Source of the DNA: Amphiscolops sp. MND2022
Taxonomy: Eukaryota
DNA: 64,000 nucleotides
Direction of reading: 5' to 3'
Assembly: GCA_964187785.1 (NCBI GenBank)
Contig: OZ076413.1
Coordinates: 62,992,001-63,056,000, forward strand
Shown: positions 1 to 64,000 of the stretch, one piece after another
Layout of the letters: every line of letters begins with the position of its first letter
Numbering within the stretch: position 1 is the stretch's first letter
Made by a program: the position numbers and the translations under genes
Notes under the pieces: generated by a model
What the model was told of the DNA's origin: nothing
Databases searched by the model: none
The model's input: the letters and a program-made list of their open reading frames with translations, nothing else

Positions 1-283
1 AATTTGTTGATATTTTGCAGCAAACCGAAATTTCAAAAAGCCCAAAGGGTCCCCCTTTCTAGTTTTCGGCACTGTGAGACTGTTTCAAAATTCCTATTTT
101 TCGATTTTTCGAAAAAATTTTTCAAAGTCTCCAAAGAGTAATGTCTCCCCCTTCAATTTTTTTGATATTTTGCAAGAGACTGGATTTTCAAAAAGCCGAA
201 AGGGTCCCCCCGTTTACAAGTTTAAAAATTTCGCGCATTTTTGAGCCTTAGATATAGCGCCGACTTTAGACGTTCCCCTCTTG
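1..283 (+). repeat. 3' end of an interspersed repeat (putative non-autonomous Helitron-like element)
   Basis: Repeated AAAGGGTCCCCC motifs. Ends GCGCCGACTTTAGACGTTCCCCTCTTG|TT. The same terminus recurs reverse-complemented at 28200, 29571 (CTAG) and 63221. A GC-rich terminus ending CTWG|T is Helitron-like (inference). Confidence 0.45.
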
Positions 284-285
284 TT

Positions 286-1471
286 TAAAATCTTTCCTGG
301 GCATTTCTAGCTTCGGGGTTCCTGTGTAGCCCACTGGACCAAAGGTTCACCATGGTGGTTATTTCCCTTTCTTGCTTGCTCAGCGAATTTTGAGTAGTAG
401 AACGTGCTTTCTCAGTATCAACCTCCAGCATCTGGAAATTTTAGCCATATCTAATCTCATCAAGCTTTCTATTAACTTGATTAGTAATCTCATCAATAAT
501 CATTCCAGTTGTTTCAATGGTCATTTCGATGTTTTTTCTACTATTTTTATTAGGCAGTGACCTGAAATCCTCACTTAGTAGATTAGTATTTCGGTCTAGC
601 TTATTAGATCCTAAGTTCAAATCTACATCACTTTCTTCCTGCTCATCACTCACTTCATTTCTTGAGTAATTCCCCATTATCATATCTACGTTTTCTAAAT
701 CGGACACTGCGTCCGATTGTCTAGAACTTTTCTTTTTGGTCTTTTGCGTACTCGTTGAAGACATTGAAGAAAGAGCTATTTGGATCTAATAACTCAATGC
801 AACTGGGGGTGGAAAATTAACAGTGTGTACAACAGTGACCTTTGAAGTTTGTAGTGAAGTTATCAATATCAGTCTCAAGAGATTTTTTGGGTCGGTTTGT
901 TTCCGCTATATATAGTTAGCGGAGCATGACTAGCACAATTGTGCTTGTCATCGTTCAAAAAAAGCATCAGCGGTGACAAAATTGCCCCTGTGTTGCACGT
1001 ATGGCTCTGAAAAATACATGAAGGACTTATATTCACTATTTACATGTTTATATTATTGGCAGCAACACTACATTTCAGGTAATATGAAAGTAATCAGTAA
1101 GCAATGAAAATGCGCCATGTCTAACGCTGAGTCCGTGCAGCTAGAGAAAACAAATTCGAGCTGACCTCTGACTGGTTGATAGCACTGAAGACAGTGTGTA
1201 CCTTGGAACGCGTTTCCTTCTTTGCATTAAATTGCACGTTATTGATTCATCTAATTTTGTGTTTCACTTTGATATTTCTCGTTGAAACAGCCACAGTTCT
1301 AATTCAATATTTAACTAAACATAGATAGTATCACAGTTATAGTTTTGATGTGGCCTCTTGGACTAATGGTCTTTGTGGTTTATATAGGTAGAACTACTCT
1401 TGGGGGGTTGGTATTATCATTCTCAGGAGGAATTTGATAAAAGTTACCGTCACAAGCGGCAGCCTGCGACA
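286..1471 (-). mobile_element. Truncated Gypsy-type LTR (family A) carrying the gag N-terminus
   Basis: Minus strand begins TGTCGCAGGCTGCCGCTTGTGACGG at 1471, nearly identical to the start of the solo LTR at 1779. Contains a gag-like ORF. Duplicated at 7608-8700. Confidence 0.65.
441..764 (-). pseudogene. gag: Gag N-terminal fragment (MSSTSTQKTKKKSSRQSDAVSDLENVDM...)
   Basis: Clearly homologous to the LTR-encoded ORF at 2682 (SRQSD-x-SD-x-EN-x-D-x-M-x-G-x-Y). Confidence 0.6.
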
Positions 1472-1778
1472 AGAAGCATGTTTCACAAAAGGTGCACGAA
1501 AAAGGTTTTGTAGTAACTATAAATTATCCTGAGAAGGTTTTTCCCCACCAAAATGTAACATGGATAACATTTGCAAAGTTTCTCGAAACAAGTTGCTGAC
1601 CGCGCATTGTCATGACGCTCCGCTTCGCATCACTCCTGTGCTTATTGCCCAACAGGTTTCAACATTTGCTAAGACGTTGAAGACACCATTTTTATGAAGT
1701 CAAATGAACTCATATAGATAGTTTTTAAATTAAGTCAGTTTTCCAAATCACTGATATGACCTTACACTTTTGACCCAG

Positions 1779-3327
1779 TGTCGCAAGCTGCCGCTTGTGA
1801 CGGCGTCCTATACCAAATGATGCCAGAAGGTAATGAGACACTACCAGCACCCGGGGTACTACCTATCTAAACAAACTCTGAAACAAACTTTAGCATTTAT
1901 TCTGATAGTTTAATATTAGTTTCATACATGTAACGACCGAAGTATTAGCGCTAATCAAGTAATTTCTATGCTACTATTTAGACCTAAGGTCAAACTGACA
2001 GCATTCAATCAGTACATTTATTCAATTGCTATTATTGATTTGTTACTATTTAGAATTTCCCATTGATGAAATTACTTACAATTAGTCTGTACCTAAAGTA
2101 CATCACTTAGTTAACGATGCAACACTCAGCAAATTAACTCAACTGCTGTTAAACGATGTTTAAAGAGTACTTTAAGACACTTTTCTGAGCAGTTAATTAA
2201 CTAGTACTCTACTGCAGTCAAATTGACGTGTGGTCGCAAGTACTTGTTGACCAATCAGAGTGAAGCACCAGTCTATCATTGGAGTCATGCTGACGCATGG
2301 TCAAATTTGGAATTTCATTGAGTATTGATGTTACCAATGCATGAAAGGTTGTTTTTAACCTGAGTTTGAATACATGTAAAGATACCCATTGTTTGTTTGA
2401 TGCTATTTATATCTCTTCATTTGTGTGACGTAATGTCAAAACCTCCAGTCTATTTTTAGAACTAGTGACCTAATAATGAAACCGGGGCTATAATTAGAAT
2501 GATATCACCCTAAATTTAGTTCCTGACACGCAAAATATTGCGTGTCATGCAGTATAAACTATATATACGCGGAACTTGTAATAAAAGGATTCATTCATTG
2601 ATTGAGAACGCTACGATACAAAACTGTTCAATTTGTTACTGTTGATTAATTCACTGTAGAAACCAAATCCATTTCTTGAAAATGCCTTCAACTAGAAAGC
2701 AGAAAGCAAGAGAGAAACGTTCTAGACAGTCTGACGTAATGTCTGATATAGAAAATCTAGATGTAATGTTAGGAAGTTATCAGAGAGAGAATAATGAATT
2801 CCGAGGTGAGAATAATGAAAATACATTAGACCAAAGGTCTGATGAACGGGAAGGCCAGGATCGAAATGTGGAAGACTATCAAACCTTCCTGAATAACAAT
2901 CCAAGTGAAAATAGTTGTTTGACCATTGAAACTAGTAGAGTTATTAGTTCTGAAATTTCATCACAGATGTCAAGGAAGTTTCAGGAAATGCAAACTAGTC
3001 TAAATTTTCAGATATTGGATGTTATAAACACTGCGATTGACACTAGGGTGCTTCCCAGCATCAAAAATGCTGTTAGGAGACAGAATTCAGCGAAAAACAC
3101 AAGTTTAGACCTTCGGTCAGATGGACTGCATGAAGATACTGCCGCCCCAGGAAATTCTCAGAAGGACCTTCGGTCAAATGGACTGCATCCGGAAAATACC
3201 AGTAAATTGTACCAGGATGCTCAGAATGAGTTTCCGAGGTTAATTTCAATCAAAAATAACCAAACAAATCATCGCAGAGAGAATTCAGGTGATTCTCAAG
3301 TTAGTGACGATGAATATGGTTATGACA
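1779..3327 (+). mobile_element. Solo LTR (1549 bp) of a Gypsy-type element
   Basis: TGTC...GACA termini. 5-bp TSD CCCAG at 1774-1778 and 3328-3332. Empty site (single CCCAG) in the duplicate copy at 9005-9009. Confidence 0.9.
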
Positions 3328-3347
3328 CCCAGCGTTTGACATCTTGA
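2682..3347 (+). pseudogene. gag: Gag N-terminus encoded inside the solo LTR, reading out into flanking DNA
   Basis: ATG at 2682 (MPSTRKQKAREKRSRQSD...). The ORF crosses the LTR end at ...YGYD (3327) and stops in the flank. Confidence 0.7.
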
Positions 3348-3827
3348 GTATCTTGAGTTCTTGAATATCTTGGGAAGATCATAGGTTTTATCTTGACATC
3401 TGGAATTTCTTGTTAAGATCTTGGATTTCATCTTGGATATTTTGACAAGATCTTGGATCTTGGAAATCTTAGTAAAATCTTGGATCTTGAATATCTTGGC
3501 GAGATAATAGATTTGTCTTGACATATTGAATATCTTGAGTCCTGTCACGTGTGTTATATATATCCACATCAGCAGAGAGACTCCACCTCAGAGTAAGCAC
3601 ATTGTTCAGTTTCTGGAAGCGTTGCTTTCAGAAGAACTACATGTTCGACAAATATAAACTTGGAATCTATCTTGGTTTTCTTGGATTTCTTGGTAAGATC
3701 TTGGATTTCATCTTGGATTTCATCTTGGATATCTTGACAAGATCTTGGATTCTTTCTTGGATTTCTTCGAAGATCTTGCCAGAACTTGGAAGGTCTTGGC
3801 AAGATATTCAAGATGTCGAAGGCTGGC
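3328..3827. mobile_element. MITE / non-autonomous TIR element (CACTA/CMC-like)
   Basis: ~27-bp TIRs (CCCAGCGTTTGACATCTTGAGTATCTTG / CAAGATATTCAAGATGTCGAAGGCTGGC), many subterminal CAAGATCTTG-type repeats, 2-bp GA flanks. Second copy at 9005-9500. Confidence 0.7.
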
Positions 3828-5050
3828 GAGAGAAAAGGAAACATTTCTTCTGGTAGTCAGTCAATGTAGGTAATCAGGACGGCATAACGGAATGTTATAT
3901 TGGACAGTTAATGCCAAGTGACAACTCATATCAAATTGTAAAAAAACGGCAACTCATGTCAAGCATGACATTCACATCAATTGTGGAAAAGCGACAACTC
4001 GTATTAACATTTATTGAAACACAAACAATATCTTGTTTTTTTATCAACCAGAAGAAAAAAGAATTTTCACATCTGTCCCAATTTGTTCTCTTGGACGGAT
4101 CCCATACTATGTTGGAAGGCCTAATGCCAACATTCCACGGAGTTGTTTGTCCTGTGGGATCTAGTCAAGTTTTTTGCATATTGCTTTTATGCAGCTGGGC
4201 CAAACAGAAACTTGAAGAGTCGCCCCGTTGCTTCGGTAGTTCGAATTGGTCTGTGAAAAGTTTAAATTCGAAAGGTTTCGGGAAGGTTTCAACGAAAAAA
4301 CGAGGGGCAATGCCTTACAAATGACAAATGCCACACACTCGATTTCAGCGAAAGAAACATGGAATACAAGGTCGGCAAAATTAAATTTGAGGACCCAGAA
4401 GACCTGGTAACATTATAAACAATGACCTCAACAGGTGTACGCATGCTGGCACGATGATGAAAAACTCTGCAATAGTTCTCTGTCAGGCAGTGCCGTGCCT
4501 ACAATGTTTGAACTCATATCAAACTGGGCCTATTCAAGTCGCTAGAACTTCCAATTTTCATATACGTTCTTTTTTGCGGCAAATCATTGGACGGTACCAG
4601 GAATGCTGAGGAAAGGTGTGAAGAGGGTAATTGGGACCAAACACTAGTTATGCGAACAAATTGATGTCATGGTAAATTTTACCGCTACCGATGATAGATC
4701 TCTTTTTGCTTCAATAACTAAAGGAAAACAGCTTACACTCTGAGTATACATACCAAAATGACTTGTAGCGCAAGCAGACGCAAGAACTATCAAATAAAGG
4801 AATCCCGATCTGGGAGACATCGTAGTGAATACTTCTTCAGAAACTACCAAACTGTGAACAAAGTTAATAAATGTTTTGAAATTGGCAACGGACTTCGTGC
4901 CAAGGACAGCCTCTTTCGCGAAACATGAATGGAGTTTGATAAGCACAGCTCGAGATAATAGTCAAAAAAATTACCATTGATTTCCAACTACTTAAGCCCA
5001 CAAAACGTGAAGCTGGTGCGTTTGTTGTGACTGCGGAAAAGCAATATCAG

Positions 5051-7607
5051 TGTCGCCGGCTTACCCGTGCGAGATGTCCGGAGTGCAACATCGGTGAAGC
5101 AGTCAACGCTGCTTACCCATCATGATGGCTGTCTACCCGAATATGGACAAGGACTTGATAAACATTTCAAACTTTAAACTTAAACAATGCTTGTTATTGT
5201 TCGTTTGATAAGATGTTGCTTTTAGTTGTACATTTCAGATAAAATGATGATTGTTGAGTGTCGTTATTGTTGTTATTGTTTTCACCCATAACGTGCGTTG
5301 ATCAATTGAAAAACGACTGGAAAGGTAACGCCAAAGTTATCAAAACAGTGCTAAATCTTTGTTTTGTCGCCTTAAATCATAAGAAGGAGTTAAATTCAAT
5401 GATCCTATATATCTTTGCCACATTAAATCATTTGTAGTTCAATCATGAGGAAAACAATCAAAAACAGTATGATGATTCCTTTAAAAATCAGCATAATACT
5501 TTCGTACGTTTATTTGATACTGATTATGCGGCATTATGCAGTTTTCATAAAACAGCATATGCGGTTTTGTTAAAGAAACAGCATAATGATCATGTACGCA
5601 GTATAGTTGATACTTTGTATTGCATTATGCGGAAATTCAGTAGAAACAGCATGATGACTTGAGTTAAAAACAGCATATGCGGAAATTCAGTAGAAACAGC
5701 ATGATGACTTGAGCTAAAAACAGCATATGCGGGAATCCAGCAGAAACAGCATGATGGTTCAGATTGGAAACAGCATATGCGGAAACCTTGTGGAAACAGT
5801 CAGACGTTTCAATATAGGAACAGCATATGCGGAAATTTGACAGAAACAGTATGACGTTTCAACTTAAAAACAGTATAAAGATTCTTATTTCAGCTGATAG
5901 AATTATACTGAATTATGAGGTTTTCATGAGACAGCATATACTACATTATGATGTACAACAGCATAATTTGCAGGATTTTCAGTGCTACGATGTTGTAAGT
6001 CACAGTGCTATATTTAGACCTTCCAGGAGTCTGACGCAATATTATATTTTTAACATTTGACCCCAGAAACATGACGTTATGATGATTTGCATAAAATTGA
6101 AAGTCATGTAACTAAAAATACCATCCAATGGAATCAGTTGAAGGGGGATCATCAAAACGCCACTTTTCTAACGATCATTCGAGAAATATTGCACATTCAG
6201 AGCAGTCACTCATTTTCACAAACAACTCACAATCCACAAACTTTGCAGTTTCCTTCCCCTGTAAAAAAACTTCCACAGTTTCATTTTGCCAAATATCTTT
6301 GTAATTCAAAGATTTTCGCACCTAAAATTGTTTTCATCATGGGAAACAAGAGAAATAGACGATCAAGGAGAGTAGAGTCCCAATCATCAGACAGAGGCGA
6401 AAATACTTCAGAAACAAGCTTCACTCAAGGTAATGCGACTTTAGTTGGTGTTTCTGAAAATGTTAATAATGTTCTTGACAGGAACTTAGGCAGCGAACTA
6501 ACGGAACCTTCTCAGATAAACAAGGAGATAGAAGTTATTTCGCAAAGACTAACAGAACAGAATAACGACAAGATGTCACAGATTGAAGAACAACTAAATA
6601 ACAAATTCGAAGAGATACTTAAGGAGATTAGAACAAACAAAAATCACATTGTATTGACTGATGAAGAGGATGTCGAGAATAATCAGCCCGGTCCTCCTAA
6701 CTATAGAAATAAGGGTCTCAGGAACAAACACGCATCAAGTACAACATCAGATAAAAATAAGAATCAGGATGACGGTTCTATCCGTCTGAAATGAGTGAAT
6801 TAAGACAACCGTACACTCCACTTGAGATTGCTGAAGACATTTTAGATGAAACCATTATCATAACTGAAAACAGACAGGAAAAGGCCGATCATCACATGAT
6901 GACAGGACCTACCAAGAACATCCTGAGACAAAGTTCGACTAACTCCAACACCACAAATACACAAGGACCACACGCACAAACTCCTCTCGAGCATCCTGAA
7001 CCAACAGATCCCGTCAGTCAAATTGCCATAGCAATCGAAAATCTCGCACGAAGAAATACCAAACCATCCCTTTTTCACCCAAAGAACACACTTACTTTCA
7101 ACGGGAAATTAGAGAAAAATGAAAAACTCGAGTATTTTGAAGATCTTTTCCACACAACACTCAAAATGCAACCACACCTCACGGAAGACATGAAATTCAA
7201 CCATTTTCATGCCCATCTAAGAGGACTAGCATTGAAAACTTTTAAAAACATCCAAAGAACTCCGACAACAACACTTGAAGATATACTAGTAGTCTTCAGA
7301 AGGAAATATGTTAAGCCTGAATCCAGCGCCTCTGCAAAACACAGATTAAAACGGCTCATGTTCCAACCAGAAAATAAAAAACTACCCGACTTTTTTGAAG
7401 ACCTCCGAGAAAGCGCTGAAAAAGCATTCGGCGAAGCAGCACCACAGATGATTGAGAGCCTGATATATGCAAAAATGCCCCCTCATCTCAAAAATCAATC
7501 AACCAGGCTTACCTCGAAAACGGTACCTATGAACAAATAGTGAAACATCTAGAAAGAGAGATGGAGCTCAATGGACTCGAAGCAGATGAGCCCCTAGTAG
7601 CCCACTT
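5051..7607 (+). mobile_element. Truncated duplicate of the 5' end of the 17-kb Gypsy element (5' LTR 5051-6896 plus part of gag)
   Basis: Near-identical to 10059-12610, including the same left flank AAAAGCAATATCAG. Breaks at ...GAGCCCCTAG. Confidence 0.9.
6339..7607 (+). pseudogene. gag: Gag, frameshifted and 3'-truncated copy
   Basis: MGNKRNRRSRR start at 6339, frameshift near 6790, matches 11347-12610. Confidence 0.8.
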
Positions 7608-8700
7608 GAACAAAGGTTCACCATAGTGGTTTTCTCCCTTTCTTGCTTGCTCAGCGAATTTTGAATAGTAGAACGTACTTTCTCAGTATCTACCGCCAGT
7701 ATCTGGAAATTTTAGCCAGATCAAATCTCATCAAGCTTTCTATTAACATGATAAATAATCTCATCAATAATCATTATAGTTGTTTCAATTGTCATATCGA
7801 TGTTTTTCCTACTATTTTTATAAGGCAGTGACCTGAAATCTTCACTTACTAGATTAGTATTTCGATCTAGCCTATCAGACCCTAAGTTCAAATCTACATC
7901 ACATTCTTCCTGCTCATCACTCACTTCATTTCTTGAGTAACTCCCCAGTATTGTATCTACGTTTTCTAAATCGGACACTGCGTCCGATTGTCTAGAACTT
8001 TTCGTTTTGGCTCGTTGAAGACATTGAAGAAAGAGCTATTTGGATCTAATAACTCAATGCAACTGGGGTGGAAAAATAACAGTGTGTACAACAATGACGT
8101 TTGAAGTTTGTAGTGAAGTTATCATTATTAGTCTCAGGAGATTTTTTGGGTCGGTTTGTTTCCGCTATATATAGTTAGCGGAGCATGACGAGCACAATTG
8201 TGCTTGTCATTGTTCAAAAAATAGCATCCAGGCTTTTAAAATAGCCCCTGGAGTGAATGTATGGCTCTGACAATTACATGAAGGACTTATATTTACTATT
8301 TACTAGTTTATATTACGATACATATCCCCGCAAGCAAGTTCCCATATCTTGCGACTTGCATTAATAACCAATCACAGTGAGTTATTAATATAAATACAGT
8401 TTTACACTTTTCTCCTATTACACCAAGTGATAATTAGTTACACTGAATGACTGAAATTCACTAATTGACTGGTTTACACTATTTTCCGGTCCATAAATTT
8501 ACACTAATTGACTGAATTACGCACTTGTGCAGTACTACGCACAGTACTACGCGGCAGCAACAGTACATTTCAGTTAATATGGAGGTAAACAGTAAGCAAT
8601 GAAATTGCGCCAAGACGGACGCTGAGGTGGGTAGAATTGGTATTATCATTCTCAGGAAGAATTTGATAAAAGTTACCGTCACAAGCGGCAGCCTGCGACA
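7608..8700 (-). mobile_element. Second copy of the family A truncated LTR with gag N-terminus (7721-7978)
   Basis: Roughly 90% similar by eye to 327-1471, with indels. Same TGTCGCAGG start at 8700. Confidence 0.7.
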
Positions 8701-9004
8701 AGAAGCAATGTTCAAAAAAAGTGCATGAAAAAGCTTTTGTAGTAACTATAAAATATCCTGCAAAGGTTGTTCCCCACCAAAATGTAACATGGATAACATT
8801 TGCAATTTTCCTCGAAACAAGATGCTGACCGCGCATTGCCATGACGCTCCGCTTCGCATCATTCCTGTGCTTATTGCCCAAAAGGTTTTAACATTTGCTA
8901 AAACGTTAAAGACACACCATTTTTATGATGTCAATTGAACTCATATAGATAGTTTTTAATTTAGGTCAGTTTTCCAATTCACTGATATGACCTTACACAT
9001 TTGA

Positions 9005-9500
9005 CCCAGCGTTTGACATCTTGAGTATCTTGAATTCTTGAATATCTTGGAAAGATTATTGGTTTCATCTTGACATCTTGAATTTCTTGTTAAGATCTTG
9101 GATTTCATCTTGGATATTTTGACAAGATCTTGGATCTTGGAAATCTTAGTAAGATCTCGGATCTTGAATATCTTGGCGAGATAATAGATTTTGTCTTGAC
9201 ATCTTGAATATCTTGAGTCCTGTCACGTGTGTTATATATATCCACATCAGCAGAGAGAGAGCCTCCACCTCAGAGTAAGCACATTGTTCAGTTTCTGGAA
9301 GCGTTGCTTTCAGAAGAACTACATGTTCGACAAATTTAAACTTGGAATCTATCTTGGATTTCTTGGTAAGATCGTGGATTTCATCTCGGATTTCATCTTG
9401 GATATCTTGACAAGATCTTGGATTCTTTCCTGGATTTCGTCGAAGATCTTGCCAGAACTTGGAAGGTCTTGGCAAGATATTCAAGATGTCGAAAGCTGGG
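9005..9500. mobile_element. MITE, second copy, uninterrupted
   Basis: GA|CCCAGC...GCTGGG|GA, with TIRs and subterminal repeats as at 3328-3827. Confidence 0.75.
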
Positions 9501-10058
9501 GAGGGAAAAGGAAACATTTCTTCTGGTAGTCAGTCAATGTAGGTAATCAGGACGGCATAACGGAATGTTATATACATCGTAAATCATTAGAGATTTAATG
9601 CCAAGTGACAACTCTTATCAAATTGTAAAAAAACGGCAACTCATGTCAAGCATGACATTCATATCAATTGTGGAAAAGCGACAACTCCTATTAACATTTA
9701 TCGAAACACAAACAATATCTTGTTTTTTTATCAACCAGAACAAAAAAGAATTTTCACATCTGTCCCAATTTGTTCTCTTGGACGGATCCCATACTATGTT
9801 GGAAGGCCTAATGCCAACATTCCACGGAGTTGTTTGTCCTGTGGGATCTAGTCAAGTTTTTTGCATATTGCTTTTATGCAGCTGGGCCAAACAGAAGCTT
9901 GATGCGTCGTCCCGTTCCTTCTGTAGTTCGAATTGGTCTCTGAAAAGTTTAAATTTGGAAGGTTTCGGAAAGGTTTCAACAAACAAACGAGGGGCAATGC
10001 CTTACAAATGACAAATGCCACACACTCGATTTCAGGGAAAGAAAAAAAGCAATATCAG

Positions 10059-11908
10059 TGTTGCCGGCTTACCCGTGCGAGATGTCCGGAGTGCAACATC
10101 GGTGAAGCAGTCAACGCTGCTTACCCATCATGATGGCTGTCTACCCGAACAAGGAAAAGGACTTGTTAAACATTTCAAACTTTAAACTTAAACAATGCTC
10201 GTTATTGTTCGTTTGATAAGATGTTGCTTTTAGTTGTACATTTCAGCTAAAATGATGATTGTTGAGTGTCGTTATTGTTGTTATTGTTTTCACCCATAAG
10301 GTGCGTTAATCAATTGAAAAACGACTGGAAAGGTAACGCCAAAGTTATCAAAACAGTGCTAAATCTTTGTTTTGTCGCCTTAAATCATAAGAAGGAGTTA
10401 AATTCAATGATCCTATATATCTTTGCCACATTAAATCATTTGTAGTTCAATCATGAGGAAAACAATCAAAAACAGTATGATGATTCATTTAAAAATCAGC
10501 ATAATACTTTCGTACGTTTATTTGATACTGATTATGCGGCATTATGCAGTATTCATAAAACAGCATATGCGGTTTTGTTAAAGAAACAGCATAATGATCA
10601 TGTACGCAGTATAGTTTATACTTTGTATTGCATTATGCAGAAATTCAGTAGAAACAGCATGATGACTTGAGTTATAAACAGCATATGCGGAAATTCAGTA
10701 GAAACAGCAAGATGACTAGAGCTAAAAACAGCATTTGCAGGAATCCAGCAGAAACAGCATGATGGTTCAGATTGGAAACAGCATATGCGGAAACCTTGTG
10801 GAAACAGTCAGACGTTTCAATATAGGAACAGCATATGCGGAAATTTGACAGAAACAGTATGACGTTTCAACTTAAAAACAGTATAAAGATTCTTATTTCA
10901 GCTGATAGAATTATACTGAATTATGAGGTTTTCATGAGACAGCATATACTACATTATGATGTAAAACAGCATAATTTGCAGGATTTTCAGTGCTACGACG
11001 TTGTAAGTCACAGTGCTATATTTAGACCTTCCAGGAGTCTGACGCAATATTATATTTTTAACATTTGACCCTAGAAACATGACGTTATGATGATTTGCAT
11101 AAAATTGAAAGTCATGTAACTAAAAATACCATCCAATGGAATCAGTTGAAGGGGGATCATCAAAAAACCACTTTTCTAAGGTTCATTCGAGAAATATTGC
11201 ACATTCAGAGCAGTCACTCATTTTCACAAACAACTCACAATCCACAAACTTTGCAGTTTCCTTCCCCTGTAAAAAAACTTCCACAGTTTCATTTTGCCAA
11301 ATATCTTTGTAATTCAAAGATTTTCGCACCTAAAATTGTTTTCATCATGGGAAACAAGAGAAATAGACGATCAAGGAGAGTAGAAGAGTCCCAATCATCA
11401 GACAGAGACGAAAATACTTCAGAAACAAGCTTCACTCAAGGTAATGCGACTTTAGTTGGTGTTTCTGAAAATGTTAATAATGTTCTTGACAGGAACTTAG
11501 GCAGCGAACTAACGGAACCTTCTCAGATAAGCAATGAGATAGAAGTTATTTCGCAAAGACTAACAGAACAGAATAACGACAAGACGTCACAGATTGAAGA
11601 ACAACTAAATAACAAATTCGAAGAGATACTTAAGGAGATTAGAACAAACAAAAATCACATTGTAATGACTGATGAAGAGGATGCCGAGAATAATCAGCCC
11701 GGTCCTCCTAACTATAGAAATAAGGGTCTCAGGAACAAACACGCATCAAGTACAACATCAGATAAAAATAAGAATCAGGATGACCGGTTCTATCCTTCTG
11801 AAATGAGTGAATTAAGACAACCGTACACTCCACTTGGGATTGCTGAAGACATTTTAGATGAAACCATTATCATAACTGAAAACAGACAGGAAAAGGCCGA
11901 TCATCACA
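10059..11908 (+). repeat. 5' LTR (1850 bp)
   Basis: Direct repeat of 25252-27155, preceded by the TSD ATCAG. Confidence 0.9.
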
Positions 11909-11926
11909 TGATGACAGGACCTACCA
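11909..11926 (+). promoter_or_regulatory. Probable primer-binding site (variant TGATGACAGGA...), inside the gag reading frame
   Basis: Directly follows the LTR-terminal CA in both copies. Resembles a TGGTG(A/T)CAGGA tRNA-Leu-type PBS but starts TGA. Confidence 0.45.
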
Positions 11927-13006
11927 AGAACATCCTGAGACAAAGTTTGACTAACTCCAACACCACAAATACACAAGGACCACACGCACAAACTCCTCTC
12001 GAGCATCCTGAACCAACAGATCCCGTCAGTCAAATTGCCATAGCAATCGAAAATCTCGCACGAAGAAATACCGAACCATCCCTTTTTCACCCGAAGAACA
12101 CACATACTTTCAACGGGAAATTAGAGAAAAATGAAAAACTAGAGTATTTTGAAGATCGTTTCCACACAACACGCAAAATGCAACCACACCTCACGGAAGA
12201 CATGAAAATCAACCATTTTCATGCCCATCTAAGAGGACTAGCATTGAAAACTTTTAAAAACATCCAAAGAACTCCGACAACAACACTTGAAGATATACTA
12301 GTAGTCTTCAGAAGGAAATATGTTAAGCCTGAATCCAGCGCCTCTGCAAAACACAGATTAAAACGGCTCATGTTCCAACCAGAAAATAAAAAACTACCCG
12401 ACTTTTTTGAAGACCTCCGAGAAAGCGCTGAAAAAGCATTCGGCGAAGCAGCACCACAGATGATTGAGAGCCTGATATATGCAAAAATGCCCCCTCATCT
12501 CAAAAATCAATCAACCAGGCTTACCTCGAAAACGGTACCTATGAACAAATAGTGAAACATCTAGAAAGAGAGATGGAGCTCAATGGACTCGAAGCAGATG
12601 AGCCCCTAGTGAAACCTCAAATGACTGCAGTCAAACAACATACCAACACACAAAACACTAAAACACCCCCACAAAACACAAAAACAAAAACAAAAACTCC
12701 AAACACAGTACCCAACAACACAATTCAAGTTAACCAATGCCGATATTGCAAGGATGAAGGCCACATAGCAAAAGAGTGCCCAAAACTTGCAAAACGACAG
12801 AAAATGGATCAAGACCCAGATGCACCAAGATGTGCCCATTGTAACACCCCTGGTCATGAAGAACCAAACTGTTACTTCGGAGCAAACATGGAAAATCGTC
12901 CACCTAAATGGACACTCACTGAAACCCAGAAAAAACTAATCAAAGAATATAAAAAATCAAACAAACCAATCAACCCTCGAAATCTCAAACCTTTAACATC
13001 GAAGGA

Positions 13007-13013
13007 TTTAAAC
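13007..13013 (+). promoter_or_regulatory. -1 programmed ribosomal frameshift heptamer T TTA AAC at the gag/pol junction
   Basis: Immediately precedes the gag stop (13014-13016). The -1 frame from 13010 stays open into the pol ORF at 13124 (checked codon by codon). Confidence 0.75.
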
Positions 13014-16000
13014 TAATAAAGCCACGCCTTCTTACAACAAAACCACAAAAACAACGCTCAGCCGATGACTGGCAGCATCCGCCGAGCCCCAAACCTATAA
13101 AAAACACAACCTACAATCATAACTTGACAAACAAAAGTAACTCTCCGACTGCAAACACTCAAATTACACCACCCGACCACCTTCAAGAGGATCTTTATGA
13201 CTTACGCAAAGATGCCCCAGATAATTATCTACTACGATCCATGTTTGAACCTGAAACTGAAACCGACACACAAAATCAACAACCCACAATCTCGCGACCT
13301 CAAGAAACACAAACTGACCAATTAAAAGCACAATCCACATCGACAACCCAAACTGACGATGACACTACATCGGGATTAACCAACACTCTCTTCAGTGCGT
13401 CTCCTGGAAAACAACCCCTCCTTGATGCCGACGTTTTTAATCACCTCACAACAGACGAAGGTAATAACGTAGCATATCTAAACCTTTCCTCAAACCTTAC
13501 CCTCAAAAAGAAGCGTGATATGTACTATTTCCCAATGGATTTCGAGAAATTAACTCTGGATGGACTCATTGATACTGGCGCCCTTACAAGCGCCATTTCA
13601 GAAAAGGATCTCAACAAAATAAAACTCCTTTCAAACGAAGCCATAAAAGATACTGGTCCAGCACCCAATTTTCAAATCATGGTGGCAAATGGTCAACTTG
13701 AGCGACCCATCGGCACCGTCTTACTTCAATTTGAAGTAGCAGACTTCCAATTTCAAGAGGACTTCATTGTCATGAAGGTACTACCCAACCCATTAATCGG
13801 CCTCTGTTTCTTACAAAGACACAATGCCATGTTTGACATTCGTCAAGGGATTATTACTTTCCCCTACCTGTCGATGCAATCACGACCAGACCACACAACA
13901 AATACCCGAACGACAACACCCCTTCTAACAGAAACTTCATACACCCTACAACGTGGAGAAGTCCTTGCAATCTCCAGCAAAATGCCACATCTGATAGATC
14001 TTAATGCCACAAGTATTGTCGTTCCGTCGTCACATATGGAAGATCACGAAAGTATTTTCATTACATCTTCCCTGTGTACGGTTATTAACAATGCAGTGGG
14101 CTACCAAGTGATCAATTTTTCGGATATGCCTCACACCCTTCCTATAGATACACACATGACAGACTTCCGAATTCTTACGCCCGAACAGATTAAACACATC
14201 AAACCTGTTGACCCATCAACCTTCACATTCATGATGCATCAACACATGGAAAACACGTATCTATACCTCAACCAATTGATGAAAACAAATCACTCATCGG
14301 ACGAACAAGAAACTTACTGGTTACCAACGCCTGAAGAACCTGTGGATCCAGATACATACACTCCAATAAAACAACGCATATATGATGAAGTACTTGAACT
14401 CAAACAGCTAGAACAATTAAACCCAAACGATAAAGACGAGTCAAGAATGAAATTTCTCAGTCACTTTGACTGGACGGACACTACCCTAAGCCCGTTCGAA
14501 AAACAACACATAGAAGATATTCTGGTACAATATCATGACATCTTCGCAAGACATCGTTTCGATATAGGTACCAATAGAGAATTCAAGGTCAAACTGACTC
14601 CAAATGATGACAGACCAGCCTACAGTCAAAGTCTTCCTACACCCATCAACCTCAAGGACGACATAACCGTTGAACTGGCCCTTCTTCATCGTTATGGAAT
14701 CACCACGACCCTACCGTTCTCTAAATACGCAAGCCCGGTTTTTGCCCAGAGGAAACCAAACGGACGCCTTCGACTTTTGGTGGATCTCCGCAAAATCAAC
14801 AACCTCATCACTCAGGACTACGTAAACAATAATCGACCAGTTAGCACTCTGTCAGACGCGGCACAGCATATGGCCGGCAAGAAACTTTTTTGCAAACTTG
14901 ATTGCTCTCAAGCATATCACTGCTTGCAAATGGCAGACTACCAGTCCATACAGATGCTAGCCTTTAATTTCGCGAGTCGAACATTTGCATATCGCCGCCT
15001 TGCACAAGGACTCAGCCGATCACTGTCTGCTTTCTCATCGTTCATGAGAGAATATTTGGATAAGGCAATCAAAGCTGATCAGTGCGCTCAATATGTCGAT
15101 GACATCGGCATCGCTGCGAATGATTCTACCCAGCTTTGCATCAACATCAAAACAGTCTTTGAATGCATACGCAAAGCAGTACTCAAACTTACGATGGCCA
15201 AATGCCATTTTGGAGTCAAACAAGTTGGCTTCTTGGGTCGGACAATTACCCCAGAAGGAGTCTCTCCACAAACCGAAAAAGTAAAACAATTCCTCCAAAA
15301 ACTCAAATTTCCGAAATCCAAAAAAGCACTCCAAAGATATATTGGGTTTCTCAACTACTATAGACACTAGATCCCTCGGTTATCAGAGAAACTAACCCCC
15401 TTTTTCAAACTGCTCAAACAAACATCACAATTCTCCATCCCGGATACAATTCTCGAAGCATTCAAAAGCCTCAACCAGCAACTGGAACAATCATGCAAAC
15501 TTGCTCTTAAACAACCAATTAAAAACAAACAACTCATTTTGATGACCGACGCTAGCTTTACAGCGGCAGGATATGCCATCATGATTGAGGATGATCCTGA
15601 CCAAAAGCTCCAAACTAGAAAGAAAACCTATGCTCCAATAGCCTTTGGTTCAAAAACTTTAAATCCATCCCAATTGAAAATGTCCATATACGCAAAAGAG
15701 TTCCTAGCAATCTACTTTGCGTTTTCTGAATTTGGACACTTAATGTGGGGCAGCGTTTTTCCGGTTATCGTCTTCACAGATAACAGATCTGTAACACGCT
15801 TTTTCCAAACCAAAATCATCCCCCGGCTCTTTGGAATGCATGCGACTACGTCCTCCAATACAATTTTGTCATTGCACATGTTGCCGGAGCCATGAATACG
15901 GCTGCAGACTTCCTATCGCGAGCTGAATCGAACCCCACAGAAAAACTTGAGATGAACATCCACAATGATGTCAATACAAAAGCAATTGAAGTTAACATAC

Positions 16001-18000
16001 AGTCCACTGGGGTCGCCGAAGAGGAACTCCTATATATACTCCCGGTGAATACCCCACAGAACAACAATTATGGGAGGAAAAAGAAACAATTCGTCAATCA
16101 GCAAAAACTGAAACCCACAATGAACCAGAAAATGAAGTGTTTGAACTAAAAACTTTCCACAAACCCACAGAGGGAACCATCAACTATAGTGAGGGCCACT
16201 TCAAAGACAATGCAAAAATCAGATTAGAACAAAACAATGATGAAGTTCTACGTAATTTGAGAGCCAAAATTGAAGGCGAACCCTACGACCAAACACAATT
16301 TACACAAGACTACCGATACAAATATTACTTACAAAACATAATGAGGATTGAAATAAAACAAGATGTCCTAACAAGAAGATACTACAACGACACTGGGATG
16401 ATAACCCATTATCAAATTCTTTTACCCAAACAACTCCTGGACGAATTCCTTCATGCTCTTCATGGTCATAACGCAAATCATCCGGGAATAACCAAAATGA
16501 TCCAAGAAGCACGACAAAAATACTACTACCCGTGCATCGCCAAATAAATCCGGAATTGGGTAACAAAATGTCAAATGTGCATCCAAAACAAACGGATCAA
16601 CAATGACTTACTTAAAACGGAACTACTAAACTGCCCCGAATGGGATTGGGGCCCAGAGGACATCCAACAAATGGACATCCTTCCCAATCTCCCACCAAGC
16701 GGAGGATATGACAACATCATCACTGCAATAGACGTGTTCTCACGCTATTTGTTTGCCTATCCAGTCACGAGAATCACTGCTCCAGCAGTGGCAAAAATCA
16801 TTATGGACATTTTGTGTAAACACACATACCTACCCACAACAATCATTACCGACATGGGCACTCAATTTAATTGTCAGGTTACAAAAGAAGTAGCCGCAGT
16901 CCTGAACATAGAACTGAAACATGCAACGACAAAACACGCCCAAACAATCGGACTGTTAGAACGTACTCATGCATCAGTCAAAGCACACCTTAAGGCAGCC
17001 ACTGGAGAATTTAGAAACAATTGGCACAAGTTTCTACCACTGGCAGTCTTAAACCATAATACAACCTACCATGCAACACTAGGATGTGAACCTACACGGG
17101 TCTTCCATGGACGGATTCCGCACAACATACTGGACTTCAAACTTGGATACAACCCAAATCCTCGCTTCCAACCCCAAACTGAGGTAGCAGAGGAAGTACA
17201 AAGAAGGATTGCTTTACTTCACGATCAGACAAAGAAAAACATCATGCAATCTTACCTTAAATATAAAGCATATTACGACAAGAAAGCAAAGGCATCACCT
17301 CTAACGACAGAGGATTATTGCTTTATCCTGAATCCAAAGGCCGACACACAAGCAACGAAGATACCTTTTCGTGATTTTCGTTGGGCTGGTCCCTATAAAG
17401 TTGAAAAGGTCCTTCCGAACAATAATTATATTGTTCGTAGATTGGGCACGAATAAAACCCAACTACTCCACCGCATTCGACTACGAAAATACACTCCACA
17501 AGCTCCTCTCGCCGATAATTTTGTCAGAGAAACTGACTGGCACAAAGAGGATACACTTGTCTCTCAAAATGATTTATATGCCCATGCTTGGGACAGTAAT
17601 TTTGGCAGCAGTCCATTCGATCCTGACCACGAAGTCTGATCAACAGGAAGACACAGTGGAATATGAACCTACTCCTCAACCAAAAATATACCACCCTCCC
17701 GCCCTCAATAAATCAAAAAATAGTGGGGGGATCCCAGCAGGACAACCTGCTGCGAACGACAAAGAACCTCAAATAACCGAAAAAACATCTTCAGAAAATG
17801 AAATTCATGATCCCATTCCAGAAACTTCCAGAAATCCAGAAAATATTCATGAAATCCCTACCCAAAATTCCCCAAAAACTCCTGAAATCAACCCAGAAAA
17901 TGACGCACAAGAAGCTGAAGAAACTGTTAACACAAGAGGCGAAAAATATAACCTACGCCGAAACCCTAACCCAAACTACTCAGACTCATACAGATATTAA
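13010..18000 (+). pseudogene. pol: Pol polyprotein: aspartic protease, RT, RNase H, integrase; a few stops and frameshifts
   Basis: LIDTGA; YVDD; TDAS/TDNRS; HHCC Zn region (HGHNANH...C..C); integrase DILP, TDMG, ERTH. Lesions near 15368, 15895, 16140, 16545 and 17637. Confidence 0.93.
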
Positions 18001-18277
18001 AAGACAAATCAAGAAGACTCAAAGACTTGCATTATATACTATGGTCTCCTTCGTCAATCTTTTTCTCATGTTTTTCTTCATTCTTTATCTCACTTCCAAT
18101 CAAAATTGGAAGCGATCATTTTTTTTTCCTCTCCAAACTGGAGGCAGACATCAAATGAGGCGTAATCAGCCAAAAAAGAGAAAATAACTATACAAACAAA
18201 ACAGACATCAAATCAGCAAAAATATAGAAAATTCAAGAGTCAAGATGAAACATCAATGATCAATTCCAGCCAATTCT

Positions 18278-21200
18278 TCATTTCTTATCTCCTTCTTTCT
18301 TTCGGACAACTAACTTCTTGACCCCAACGGGCTGGGACTCGGGCAAGATTGGCACGTCCACTCTATAACGTGGGCTTGAAAGGGCAGATGTTGCAAGCAC
18401 AGGAGATGTTCGGGTGATTTTGCCTTTTGCCCCAGTTGACTCTGGCCCGCTCTGAATTGGAGTAGGAGCAACAAATTTGGAAGGCTTAGGGGTCTTAGGA
18501 GATTGAATGGGGCTTGAACTAGCTGATTGCGGCTTATCATGAAGCGCAACCCAAGATTTCTCTTCGTCAGAAATACTACAAGTTTACCGAGAATCGAAAT
18601 GGTTAGATATACGTCAAAGCGGGATGAACATGACGAAGTAAGGTCCCAGACTGACAGATAAGCGTCTTCTAATAGAGCCCGCCCTAATAAAACAGAAGAA
18701 ACAGTTCTCGGGTTGGCATACAATTCAGACACATTGGGTACCCCAACTGAAGAAGACTGAATGCTCCTAACGCAGGACTGGAATTCACGGGAATCAGATG
18801 CAAGTTCGGGTAGCTCAATAGTAATAACAGAAGGGATAACGTGGACCCCTGATAAACTCAGAGTACATAGCTTGAAGACTGTAAATAAATTCTCCCGACA
18901 CTGAAGCTCATTATGATTTGACATAAAGCTGATCCATCCTCCCTCATAAGAAATGCTGTGAGATCTGAATTTCTCCACAAACGCTCCATACTCACTCAGG
19001 ACCAATGGTTTAGTAGTGTGGGATATCCATTTTTGCTGCACCAAGTAGTCGCAAAGTAACTCGGACTCATGTACATAGTCCACCTCTTCCCCGTACCGGA
19101 TAACGGCTTCATCGAACACAGAGAATCCTCGGACAAGCTTAGACTTAGAGACTTTATGCTTCAGAAGAAGGATGCAGAGGTTTTTATAAAAACATAGAGC
19201 TTGTTCGACAAATCGAGTGGGGGTGGGCAAATCACTTTCTGCAACAAGCTTGGCAAAGTCCTTGTTTTGCATGAAATCTGCAACAGACTTTATAGGAAGA
19301 TCTGGAGAAGAGAGATCAACGGACATAAAATGATCCCAATGGGAGATGTCGCCAAGAAAAGAGTCAGATAATATAAACTGCAGCTGACTGTAAGCAAATG
19401 TAGTAAAGGCGCTGTATACTCGGAAACCTTCAGGAGGGGAAACTCCATTCACCCCTTTGAAAGCAGAGTTGTCTTAACACAAGTAATGATTAAAAACAAC
19501 CTGAGTAATACTACCAAATACCGACCAAAATAAGCGATGGTGAAATGAGAACTAACAGTGTAAAAGCACATTTCGGATCAAGAACAGTTTGGCTGCGTAC
19601 GACTTGTCCTTTAAGAAAGTTTCATCAATACTCTTGGGCTGGAAAGGAAATAAAACTTGAGAACCAAATGGAAGAGAGAAAGCAAAATGAAAGAAATAAA
19701 TTAATAATTACCTCTTTCAAGTGGTATTTAAATGCCTTCAATCGGTCGGCGAGTCGAAGATGGGAAATGACCTTGCTCCAATTTTGGCACAACTGATCAA
19801 GAACCACAACTGATTCAACAAGGCTGTACTTGAGGTTGGAGATGGCCTAAAACAACAATGTTACAACGATACTATGATAACGCATTAGAATACGGAATAA
19901 AATCTGCAATTCCGACGCATTATGCGGTTTTCCGAACTCCGCATAGGATGCCAACCAGTATACAGCATAGACAATGCTGCTTATGCGGTTTACAGAAACA
20001 AACAGCATAAGGAGAAATCGGCATGCGGTTTTCACGAGAAAACAGCATGAAAAGAACAAATTATATCGTCTATACCGTTCTCAGGAGAAAACGGCATAGA
20101 ATGATGCATTATGCGGTTTTCAGAAGAAAACAGCATAAGAAGAAACCAGTATGCGGTTTTCAGAAGAAAACAGCACAAGAAGAAACCAGTATGCGGCTTT
20201 CAGAAGAAAACCGCATAAGAAGAAACCAGTATGCGGCTTTCAGAAGAAAACAGCATAAGAAGAAACCAGTATGCGGTTTTCAGAAGAAAACAGCATAAGA
20301 AGAAACCGGTATGCGGCTTTCAGAAGAAAACAGCATAAAAAGAAATCATTATGCGGTTTTTGAAAGAAATCTGCATAGAAGAAATCATTATGCGGTTTTA
20401 AAAGAAATCTGCATAAAAGAAATCACTATGCGGTATTTGGAAGAAATCAGCATAAATGAAACCAGTATGTCGCTTTTGCGATAAATCAGCATAAAAGGTG
20501 GCTTACACTATGCAAAAGAAAATGATATGCGGCAAAGCATAAGAAAAAACCGCATGAAGGAATACATTAAAAGCAAACTAGCTGCAGGACGAGAGCGCTT
20601 AAATCTTCATAAAATTTGTCCGTTCGTTATGCTGCATTATGCGGTTTTCAGAGTGGAGCAAAGAAACAAAATATACTATATTATATGGATCCCCTGACAG
20701 CGATAAAACGACTGAATTCGTATTATGAATGGCCTACAACGAGGAATTGTTGCAAAAAAATCCATGAAACAAAGCTCAAAGAGGTAATCAAGAAAATTAC
20801 TTTACGGAGCTCAGGAAGGTCGTTCAACCAAGTAGACCCAGAAGCCGTTCGCAACTTCATTAGAAGAAACTGTAGTACGCTGTGATAGTCGTAACGGTCC
20901 AGAATCTTGACAGTGGGTCCCGCTCACAACTTGTCCAAATCTTCATGTGAAAAGGTAGGCACCACACCACACACACCGAAGGCACTTGAACGGATTCAGT
21001 ATTGATTGTGAATAAAGTATTGAGGAGTGAATAAAGAGGAGGTACACTAGGGAATGCAGCAAGAAAAGAGCTGACGATCTGAAGAACTTCTTTTGCAATC
21101 ATGAGACTGTTTGGGGTTTCGGCTAGTAAAAGATTGTTGAATACGTTTCCAGACCAGAATGTTAGGACCACTTGGGAATTATCTTGATTGGTGTGAAGTT

Positions 21201-22606
21201 GGAGTGAGAATTGACCCGACTGACCAATTGCAGTAACTGAGTATGACAGTGAAGTGCGGAACATGTGGACCAAGATTCCCTGTGAATGAAAATGTGGTTA
21301 ACTAAAAGAATGGTGATTAGAAAGACAACCAAAATGATAGGAAAATACTTACAAAAACACGGTCTTTATCCCAGCTGTATTGAGGCACCTTAATTGGTCC
21401 TCTAACTTCGAGCCCGAGGTAGCCCCAGAGAGAAGTGAGAGTATCTAAGTCACCGCCATACTTCAACCCAGCCAACAGAATTCGTATTTGGCAGCAAATT
21501 GTGGTGCTTGGGTCTAATTCATCAGTCGGCACAGGAAGTTTGCGTTGTCCGGCGAGCAGGTAACATTCCTCGAGAATAGGTGCAATGGGAATTTCCAGTT
21601 CAGCTTTCTCTCGTGCTGCAGCTAAATCAGCCCCAGTGAGCTCCAACTCATTTTTTCCGTAAAGGGGCATTCCAGGAGTCTCCATCCTGATGCGGTGTTC
21701 ACGGACTAAATGGGCGTCAGTTCTATAATGGGAGAGAATTTCAAAGGAACCTTTGGTCTTCAATGACAACTCAATGTGGCAAACTCTGCAACGCCACTTA
21801 TGAGGGTTGTTGGCGGAATCAATTGGTGCAGTTACGAAGAACTTGAAGATGGGATGTTTCCTGTACATACTCCCGGTCAACTGCATTCTTGGTAGTGGTC
21901 GCTTGGAAGCTGAGTGTTGATCACCTGGATTGATGCGGGCTGTACTTTTTTCCCTTACCCTTGTCTGCCTTCTCCTTTTGCGAGAATGTCCTGCGGGGGG
22001 TGTGATTTGACCTCCTGTTGTACTAGCGGGCGACACCATCAAGGATGATTCCATATTTGTCACACTGGTTTTCGTCCCTGTTGAGGTCCCAGGAGCCTGC
22101 GACCCAGGCATTTCAAATTGTTTTATCAACCTTGAACTGATAGAGGTGGTTGATTCAGAAATCATAGTTTGCATGCGTTGCTCTAACGCCAACAAGTCCA
22201 GACTGGTAACATAGATACTTGAGGAAGTAAATTGCCCAGCTTCTGTTGCAGTGGATGTTTGAGCAATTGGAGATATAGCTCTTGGAGTAATGGCCTGTGG
22301 GGTCCGATTGAGAAAACTGGAAAATGGGGAAAGGCAAGTTTTACCCATTTGTGGAATCGACTCTGATGATCCACTTGGTCCGACGTCACGGTCGTTCTTC
22401 TCCGAATGACCTGTAGCATGTAAGAAAGACTGTTCAATATCATCTTTAGATTGGGGATTAGCGTCACCCCGTAAAGCAGATGCAAGAAAGCTAACTGTGG
22501 TTTCTGTACGGGGCCCATCGGAACTTGAAACATGGATGCTATTATCGAAGGAATGCCTTATGCCGTCTAAATCGACAAAAGATTTTGAACCTTCATTGCA
22601 CTCCAT
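18278..22606 (-). CDS. Antisense multi-exon accessory gene: Zn-finger protein, possibly from an inactive hAT transposase (~1000 aa, about 2 frameshifts)
   Basis: Four frame-preserving GT-AG introns: 21352-21280, 20800-19847, 19711-19639, 19556-19473. WRCRVC...HY...H finger in the first exon. Confidence 0.75.
19921..20650. repeat. Array of TATGCGG-N14-C[A/C]GCATA motifs with a ~40-bp tandem core (about 20109-20340), inside an intron of the antisense gene
   Basis: Unit TATGCGG(T/C)TTTCAGAAGAAAACAGCATAAGAAGAAACCAG. Confidence 0.85.
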
Positions 22607-23549
22607 TTGATGATCCGGTGTCGAATGATGAGTTGGATTACCAAAGGGAAGTAAAGGGGTTAAATCGACAGTGGGAGACGGGTCCTGTGCCGAGGAAGCA
22701 GAAGGGAGTGTGGCTGAAACAAATACGAAATCAGCAAATATAGAAAATTGGAACAGCCAAAGAATTGACTGTTTAAGATAGTGGGAGCCTGATCAACTCT
22801 CACTCTAAACAAACAGGACTAGCTAGTTCGAAAAAGTATTCACGACTTGAAACAGGAAATCCGGAATTCAACCTGCGAATAGTTGGTGAAAACTGAAATT
22901 CGTTCAACAATCGAAACGGGATGTTCTAAAGAACCTTCGATGATTACTTGAAATCAAATCTTCGCTCCAATTTAATTGAATTGGACGAAAAGAAATTCGA
23001 AATTACAGACCTTGTGTTGGCTCTTCGCTTCTTTCTTGGCCAGCTTCTTTCCCTTCCATTGTAAAGTAGATTCCCACAGAATAGAAATTGAAATCCCTTT
23101 GTGGTAGATCCAAATTTCAAAAATGAGATGCAGCAAGACTAGAGAAGTGATTGTAACTAGTAAATGAAGAAGAATGGAGATTTGGAAAAGACGAAACCGT
23201 AAATGAATCTGACAAACTATGGAAACTGAAAGAAATAAAGGAAGTAGAAGAAGATTGGTGTGAAAACTCTCGAGGGACTGTTAAACGACGAAGGAAAGAC
23301 TATGAAAACATAAAGACTATGAAAAGACAAAGACTTGGAGACTTGAGACAGTATGTAAATGCAAAGAAGAAACAATCTTGGAAGGCGTGGCAAATAACAT
23401 GAAGGCAATAAAGCAAATGAATGAAGTCAATTTCACAATGCACACAATTCACATTAAATCTGATTATCTGAGAGAGTGTATGCAGCTTGGAAGTATTGCC
23501 AGTATAACCAAGTTAATATGCATGCGCTGTTAACACGCAGGAGCTGGAT

Positions 23550-23770
23550 TATGCGGAAAGTTTACAAAACAGCATAATATGATTAGGAGGTAATCACAGT
23601 TGAACAGTATATGCATTCAAGAGAATCCGGAACAACACTGCGAACAGGATGGCAACTTCACGCGGATATTGTAGTAAATCAGCATAATGGTTCATCACAT
23701 TATGCGATGAACTGCAGAAAACAGCATAATATGGTTATGCGAAAAAGAATGATGAACAGCATAATGCGAT
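23550..23770. promoter_or_regulatory. Cluster of about 4 TATGCG-N14/15-CAGCATA motifs between the divergent antisense gene and ORF3 (possible bidirectional promoter)
   Basis: Examples: TATGCGATGAACTGCAGAAAACAGCATA and TATGCGAAAAAGAATGATGAACAGCATA. Promoter role is inferred from position only. Confidence 0.45.
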
Positions 23771-24395
23771 AATAGAACTGATAAATAGAATTATGATGCA
23801 TTATGATGATTTCAGTGTGCGGCATATGTCGCGAATGGCTATTTGCAATTATATCATCAGTCATAAACTGATGAAAATACGAATCAAGTTGTTACGTCAG
23901 AAGTGAATGATGTTACAAAGGTGTGAAAACTTTCACTTTGATGAACCTGAATGAACCTATGATATATTTAATTATGAGCAATTTAAATTATTCAGACGGA
24001 ATAAGAAGAAGACAACCGAAACATAAAAGAAATTGAAACGAAAATTTCAGGATCTGATGATTGTTTATATGACATTAACAATTTTACCGGTGCTATTTCC
24101 CCCATATCCCACGATAAATTATCTGAAAACCCGGGAAATGGGTGATTCGAGATATGTTCTGATGCTATTTGTAAGAAAACCCCCGTAACACAATAAAAAC
24201 TATAAAATCTTATCATTCTGATCATAAATCTCCAAAAATTAGCCGCTTATTTTCCTCTCTCTCTTCGACAAATTCCTTGAGAATTTAAAAATCATATTGT
24301 GTTAAATATTCTTGAAACTTGACTGGAATCAAATAAACCCATAGTCAGACAATGAGAGTACACCACGAAACTCGATCCTCAATAGAACTGATTCA

Positions 24396-25298
24396 ATGAA
24401 CCCTGCATTGGACCTAATCAATATCTCAAGTAGTTCGGGGGAAGAATTCATGGTGGAGCCCCTCTCAGTGAACGATCTCGATGAAAGATTCAGATCTGCC
24501 CCATACCCTCTGACAGACATGTCCACAGCCTTTATGGGAGCAGCAGGACCAGTGTTATTCCCTAGCAGCACCGATCCACAAGCAGGAGATGGTCAACAAA
24601 TTGACACTAGGAACTCCCGTATCGAAAATGAACTGATGGACCTCAAGGATGATGTACCTAATACTTCCTCCCTGACCTTCATCGGATCATCAGAAAAAGA
24701 AGACGATCCGTTCCTTGATGCCAATTTCGCTATTGTAGATCAGGCTGATAGAAACAGCTACGGTCGACCAGTCCAAAGGGTACAACCTATGGTCAGAACC
24801 CCACGAGTAACAAGAGCAACAGTGAACCCCCCGCTCGTACCAAGTAACAGAAGCGCTTTCTCAGTGGTAATACTCGAACAAAGAAGAGCTCCAGAAATAC
24901 AAACACACCCATCTATGCAAGCTAACTATTTGCCTATGCCCGTTCCGTTTTACACCAATAATTGGAACAATATTACACATCCTCAACAAAACTTTCACGG
25001 TCAAGCTCAGATTCAACCTCAAGGGCCACCTAACGGGCCCATATTGCAGATGAACCCTCCAGTAATGCCCGAAGTGGCCGGGTTTTGTGCTGGCTGTTCC
25101 AAAACTTATGACCAAATTGCTGTCGAGACGCTCACCCATTATGTTGCGTGGTCCGAGTATCCAGACGAAACAATTCGCGATCGCAATGTGAGGTCAAGAG
25201 CATTTGTTGATGGGTTTGGAGCAGCGCTGATCTGCTTCAAAAATGCTGGACTGTCGCCGGCTCACCCGTGCGAGATGTCCGAAGTGCAACATCGGTGA
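24396..25298 (+). CDS. ORF3 of the Gypsy element, unknown function (disordered P/Q-rich N-terminus, CxxC-containing C-terminal domain), ending inside the 3' LTR
   Basis: Uninterrupted 300-aa ORF whose last ~15 codons lie in the LTR. No signal-peptide or TM pattern of an env. Confidence 0.65.
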   Translation: MNPALDLINISSSSGEEFMVEPLSVNDLDERFRSAPYPLTDMSTAFMGAAGPVLFPSSTDPQAGDGQQIDTRNSRIENELMDLKDDVPNTSSLTFIGSSEKEDDPFLDANFAIVDQADRNSYGRPVQRVQPMVRTPRVTRATVNPPLVPSNRSAFSVVILEQRRAPEIQTHPSMQANYLPMPVPFYTNNWNNITHPQQNFHGQAQIQPQGPPNGPILQMNPPVMPEVAGFCAGCSKTYDQIAVETLTHYVAWSEYPDETIRDRNVRSRAFVDGFGAALICFKNAGLSPAHPCEMSEVQHR

Positions 25299-27155
25299 AG
25301 CAGTCAACGCTGCTTACCCATCATGATGGCTGTCTACCCGAATATGGACAAGGACTTGATAAATATTTCAAACTTTAAACTTGAACATTGCTTGTTATTG
25401 TTCGTTTGATAAGATGTTGCTTTTAGTTGTACATTTCAGCTAAAATGATGATTGATGATTGTTGAGTGTCGTTATTGTTGTTATTGTTTTCACCCATAAG
25501 GTGCGTTGATCAATTGAAAAACGACTGGAAAGTTAACGCCAAAGTTATCAAAACAGTGCTAAATCTTTGTTTTGTCGCCTTAATTCATAAGAAGGAGTTA
25601 AATTCAATGATCCTATATATCTTTGCCACATTAAATCATTTGTAGTTCAATCATGAGGAAAACAATCAAAAACAGTATGATGATTCATTTAAAAATCAGC
25701 ATAATACTTTCGTACGTTTATTTGATACTGATTATGCGGCATTATGCAGTTTTCATAAAACAGCATATGCGGTTTTGTTAAAGAAACAGCATAATGATCA
25801 TGTACGCAGTATAGTTTATACTTTGTATTGCATTATGCGGAAATTCAGTAGAAACAGCATGATGACTTGAGTTAAAAACAGCATATGCGGAAATTCAGTA
25901 GAAACAGCATGATGACTTGAGTTATAAACAGCATATGCGGAAATTCAGTAGAAACAGCATGATGACTTGGGCTAAAAACAGCATATGCGGGAATCCAGCA
26001 GAAACAGCATGATGGTTCAGATTGGAAACAGCATATGCGGAAACCCTGTGGAAACAGTATGACGTGTCAATATAGGAACAGCATATGCGGAAATTTGACA
26101 GAAACAGTCTGACGTTTCAACTTAAAAACAGTATAAAGATTCTCATTCCAGCTGATAAAATTATACTGAATTATGAGGTTTTCATGAGACAGCATATACT
26201 AAATTATGATGTAAAACAGCATAATTTGCAGGATTTTCAGTGCTACGATGTTGTACGTCACAATGCTATATTTAGACCTTCCAGGAGTCTGACGCAATAT
26301 TATATTTTTAACATTTGACCCTAGAAACATGACGTTATGATGATTTGCATAAAATTGAAAGTCATGTAACTAAAAATACCATCCAATGGAATCAATTGAA
26401 GGGGGATCATCAAAAAACCACTTTTCTAACGATCATTCGAGAAATATTGCATATTCAGAGCAGTCACTCATTTTCACAAACAACTCACAATCCACAAACT
26501 TTGCAGTTTCCTTCCCCTGTAAAAAAACTTCCACAGTTTCATTTTGCCAAATATCTTTGTAATTCAAAGATTTTTGCACCTAAAATTGTTTTCGTCATGG
26601 GAAACAAGAGAAATAGACGATCAAGGAGAGTAGAGTCCCAATCATCAGACAGAGACGAAAATACTTCAGAAACAAGCTTCACTCAAGGTAATGCGACTTT
26701 AGTTGGTGTTTCTGAAAATGTTAATAATGTTCTTGACAGGAACTTAGGCAGCGAACTAACGGAAGCTTCTCAGATAAGCAATGAGATAGAAGTTATTTCG
26801 CAAAGACTAACAGAACAGAATAACGACAAGATGTCACAGATTGAAGAACAACTAAATAACAAATTCGAAGAGATACTTAAGGAGATTAGAACAAACAAAA
26901 ATCACATTGTAATGACTGATGAAGAGGATGCCGAGAATAATCAGCCCGGTCCTCCTAACTATAGAAATAAGGGTCTCAGGAACAAACACGCATCAAGTAC
27001 AACATCAGATAAAAATAAGAATCAGGATGACCGGTTCTATCCGTCTGAAATGAGTGAATTAAAACAACCGTACACTCCACTTGGGATTGCTGAAGACATT
27101 TTAGATGAAACCATTATCATAAAGGAAAACAGACAGGAAAGGGCCGATCATCACA
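25252..27155 (+). repeat. 3' LTR (1904 bp), including the gag N-terminus from ATG 26597
   Basis: TGTCG...TCACA, followed by the TSD ATCAG. Confidence 0.9.
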
Positions 27156-28199
27156 ATCAGACTCACAAACGAGCTGAAAATACACGCAAAAGCGCCGCTG
27201 TCATTTTAGCAAACATTGTGACATCCAGATGTATTTCGGAGGAACTACAGGCGCATTATCATTTAAATCAGCTTTTTATTGTTTGACTGAAAAACCCACA
27301 ATTTTCCAGTAAAATCAGAACAAGGACAAGATAACTCAAAAATAAACGAACACGTTCACTTTCAATGAAGAAGTATCGAAGAATCTCGATGACAACGTTT
27401 CACGATTGAAACTATGAAAGTACAAAATGTCTCAGAAAGAAGCATAATGGTTTGGATGAAAACCTATTCAATCAGGACTATAACTTTTTATCTTAATTAT
27501 GATTACAGTTAACGATTGTCTTTATAATTTCGTGTGAGGTTGGTAAATTTTTGTTTTATCTCACAAATTAGTTGGACATATGTGTCAAAAGCGAAGGCTC
27601 TCAACATACCGTAAATTAGCTAGCATCAGCTAAAAGTTTTCAACGTTTGTTAACAGTGTGTGTCTATCTACAATAGGTTCAGAAAGCATCATGCTCGTCT
27701 CACTGTTTGGTCTCTCAACAAGCTCAACAGCGAGGAGTAACAGTGAACGAAACTTATTGCAGTGCCACTACTTATCTCGTAGGTTCTCCTGAAAAAAAAG
27801 AGCTTCGTGATACTTATAGAAACACGAATTGTGTAGAAACTTTGTTTGCGTTCATTTTGCAGAATTGGATGATAAAATAGAAAAAAAACTATATTTATAC
27901 AATCATCAAAATAGTTACAAGCATAAGTTGGAACATAAGTCTGTCTGCCTGGAGCAGTCAAAGGCACAATGCCCTACTACACTAACCCTATTTCATACAT
28001 CTTTGAGGAGGTTAAGTTTGCGTAGGACTTCATGGAAATTTCATGGAGGAAAAATTGACTGAATTACTAATGATGAAGACAAGAAAACCCTTTCATGATA
28101 TATTTTGCGCTCTAGCATGTACGACTAGTGTTCCGGTGTATCACCAAACGAGGTGCAAAACGAGGTATAACAAAGTTTTTCTCTTCAACATAGGTACAA

Positions 28200-28980
28200 C
28201 AAGACGGGAACGTCTCAAGTCGGCGCTTAACAAAAGGCTGAAAAAGCACAAAATTTTTAAATAATGCTGAGGAACTTCTTAAGGGAAAACTCACAGAAAA
28301 GTTTGGAAACACTTTCGAATAACCCAAATGACCGAACCAGCGCGGGCCCCTTGCTCACTCAATAGGATCATTTGCGATTTGTGATATCCTTCATGTTGCA
28401 ATATATCAAAACAAGGAAGGGGACCCTTTGGAGACAAAAAAGACACATGAGAGTTTTGAACAGTGTCATGGTGCCAAAAAACAACTAAAAATTGAGAAAA
28501 AAAACGTTTTTTTAAATTTTTTTTGAAGTCTCCGGTACGTCGCATGGTGCCGAAAAATGTAAAAGGGGTCCTTTGGGGATTTTTTAACATCCATTCTGTT
28601 GCAAATTATCAAAAAATTGAAGAGAGACACTTTGGTGCAATACAAAAGTTTACGAAAAAAAAGAATCATAGTGGCAGAAGGGGAGGTCTTGAGTAATTTG
28701 TTCGACGTGCTGGGTGTCGGTTTTGTTTTTGACCAAATTCTGAGGTTTTCAGTGTGTTTTAGACATCCGGAGTTCAAGTTGAACAAACGAAATAACGAGT
28801 TAAACCTTACGGGTCTTGAAAAACTACCCAATGTACGAGCCGAGCTTTTCAGGGAAAACAGCACAAAACTAAAGACTTGTGGTGGAAAATCGAAGGAAGA
28901 GAGCTGAAACGAAAACACAGTCCACCCGGAGTTCCTCGTACCAAGTTTCCGGGTCCGACTAAACAACTCAAATACCAACA
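28200..28980 (-). repeat. Interspersed repeat of the same family as 1-283 and 63221-64000
   Basis: Terminus CAAGACGGGAACGTCTCAAGTCGGCGC. Segment 28555-28795 aligns with 63780-64000. Confidence 0.55.
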
Positions 28981-29570
28981 AACTTTACCATTTTACTAAA
29001 TGAAACTAAGAAAAAGCTGCCATTCAGTGTTTACTTCCTAAAGATAACATTGTGAAGAGCTGCATTGGCAACAAAATTATTTTCCTGAACTTTCTGAAAT
29101 TTTTTTTAAAGACGAAGGTGCAGTTAAGTTTCAAGTTGCACACGTCTAAGAAGTTCGGCATCGATTTGATCATATTGACGAAACAATTTTCAGACGTAAA
29201 TTTAGATCACTTGATGAGATATTTGAAGCAAACAAGTTGCTCATGATATTGTTTGGATTTTCTAGTTTCGAGTTTGATGAAACATTGTAAAACTTCATCA
29301 AAGGTTTTCATTTGAAACGTCTACGAGTCCGGTGCAGTGAGCCACAATACAGGGAAATTCTCTGAGTGACATTATTGACAAGTTCGTAGAAACATAGTTT
29401 TTTATCAGGTTTTTACCGAGATACTTGAATGACTCAGCTTTTTCGATAATGTGACCATCAAGATCCATATTCTAATAAGAATTACTCTTGTTGAACGTGT
29501 TCATAAGCAAAAGCACAAATTAGTCCCTCTGACATGCTTTTGAGAGATCATTTATTTAACTAATAAAGAA

Positions 29571-29800
29571 CTAGCCGGGAACGGCCCAATTAGGCGCCAT
29601 ATCTACCGCCAACAAATTATGTGAAAATTTCCGGGAAAATTGATGCTATACGAGAAATGAAAACGCTATATCTGAACTTTGAAAACGTTACATCAGAACT
29701 TTGAAAACGTTATATCCGAACTTTGAAAATGTTTAATTCGAACTTTGAAGACGTTATATCCGAACTTTGAAAATGTTATATTCGAACTTTGAAGACGTTT
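29571..29800 (-). repeat. Helitron-like terminus (CTAG) followed by a ~23-bp tandem repeat (TATATCCGAACTTTGAAAACGT)
   Basis: CTAGCCGGGAACGGCC terminus and about 5 units. Related units occur reverse-complemented at 63460-63680. Confidence 0.55.
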
Positions 29801-29825
29801 TTTCCGGACGTTGAAATGGTTAGTG

Positions 29826-30230
29826 AAAGAATTGTATAGGTTTCGATCTTTCCTATACCTCGTTTTTGGGAAGTTTCTCGAAGATATTTCGAAAAGATTT
29901 GTTTCAGAGATAATACAAGTTTGGATCCAGGAAGAAATAAAAACCACAATGATAAATCTGCAAATGGTTTACAATTCAATGAACATATGAACAAATATGA
30001 GTCATGATTTCGAGATAGCAAAGAAACAATTTTTTTATTTCCAAAAAGATATTTTTTACTAAGTACTTCAGATTTTATGAAGTTATTTCGAAGATTTAAT
30101 TTACCGCTACCGAGATTCGAACCCACGCCGGATGCATCCGAGCCTTGCACTTTGCCTTCAAGCAAAGCTGTCTTATTATTAGATAAAATTATTTCAATCT
30201 TTTTGCGAACGCAACATCCTTCCAAGAAGC
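29826..30230 (-). pseudogene. Degenerate non-LTR (L1/Tx1-like) RT fragment
   Basis: Close copy of 38769-39160. Frameshifted RT-like motifs (IILSNNKTA; FISSWIQT). Confidence 0.4.
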
Positions 30231-30358
30231 TGTAGACAAATGAATCAATCCAACAAAAAACTCTTTTTAAATGTAGTTGTCTTACTTGTTACAAAAAACA
30301 CAATAACACAATAAAATATGACGAAATGGATTAAATTGTTTCTTTTTTAGCTTATAGT

Positions 30359-33300
30359 TTACTCGGAAATGAGGAGAATGGGAGCGAGCTTGACAACTGG
30401 GCGAACAAGGTTTCCGGTTGAGGTGTTGACTTCAGCTGAACGGGCGATGGCATCGGTGCCGTAGTTTAACTTCACCACGCGACCAAGTGGGTAGTGTCCT
30501 CTTGGTGCGGTAGGCTCAACTAGCCAGACACGATCTCCGGTTTTCAGATGTCGTTCTGACGACAGGAACCATTTCGAGCCACGGTTGAGGTGTGGAACGT
30601 ACTCCTTGAGCCAACGATTCCAAGTTGCGTCCGAATACGCTTGAGCTCGAACATATCGCTTTCGATGGTCTATTTCAGGGCAGAAGTTTGACGGCAACCT
30701 TGAACTAGCTGTTCCCAAAAAAGTGATTTAGCGTGAGCTTCGACGTCCGTAGCTTCTGGACTAACGGGTGTGATTGGGCGGGTGTTGAGACATTGGGCGG
30801 GCGTTGTCAAGATTTCGTCTGTCAAACAGCGGTTTCCTAAAACGGAGTAAAAAACGTGTTTGAAGCTACAAACTATGGTGGGGGGAACTTGGAGGGTCAA
30901 ACTTCTACTTAATTCATCCCTTTCTTGACGAGTGACTCGCTGAGTACTTGTTGATTCCAATTATTGATGTTGGACAAAAGTTCTTCCTAGCTAGCATCGA
31001 AGTTTGTCCCGTTGTTGGACCAGATTACTGATGGGATTCCACGGTGGGCACAAAATCTTTCAATCCCCATCACGCAACTGCTGGTATCATACATACTGAG
31101 AACAACTTCACAGTGAACGGCGCGGGTCGTCAGGCAAGTAAAAAGGAAGCCCCACCGTTTTTCACTCGAACTTTTCACCGATACGAAGAACAGTCCGAAG
31201 TAATCGATCCCAGTATTCGACAAAGGAGGTTCTTTGAACGCCAGCCTTTCGCAGGGTAGGTCCGACATTATTGTAGTCCGGGTTTCAGCTTTTCCTTTAC
31301 GGTATGTTAGGCATCTTGAAACAATGGTTCTCAGGACAGCTCTCAGCTTGACTACAGCAAATCGCTGCTGCACCAACGCTCTCAGATAGTCAACGCCCTG
31401 AAGGCAATGTTGAAAGTGTAATTGTTCTGAGAGAAACCTGACTAGTGAATGACGGGCATCCAATAGAATGGGTTGTTTGACATCAAATGTGACATTTTCG
31501 AGTAGTCTTGTTCGGCCAGAAGCTCGTAAGAGAATTGGACGATTTTCGATATTTTACTGAGCAGGGTCGACTTCAACAGGTTACGTTACTTTTTTCAGCT
31601 CGGAAGAATTCTGCTAGGGCCCGGTAGAGAAGACGTTGTTCGTAATTTTCAATTTCAGCAGGATCGACGAAGACGCCAGAGTTTGTCCTGTAGTCCCTAT
31701 TTCTCGACAGAAGCCGTAAAACGTAGGCTGCAAAGCGCAGGAGTTTCTGGTATGAGCCATACTTCTGCCACTCGAAGGATTTCGCAGTTGCAACTTGGGT
31801 TTCGGACAGCATTGTACACGACTCTGTACTTGAAGCCTCCGGATGGCTTGAAGGGCCATTCATTTGTTTTCAAGAATTTGGGACTGCTTAACTAACTACT
31901 CAGCAAAAAAGGTTTGGCGGACAAACCTCTAGTTCCAGCATCAGCGGGGTTGTCAGCGGATTGAACATGGTATCACTCGTCGGCAGTCGTTAGTTCGAGT
32001 ATCTCCACCGCGGTTTGCAACAAATACTGGCTGTTTTTCAAGGGAGTGTAACCACTGAAGCACCGTAGTATTGTCAGTCCACATGAAAGTCATCTCGATT
32101 TGCAGAGTTAGTGCGCGTTGCACTTCGTTTCTCAATCTTGCGGAAAGCAGTGTGGCCTGCAGTTCGAGCTTAGGAATGGTCAGGGCTTCAACGCTTTTTC
32201 AGTAGAACTGTCAGCGCCGCTAATGAGTTTGCCTCTGAGGAAAGCTACTGCACTAAAAACATCTTGCCAACTGTCCCCAAACAAATGTAACTCCAGACGT
32301 TCGACCTTTCGTTGGTAGTAACTTCTTGGAATCCTGAGTTCGCTAAGTGTTCCGAATTTAGAACTTCAGTCAAAAAACTTGGTTACAATGTCATCTGGGA
32401 AAATGTCATCCCATTTCTGGCCGCTCAGTCTCCATATGTCTTTGAGCAGAAGTCGGGCTTTCACAGTGTACAGAGCTACGAGGCCACTAGGATCGTAAAC
32501 AGCGGAGACGAGGCTGAGGACAATTCTTTCTGTAACAGTTCAATTTTTATCAGGGGTGGTGCCTCGGCTAACAACATCGTTCCATTTGAGACCAATTTTA
32601 TGTGATGATTCCTCTGTTGTCAGTAACGGTTTAACATCGTTGGTTTGGCTGTCAGAGTTCGGTTTGATTTGTTGCAGGATGTTGGAGTCGTTAGTCACGA
32701 TTTTCGTCAACTTGAATCGACCGATTAAAAGCAATTATGTCAAAACTTTATCTTTTTGAATGGCTTCTTCAGCCGTCGGACTAGATTTGAGATAGTCGTC
32801 CATGTAGATTAGATGTTTGTTTCCACGCTCTGGGCGACATTCGGAAAATCTTCAGCATTGTCTGTTGCGGTCCTCTTTAGGACGTAATTTGCGCATGTCG
32901 AGGAGTTTTTCGAAGAGAAGATGAGCCTTACGTATTGAACAACAGCAACTTCAGTTGATTGGCATTCCCGCCACAGAAAACGGAGATGGCTGGTCTTTAG
33001 GAATAACTCCTACTTGTGGAAACATTCCTTTGATGTCGGCGGATACGGCGTTGGGAATGACGGAATCTAAAAACGATATGGATCAAGCTTTGCAGCAGAT
33101 CTGGACCAGTTAAAGGAGCATTGTTCAGAGAATAACCGTGAAACTACGCGGCACCATTCTGAATTCTTCCCACTTTGCCGGGTTTGTCGGGATGTATCAA
33201 GGGGTGATGTGGTAAGTACCATTCACGACGGTTATCAGTTCGAAAGCATTCGGATTTATCGACTTGAACAATATACCTTTTTTCAAAATCCTCTTTGATG

Positions 33301-36300
33301 GTTTTGCTGTAACTTTTTTTCGGTTGAGGATATTTCTCTGGACAGCGTTCTAAAGACTTGAGTTGAGCGAGAGCCGAGAAGTAGTTGTTCGGTAACGTAC
33401 TTTTGTCATCGGCCCACAACAGACCAACTTGGTAACGGCATCCAACGTTGAACGTTGTCTCTTCAAAAAAATTTTCTGCGCTTGCGCATTGGTCGCAGAG
33501 CGGGAATCAACTTGTTTGTAGACGTCGAATGACTCCATGTCATACCAGCTGCGAAGTTGATCGGCAAGAATCGAATCATTCTCTGAACTAGTGACAGCTT
33601 TGAAACAAGTCGAAAAAGACCCGTAGTGGAAGGAAGTGGCCGACTCAGTACACAACCCAACGGCAAACCAAACGGACGGCTATTGGAGTATTCGGACGGT
33701 CGGCTCCGAAGTACTCCAATGGGCGGATACAGTGGAAGACATCCTGACAAAGGAGCATCTCAATGTTTGGATAGCTGTACTTGCTGAGGGGGATCGGTTC
33801 TAAATGTGGGAAATTCTTTTTCAAATTGTCAACGTCAACAGTGTCGTTTCCCACTTTCAAATCATCTCACCTATAAGGCGTGACAGAAAAAGGTGAACAA
33901 AAGCCACCCGAATGAACGGGCGTCAACTTGAGCTCAACTGTTTCCGTGTCGACCAGTTGCTGGGAGTTTATTCCGTGTACGGTTAACTTGGTTGCTGAGC
34001 CCTTGACTCGTAGTTTGTGAGCTAAATTTCGTGAAGTCCAAGAATGACTACAAGCTGAGTCGCTTAAAGCGAGGCATTTCATGGAACTTGACAATGAATG
34101 GAACTGAAATTCTGCTGTTTGTAAAACGCTTTTGAAATCAGTTACGAAAGGCATGCCGGATCCTTCACTGCCGGTTTGTTTCTGATTGACCTTTGTTTTA
34201 CTACTTTGGGTAGTTTTTGCGTCGCCGAGACTTTTCTGGTGAAAGATTCTATCCGCGCCGTGCAGTAAATGTTTTGCAAGCTACAACAGCTTTCCTTGGT
34301 GCACGTTTTTGTTGCGGGCGTTGTCGGATTGAATGTCCGTCGTTCAAACAAGAAAAACATAATATGTTTCGGCAGCCAGCTTGGTTCTTTCAGTTGGAGT
34401 TTTTTGTGGAATACTGAGCATCGCCACAGCGGGTGACTGTTTTTGCAGGCTATGCACGGTTTCTCACTTCTAATCTTGGAGACAGTCTTCACTTGGTTGC
34501 TCGTATTCGCTCGCCGCAAGAACCTTGGTTCCCATTTTGTCTTGATTACAGTGTTGGCACGAACTTCTTCTGTCGTCGGTTTACTGGCTTTCCTTCGTTC
34601 GTGCGCTTCTGCTTTTTCTTTTAGCCCGTAATCGAATAAATCAACGTCGACCGGTCCAGATTCCGTTTGACAGTGTTCATAGACCAAACTTCCTTCATTT
34701 CTGGTGGAAGATTTGAACTGCTTGGTTCATGAGCGAAGCGTTCGACAGATCCCGGAGATAGTTCAAAGATCGGAAAAGGCCGACCAGCGAGGAAACAGTG
34801 GCAGAATAGCTTATAATACTATCGCTAGTGTGCAACTTGACTAGCGGGTATTTGGCAAGGCTGTCTAAGTAGGCGCTAACCACGATCTGAGACTGTCCAA
34901 ATATTCTTTCCAACGTTTTTAGCGCGTCCTTGTACATTGTGCCACAGTAGACAAATTCAGCAATGGTTGTTTTTGCCTTCCCGGTCACCAATGTCTTGAG
35001 GTAAGTTAGTTTCACGTCATCGGTTATGGGACTGAATCGATGGCACTTTTGAACTGGCCACACTACTCGTACCACTGAAGTGGATCTCCACTGAACTGGG
35101 CCAGTTTCCATTCCGGGAAGCGGTCTCGTTTCGATGACGCTAACAGTTGCGCGAGATCTTGAACTGTGAAATTATTTGTTACAGGTTGCGGCGGAGGGAC
35201 GAACTGAGGGGTTGCGGCTGACGTCGCTGCTGGAGACATGGTTGGGAAGTCAGTCAGTACTGGTGCGCAGCTCAATGCGGGCATTGTTGCTGGAGACGTC
35301 GAGTTGAAATAGTGTACAGTTCCTCCAGCGGTGACTGGGATAACAGGTGGAGCTGTATGCGCGACACTAGTAACCGGATACAGTGTCGGTGATACAGTCT
35401 GGCTCGTAACTAGGCACGTTTCACTGACAGGCGGGAACTTGTTTCACTGACAAGTTCGGAAGAAGATGGCTTGGGGGAACGCTGGATGTTGAAATTGGAT
35501 GCGAGGTGGCAGTCGCAATATGACCCGATGCTGTAGTAGCTACCAATGGAGTGTTTGTCCCTGAGACACAGTGGACAACTAGTGAAGTTGGACTGAGCCA
35601 GTGGTTGGTGCGTTAAAGGACGAACTTTGCACTGTAGCCTGTGGCTGGCTACCTGTGTGGCGAGCGTTGAATCCAAATTCTATTCTTGGGAGTTAGAAGG
35701 CGAAGTGGTCGGAACGTTTGTTTCAGTAAGTGTTGGTTGGGTTGCGGTGGCAACAGTGGTAGTGTTGGCATCCGGATTCACATTAGTTTCAGGGGCATGT
35801 GCACTTGCAACGAGTGAATTGTTAACCCACTTACTAACTCGGGAAGGTTCTTCGAATCTAATGGATGTGGCTAGTTGCGACACAGTATCTGGAAACTCTG
35901 ATCGATAGTCCGACAAAATGTGTCTAAGTTCAAGTTCGGACAATGTTGCTTCAGCTAGTTTCTTTCTGTTTGATCAATACGCGTAACACCAAATCACACA
36001 GTTGATTGTTGGCTGTTAATCGAGCTAGCAAGATCTTGCTAGTTCGTTGCGGCATATGTATCGTAATGTCGATTTTCGTCCTCTAGCTGTTCAACTCGGA
36101 GTGCTTGTTCATTCTTCAACCGTTCGGTTTTTAGTCCCAGTTGCTCTTGTTCGGCTTGGAGGGTTTCCAGTTCAATTTCTGGTTGCTGCTTCGGTAGTCT
36201 GATGGCGGCTTCATTTTGTTTTTCTACTTCCTCCTTGCGTTGCTGGGCATTGAGCAGATACCGTTGCTTTTGACTAGATGTTCGAGATTGTCGATAACTA

Positions 36301-36644
36301 GACGTTTTGCTTAGTTGCGTTTTCTTCGCGGTTGAAGGTTTGGAGGATGCATCTGTGTTTGGATATTGGTCGATGTAATCACGGGCCTTCTTCAATATTG
36401 CATCATTTGGGGTGGTAACTGCTGCTAACGAAGTCTCCAGATCTGTTTTGACAAGTGACGGGTTTTCTGTTTTGGATGCAAACTCGAAAAGTTGCTCTAG
36501 TTTCGAGAGCCATTTCGTTATTGCTTCGTCACATGACTGAGCAAGTCGCTCAACGCGGACACCTCGATCTTCGTTATCCACGGCATCGTTCAGTTTTCTT
36601 TGCAATCTCTGTAGTTCGGTCTCGGCTTTAGATCGGCTTACCAA
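30359..36644 (-). mobile_element. Decayed BEL/Pao LTR retrotransposon coding region (gag-PR-RT-RH-IN-DUF5641-like tail)
   Basis: Gag FSGDPLQW..W and YLKTLVTGKAK, C-x2-C knuckle, REWYLPHH, WTDNTTVLQW, TGIDYFG...FTCLTTRAVH, tail WNRWLKEYVP...GDRVWL...YPLGRV. Many frameshifts. Confidence 0.88.
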
Positions 36645-37399
36645 AAGTTTTCTCAGCTTTTAACGCATGGGGTTAGCTATTCTACTCGAGTGAGTACGCT
36701 ATAGACGCAACAAGGTAGTGGTCATTAGGTGATGATCAGAATAGTTCTCAGGTTTCCCTTTGTCAGCATCAACCAAGCAACGAAGCTTAGACGCGGCTGA
36801 TCGTGGGAAGTTGGGAAGGATTATGACTTTTTGGAGTCAAAGTAGTCACAGAATACGGAGACGAAAGACAAAACTCAAAGTCGCTCTAGAAACGCGATCT
36901 CAAAGCGAGATGCTGTTAAGGAGCTGGACTGTCAGGATTTCAACCGGACAATTAGGTCCGGACACTATTCTAACAGTGAGAGACGGAAATTGAATTGAAA
37001 AATCATCAACTAAAGGAAAAACGCTAATACTCTAAAAAACAATTTATTGGTAAAAGTAACTGTCGGAAGAACTTAATTGTGGGCCCTGAATATTAACAGA
37101 AACCTATTCCCAGTAATTGAGGAAAGTATAAAATATATTGCTACTGCAATTTCAACCAATCAATAAAAATTGGACGCCGTTATTAAATTGAGAGAACGGG
37201 GTGAATAAGTTTACAGAGTATCAACCAGACAACTAAGTCTGGACACAACTCTGAAACAAGCAACGGCCTGTGGAAACTTCAACCAGACAGTGATGTCTGG
37301 ACACTGTCCCCACGGTCACGAGAAAACGGGGTTTTACTGCGAAGGATTCAAAGATGCCTTTTTGATAGCGTATCGGGCACGCTTGCTAGGCCTCTCTGG

Positions 37400-37970
37400 A
37401 CGGTTTTTGTCAGTGATGGCCGAAAGTTGACTCTCTTTACGTAAAATGAAGTCAAGGCTTTTCAATTCAAGCTCAGCACTCTGGGACTCTGGTGTGAAGC
37501 GTTGTATTGTTTCAAAAGTTCCGGATCCTTTTGTTTTTCCGATGAAATGAAGTCTTTCACGAAACTGAATACTTCGATGTTTTGATCGGTTTTCAATACA
37601 TACAAAGCATCAACAATGTATTGCGTTCGAAAACGTTGGCAATAAACCAGAGCACTGAGTTTGTTTTGAAGACCTTCTAGCACATCAAACAATTGCGGCA
37701 CAGTCAAAGGTTGAAAATTGTTACTATCATGCCGTGAAATACTGTTATTCTGTTATTCAAAATGTCATGCCATATAACTATGTCTTTTTCATCTTTGAGA
37801 GTTCCCGCTAGTAAGTTTTGCACAATTTAGCGGGGATTTTTCGTGTTCGGGTTTATTCTCGGGCCCGTGATTGAGAAGCTTTTATCTTTGTAAAGTGCTT
37901 TTTCATCAGGGGTTAACGTATCGATTGCATGATATAAAGAACTTGCAGCTAATGTAAAAACCATGCCCGT
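37400..37970 (-). pseudogene. Degenerate SGNH/GDSL-like ORF (AASSLYHAI...IVIWHDILNN...LSALVYCQR)
   Basis: Reconstructed by eye across one stop and one frameshift. GxSS-like block I and a later HD-x-x-NN block. The family call is inference. Confidence 0.35.
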
Positions 37971-38561
37971 TTTTGCACAATTGTATGGGAATGTTGACAG
38001 AAGCGGTAGTATTAAGTCTGAAATTCAATCGATAGTTACCAAAATAGTCTTAGGTTTGATTTTGTTGCGCAACTAAGCACTTCGAATACGGAGAATCAGA
38101 ACAAACCAAAATAGTTTTCTCTTTCATCGCATACAGTAAAAAAATCGGTAGCTCACAAATGAGTTTCTGTTTCAAGTCTGAATATCTTTTAGGCGAATTT
38201 CTTAATGTTTAGCTATCTCGAAATAAAAGCACAACAGAAATTACAAATTTTAGTTCCCACCAGTTTTTTTTAAATAAAAAAGACCTGAAGGCAGGAGATC
38301 AATGGCGTGGAGACATTTCGTGTTGTTACTTGTGGGGTATCGTCTGGGGCTGTTGTTTTTCGAACTGGTAGTGAAAATGTTGTTCAAATCTTGAGTTCCT
38401 CATTCAGAGACAATTGGACGAGCTCAAGAAAATAAATCAACAACTGTGTCGGGTTCCATGTAGCTCAGAATGACGAACCAACAACTTTTTATAAGTGTGG
38501 TTGTCACGCATTTTCACCGTTTGTTTTCAAACTGATAAAGCGCAAAGTAATTTCAGTCTAT

Positions 38562-39170
38562 CTAGTAATTAAATTCAGCATCAAAAGAATAACATGCTTC
38601 AAGTAGTCGCGCCAATAATAAATTGAGGGTTTCCTGATGGCACGAAATTGAAATGGTGAAAACGAACAGCTTACCATTAATTTGGTTAACGCGATTATGA
38701 TGTTTCCTCTCTAAAGGGAAAAGTAATGATTTACAAATAGTCACCGAATGCCTCTCAATGGCCACCATGAAAGAATTGTATAGGTTTCGATCTTTCCTAT
38801 ACCTCGTTTTTGGGAAGGCTCTCGAAAATATCTCGAAAAGATTTGTTTCAGAGATAATACAAGTTTGAATCCAAGAAGAAATAAAAACCACAATCATAAA
38901 CCCGCAGTATTGTTTACTATTCAATGAAACATATGAACAAATATGAGGCATGCTTTCGAGATAGCAAAGAAACAATTTTTTGATATTTCTAAAAAGATAT
39001 TTTTACTTTTTTTTAGATTTTGTGAGGTTATTTCGAAGAAATATTTTACGGCTATTGGGATTTGAACTCACGCCGGATGCATCCGAGCCTTGCACTTTGC
39101 GTTTAAACCAAGCTGTCTTATTATTAGATAAAATTATTTCAATCTTATTGCGAACGCAACAGTCACATCC
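38562..39170 (-). pseudogene. Degenerate LINE RT-domain fragment, inverted relative to the adjacent ORF2 3' part
   Basis: Frameshifted RT-like motifs on the minus strand. Duplicated at 29826-30230. Confidence 0.4.
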
Positions 39171-39227
39171 GAACTTTAATTTTAAAACGTTTTATCTTAA
39201 CTAAAATCTGGCGTTCCAGTTTGGCCT

Positions 39228-40004
39228 GTGAATTCAAAAAACCCCAAATTGAATGAAAAACTCAAAATGATAGCCACCAAAGCGTCAAAATACGCACTTC
39301 CGTCCATGAGCTACAAAGCGAGATCCTTGAATATAGAAACTTTCGTCATTTCAAAACTGATACATCGACTCCGACATTTATGTCAGAGGAGAACTTTAAT
39401 CAAAAAATTGAATCAAGACCTCATCAAAAAACACATTGAAAGTGGAAAAAAACGTCGGTTAAAAAAATCGGAGCGGAATTTATCCATTGAACAAGGTGGA
39501 CAACTTCTAGAATTAACAAAAGACACAAAAACAAAAGACGTTTATGATTTCCTGCGAAATTTATCTAATCAAATGAAAGCAAAAGAACGCCCACAGGAAG
39601 GATCTGAAAAACTGCAAATAAATACAGACAACCTGAACAATTTTGTCAAATAAATATGGAAGTTGGATAATCTTCTGGCCTTTCAAAAAAACATAGTTTA
39701 CAACTTTCTGATGGGCTGCTATCTAGATAAAGAACAAAAATGGCTGAAAGATTTAGTACCACACCCTTTGTGCTTTCAATGCGGTGATCCTTTCGAAACC
39801 TTCAATCGCCTAATTTTTGAAAGCCCAGTCAACAAAAACTTACGAACTCTTTTGCAAATACGTAATTGGAAATTTTTGTTCAACAGAAACGCCTCCCTGA
39901 AAATGACATTTTTAACGAGTACAATAGTATGCTCATGGACGGAAGAACCAATAAATACTGTGTTTTTAAAAAAGAACTTAACAGAACCTAAAAAACAGCA
40001 GTAA
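39228..40004 (+). pseudogene. 3' part of a non-LTR (L1/Tx1-like) ORF2 with zf-RVT-like finger
   Basis: SYKARSLNIETFVISKL, LSIEQGG, and CFQCGDPFETFNRLIFE (CxxC...ETxxHxFxxC-like). Confidence 0.65.
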
Positions 40005-42166
40005 CAAAATTTTTATAGAGAGCTATCTCAGTACTCTTCGAATTTTCACTTTCATTTTTATAGCTTTTTCATTTAAATTTGACATTCTTGATCAATTTTT
40101 CGTTCATGTATTAATTTGATTGATTCTTTGTTTATAACGGTGGTTATACATTTGTAAGTCCTTCTTTTGAGTGGTTTTTCATTCGGACAAATTAATTTAC
40201 TTCTTTAAAAAATCCGGATTGACCTGTCGGCTAAAAAGTTGAACAAATGAACAAAAAAGGTGGACCATTCAGAGTGAACTGAAAAAACTACCCACTGGAA
40301 TAATCGCGCTTTTTTCCTCAAGGTACCCTGAGGTACACTGTGACTCAACCTTATTTTCAAAATTTTCTCGAACAACAGCGAAATTAAGTTCTCTTCAATT
40401 GTGCTGACACGTTTTTATATTATATAGCTCTACGAGAACAGTGGATTGCTAATTTTGAAATGCTACAGCAAGACCAATTACCCACAGACGCATTATCTTA
40501 TAATTGACAGTTACTAGTTGATGATTCAGTGACGTCGGATATATAAGTTGTTGGTCAAAGTAATGATACTGAGAATGTGCCTGAAACCTGAAATTCGTTT
40601 CTTTTTAGGTTTTCGAAAGAAAATTGTCTGATACTTAATGCCATCAATGATCACAATCTTACTATAATAACGTTGTAAATATGTATGTTAAAAAATGAAT
40701 GGAAAAGTGATTGCAACCAACAGTTTGAATGAACGAAAACTAAGAAAAAGTTTATTACTGAAAAACTCAATCATCTGTTGAAAAAATTGCATCATTGAAA
40801 ATTCACGAGCTATACATTACATAACTCTCCTTATTTCATATTGTATAATAACTGAAGATAAAGATGCAGAAAACGGACAGCGCACACCGACTAAATTATT
40901 CAAGACATATTCCTTACGTGGGCGATGAGCTAATGAGGCGAGACCACAAGAAAAGCCATATTCCGCATGGGTTTGTTTGACTTTGTTTAGTCCCTGAGTT
41001 TTTTTTAGTCCCACGGGAACATTTGAGTCTATATTAAGCAGCGGAAATAAAGTAGCCTGGAGCATTTGAAATTTCCACTACTATGTCATGTGCCTATTCT
41101 AACTGGCGAATCCCTAAAATCTCTGGGACTCACTGTTGGACACTCATTTTTAGTCGGCGCATTTTATAAGGATGTTCCCAACTGCTACAGTAACGACTTT
41201 TTTTTGTTTTTTTTTCCGTAAGGTCACAGTTTGAATGCGAATCTTTTCAATAGATTTCGAGTTTGTTCACGATGCCAGCGACCATGCGCACTTCTCTGCC
41301 ATGTCAGCTGAGGACTAAATATCTTTGTTTGCAACCTCTTGACGTGTCAAAGGGTCCATCTTTGGGTTTTTTTTCACTGTGCGACTGTTTTCAAAAATAT
41401 TTAAAGAGTTTGGGTCCACCTTCGGTTTTTCTTTTGTTTCAACTTTCAGAAAGACGTTTCTCCAGCCTGAAGGGCCATTAATTGTTTTGATATTTCAATA
41501 TTAATGGTATGGAAAGCCTACCACAAGTCAGGGTTAGGGTCAGCACCTGCGCTTCTTGAGCTATAAGAGTGGCGCCGACTTGTTATTTATAACTTTACAT
41601 GTCTAGTCTACCGTAGACTGCACTGTTTATAACACAAAAAGATGTACATGTAGCACTTTTTGTCTGATGGATGTGTCGACACGACACAAATGTCGCTTTC
41701 ATCAAATTAATTTTTTCATAATTTCTATTTTGTGCGTAAGTGAATGAATGTTTGCAACAGTTTAAGCTGATAGGAGCTGTCACACGGAACGCCTATCGTG
41801 TCTTGTCGTCTGAGTTGGTGGTATACTGATTATTCAGTACTTACCATCACATGCCATGGATTGAGACGGTCACTTTGAAACCACAGCTTCAAATCCACCG
41901 TTGCTTGACCACTTGGCTGCAAATATGGTACCATAGCTTGCTATGGGGAGATAGTATCCGAAAGGGCACCGACTTAGAAAAGCAGAACTGCTTATTCGGC
42001 GTCCACCTCGCGGGTAATGGGAAAATTAACTACTCCTACTCCTACTCCTGAGACAGTTAAAAAAACAAGCGCTAAAAAACTAGCCTAATTTTTAGCAGTG
42101 ATGACATCAGATTAGTAGTTGTGAAATCAAAGTGTGAAACAACGTGATCGTGTACTAAAAGAAGTA

Positions 42167-42254
42167 AGAAGAATACAGCCGCAAATAAACCAGGTACTTA
42201 GAACAGTTTTAACCCAAATTTTAATTCAATTAAAATTTAACACAAACACTTTTA
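42167..42254 (+). repeat. Left terminal inverted-repeat remnant
   Basis: AGAAGAATACAGCCGCAAATAAACCAGGTACTTAGAACAGTTTTAACCCAAA... is the reverse complement of 62465-62550, with several mismatches. Confidence 0.8.
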
Positions 42255-43309
42255 CAAATACTTTTAAGAATCACTGAAAAGGAAATGAATATTCATTCCT
42301 ATACGCACACGCGTGGCTGCTTTTAATTTAGTTTCCGCACGCGCTGGCGGCCGTGCGCGGTTTTTCCCGCGCATCCGCACAAGCTATACGAGCGCGGATT
42401 TATCCGCGCAGGCTTTACGAGCGCGGATATTTCCGCGCCATTCCCACGTGCAGCATTTTTTTTACTTTCGTGTGCTCTCACGGCCAATAGAATTGGCTCA
42501 CACACTCATCTGTTGTAATTTTCAATTGCACAACTATTCATCATCAACTCTTTATCAACAACAGCAGCTCTTTCTTCAACGCTAACACTTCTACTCAATC
42601 TTCTACGACTTTACAAAATCCCGCAGCAAATGTATCTATTTTTTAAACTGAATTTCCATTCCCAATCAACAAAAATAGCAAGCGTCTTTAGTTTTTTTCT
42701 GTTATAGCATGTCTCAAAACAACAACACTACCAGCATCGCCGCCGCCGCCACCACCACCACCACCAGCATCGCCGCCACCACCACCACCACCACCAGCAT
42801 CGCCGCCACCACCACCCAAAACTATCCAGGAATGGAAATGTGAGTTATTTATTAAATCGTTTGCTTACTGGATTGAAAATAAATTCTAATTATTTTTTCA
42901 CGAGCTTGCAAATCAAACTGTTTTATTCTAGAATCATCAACGCCAACTCGCAGTCGCCTCCAATCGCTTACCACCCCGATCTTTGTTTTGCCGCCGCCCT
43001 ACGAAGAGGAAGAAGAAGTCTATCCATCGGAGATCTCCCAGGACTCAATGTCCGAGGCATGTTCAAGCAATATTCATATTTTTGACAGTGTTTTTTATTT
43101 GCATACTTCAAGCAACTGAGGTGTTTCCTTCGCGAAAATTCGAATCTTTAACGAAAGTCAAGTTGCACAATCAATTTGAAAAAAAAAGAAAGAAAAAAAG
43201 CCACGTTAATAGAATATTTTATGTAACGAAGGTACGAAAAGTTTGTAAATATTTTTCGATCATTTTTGGCAAATTCGAGGCACACACAATAGTTGACATG
43301 TTGGAAATC

Positions 43310-43745
43310 GTTGTTTTTGTGTTGTTTGCGCATTGGCAATGTACAATACAAGTGCACACACGTACGTAGGACTTGTGTCACGACCCAGTGGATGGTCGGA
43401 GAAAATCCGCGTCGCGCGGATTTTTATTTTTCGTTTTGCCAAGCTCCCTGGTCAATGGGGCAATGTTGTTTTTGTGTTGTTTGCGCATTGCCAATGTACA
43501 ATACAAGTGCACACACGTACGAAGGACTTGTGTCACGACCCAGTGGGTGGTCGGAGAAAACCCGCGTCGCGCGGATTTTTATTTTTTCCTTTTGCCAAGC
43601 TCCCTGGTCAATGGGGCAATGTTGTTTTTGTGTTGTTTGCGCATTGCCAATGTACAATACAAAAGCACACACGTACGTAGGACTTGTGTCACGACCCAGT
43701 GGGGAGGAGGATCTTTTTTCTATTTGCCAAGCTCCCTGGGCAATC
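43310..43745. repeat. Tandem repeat, ~150-bp unit x3 (third unit truncated), each full unit with an AAAA(T/C)CCGCGTCGCGCGGATTTT hairpin
   Basis: Direct reading of the sequence. Confidence 0.9.
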
Positions 43746-44043
43746 AAATGTTGAAGCACAAAAAAGGTCTTGTTAATGTCGTGGCTATGATGATTTCCTA
43801 GACATTGTCGCCTGCCTCTTGGGAAGGCAAGGTGATGCGAAACATCAACAATCACAGTGGTATCTTTTCCAGAAAGTTGAACCTCGACTCTGGCAGTTGT
43901 TCAAACCTTCATCACTGAACACTCTGTCGACAAAATGCGGCCCAATCAGTATCCACTGGACTAAAGGACCTTCATTTGAAATCAGTAGTTTTAGTAATAA
44001 AACAGTTAGTTACAGACTGTGATTGTAGATATTGTAAAACGAC

Positions 44044-44964
44044 GTGATCTTTCTGTTTGTTCAAGAGATGCAGTTCCGAAAGCAGCGGGACGCTTTTCAA
44101 CTTCTTTACGACTATTTCCGGAGAGGTCGACGGTCAAGTCTCAATGTTGTGGTCCTCACGCCGTACGTCGAGCAGTTCACAAATATTTTCCTTGGTTACA
44201 GCGCTATAGTGAAAGACTACAGCAAAGTTTTTCCTCCCGGTCAATCAATTGACATGGACGTCAATCACGTTTACCGAGGTTTTCTCGGACCGAACACGGA
44301 CGTGAAGCCAATAAAATGGAAAAAATTCGAGGTAATGGACTATCACTACAAGCGACCATTCGACAATCTGGTCCTTGTTATTGACTACGATGCAATTGAA
44401 AAAGATTTCCCCGCCGGCGATTCGGATTCGGACGATGATTGGAGTGACGATGGGATCTTCAATCATGATGTCGCAGTTCCTGATATAATTTTCAACAACC
44501 TCAATGGCAATGTAGCCGTCAGGGTCTTCAAGGTTCTCGCGAAGATCAATGATTTCCCATCTTTCATGGTCGGGGAAACACGCTTCATTATTGGTCTGAG
44601 CAGCCTGCCGGTAGAATCCGTCAACGATGGGTTCCCTATTGAATTTTACTGGGATGTTGGAGAAATGCAATTGGTTGAAAACGATACTCTCATTTTCTTG
44701 CCAAACGACTGCCTAGAGAAACTGGAGACCATTTGGCTCAAAAGCAATAACGAAGAGAATATATTCGAATTTCTTCTCATTGTCGATTTTGATCAGTGTG
44801 TGCTGCGATTTGGCCTCAACGACCAATTACTTTTGCAGACAATCTGTTTCCAAAGTGACCTCGCTTATGAGATTAGAATTTACTTCACCAAAACCACGGA
44901 ATCATTGATGATACTAGAGGTTTTGAATCAGTCTTGTCAAGTCTTGTGCCACAGTGTCTGTTGA
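44044..44964 (+). CDS. Polinton accessory ORF of unknown function (306 aa, acidic)
   Basis: Long uninterrupted ORF in element orientation. No recognisable motif. Confidence 0.55.
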   Translation: MIFLFVQEMQFRKQRDAFQLLYDYFRRGRRSSLNVVVLTPYVEQFTNIFLGYSAIVKDYSKVFPPGQSIDMDVNHVYRGFLGPNTDVKPIKWKKFEVMDYHYKRPFDNLVLVIDYDAIEKDFPAGDSDSDDDWSDDGIFNHDVAVPDIIFNNLNGNVAVRVFKVLAKINDFPSFMVGETRFIIGLSSLPVESVNDGFPIEFYWDVGEMQLVENDTLIFLPNDCLEKLETIWLKSNNEENIFEFLLIVDFDQCVLRFGLNDQLLLQTICFQSDLAYEIRIYFTKTTESLMILEVLNQSCQVLCHSVC

Positions 44965-45588
44965 ATATGTATCAAGAGCAGGCCGATGATTTGTTTAGTT
45001 GTCAATGGCCCAACGAATTTGTTGAACATCTGGTGAAAAAATTTTATTTTCAGAATTGTTGAAAAGGTTCAACGGTCACTGATGAACATCATCCCCTGAT
45101 GGTTTCCTGGAAGTCTCTCTTGGAAGCCCATAGAATTACCAGAATGCAATCGCAAGCTCTGTAATTTGTAATTAAACGTTGCGCTGGATAGCAGTTCTTT
45201 CTTGTTGCAACATGTTTTTTGAAGCGTTGAATTGTCTTAAAACTGCTTAAAATTCAATGTATTTTTTTTCAAGGAATGAGAAAGAATCAGCCTCCATCAA
45301 TAAAATGTTTGTAATCGGTAATGTTTTTTTGATTTTGTCACCTATACAGTCTAGACGTTTTTTGGCAGAAGACATAAAACAGTTGGGGTCTTGAAATTGA
45401 TTCTCCCATCCTGTCCGAAACGCAGCAAACAATTTATGTATTCGTTGCGCCTCAAAACGTTTTCTCCTTTCAAATCACAGTTCAGTTTTTTTGTTAAAGT
45501 TGCTGATTACACGTTTTACTACATTTTTGAGAGTTCAGGTTCACAGTATTCTTTCCGTTTCAGAGTCTCAATGTTTTGACGAAAAAAG

Positions 45589-46308
45589 ATGAACTGGTTG
45601 AACAGTGTTGTACGTAAGCGCTCACAGAAGAAGACTCTGGGTATTGTTGGAAACGATGCAAAATCTGTTGTGTCCTCCTGGCGAATCTCACCGGAGCAAG
45701 ACGAGTCCAGCCACGACAAATGTTGGGAAATTGCCAAGTCGCATAATCGCTGGGTTAGAATCGGAGTGAAGTGCTACCCAAACAACCTCTCTTCGGAGAT
45801 GTCAACCGCGACTTACATCGGGCTGCGACTTTTCAAACCCGAGTTTCAAAGCGGCCAGTGGCAGCGGCATGGTCACTTTTCGTTCACTGTTGAAGAGCTG
45901 ACTGCGTTCGTGGCTTTGCTTGGTCAAGGTGACAAGGGGGCATTGGAATCATCAGGGGTGAAATCTGCGACGACGCAGGAGTTCAACAGAGCGATGGAGG
46001 GAGCTCTGACGGGTGGGTTCCGAGAACCTACGTCAATCTCAACTTTTGGAAAGAAGCCTACTGGCAAGAATCGTATTTCCAAGGTCAATGGCGCGAAAGT
46101 CGGGTCAACCACAATCACATCGAAGAAGCCGGCCCAAAATGTCACGAACGACTGCTTGACCAATGGCGACAATGAGAACATAACAATCGAGGCGGACGTT
46201 GAAAACCAAAAATTGTTTGAGAAACGAGATTTTGTTATGTTCAACGGTGAGACTGGTACGAACATAGCCACCACTGAGGATGATGATGATGAAGTTTTCA
46301 TGAACTAA
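45589..46308 (+). CDS. Polinton accessory ORF, possible PC4-like ssDNA-binding domain plus acidic tail
   Basis: WEIAKSHNRWVRIGVKCY...YIGLRLFK...FSFTVEELTAF resembles the PC4 strand/helix pattern. Intact 239-aa ORF. Confidence 0.5.
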   Translation: MNWLNSVVRKRSQKKTLGIVGNDAKSVVSSWRISPEQDESSHDKCWEIAKSHNRWVRIGVKCYPNNLSSEMSTATYIGLRLFKPEFQSGQWQRHGHFSFTVEELTAFVALLGQGDKGALESSGVKSATTQEFNRAMEGALTGGFREPTSISTFGKKPTGKNRISKVNGAKVGSTTITSKKPAQNVTNDCLTNGDNENITIEADVENQKLFEKRDFVMFNGETGTNIATTEDDDDEVFMN

Positions 46309-46670
46309 ACGTCCTTTAAAGCTCGATGTTTTGTTGTACATGTGTTTGTTTGTTCTTGCGCGTGCGTTAAGTTTGACATGTTTTAATTTTGGCCAACTTC
46401 TCATATTACGTTTCACTTATTGGCTTCTAAATAGGCATTTTTTCATACAGTATTTCGGTTCTCGTTTATACTCATCAGGCTAACCCCTCTGTGGCGTGTT
46501 GCGTATACAAGTTTGTTTCCGGACCATTTATATAAATACGTTCTTCATATAATTTATGTTGTTGATTTTGTTTTTTTACTATTTGGAATCTTCATCAATC
46601 TTACAGTAGTTATAATTGCTTCTGTGACACGTTTAATTCTTGTTGCATTGCGTTTGATGCAGATTATGCC

Positions 46671-49600
46671 ATGGGGTTCAATCCTGAGCAGTACTATAGT
46701 GTAAATCGAATGCCACAAAGACGAAGTCTGTTGCGAGCGGCCAGCAGACACTATGAAGTGTACTTCACGGACATTGAAAGTGTGCTGCATCGAATCAAAG
46801 AGATTTTCAACCACCTCATCAACAAATTGATATCTGAGATACAGCAAGATCTTCCTGGTCATTCACACAGAATTTGATTGGTATTGAATGCGCCTACGCT
46901 CAACTATCCTATTCATATCCCATTCTCGTCCGAAGTGGATTTCAACGCCGAACTGATTCTCGATGAAATTGACAGGGTCGTTAATTCCAACGAGTCATTT
47001 GATATTAGCAACAATATCAAAGTCAACGTTTTGAGTGTTTCTTTACCAACAATGGGCGGGAACCGGCTTGGAGGCATACAGAGCAGGACTGTTCCCGATA
47101 TCAAGCTCTTCACGAAACAAAAGAAGTCAATAATTGTAATCAAAAGTGACCAGAACGATTGTCTTTTGCGGGCCATAGCAATTGGCATCAAAGTTAACGA
47201 GCGATCTCCTCGGCCGCCTAATAAAAGAAAAACGACAAAAAACTTGAACCTGGATCGGGCCTCCGTGCAAACGCGTGAAATGCAGCATTTGATAACCCTT
47301 CTGAAATCTGATCCAAGCATCCACCAAGAGGAATTGCAGGCAATTTTGGCTGGTGGTGCTTCCTCGAAAAGACTTCCCACCTCTGCCTATGACGACTCCT
47401 CTACTGGGTTACTTCACTATCAGACAGCTCAAACCTCTCCTGCTTCTGGTTAACCTCTCGCTCTACAAGTTTTAGAATTTTTGACTCAGTCGCAAGTGTT
47501 GAAAGACTTTTGTTTATCTGTTTACGATAGCAACTTTATGGGCATTTTCCTTAAATGTTAAAATCAGGAAGCACAGCAGAATATTGACCTTTTGTATGAT
47601 GCTCAAAACAGACATGTAGATTTAGTTACCTCAATGAAAGGACTATTCGATGCTCGCCACTACTGTTACAGTTGTCACAAGGCCTTTTTCACAGTGAAGC
47701 ATTTATGCTCTGCCAGTGGTTGTTTGCAGTGTCGGCAGCCTGGCTGTCTCAATAGAACCGGTTCCATCAACCTTTCGCCGCTCAATTGGACTACCTCGTC
47801 CAATGACTTGTCAAAGACCCCTCGCCAGTCACCGGTTTTCCAGTGTGATAGATGCAGGCTAAAGGTACGAAGCCAAAAGCGTCTGGATTGCCATGTTACC
47901 TCTGGGGTGTGTCATTTGTACTTTTTGTGCCCTACATGCGACAATACTGTACCTGATCGAGCATTCTCTAATCATATTTGCTCGAAAAAACGCTGTTCTA
48001 CATGCTCCGTTCATTACTCATTGTCAGACCGTAAAAACACCCTTCGCCTTCATCGGAACATCAATGTTTCGTACAAAAATCGAAGAGATGTATCGAGCGA
48101 GAAATACCAGATGGTGATACCAGTAACAAATTTCCTGACAGTGAAAGTTTGGGAGGAGAGAATTATCATGAAGAAGTTGAGAAAGAAGATCCGATGACGC
48201 AAATCAAATGCAGGAAAATGAGCAACGCTCCAGTCGATGACGATGGTACTGTTACGTCCCGTGACCAGCCAGCAAACAACTTTGCACGAGCTCCCTCGTT
48301 TGACAAAATTTGGGTTTTTGACATAGAAATTGACCAGAGTTGTGGCAACCAATTCTACTGGCAGCAGAGTCTTTGACAGGTGATGAAGTTATTTACTGTG
48401 GCTACGATTGTATAAACGATTTTTGTGAGGATTTTTTGCTAGTGTTGAAAGGGTTTGTCAAACTGAATGGTTTATTGTCCATTTTGGCAGTGGGTTCGAT
48501 TTCCTACCACACCTGGAATGACTCTACAAACAACACAAATACGTTCCCAAAATTTTGTTCAGAGGTAACAAGGTTGTGTCAATGCGTGTGGGGAATAAAC
48601 GATTCATTGACTCTTATCTTTTCATCCCTATACCTTTATCAAAATTTCCCACAACGTTCAATCTCAAGGAATTGAAAAAAGGATACTTTCCTCATTTTTT
48701 GACATCTAAAGAGGCCCTCTATCCCTCTGCTACTTCAAAGCTGCATAGTTTACAAACATGCGAGAAAGGGGAAAACTGCAATCTGCGCAAAATTGTTTCC
48801 AACGACTGCAATCACTGTGTAGCTACACAAAGCAATGTTAGCTGCTTCAATGCAGGAAATGACCAAGAAGAATGCCAAGAGTTTGCTCTCAAAGAAGGCC
48901 AATTTCCACCCGCATGGCTTTTTGTTTTGAATTCGATGAAAGGACAGCAAACGGTGAGCACGTTTTTGGAATGACACTCAGCACAGACCCAGCTTTATAA
49001 AGTTAATAAGCTCGTTTACGACTTTCAACAAGAACTCGTGTCGTACTGTCAGTCAGATGTTAAACTACTCAAAGAAGGTTTTTTGAAGTTTAGAACATTA
49101 ACCAAGAAAGTGTGCAGCGGAATAGATCCGTTCGAAGTCGCTTGCAGAGCAGCATCAGCATATAATTACATTTATAGACAACTATTCATGCCGAAGGACT
49201 CCATCGCAACCCTCCCTCAGAACGGTTACACGGGCAATGAGTTACCGTCTTTCCCGGCTGCCGTTTACTTGTCGTGGGTGGAACAAGTTGCAAATGATCG
49301 GGAGTCAAATGATTTCAGTATTCGTCTGTATAAATCAGGCGGAGGATTGAAGCGAGGCAGAGGTAAGGAGCAGACACTTGGATCATTCAACGTAGACGGA
49401 CTTCTTCTGTACAAACGAACTTCTCAATCAAAGAGTACCGCATGTGGGAGTGTTGTCCAGAAACCACAACTGTCGATAGTTTTGGAGTTTTTTGGATGTT
49501 ATTTCCACGGGTGTCCTTCTTGTTATACAGACCGAGATGAGGTTAATAAGAAACGAAATGCTACAACAATGCATGATTTGTACACCACAACAGTTATGGA

Positions 49601-51686
49601 CAGACTGGACTGGATATCAGCTCAAATCTCGACCGGCACAGTCTTCACAACAACAGATAACTTACGTTTTGTTGTGCATAGTATATTTTTTATTTGGGAA
49701 TGTGAGTTTAAAAAACTATTGGAACTGTCCATATCTGAAGACGAAGAAGGAATTGATACAACGTGGACGCATTTGCCGAGGTCAGTAGCAACTAAACTCA
49801 GCAGCTCCCCCTCGAGCATTTCGGATGACATCCAGCAGGTCGAACAAAGTCGTGTAATACATCAGACCTTACTGTACCGGCTGAGTAACATCAAACTACT
49901 GCAACAGATGTCAAATGACAGCATTCGTTACAGTCCGTTACAGCCTCGTGGCGCTTTTTTTGGAGGAAGAACAGAAAATTTTGTAATGAAGTGGTCTCGA
50001 CAACTACAGTCTCAGACCTTCAAGAATATCGATGTTTGTTCGCTGTACCCATATGTGAATTCGAGGTCAGTGTACCCTTCAGGGCATCCTGATTTGATTC
50101 TGATTGCTACAGAACAGCAACAACAATTGATTGCGCGTAAGGAAAAGGCTCGGAATAACAGCAACTCTGCCAATGAAAAACCGCCTCAAGCAAGTTGCTT
50201 TGACGAGGATGCGAATGTAACTCAACGTGAAGCTGTGGAGTTTAAATTTTTGGATCGGGTTGACTGGATTCTTACAATGCCCAGTAACGAACGAGACTCG
50301 GGAGGAGATCAATGTGAAGCTGAACAATCACATTCTCTGCCTCCACCACAGAGGTTCCGAAAGTTCTCGCAACGAACGCTTTTGGATCTCCCCTTAATTT
50401 TTGTTGAATTAAAACTGAAAAACGAGGATTATTTTGGTCTGATAAAATGCCAAGTACTGCCACCGTCTGATATACATCTACCCATTTTACCATTCAAATT
50501 TCAATCGAAACTGTTTTTTCCGCCATGTCGAAGTTGCGTTGAAGAAAGATCCAGCATGCCTGACAAAAAGAGTGTGGACTTGACATCAAAGAAGTGTGTT
50601 CATCGCCAAGTAGAAGAGAGGAGTTTCTGGGGCACAGTTGCTACCCCAGAAGTTAAGCTTGCTTTGGAAAATGGATACCGAGTAATAGATGTTGCACAGA
50701 TTTGGAGTTGGTCGAGAGCAAAAAGGTCTGTGACATTGTTCAAAGAGTATATCGATAACTTTTTGAAAATAAAAATGGAGGCATCTGGTAGGCCAAAAAC
50801 ATGCCGCTGTGAAGAAAAGATGAATTCTGATTCAGCGACAGAAATGATATGCGAGCAGCAGAGGCGTTACCTTCAGGAGATGAAGAAGAAAGAAGGCATT
50901 GCACTTGACCCTGCGAGGATAGAGAAAAACGAAGGTCTACGCTTTATTGCTAAAATACTTTTGAATAGCTTCTTGGGTTATCTCGGAATGCGGGATAATA
51001 TGCCAAAAACGAGGTACATCAACAACTATCGAGAGGTCGTGGACTATTTCACATCGCGAACAAAAAGAGTTACTGATGCGACTCTAGTGGGCGATGATTT
51101 GATGCTGCTACAATATCAACTCATTGATGACGCGGCAAACGCTCCACGGAAGACAAATGTGATTCTTGCTGCCTTCACAACTGCACATGCTCGCATAATA
51201 CTTTTCAACAATATGCAGCTGGTGAAAAATCCTAAAAATGTACTTTATTGTGATACAGACAGTATCATGTATGTCCACGATCAAACTCTGACCGATTCCC
51301 CGGATATCTCAATTGGGAGTGGACTGGGCGAAATGACCGACGAACTGCCTCCTGTTGTCTTGATTGACAAGTTTTGGAGTGCAGGGCCAAAGTTTTATTG
51401 CTTGTCTGGTCACAACGTTAAAACAGGACTGGAGTATAATTTTTTCAAAGTCAAGGGTGTAACGCTGAATAGGGCCACAGAGAAAACATTCAACCCCGAT
51501 ACCTTAAGAAAACTCGTGCTTGGCGAGACTCATGAATTGCAAAGCCCTTACAGTAGTCTGAGTTGTTGTGTTCGAACAGGCCAACTGAAAAACAAGTTTT
51601 GTGAAAAACGAGCCCGAGTCACAAGTAACAAACGTCTTTTCAACACAAATTCCGGCGAATCTACACCGTTTGGTTACGTCGGTTGA
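46671..51686 (+). pseudogene. polB: Protein-primed family B DNA polymerase, fragmented 5' of 49038
   Basis: N-terminal DCLLRAIA and Cys-rich region; ExoI WVFDIE; ExoII HFGSGFD; FIDSY...KKGYFPH; ExoIII YCQSDV; EFFGCYFHGC; motifs DVCSLYP, KILLNSFLG, YCDTDS. Confidence 0.95.
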
Positions 51687-51881
51687 ACAATAACTTCTCA
51701 TTTTAGACATACATAAATTTTATCAAGTTTGTAAAACAATCGTCCTTGTTGTGTGGCTATTACTTTGCTTTTGAAAATAAAAATTTTGTGCTTAAATCTC
51801 GATTGATCATCTGGATTAAACATCCTCCTTGGTTAATAATCAAAACTGGCCCAAGTAACGAACTGCTGTGTTTCAGATTTT

Positions 51882-52459
51882 TTGTCAATGGAATTCCGAC
51901 GTAAATCATCGTCCTTTTATGCCCATTTCGTTTTTTACCCGAACACAAACTCTGAAGACAAAGCAGTGAAGCAATGTCTGTACGTACGGGAAAAATTATG
52001 TGAGATGTTCGCTGCTAGAAATGTCGATTATCTAATGGGGGCACATCTTTTCAGTTGTTACAGACAATGCGGTTTTAATTTTGATGAAGTGCGATGCATT
52101 TGTGATGTGTCACCGCAAATACAAAATGGCAGTCCGCATCTGGACGGTGTTACTATTTGCCGGAGCCAAGGGACGCATCCCTTATCGACAATCATATTCA
52201 TATTTTAGTCCATGTACCAGCAGCAAATACCACAGGGCAACAATGTAAGGTAGGCCACGATGTCTCTGTACAATCAGTCGCAGGAAAGAATCCATCTGCT
52301 AAGCGTTTAAAAGTGGAAGAGACTGCACAAGTTTCTGTTTCTGGAACGTCAATGAGAGAAGCGCAGATTTGCCGAGTGCCACCATTTCACCCTCAACATT
52401 ACCTGTTGACACATTTAGAGACCCTCTTGACCCAGTTGTTACTACAGAGACCAACATGA
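51882..52459 (+). pseudogene. Accessory ORF (one frameshift near 52180) with Cys/His residues and an HUH-like HIHILV motif
   Basis: Frame 51882 (AHFVFYP...GSPHLDGV...HP) joins frame 52157 (DNHIHILVHVP). Confidence 0.4.
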
Positions 52460-52776
52460 ATTGGCATCTTGAAGGAGCTGTTCGCCAATTACAAAAATTT
52501 TTCAGCATCGACATGAAAAACAAAGAATTTGGTAGCTTTTCGGTGCAACAGAGAATTGTATGGTGTCCTTAATCCTTGTGGACCAGCTTTGTTGTTGTTG
52601 CTGACGACGGTTTCACCACAATCGTTGGAAACACCTTCAATTACGCAATGAAAATGGAGCGAAAAAGACAATCGGCAGACTATGCAAACAGCGAGCTTTT
52701 TCCGGAGCGAGCCCCCAAAATGGAGGCCCGTGTTCTTTGGGAACTTCATTGTATCTCTATGCATCAGAGTCTGTAG
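52369..52776 (+). pseudogene. Accessory ORF with one internal stop (52570-52572), unknown function
   Basis: ORFs 52369-52572 and 52576-52776 are in the same frame. Confidence 0.35.
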
Positions 52777-52946
52777 TGGTAATTACGTTGTTCGTAGTGG
52801 TTACTTGTAATAAAATATTCGTCTAATTTTTATTTTTCTTTCAAATCTTTACCTTGCGCAGCGAGTTTTTTCACCATGTTTCCTTGGAAAAGTCGGCTAT
52901 CATTGGTTTTATTTTCACAATCTCGTACTCGATTATTTAGTATTGC

Positions 52947-53726
52947 GTGTTTTTGGAAAAGACCGTTTTGCTCAGTTTCAATACATTGGAGCGGTCAGAC
53001 ATGTTTGCGCTGACTTTGTCAAAACTTGAATTGTTTTTTGAAATTGCCTGCAAACTCCAGAGGCATTGCACAAAAACTAACTATGATATCATGGCTGATT
53101 ATTGCCTCAAAGAGATTGCAGCAAGTTACGAAAGCGATATCGATCACGATGCTATTTGCCGGAAAATTCACCTACAATTCGACAATTCCGTCCCCCGACG
53201 TTTTTATTTCAATCACATTCTGTTTTTAACGGTAATTATCGTGGAAACGAGTACTTGTACATGTCAAGGAGTTTGTGATCAATGTGCTATCAACAAAATT
53301 TTCAAAATGGGTGAATTGTCGCATTGTGCACCTTGGGGCGGTATAATTGGACCTGGAATGACCGTCAGAACGCATTACGTTTTTTCAACTATATCATCAA
53401 TTTTGAAGTTACACGCTGTTTTCCATGATGCTTATGGCCACTTGTATCGGACTCGTCAGAAAGGTCCCGGTTACAACTATATGCTACCACTTCAGTTACT
53501 ACCAAATGTTTTTTGGCTTGGGCATTTTACAGGTTTTCTCTTCTTCTTTTGGTTAAAAATCAGGTATTCCACTCATTTCAGATACTTTTGCGCACTTCCC
53601 AAACAATTGCTCCAGCAATTGACATCCAAAAGCCATGTCCGCTTATGTTCCATTATCAGATTCTTTGCGCATTGCATTGCAGTTCTATCAAAACCTTCCT
53701 ACACAACCCAACAATTAATCGCATAA
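52947..53726 (+). CDS. Phospholipase A2-like protein (parvovirus VP1u / adintovirus PLA2X-like)
   Basis: GGIIGPG Ca-loop-like motif, then HAVFHDAYG (HD dyad) and GPGY, followed by a hydrophobic segment. Confidence 0.6.
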   Translation: MFLEKTVLLSFNTLERSDMFALTLSKLELFFEIACKLQRHCTKTNYDIMADYCLKEIAASYESDIDHDAICRKIHLQFDNSVPRRFYFNHILFLTVIIVETSTCTCQGVCDQCAINKIFKMGELSHCAPWGGIIGPGMTVRTHYVFSTISSILKLHAVFHDAYGHLYRTRQKGPGYNYMLPLQLLPNVFWLGHFTGFLFFFWLKIRYSTHFRYFCALPKQLLQQLTSKSHVRLCSIIRFFAHCIAVLSKPSYTTQQLIA

Positions 53727-53736
53727 CCCTCAACAA

Positions 53737-54672
53737 GTGCTCTATCCCAGAGTGTATCTAGTTAGAGAGCAACCCAGAGGTTTATATGGGCCAGTGCCAT
53801 TGGATTCTGTCGGTCGCACACAGCAATTGGATATGAGCTGGGAAGAGTATTGCAGTTTAGTTCACAGCAAACCTCTTGCAATGAACATTTTGACATTTCG
53901 TGACTACACGAATGGTCAGAATGACAACACGAGAATTCAACGGGGTATCCCAATGTACAGCCGGCCGTCACAAATTCTCCTCTCTCACTTACAAAGCGGA
54001 ATATTCCCCCAGCAGCCCAGTAACACAATGTCAGTCCAAAACCCTGCCTTTACGTCCAATCATGTTGTTAACAATACAGCAAATTACGGTTATTCAGCCC
54101 AAAACACTTTGGTTAGAGAAAGGCCATACATGACTAGGCACTATACATCACAGCATACCAACGGATCCAATCATTTTATGAATATTGCCGGTATCTGGTG
54201 TAACAATACTTGCTGTGTGCCCAGAACTTCTATAATTCCGACATTGAGAAGATACGCCCCGCAGCCGAGCACATCTAGTTCTGATGGGATGACGCAAAAA
54301 GATTTAAATACAATTGACTCCAATTGAGCTGCTAGCACGCTCACTAACAATCCTTCAGTCCAGCCAAACAACTCCTGCAATTCATCAACTATCGCTGGTG
54401 GCCGATCTTCAACATCATCAGATTTGCGCTACCTTTCGCCAGCTAAAATACGTGCTCCTGTCGAGCAGCAGTCAGAGACGGACAGCGGGCAAGGTGACAA
54501 CAATAGCGATGATAACATGGGTGACTCTGACTTTGACAGTGAAGTACCTGAAGACGAATTTCAACTTCCTCCTGATTCAATGACATCCTTTGCTTCGACG
54601 ATTAACAACTTGTCAGAGCCGGTTGTAACCCCAGTAGCTCCCATTACATCGACAACAAGCGTTTTGACATAG
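53737..54672 (+). CDS. Accessory ORF(s) 53737-54327 and 54424-54672 (probably one frameshifted gene), unknown function
   Basis: ORFs in element orientation with an S/T/D-rich tail. Confidence 0.4.
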
Positions 54673-54962
54673 TGTCCTATTCATGTTTTTTTGTGTGTTC
54701 AGAGTTTGCTAGTATTTTTTCATTGTTTTTGTTCAAACCTTATTCTAACTGTATATTTTTGTTTGGTTCCTATCAGTTTGTTTGTAAATTTTTTGTTCTT
54801 TATGTGCACAATAATACTTTGGATAAAGTTTATACTGTGTATAATGTATTTTTTTTGGCTTCTCACTACTTTGTTTCAGTATTGTTTGTCTCAGCTTATA
54901 CTAACGAAGTCACTGTACAGAGATTTTCGATAAAAATGTCTATTTGGTTTTAAGATGCATGG

Positions 54963-55496
54963 TTGCAATACAATTTGTTCACGACGGAACAGACGAGGAC
55001 ACAAATAAAGACGAGATTAGAAAAGAGCGACATCTCGCCTCTTAGTGAACGAAAAGTTGGTAACCATTCCCCTGGGTCATCAGAATTAACCTCTTACAAG
55101 TTGGCGGACCTCCACAGTCAGAGTCAGAGGGTCAAAGCTAGCGATCGACAGTGTGAGTCTTTTTGTGAGTCTATTGGGCAGTCACCGCGTTGCTTACCAT
55201 TTTCTCAAGCTGTATTTTTGACACAACTTGCTGTCATTTTTATTTTGGACGCATTCTGTCTGTTGAAACTTATCACATCCCAAACTGAAGCAAGCACAAA
55301 ACAGAACCGAGAAATAACTGATAATTCGTGTCACGATATATCAATTTATATGAGCATTCTGAGCTCAACGTTAGCCTATCTTATTCCGGCCCCGAGAGTA
55401 CCTGTGAAAATCCAAAGTGAGAAAAGACAACGCACTGTAAAGAAATCATCCAATCAACACTCAAAAAGAACGAAATTAACAGCGCAATGTTTTTAA
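54963..55496 (+). CDS. Small two-transmembrane protein of the type common in Polintons
   Basis: VFLTQLAVIFILDAFCLLKL...C...IYMSILSSTLAYLIPAP: two hydrophobic helices with a terminal P-x-P. Confidence 0.6.
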   Translation: MQYNLFTTEQTRTQIKTRLEKSDISPLSERKVGNHSPGSSELTSYKLADLHSQSQRVKASDRQCESFCESIGQSPRCLPFSQAVFLTQLAVIFILDAFCLLKLITSQTEASTKQNREITDNSCHDISIYMSILSSTLAYLIPAPRVPVKIQSEKRQRTVKKSSNQHSKRTKLTAQCF

Positions 55497-55901
55497 TCAC
55501 CTCAAAAACGTCACGATCAGCAATCAAATGAAGCAAATTTAGGAAAAAATGAGGTTCCTGCTGTTTCAACCACTTCGGTAGCGTTGCCGATTGAACCCGA
55601 CACGCAGATTAAAGGCGTGGATTACCCTGACTATACTTGTTTGCCAGAATCAGATGCAACCAGTCTTCACAAACAGTCGAAAGACGCAATGAATCTTTCC
55701 TGCAGTATAAATTTTGACGTGAAGAGGACTCTGACATTTGGCTCTGCTTCAATTGGCAAGTAAGCCAAACTTTTTTCATTTTTTTCTCACAGTCTTTTTT
55801 CGTCATGGGTCTTGTTTTGTTCTCCATTAGTAGAATGTTACTGGTATCCTCACTGAATTGTGAAGAACGAACTGCTCATTTCATAATTCTTTCCACCTGC
55901 A

Positions 55902-56989
55902 TTGCCTACTTGTTACCCAATGCTGATAATCTCGACAGATCAAATAAATAACGAAATGAATAAAATAATTTCCACAGAAAATCGCAATTTTATGTGTATC
56001 TGTGGCGCATCAGGCTCTGGTAAAACACACCTTTTACTAAACATGCTGACCAGTCGTTCCGACGGTTTTTTTGGCCGAGTTTCGAAAAAGTTATCCTCTT
56101 CTACCGCCATTGGCAAACAATTTATGAACAATTTTATCAAGATGTGCCACGCAAAGTTTTCTTTGAAAACGTGGTTGAAACGGAGAACGAAACCGGCCTT
56201 GCAAAACTCGGTAATCAGAATTACCAAACCACAGGTCATAAGACAAGTCATTCAAGAATAGATACACTGATTTCAAAACTCTTGAATCATCAATCCCAGG
56301 AATGCAAATAACATACAACACTTGGAAATGAAACAGCATTGGCAATTTTTGATGACTCGTGCGAAGAAATTCTTCAGAGCGCAACCTTCGCCAATCTTGC
56401 AACTGCTGGTCGACATAAAGGGGTCAATGTGATTTTTATCAAGCATAACTTGTACCAGCAGGGTAAATATTGTGTTACGGTCGACAAAAATACAACAAAT
56501 TTGATAATTCTCAAATCACCAAGAATAAGTCGGCAGCTCAGGCTACTGGGGTCCGAACTGGAGTTTGCTGATGCTGCGTTCCTTCAAGATGCTTACCAGT
56601 TGGCCACATCCGTGCCACATGGACACCTGCTGATTGATCTCAGCACCAAATGTCATGATGCCCTCAGGTTTAGCACTCGAATCTGCAGGGCTAGCGACGA
56701 CATAACTACGCTGATTAAACAAAACAAACAACGATCAAAAGTGCATTCAACCACCAACATCACGCAGAAGAAAGAGAAACCAGACAGTCGGATCCTCATC
56801 AATCTCAAAAAGGTTCTACCGACTGGGTTTTACGTTCCTAAAAGAGTTTTCAACAATTACGCTCGTGTCTATAAAGATCACACTGTTGGCACACACAATA
56901 TTACTGTAAACAGGACCAAAAACTATCCAATCATTGCCTTTCCAAAGTTGTCTCCCTCTTCTATTCTTTACCGGGAATATGCATTATAA
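55902..56989 (+). pseudogene. A32/FtsK-HerA DNA-packaging ATPase, frameshifted
   Basis: Walker A GASGSGKT, Walker B AIFDD, GRH arginine-finger motif, IFIKHNLY. Confidence 0.9.
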
Positions 56990-57069
56990 AGTCCGAATTA
57001 TCGTTGAGGCTGTGAATTGGGTCACGCCAAATTGAATTATTTTTGGTATTACAAATGGGATCAATTTAG

Positions 57070-57564
57070 ATGGAAGAAATTGTTTTGATTGCCCTATCTC
57101 ATTACCTTGAGCTTACTTCATCGGTCAGCGATATCAACAGTACTACAGCAGATACTTCACGTTTCACGACCCACCAAACACACTATCCAAATGCTCCGAA
57201 CTCTGAGCTTGATGTAACATTTGAAAAACAATCAAACTCCAGTGAAGAGCCGCCCGCCGCTGGAAAAGAATGGCTCCAAGGAATTGTTGAACCTTTACCG
57301 GAATCCAAAACAGAGGACGAATTTGAAAAAGACCTACAAAAGACACAACATGAATTGTCTGTCCGCAGAAAAAGAGTTCAGGGGTTAATAGACCTGATGA
57401 TATCGACCAGAGGAATAAGATTCAAAAAATCCAATGCTACATTCTTTTTCACGAGTAACAATTTGGCTCATGAAACGCCAACGAGTAGCATCAGAATTCT
57501 ACAGTTTCTCCGCGATCTTCAACAGTATCGAAAAAAGGTGCCCAAGAATATTTTCTTGTTTTGA
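57070..57564 (+). CDS. Polinton ORF between ATPase and integrase, unknown function
   Basis: 164-aa ORF with ATG start. Confidence 0.5.
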   Translation: MEEIVLIALSHYLELTSSVSDINSTTADTSRFTTHQTHYPNAPNSELDVTFEKQSNSSEEPPAAGKEWLQGIVEPLPESKTEDEFEKDLQKTQHELSVRRKRVQGLIDLMISTRGIRFKKSNATFFFTSNNLAHETPTSSIRILQFLRDLQQYRKKVPKNIFLF

Positions 57565-57679
57565 ACAGTTTATTACCCCCAACAAAGGCAATTTCATTAA
57601 AACGAGCCAATGATCTTGTAATCAATCGCAATTGTCTCAGCTACATCACTAATCAAAACGTTCATACACAGCGAATGCA

Positions 57680-58712
57680 ATGACTTTCGAACGTAGCAGG
57701 CATCAAAATGTCAAGGAGAGGAAGCTGACTGAGTCAGAATATCGTAAACTCCATGGAATCAAAACCTCCCCAAGTGACCCGGCCGCTTTTGGCAGCGTTA
57801 AAATTTTGGTGAAAGCAAGTGGCTTGCCACTTTCTAACGTCTTGGCTTACCTACAATCGTCGTCAACGTACACAAAGTTCAGGGCAACAAAACGGAAATT
57901 CGCTCGCTTACCTGTTGTATCGCTTGGCATTAACCATATTTGGTCACTGGATGTGGCTTATATGGAGAAATTGGCCAATTTTGATAATGGTAACAAATAC
58001 TTACTTCTTGCAGTGGACACGCTCTCTAGAAAAATTTGGGTGCAACCGATGTTGAACAAAACAGCTGCAGCTGCTAAAGCAGCCTTTGAGAAAATGTTGA
58101 ATTTCGAGACGATGCAGTTCCCCATTAAGCTATGGGTGGATCAAGGCAAAGAGTTCAGGGGTGAATTTTTGAAATTTTGCAACGATAACGACATTGAAGT
58201 TTACAGTACTTTCAGTGAAACAGAAAACTGTATGGCCGAGCGTTACATCAGGACACTGAAGACTATTCTCTACAAGTTTTTCGAAGGACATCGAACTTTC
58301 AAGTACGTTCATCTACTTCCAAAATTTGCTTCTCTTGTAAATAGGCGTTACAACCGCGCCATTGGTATGCCTGCTGCCAATGTTACTGCTAAAGACGTTC
58401 CCAAACTAATTGCTCTCCAATTTGAAAAATCAAAGACTCGTCCGCAGAAACCTCAATTTGAAGTCGGTGATCGAGTACGTATTGCGCAGAAAAACATGCC
58501 ATTCCGGAAAGGCTACAAACAACAGTACACCATTGAAGTTTTTAAAGTTCATCAAGTTTGTAAGACTACAAAAACTGGGCTGGCAACGACTTACAGATTG
58601 ACTGGAAGATATTAAAGGCGAGCCAATTTTGGGAAGATTTTACACCGCCGAGCTCACTCATTTGAACTATCTACAGAATAGGAGCCGGCCGCGTCATCAA
58701 CGTATCCTAAAT
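57680..58712 (+). CDS. int: Retroviral-like (rve) integrase of Polinton type; C-terminus frameshifted near 58610
   Basis: WSLDVAYM (D), YLLLAVDTLSR, WVDQGKEF (D), MAERYIRTLK (E), FEVGDRVRI...FRKGY, GEPILGRFY. Confidence 0.93.
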
Positions 58713-58820
58713 TGAGCTGTAGCTGCTACCCTTTAGCACAGTCTACGACACCACCACTATTTATTTTAATCTACCATCAAGCCTCTATGTTTTTGGTCAA
58801 GTAATGTAACTGGTGGTACC

Positions 58821-59150
58821 ATGAGTGAGTCCTTCACAATCACACTCTCTTCTAATGCTTCCCTTGATGTGTATCAGTCGAACACTCTGGCGTCATTCAG
58901 GACATGCCTCCCGACTTCCATTGAACTTGATGGCCCGTGGGAGGTTGCGATCACCGAAATTGCGTATCCCCGGAAGATTTACAACGTACGCGACTCCTAC
59001 TTTGATTTCTATTGGGATGTAGGTGGAAAGAAGTGAGTCAAAAACTGCAAATTTGAGAGGGGTGTTTACAACGACGTGTAGGAAATCATTGATGAGATGA
59101 TTGTTACCACTGCTGTCTTTGGAGCATTGGCCATTTTTTGAAAACAAATA
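58821..59150 (+). pseudogene. Minor capsid (penton-like) protein, N-terminal part, truncated
   Basis: FTITLSSNAS..Y..NTLASFR..LP..IEL.G.WEVAITEI.YP, the typical Polinton minor-capsid N-terminus. Confidence 0.8.
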
Positions 59151-59239
59151 AAAAAATCCTAATTCATAATTGTATTCTCTTCAGACCAAACTGGTTGCTT
59201 TACTTTTGTGTCCTGCAGAAAAGTCAACCTGGAGGTGTA

Positions 59240-59422
59240 ATGAGCTATTCTATTCTACAACAGGCAGCGCCAGAAGTTATGAACCTTTTGGACGGAAGTA
59301 CAAAGCCAAAAGCAGCCATGAAAACTGCAATTAAAAAAACTATCCGACAACAAATGGGCTCCGGTCACCGGCGTCGTGTTAGTGGCGTCCCTCGGGGAAA
59401 AAAGGTCGCTACCCGAAACTAA
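59240..59422 (+). pseudogene. Small basic virion-core-like protein fragment (...KTAIKKTIRQQMGSGHRRR)
   Basis: K/R-rich ORF between minor and major capsid genes. The 5' part appears deleted. Confidence 0.45.
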
Positions 59423-59670
59423 AAAAGAAATCGAAGCTAAAGAAGAAGAAAAGCAAGCAGCGTCGCCGGAGACCTTTAAAAAGAAGAACAAATCGTCACT
59501 TGATTCTCTTAACGGACGGAAACCAGTCCGTCGATGGAAAACAAAATCAAAAAAAAGAAGCCGGCAAGATTTTTTTGCTTCGATAGTTGATCGCGCCTGA
59601 CCATCTTTTCGTTTGCTACAATAACTGAGATTAAAAACTTTCAACTGTTAATTATACTTCACTTTTCATT

Positions 59671-61005
59671 ATGCCTGATACATTTGTTTACTCCGAGCCA
59701 CCAGTACCTGGCATGCATTCAGGACTGTCATTGTTTGGGACCTCTGAGATCCTTGTCGATTTTCAACGTGGTTATCATGAGGAAATTTTCACTGCAAACA
59801 GTGCGGATGGCCCGGTGTTGGAGTTTGATTTCCAGGGGTCCAAAACCGACATTGGAGGTACAGTAATAGACTTGGTTAATCTTTTCCTGAAATTGGAGGT
59901 CAAAGTGAAATTTGTTGGCAGTGGTGATGATGACGATGTAACTGACAAGAAACCTGTTTTTGTTAACCATTTAATGCATAGTTTATTCCAAAGTAGAGGT
60001 TGCACTTAACGGGACACCAGTGTCGTCAGCAAACAACTTATATCCATACAAAGCGTTGGTTGAGGCAGAACTTTCGCTTAACGCTTCGTGTAAAGAAGGC
60101 TGGCTACGCTGTCAAGGGTACAGTTTCGAAACAAATCCTGGAGACATTAGTGGTGATGAGGCATTCAGCAACAGGAAGAAACCAGGTGAAAATTTGACGT
60201 CAAAGTGGAGTCTTACGGTAGAATTGCCGATAACTTCTTGGCAGACAATCATAAGTTCCCACTTCCTGGTGTCGAGGTCAGAATTCGACTTTATCCCGCA
60301 ACCAACCAATTTGTGTTGGTCCATGAAGGAGGTGCGAAAGACTAAGCAGGTGATTTCTCCTTACAAATTGTAAGCGCCTCTTTGTTGGTTCACAAACTGG
60401 AATTGAAAAATGAGACTTTTCTAACAATCGAGCGAATGTTGTCCAAAAAAGCCGCTCACTACGATTTTCGTGAGATGGTCCCCAAATCCTTCCTAATCTC
60501 CAGCGGCGTCACTATGTATTACAGAGACGACCTCTTCAACCGTGCTCCGTTAAGTCGATTGGTGTTGTTTTTGGTGCCGGAAACTAGCTTCAGTGGTAAT
60601 TTTGAAACAAATCCTTTCCACTTTCAGCAAATGGACCTCGAGACTGTACGAATCAATCGAGCGGGAGCACTTGTAGGGGCCACGCCTTTGCATCTTAATG
60701 ATAATCTCGTTCGTTCGTATTACAACACTCTGAAGGCACTTGCCTTTGAACATGATGGTAACGGTATTACTCTGGACAATTTCAATAATCACTTCTGTCT
60801 GGTTTTTAAATCAACTGCTGATTACCACATCGAGGAAAACACAATTCGTCCTGAACTCACTGGCGCCCGGCTGGGTCTAGAGCTGAAGTGCTCCAATGCA
60901 ACAACAAAACCAATTCGTCTCATTTTGATGGGCGAGAGGAGGTCCATCGTTCTCATTGATCGCAACAGAGAAGTTATCAAAAACTCCAGTATTTACAATG
61001 GTTGA
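59671..61005 (+). pseudogene. Major capsid protein (double jelly-roll, hexon-like), frameshifted
   Basis: SGLSLF...LEF...IDL..LFLKL, NHLMHSLFQS, NNLYPYKA, RLVLFLV...FSGNFETNPFHFQ, FCLVF. Confidence 0.9.
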
Positions 61006-61480
61006 CAACACTCAGTTAACGGACCTAATAAACAAAGACCCAGTACTCAAATTCCGGTTTCGAGGTTGTTATGCCCGAGATACATTTCCTGCCTTGCAAA
61101 AAAATGGATTCATTATTGTGAACACACATCCCTCAACTCAACCTGGTGAACACTGGCTACTCATCGCTTCGAAAATTGACACAGTGTAACTTTACGATAG
61201 TTTCGGGAGAGATTTCCGAGAGTATTTTGCGGACATCTTTGCAAAAGTTGGTCGATCCGTCCGTCCGAGAAATCAAAGTATCTTTCAATACAAGCCATCT
61301 TCGACGCTACTTCAGCCTGCTGATAGTCAATTCTGTGGCATATATTGTATTTATTTGGCACATTTTTATTATAGAACAAAACAGTCACTTACAAGCAAAA
61401 AATTGATTCAAATTTTGAGTTTTCCGTCATATGCCACAGAAGAAGACGTTTTGATATTTTTAGTCCAAATTTCAAGATAG
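60998..61480 (+). pseudogene. Adenain/Ulp1-like cysteine maturation protease with one in-frame stop (61187-61189)
   Basis: IVNT...GEHW, YDSFG, QPADSQFCGIYC. Confidence 0.9.
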
Positions 61481-61753
61481 CGCATGATAATATTCAAGCT
61501 CAGAGTTTGTAAAATTTGACTGTGCAACTTTACTGACATAATTTTTATCAATGTTTTATGTGAAGTATGTAATTTACGTGTTCAGTATGTTCGTTGTTTT
61601 TGTTTCAGTTGCCGAGTAACCTTAGAGCAGCTTTAATGCAGCTGCGAAAGTCGTTAACAGGTTTGGTTGTGACACCAAACCAATTCGAAGGTGCTGATAG
61701 CATTTTACGTTCGATTTCCGCAATGCTCTCTGTGAACTCGCGGACAGGGTCCC

Positions 61754-62361
61754 GTGTTCCCTCCCCCGGCCAATGCGGAATTGAGCTTGCCATCGTTAAA
61801 TTCATTTCTGAACGACCTCTTGTTGCAGTCGCTTCCAGAACAGCACCAGGAAGAGACAGCTACAGAAGCTAGCATATCGTCTCCCGAAGTCACCTCCGAT
61901 GCGGCCCCTGTCCCAAAAAGACCAAAACGTCAATTGACAGAGGCCGAAGTTAACGAGAAACTTTTGCCCGGCTTGCAATCACCGTCATCATCACCTGCGC
62001 TACGAAATGAAATCTTATTTGATCGTTCTGTGGACTTCGGGCAAGTCTGCTGAAATATATTTCAGCTCGAGCGCGAGCAGATTTAGACCAAGTTTTTTAT
62101 ATCGGGGGAATGGTTGTGGAAGTGCTCCAGCACCAACTTGCAACAAAAAATTGCGCTCGCATTGCCAGCGAGCTTCAGAAGTTCGGTGTCTTCCTGGGAA
62201 AGACCAAAGTCGCGGAGGCAAAAAGAATGTACGAGCTCTGTAAAAAGTTCCCGAAACTGAGGCGTGTTCGCACGGGATTCTCGCCGATGGAGCTTACACA
62301 GAGCGTTCGGCATTTCGAGAACATATGTTCATCCGACCCCGACTTCTGGTCTCAGGAGTAG
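61754..62361 (+). pseudogene. Terminal Polinton accessory ORF(s) 61754-62053 and 62110-62361, unknown function
   Basis: Two adjacent protein-like ORFs, probably one frameshifted gene. Confidence 0.35.
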
Positions 62362-62464
62362 CCAACTCCCTGCTCTGCATGCGAACAAATTCCTTTATTT
62401 TTCTACTATCCCCTACTTTATCATCAAATGTTTATTCCCAGCAGCAAACAAAGGTTTGAAGTTT

Positions 62465-62550
62465 TAAAAGTGTTTGTTAAAATTTTATTCAATTTAAGTT
62501 TGGGTTAAAACTGTTCTAAGTACCTAGTTTATTGGCGGCTGTATTCTTCT
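62465..62550 (-). repeat. Right terminal inverted-repeat remnant
   Basis: Reverse complement of 42167-42254. Confidence 0.8.
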
Positions 62551-63220
62551 GAAGTAGGAATTGTCTATGATTTGATTGCAACAATTAAAATTGTAGTGTG
62601 AACCCACAGGATCAATCTCTAGAAGCTAGCTGACGTTTTTGGTATTACAAAACATTACTCTGCTTACATGCGTGCAGAATGTGAAAAGCTACGGCAACTT
62701 CAACTAGGGTCTGCTCACCAGTTGAGTTTCACATTCAATTTCTCTAACAACAGGATTTCATTGATTTTCTAAAAGCCTACTGCAGTTATTTTAGTTGGCT
62801 TAGGCTACATTCACTAACATACATACATTGTTTCCAACGCTATCTAGTAATGCTAATGTTTCCCGCTTGCATTCATGTCTTGATGCTGTTAAAAATACCA
62901 CTGATTGTGCTTTTAGCCCGAGGAAAAACATCAATTCTTCAACACGAAATACCCAGCACGGCCAATTTGGACAAGACACGTCGTAAGTTCATTGTATTTT
63001 CCGGATTTTTCAGCTGTTTTCAACTGTTAAATAAATAGATCTCAGACATATTTTTGTATTGCTCCCAAATGGTGCTTAACTGCCAAAGTCGGTTGCTTAA
63101 CGCCTAATGTTTTCTGATTCGATTGGTTTGCTTAAAAAAATGTAAATATAACGATTTAATGATGATAAAATATTACTACTGGAAAATGTATGTCAGCAAA
63201 ATGGACGACAGAAAAACAAA

Positions 63221-64000
63221 CAAGCCGGGAACGGCCAAAGTTGGCGCTACACCTAAGGCTAAAAAAGCGCAAACTTTTAAAAATATGTTCAAGAAGTATT
63301 TTCTGAAAAACTCACAAAAAAGTTCGAAACACCCAAAGGGTGCCTTTAGTGCTCGGAAAATGCTTCAGAATTTCGTATATAGTGTGCTGCGACAAATGCG
63401 AGCGCTTTTTTCGAACATCGGCTTTCTCCTTAGTAAAACGAAATTTACGTAGTCATATAACGCCTATATCGAATATAACGTCAAAATTTGGATATAGCAC
63501 AAAATCTTCGATCCTCCGCTTCCTCCTCAGTAAAAAGCTAAATACTTCGTATATAACGTCCAAAGTTCAGATATAGCGTGCGGGGACAAATGGTAGCGCT
63601 TATTTTCGAAGATCTGCCTCCTCCGCAAAAATACACAATATAGTTCGGACATAACGTCAAAAATTCGGATATACTACAATATTTTTGAACCTCCACCTCC
63701 AAAATTCGGACAGTAATGAAACAAATATTGCTGGATATTTATTGAGAAAACCTAATACCAGACCTAAATGTTGTGCTTTATGTTGAAAAAAGGGGGACAC
63801 TTCGGGATTTTCTAACATCCGTTCTGTTGTAACACATCAAAAAAGTTTCGAAAAACAAGTCTGTTAGTGCCGGAAAAATATCGAAGTTAGAAACACAAAG
63901 ATAGCCACAGGGAGGATCCTTACCATGTTTTCGAGGTCCTGAACATCAGTTTTGTTTTAGAAGAGGTTCTGACGTTTCCAGTTCATTTTGGACATCCGTA
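63221..64000 (-). repeat. Helitron-like terminus plus internal repeats; related to 28200-28980 and 29571-29800
   Basis: CAAGCCGGGAACGGCCAAAGTTGGCGC terminus, ATAACGTCAAAATTTGGATATAG-type units, similarity to 28555-28795. Confidence 0.55.

Follow-up and report, generated by a model that had tools for sequence, protein, structure and literature searches.

Arrays of a fixed-spacing bipartite motif in a Ty3/Gypsy retrotransposon that carries an antisense gene for a candidate DNA-binding regulator

The element and its partial duplicate

The analyzed stretch of DNA (64,000 nucleotides, in the following called the window) contains a 17-kb LTR retrotransposon of the Ty3/Gypsy type at 10059-27155. Its Pfam matches follow the order gag, protease-RT-RNase H-integrase, as in Ty3/Gypsy. 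Both LTRs have TG...CA ends and are 97.5% identical. The target site duplication ATCAG, which lies within the norm of 4-6 bp, directly precedes the 5' LTR (10059..11908, + strand, 1850 bp) and follows the 3' LTR (25252..27155, + strand, 1904 bp), which has one 50-bp unit more. At the position of the tRNA primer site, the sequence after the 5' LTR starts with TGA and not with TGG, and no purine run that could serve as polypurine tract precedes the 3' LTR. The neighbors of the element in the window include Bel/Pao-like and Polinton-like ones.

The gag gene (11347..13016, + strand; zf-CCHC and weak Retrotrans_gag/Ty3_capsid matches) has its ATG inside the 5' LTR, which contains the first 562 nt of gag, and is frameshifted near 12470-12550. 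The pol gene (12953..18000, + strand), comprising protease, RT, RNase H and integrase, is interrupted by stops and frameshifts from 15368 to 17640. ORF3 (24396..25298, + strand, 300 aa), the last 47 nt of which are within the 3' LTR, is mostly of low complexity, has a CxxC near its C-terminus and has close relatives; a family search gave no match and no recognizable DNA-binding family.

A further copy of the 5' flank, the LTR (5051-6896, with the same motif array) and the start of gag is present at 5037..7598 (+ strand). It includes the same flank and is a local duplication, not an independent insertion. The preliminary description lists arrays in three LTR copies; the LTR identity and the flank-including duplication rule out that these are independent occurrences. 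The DNA comparisons reported here cover one element and its partial duplicate.

The antisense gene

On the minus strand a gene with five exons is predicted. Exon 1 (23011..23059), the least secure one, has an ATG at 23059, and its phase fits exon 2. Exon 2 (21353..22713) holds a long variable low-complexity region, a basic patch, a C-x2-C-x16-H-x5-H finger (about 21796-21710) and a helical segment. Exon 3 (20801..21279), a mixed strand/helix-like segment, is open in relatives; in this copy its frame is shifted near 20950-20980 and meets a stop near 20925. Intron 3 (19847..20800, 954 nt, GT-AG) is the largest of the predicted introns. Exon 4 (19712..19846) comprises 45 open codons; the relative P0105 matches 19783-19709 at 80%, and the distant relative P0199 gave no alignment to this exon. 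Exon 5 (18310..19638), the frame of which is disrupted near 19480-19560 in this copy, encodes a low-complexity tail and a domain modeled as all-helical (pLDDT 84). Spliced together, the five predicted exons would encode one protein of about 1100 residues. No second copy of the gene was found in the window.

The family of this gene is large (46 clusters), with identities in the last exon down to 24%. Its most conserved part is the C2H2/BED-like finger, with an identity to 24 relatives of 0.83, compared with 0.51-0.74 in the rest of the 187-aa region. All four ligands are kept in 33 of the 40 representatives with a finger start, in line with the antisense Zn-finger protein proposed earlier, and even between subfamilies of about 50% identity the finger hardly changes. 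As to the type of finger, Atlas feature leads to zf-C2H2_12 and zf-BED clusters reached 0.86-0.87, under the mark of 0.9, and the zf-BED profile matched 2 of 25 exon-2 members with a best E of 0.067. The model of the finger is of low confidence (pLDDT 54); its fold search gave 0 matches at E 0.001 (best Z 4.7), and rows for ZBED1 and ZBED2 appeared at E 1.4-3.3 on that weak model.

By eye, the antisense protein looks like a hAT-type transposase lacking the catalytic set. In the alignments A4 and A2 one conserved Asp-Gly was seen, but no CxxH and no conserved C-terminal Glu motif; the register of these by-eye alignments leans on what we take to be the hAT domain layout and not on a reference alignment. 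Together with the sub-threshold Atlas lead, this makes a hAT-type transposase a possible ancestor, with catalysis since lost and the finger and oligomerization parts retained. Pfam, NCBIfam, PHROG and PDB-sequence searches gave no match supporting such an origin. PF05699 and DUF4371 matched none of 51 last-exon, 18 exon-3 and 25 exon-2 sequences and, at E 10, none of 14 further proteins; four profiles run against PDB sequences gave low-complexity or chance rows only, and Atlas gave no usable match for the last exon. The confident, all-helical last-exon model had 0 matches at E 0.001 in the PDB and BFVD and no hAT structure among the rows; its best row (Z 5.3, rmsd 3.5, 77 aligned) was an unrelated protein. 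This model covers the last exon, RNase H-like strands being expected in exon 3, and the absence of hAT structures from its rows speaks neither for nor against a hAT origin. For the last exon, relatives of greater length (768-2190 aa) were not found, which is weak evidence.

As to the association of the gene with Gypsy elements, the contigs of four out of 11 close pol relatives each have the same length as that of an antisense-gene relative, which would reach significance only with an assembly larger than about 300 Mb; the remaining seven had no such contig match among the matches listed.

A bipartite motif at fixed spacing

The motif ATGCGG-N14-CAGCAT is a polarized pseudo-palindrome found nearly always on the + strand. 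A scan for TATGCGG-N(8-20)-C[A/C]GCAT gave 22 matches in the window, with 0.01 expected. They represent 20 distinct sites, all of which fall in the LTR copies, in intron 3 or in the divergent region between the antisense ATG and ORF3, where the motif had been described. The spacer is 14 nt long in 17 of them and 11, 13 and 17 nt in one each. The five spacers quoted in the preliminary description are all present in the window, but the left half belonging to two of them, in the divergent region, is ATGCGA and not ATGCGG. On the + strand of the arrays in the 3' LTR, the intron and the divergent region, ATGCGG occurs 23 times but ATGCTG twice, and CAGCAT 27 times but CCGCAT three times. Perfect inverted pairs, described before for some copies, occur at 19921, 20190 and 20526, but these are rare, and the polarity rules out a true symmetric palindrome. 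Since the site is asymmetric, the picture of a simple, symmetric homodimer site is incomplete.

Most copies with a 14-nt spacer sit in tandem arrays, and copy counts therefore overstate the evidence. Yet the spacing signal persists after correction for tandem copies. With the element counted once, a spacer of 14 pairs 21 of 33 right half-sites with a left half, or 16 of 33 when the left-half variant ATGATG, added post hoc after the data had been seen, is left out. In the non-tandem divergent region all four right half-sites are paired at 13 or 14. Outside the element, none of 44 right half-sites was paired at 13-14 in 44 kb of DNA, which is mostly other repeats and includes the Bel/Pao-like and Polinton-like neighbors.

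Beyond the window, no related loci were found in viral contigs or prokaryote genomes, and no phage match was found. The motif scan of viral contigs gave one single match; that of metagenomes gave 33 loci, none of them element-like and none with more than three pairs.

Comparison of the three arrays

The LTR array (25677..26222 in the 3' LTR and 10477-10972 in the 5' LTR, + strand) is built from a 50-bp unit with two pairs, ATGCGG-14-CAGCAT and an overlapping ATGATG-14-CAGCAT. Its tandem part ends at a TATAAA at 26132; its placement in U3 is an assignment by position. A sigma-70 scan stayed at chance level, its consensus being bacterial and irrelevant for a eukaryote. The intron array (19921..20644, + strand) has a 40-bp tandem unit with half-sites alternating every 20 bp. 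Of the four introns only intron 3 has half-sites (28 vs 0, 0 and 0). An antisense intron is not spliced from the genomic RNA and hence survives retrotransposition, so the array could be retained there. The divergent region (23550..23763, + strand) has four non-tandem pairs with spacers of 13, 14, 14 and 14, upstream of the antisense gene. All arrays are non-coding, and they adjoin the TATAAA and the antisense start.

This placement bears on two further explanations. The antisense gene could be a DNA transposon nested in the element, with the arrays as what is left of its subterminal repeats; hAT subterminal repeats are indeed bound by BED domains (PMC10368747, in the accessible text), and the gene has introns. 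However, the sites lie in both LTRs and in the intron and not at the ends of the gene, the gene family is large and diverged, and the search for TIRs with an 8-bp TSD gave one weak candidate around the gene, compared with 0-1 in eight shuffles. The longest exact inverted repeat around the gene is 10 nt. A recent nested transposon is ruled out by the TIR and TSD search, and we regard the nested origin as a whole as barely credible. Another protein of the element, ORF3, integrase or Gag, could be the binder, and ORF3, with its CxxC and its close relatives, adjoins the divergent sites. Its sequence composition and the lack of a family match speak against it, and integrase works at the LTR tips, not at internal arrays; we consider this very unlikely.

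Between the arrays, the half-sites are 0.83-1.0 identical (left halves of the ATGATG type 0.56-0.67), whereas identity at spacer positions 1-10 stays at the background level (0.24-0.34) with the spacing kept. Arrays with different repeat units, which have the 20-bp half-site period in common, share half-sites and spacing, as had been claimed, and not whole units. A matrix trained on the intron array recovered LTR and divergent sites as 21 of the 22 top matches outside the training array; with a matrix trained on the LTR array, intron and divergent sites made up 22 of 22.

These findings can be set against the possibility that the arrays are RNA or ssDNA hairpins (for packaging, dimerization, splicing control or as a small-RNA source) or products of neutral slippage from one ancestral unit. 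All sites are on one strand, the predicted fold of the intron array is strong (z -11), and Retand elements often have tandem arrays between pol and the 3' LTR for which no role is known, according to the accessible part of PMC11963269. On the other hand, that of the LTR array is weak (z -2.35, with a largely unpaired centroid) because its spacers lack self-complementarity, which excludes an RNA hairpin as the feature common to the arrays. The commonest pair has a stem mismatch, spacers of preserved length whose positions 1-10 are unrelated between arrays do not fit, and an Rfam search gave no match but two chance-level rows. We consider this explanation improbable.

Among the six LTR 50-mers, 3 of 18 half-site columns are variable vs 19 of 32 others (p 0.007, with the half-site columns defined post hoc after the data had been seen). 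The corresponding intron test (2/12 vs 22/28) is circular because the units were chosen via the motif. Across the three LTR copies, differences are as frequent in half-site columns as in others (4/132 vs 15/378), which is expected for decay after insertion and lends no support. Changes at CG compared with GC amounted to 11/52 vs 1/64 between the 5' and 3' LTRs, 10/52 vs 5/65 between the 5' LTR and the copy, and 5/51 vs 6/66 between the 3' LTR and the copy, so that a putative signal of CpG methylation is mixed.

The evidence for selection on half-sites fits equally well if the arrays are enhancer sites for one or more host factors, collected at both promoters and in the intron, with the antisense protein doing something else. 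Arrays of host-factor sites are common in LTRs, and the polarity would suit a heterodimer or a two-domain monomer. But no paired site was seen in the 44 kb outside the element, with the composition given above, and the largest array lies inside an intron of the finger gene, of which the finger is the most conserved part. We regard host factors, the strongest of the alternatives, as possible, though on the doubtful side.

A possible self-targeting switch

The occurrence of the same motif in the LTRs, in the intron and upstream of the finger gene suggests that a DNA-binding switch is likely encoded by the element itself. Our favored interpretation, which we hold tentatively and at slightly less than an even chance, is that the finger protein of the element binds the arrays and thereby switches on or shields both promoters, much like VANC and TnpA in plant DNA transposons. 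The protein would bind as a dimer or oligomer, a pair of fingers contacting a pair of related half-sites that lie some two helical turns from each other. Once bound, it would activate the promoters of the LTR and of its own gene or shield them from silencing, and this self-binding would result in a positive loop. The sites may have spread via tandem duplication.

Rather unlikely, but worth stating, is a more specific history: a Gypsy lineage, likely an animal one, would have taken up a whole intron-bearing hAT gene and kept it in antisense, with catalysis lost and sites of the subterminal-repeat type redeployed as arrays, yielding a self-activation circuit like those of VANC and TnpA. If the hAT origin is true, a regulator crossed from a DNA transposon to a retrotransposon. 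Our literature search, with most subscription journals and Repbase outside its scope, found no case of such a transfer, which does not prove novelty. Antisense ORFs of no known function are widespread in Gypsy elements. The present element combines a candidate protein with an exactly delimited candidate site, and the question of the role of an antisense accessory ORF is therefore reduced to a single binding assay.

Comparison with known systems

Sequence-specific self-activation or anti-silencing by transposon proteins is established in plant DNA transposons. According to the accessible text of PMC5735166, VANC21 of the VANDAL elements binds dense arrays of motifs in the same orientation, introns included. 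The VANC-like self-targeting proposed earlier is supported insofar as the element described here also combines an element-encoded candidate DNA-binding protein with a short motif in dense, same-orientation, tandemly expanded non-coding arrays, one of them in an intron of its own gene; a symmetric homodimer site is not supported. VANDALs belong to the Mutator-like DNA transposons of plants, and their single 9-bp motifs differ from one subfamily to the next (PMC5735166), whereas here an LTR retrotransposon has a bipartite 26-bp site and a near-invariant finger. Hence a conserved motif is predicted, unlike the fast divergence of VANC and its targets. A Pfam search for DUF1985 and DUF287 gave no match in the antisense gene or the element. 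Spm TnpA, a proposed transposase-derived regulator that lost its catalytic residues, is proposed to act on motif clusters of its own element but stays in its own DNA-transposon superfamily and has HTH domains (bioRxiv 10.64898/2026.08.24.746577, in the accessible text). The words "LTR" and "Gypsy" do not occur in that accessible text; the candidate described here, of putative transposase origin, resides in a retrotransposon.

In the hAT elements Hermes, Kat1 and BuT2 (Tip group), the accessible texts describe a CCHH-type finger at the N-terminus, strictly phased quasi-palindromic sites flanked by AT-rich sequence and, for BuT2, a gene with five exons (PMC10368747, PMC4763223, PMC3942097), all reminiscent of the antisense gene and its arrays. 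The BED domains of Hermes recognize a strictly phased quasi-palindrome whose two half-sites differ (PMC10368747); these half-sites abut, whereas here they are 14 nt apart. In contrast to hAT elements, no TIRs with 8-bp TSD beyond the chance-level candidate surround the gene, PF05699, DUF4371 and fold matches are missing, and by eye there is no full DDE, CxxH or Trp set.

Among LTR elements, Retand/Tat plant Gypsy elements have antisense TRP28 ORFs and tandem arrays, with a plant-only TRP28 domain and LTRs of 0.3-1.2 kb, and the accessible parts of the sources draw no sequence link between ORF and array (PMC11963269, PMC7264820). Here, by comparison, a finger gene with five predicted exons is accompanied by one motif in LTR and internal arrays, and the 1.9-kb LTRs hold the start of gag; PF04195 (TRP28) gave no match in the antisense gene or the element. 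Foamy virus Tas, as far as the accessible texts describe it, is the transactivator of an LTR element that acts on the LTR promoter and on an internal promoter driving itself (PMC8670036, PMC13220597). Tas is a retroviral protein encoded in sense orientation and, as far as tested, shows no sequence relationship, and the present element has no env; the two-promoter logic of Tas is that which we tentatively propose for the antisense finger protein.

The element and its antisense gene

The arrays belong to a 17.1-kb Ty3/Gypsy retrotransposon (10059-27155), in which gag and pol follow the Gypsy order and are broken at several places. Both LTRs (5' LTR, 10059-11908; 3' LTR, 25252-27155) have TG...CA ends and the target site duplication ATCAG. 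They are unusually long and include the gag ATG and the first 562 nt of gag (11347-11908 and 26597-27155). Since the start of gag thus lies within the 1.9-kb LTR, the presumed primer site falls inside the gag reading frame. The sequence following the 5' LTR opens with TGA, not TGG, and no purine run was seen before the 3' LTR. The motif array occupies LTR positions 426-971, and a TATAAA at 26132 ends its tandem part; this portion of the LTR is probably U3. A further copy, at 5037-7598, is a local duplication in which the same flank recurs.

The antisense gene and the sense ORF3 are situated between pol and the 3' LTR. ORF3 (24396-25298, 300 aa) has a CxxC near its C-terminus and overlaps the 3' LTR by 47 nt. 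No family could be assigned to it, no env likeness was found in Pfam, and two close relatives were identified, one of them 92% identical. ORF3 or another protein of the element could in principle be the one that binds the arrays, but little supports this and we regard it as very improbable.

For the antisense gene, five exons on the minus strand were predicted from GT-AG sites and phases: 23059-23011, 22713-21353, 21279-20801, 19846-19712 and 19638-18310. The junctions are supported by the relatives, which read through the GT donors as Val and align to exon 4 and to the start of exon 5. Val is the next residue at the end of exon 2 in 20/20 scorable representatives (the end motif is present in 23/46), and at the end of exon 3 in all 16 that could be scored, of 19. 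In the window's copy the finger region of exon 2 is open and exons 3 and 5 carry breaks; the relatives are open over exon 3. Half-sites occur only in the third intron of 954 nt (28, versus 0, 0 and 0 in the other introns).

A polarized site with fixed spacing

The preliminary description had reported a palindrome with fixed spacing, and the spacing was borne out. The pattern TATGCGG-N(8-20)-C[A/C]GCAT matched 22 times in the window versus 0.01 expected, corresponding to 20 distinct sites, 17 of which have a spacer of 14 nt; all matches are confined to the LTR copies, 19921-20555 or 23550. All five spacers quoted in that description were found, although two of them, from the divergent region between the antisense ATG and ORF3, are preceded by ATGCGA. 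The site is not a palindrome but polarized: counted on the plus strand over the arrays of the 3' LTR, the intron and the divergent region, ATGCGG occurs 23 times and ATGCTG twice, and CAGCAT 27 times and CCGCAT three times. Our working description of the site is (T)ATGCGG-N10-(A-rich 4)-CAGCAT(A/G) on a single strand. In the intron array the half-sites alternate at 20-bp steps, about two helical turns.

Because the arrays are tandem (50-bp units in the LTR, 40-bp units in the intron) and identity among the three LTR copies is 97.5-98.2%, raw motif counts are inflated. With the element counted once, a left half lies exactly 14 nt upstream of 21/33 right half-sites, 5 of these 21 pairs depending on the variant ATGATG, which was added after inspection of the data; with this left half, every LTR 50-mer contains a second, overlapping pair. 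Outside the element none of 44 right half-sites is paired at 13-14 nt (background chance 0.003 per position). In the divergent region, which has no tandem-repeat call, each of the four right half-sites has a partner at 13 or 14 nt. Matrices trained on a single array retrieved the other two arrays, with outside matches of 1/22 and 0/22, in a ranking that left out the other two LTR copies.

Between arrays, identity is 0.83-1.0 for the left and right half-sites (0.56-0.67 for the ATGATG left half), 0.24-0.34 for spacer positions 1-10 and 0.42-0.80 for positions 11-14. This free spacer fits poorly with the arrays being RNA structures or neutral, as does the LTR array with its folding z of -2.35, whereas the intron array (z -11) would suit such an explanation, which we consider improbable. 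Among the six LTR units in fixed register, 3/18 half-site columns vary versus 19/32 others (p 0.007). The corresponding numbers for the ten intron units (2/12 versus 22/28) come from a circular test and carry little weight. As evidence to the contrary, half-site columns differ between the three LTR copies as often as the others (4/132 versus 15/378). All of this DNA-level evidence would be accounted for equally well by a host factor that binds the arrays, an unlikely but serious alternative to a protein of the element.

Family and possible origin of the antisense protein

Relatives of the finger region form 46 clusters at 90% identity, all from ENA, with members 49-95% identical. The finger, C-x2-C-x16-H-x5-H, is the best-conserved stretch (0.83 versus 0.51-0.74 elsewhere, 24 relatives) and nearly unchanged between subfamilies that are about 50% apart. 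All four ligands are kept in 33/40 representatives that include the finger start; in 6/46 this start is missing from the ORF. The family is large, and its last exon has 149 representatives with identities down to 24%. Its very distant members, at 24-29% identity, are P0199, P0204, P0209, P0223 and P0225; as P0204 heads a cluster of 59 members, a second large subfamily exists.

No named family was found for the antisense protein in the domain libraries searched. For exons 2-3, the Atlas lead was to zf-C2H2_12 and zf-BED clusters (0.86-0.87, under the 0.9 mark). The last exon gave a confident all-helical fold model (pLDDT 84), for which structural searches returned no match. By eye, the order of finger, helical part, strand-rich segment and short linker exon, then a long helical domain, closely resembles the layout of Tip-group hAT transposases. 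In alignments of the relatives the strand-rich segment holds a conserved Asp-Gly, and most catalytic positions, judged by eye against this layout, are no longer conserved. Pfam hAT domains matched neither the antisense protein nor the relatives tested. On the by-eye comparison, an origin from a hAT transposase is somewhat favored. A nested transposon has little support and is highly improbable; a recent one is unlikely, as no terminal inverted repeats or target site duplications above chance surround the antisense gene.

With contigs labeled by their lengths, relatives of other parts of the element putatively share a contig with a relative of the antisense gene in 3/8 cases for close integrases, 1/3 for RNase H and 1/2 for ORF3. 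The p value for the 11 pol relatives would be 0.10 if the assembly measured 200 Mb and 0.01 if it measured 400 Mb. These shared contigs are at most suggestive of the gene moving together with the element.

A possible self-targeting circuit

The self-targeting interpretation has been sharpened by the analysis and is plausible. That the candidate finger protein binds the arrays of its own element with a regulatory outcome is a tentative reading, at somewhat under even chances. The antisense transcript would start from the divergent region and then be spliced. A gene antisense to the genomic RNA of a retrotransposon keeps its introns, and by this logic the antisense gene here would not lose its own. 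The finger protein would oligomerize and place two fingers on two related half-sites, which would share one face of the helix and have A-rich inner flanks. Occupancy of the arrays, which lie beside the TATA box of the LTR, 5' of the antisense start and inside the intron, would activate both transcripts or shield them from silencing. The outcome would be a positive loop restricted to the element's own family. That this would be a retrotransposon activating itself with a regulator derived from a hAT transposase is rather unlikely.

Signs that methylation is what the protein would oppose are mixed. Changes at CpG exceed those at GpC between the 5' and 3' LTR (11/52 versus 1/64); a comparison of the 3' LTR with the duplicate shows no CpG excess (5/51 versus 6/66). 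CpG observed/expected over the window is 0.88.

Neighboring DNA

The 5' LTR is directly preceded by a duplicated stretch (3327-4357 and 9004-10044) in which ATCTTG(G/A) repeats with periods of 9-44 bp abound; this stretch may represent a non-autonomous element that carries a motif array of its own. On the minus strand, a broken Bel/Pao-like element (30350-36700; DUF1759 at 34695-35171) contains no paired motif. A Polinton/Maverick-like region (44000-62500) encodes a protein-primed DNA polymerase B (48975-51686), a weakly matching A32-like ATPase (56312-56989) and an integrase (57653-58615), and may be bounded by a 91-bp inverted repeat pair (42167-42257 and 62462-62550). Together with the spliceosomal-type introns, the Bel/Pao-like and Polinton-like elements suggest that the host is an animal. 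Unrelated repeats are a 22-bp tandem (x7, 29658-29816), a 156-bp tandem (x2.5, 43310-43703) and a CCA-rich run (42726-42816).

Comparison with known systems

Our literature searches turned up no case of a hAT-derived finger gene combined with matching arrays in an LTR retrotransposon, although one could be described in Repbase reports, subscription journals or supplements. Gypsy-encoded PMD domains (PMC5418596) and rotifer ORF3 captures (PMC5408684) are other cases of accessory genes. In Retand elements of plants, antisense ORFs occur together with tandem arrays, and a regulatory role was suggested without naming a site (PMC11963269, PMC7264820); lacking TRP28, our element is not a member. The BED domains of the hAT transposase Hermes bind a quasi-palindrome with two different half-sites and require AT-rich flanks and strict phasing (PMC10368747). 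There, however, the half-sites abut, whereas here they are separated by a spacer. A further likeness would be to foamy-virus Tas, for which an LTR promoter and an internal one are both targets. The targets bound by VANC21 are dense arrays of uniform orientation that lie in non-coding DNA including introns and spread by tandem duplication (PMC5735166); TnpA descends from a transposase (10.64898/2026.08.24.746577). The element has no VANC domains and is thus not a member of that family, yet if its own protein is the binder, it would work like VANC/VANDAL and TnpA/Spm.
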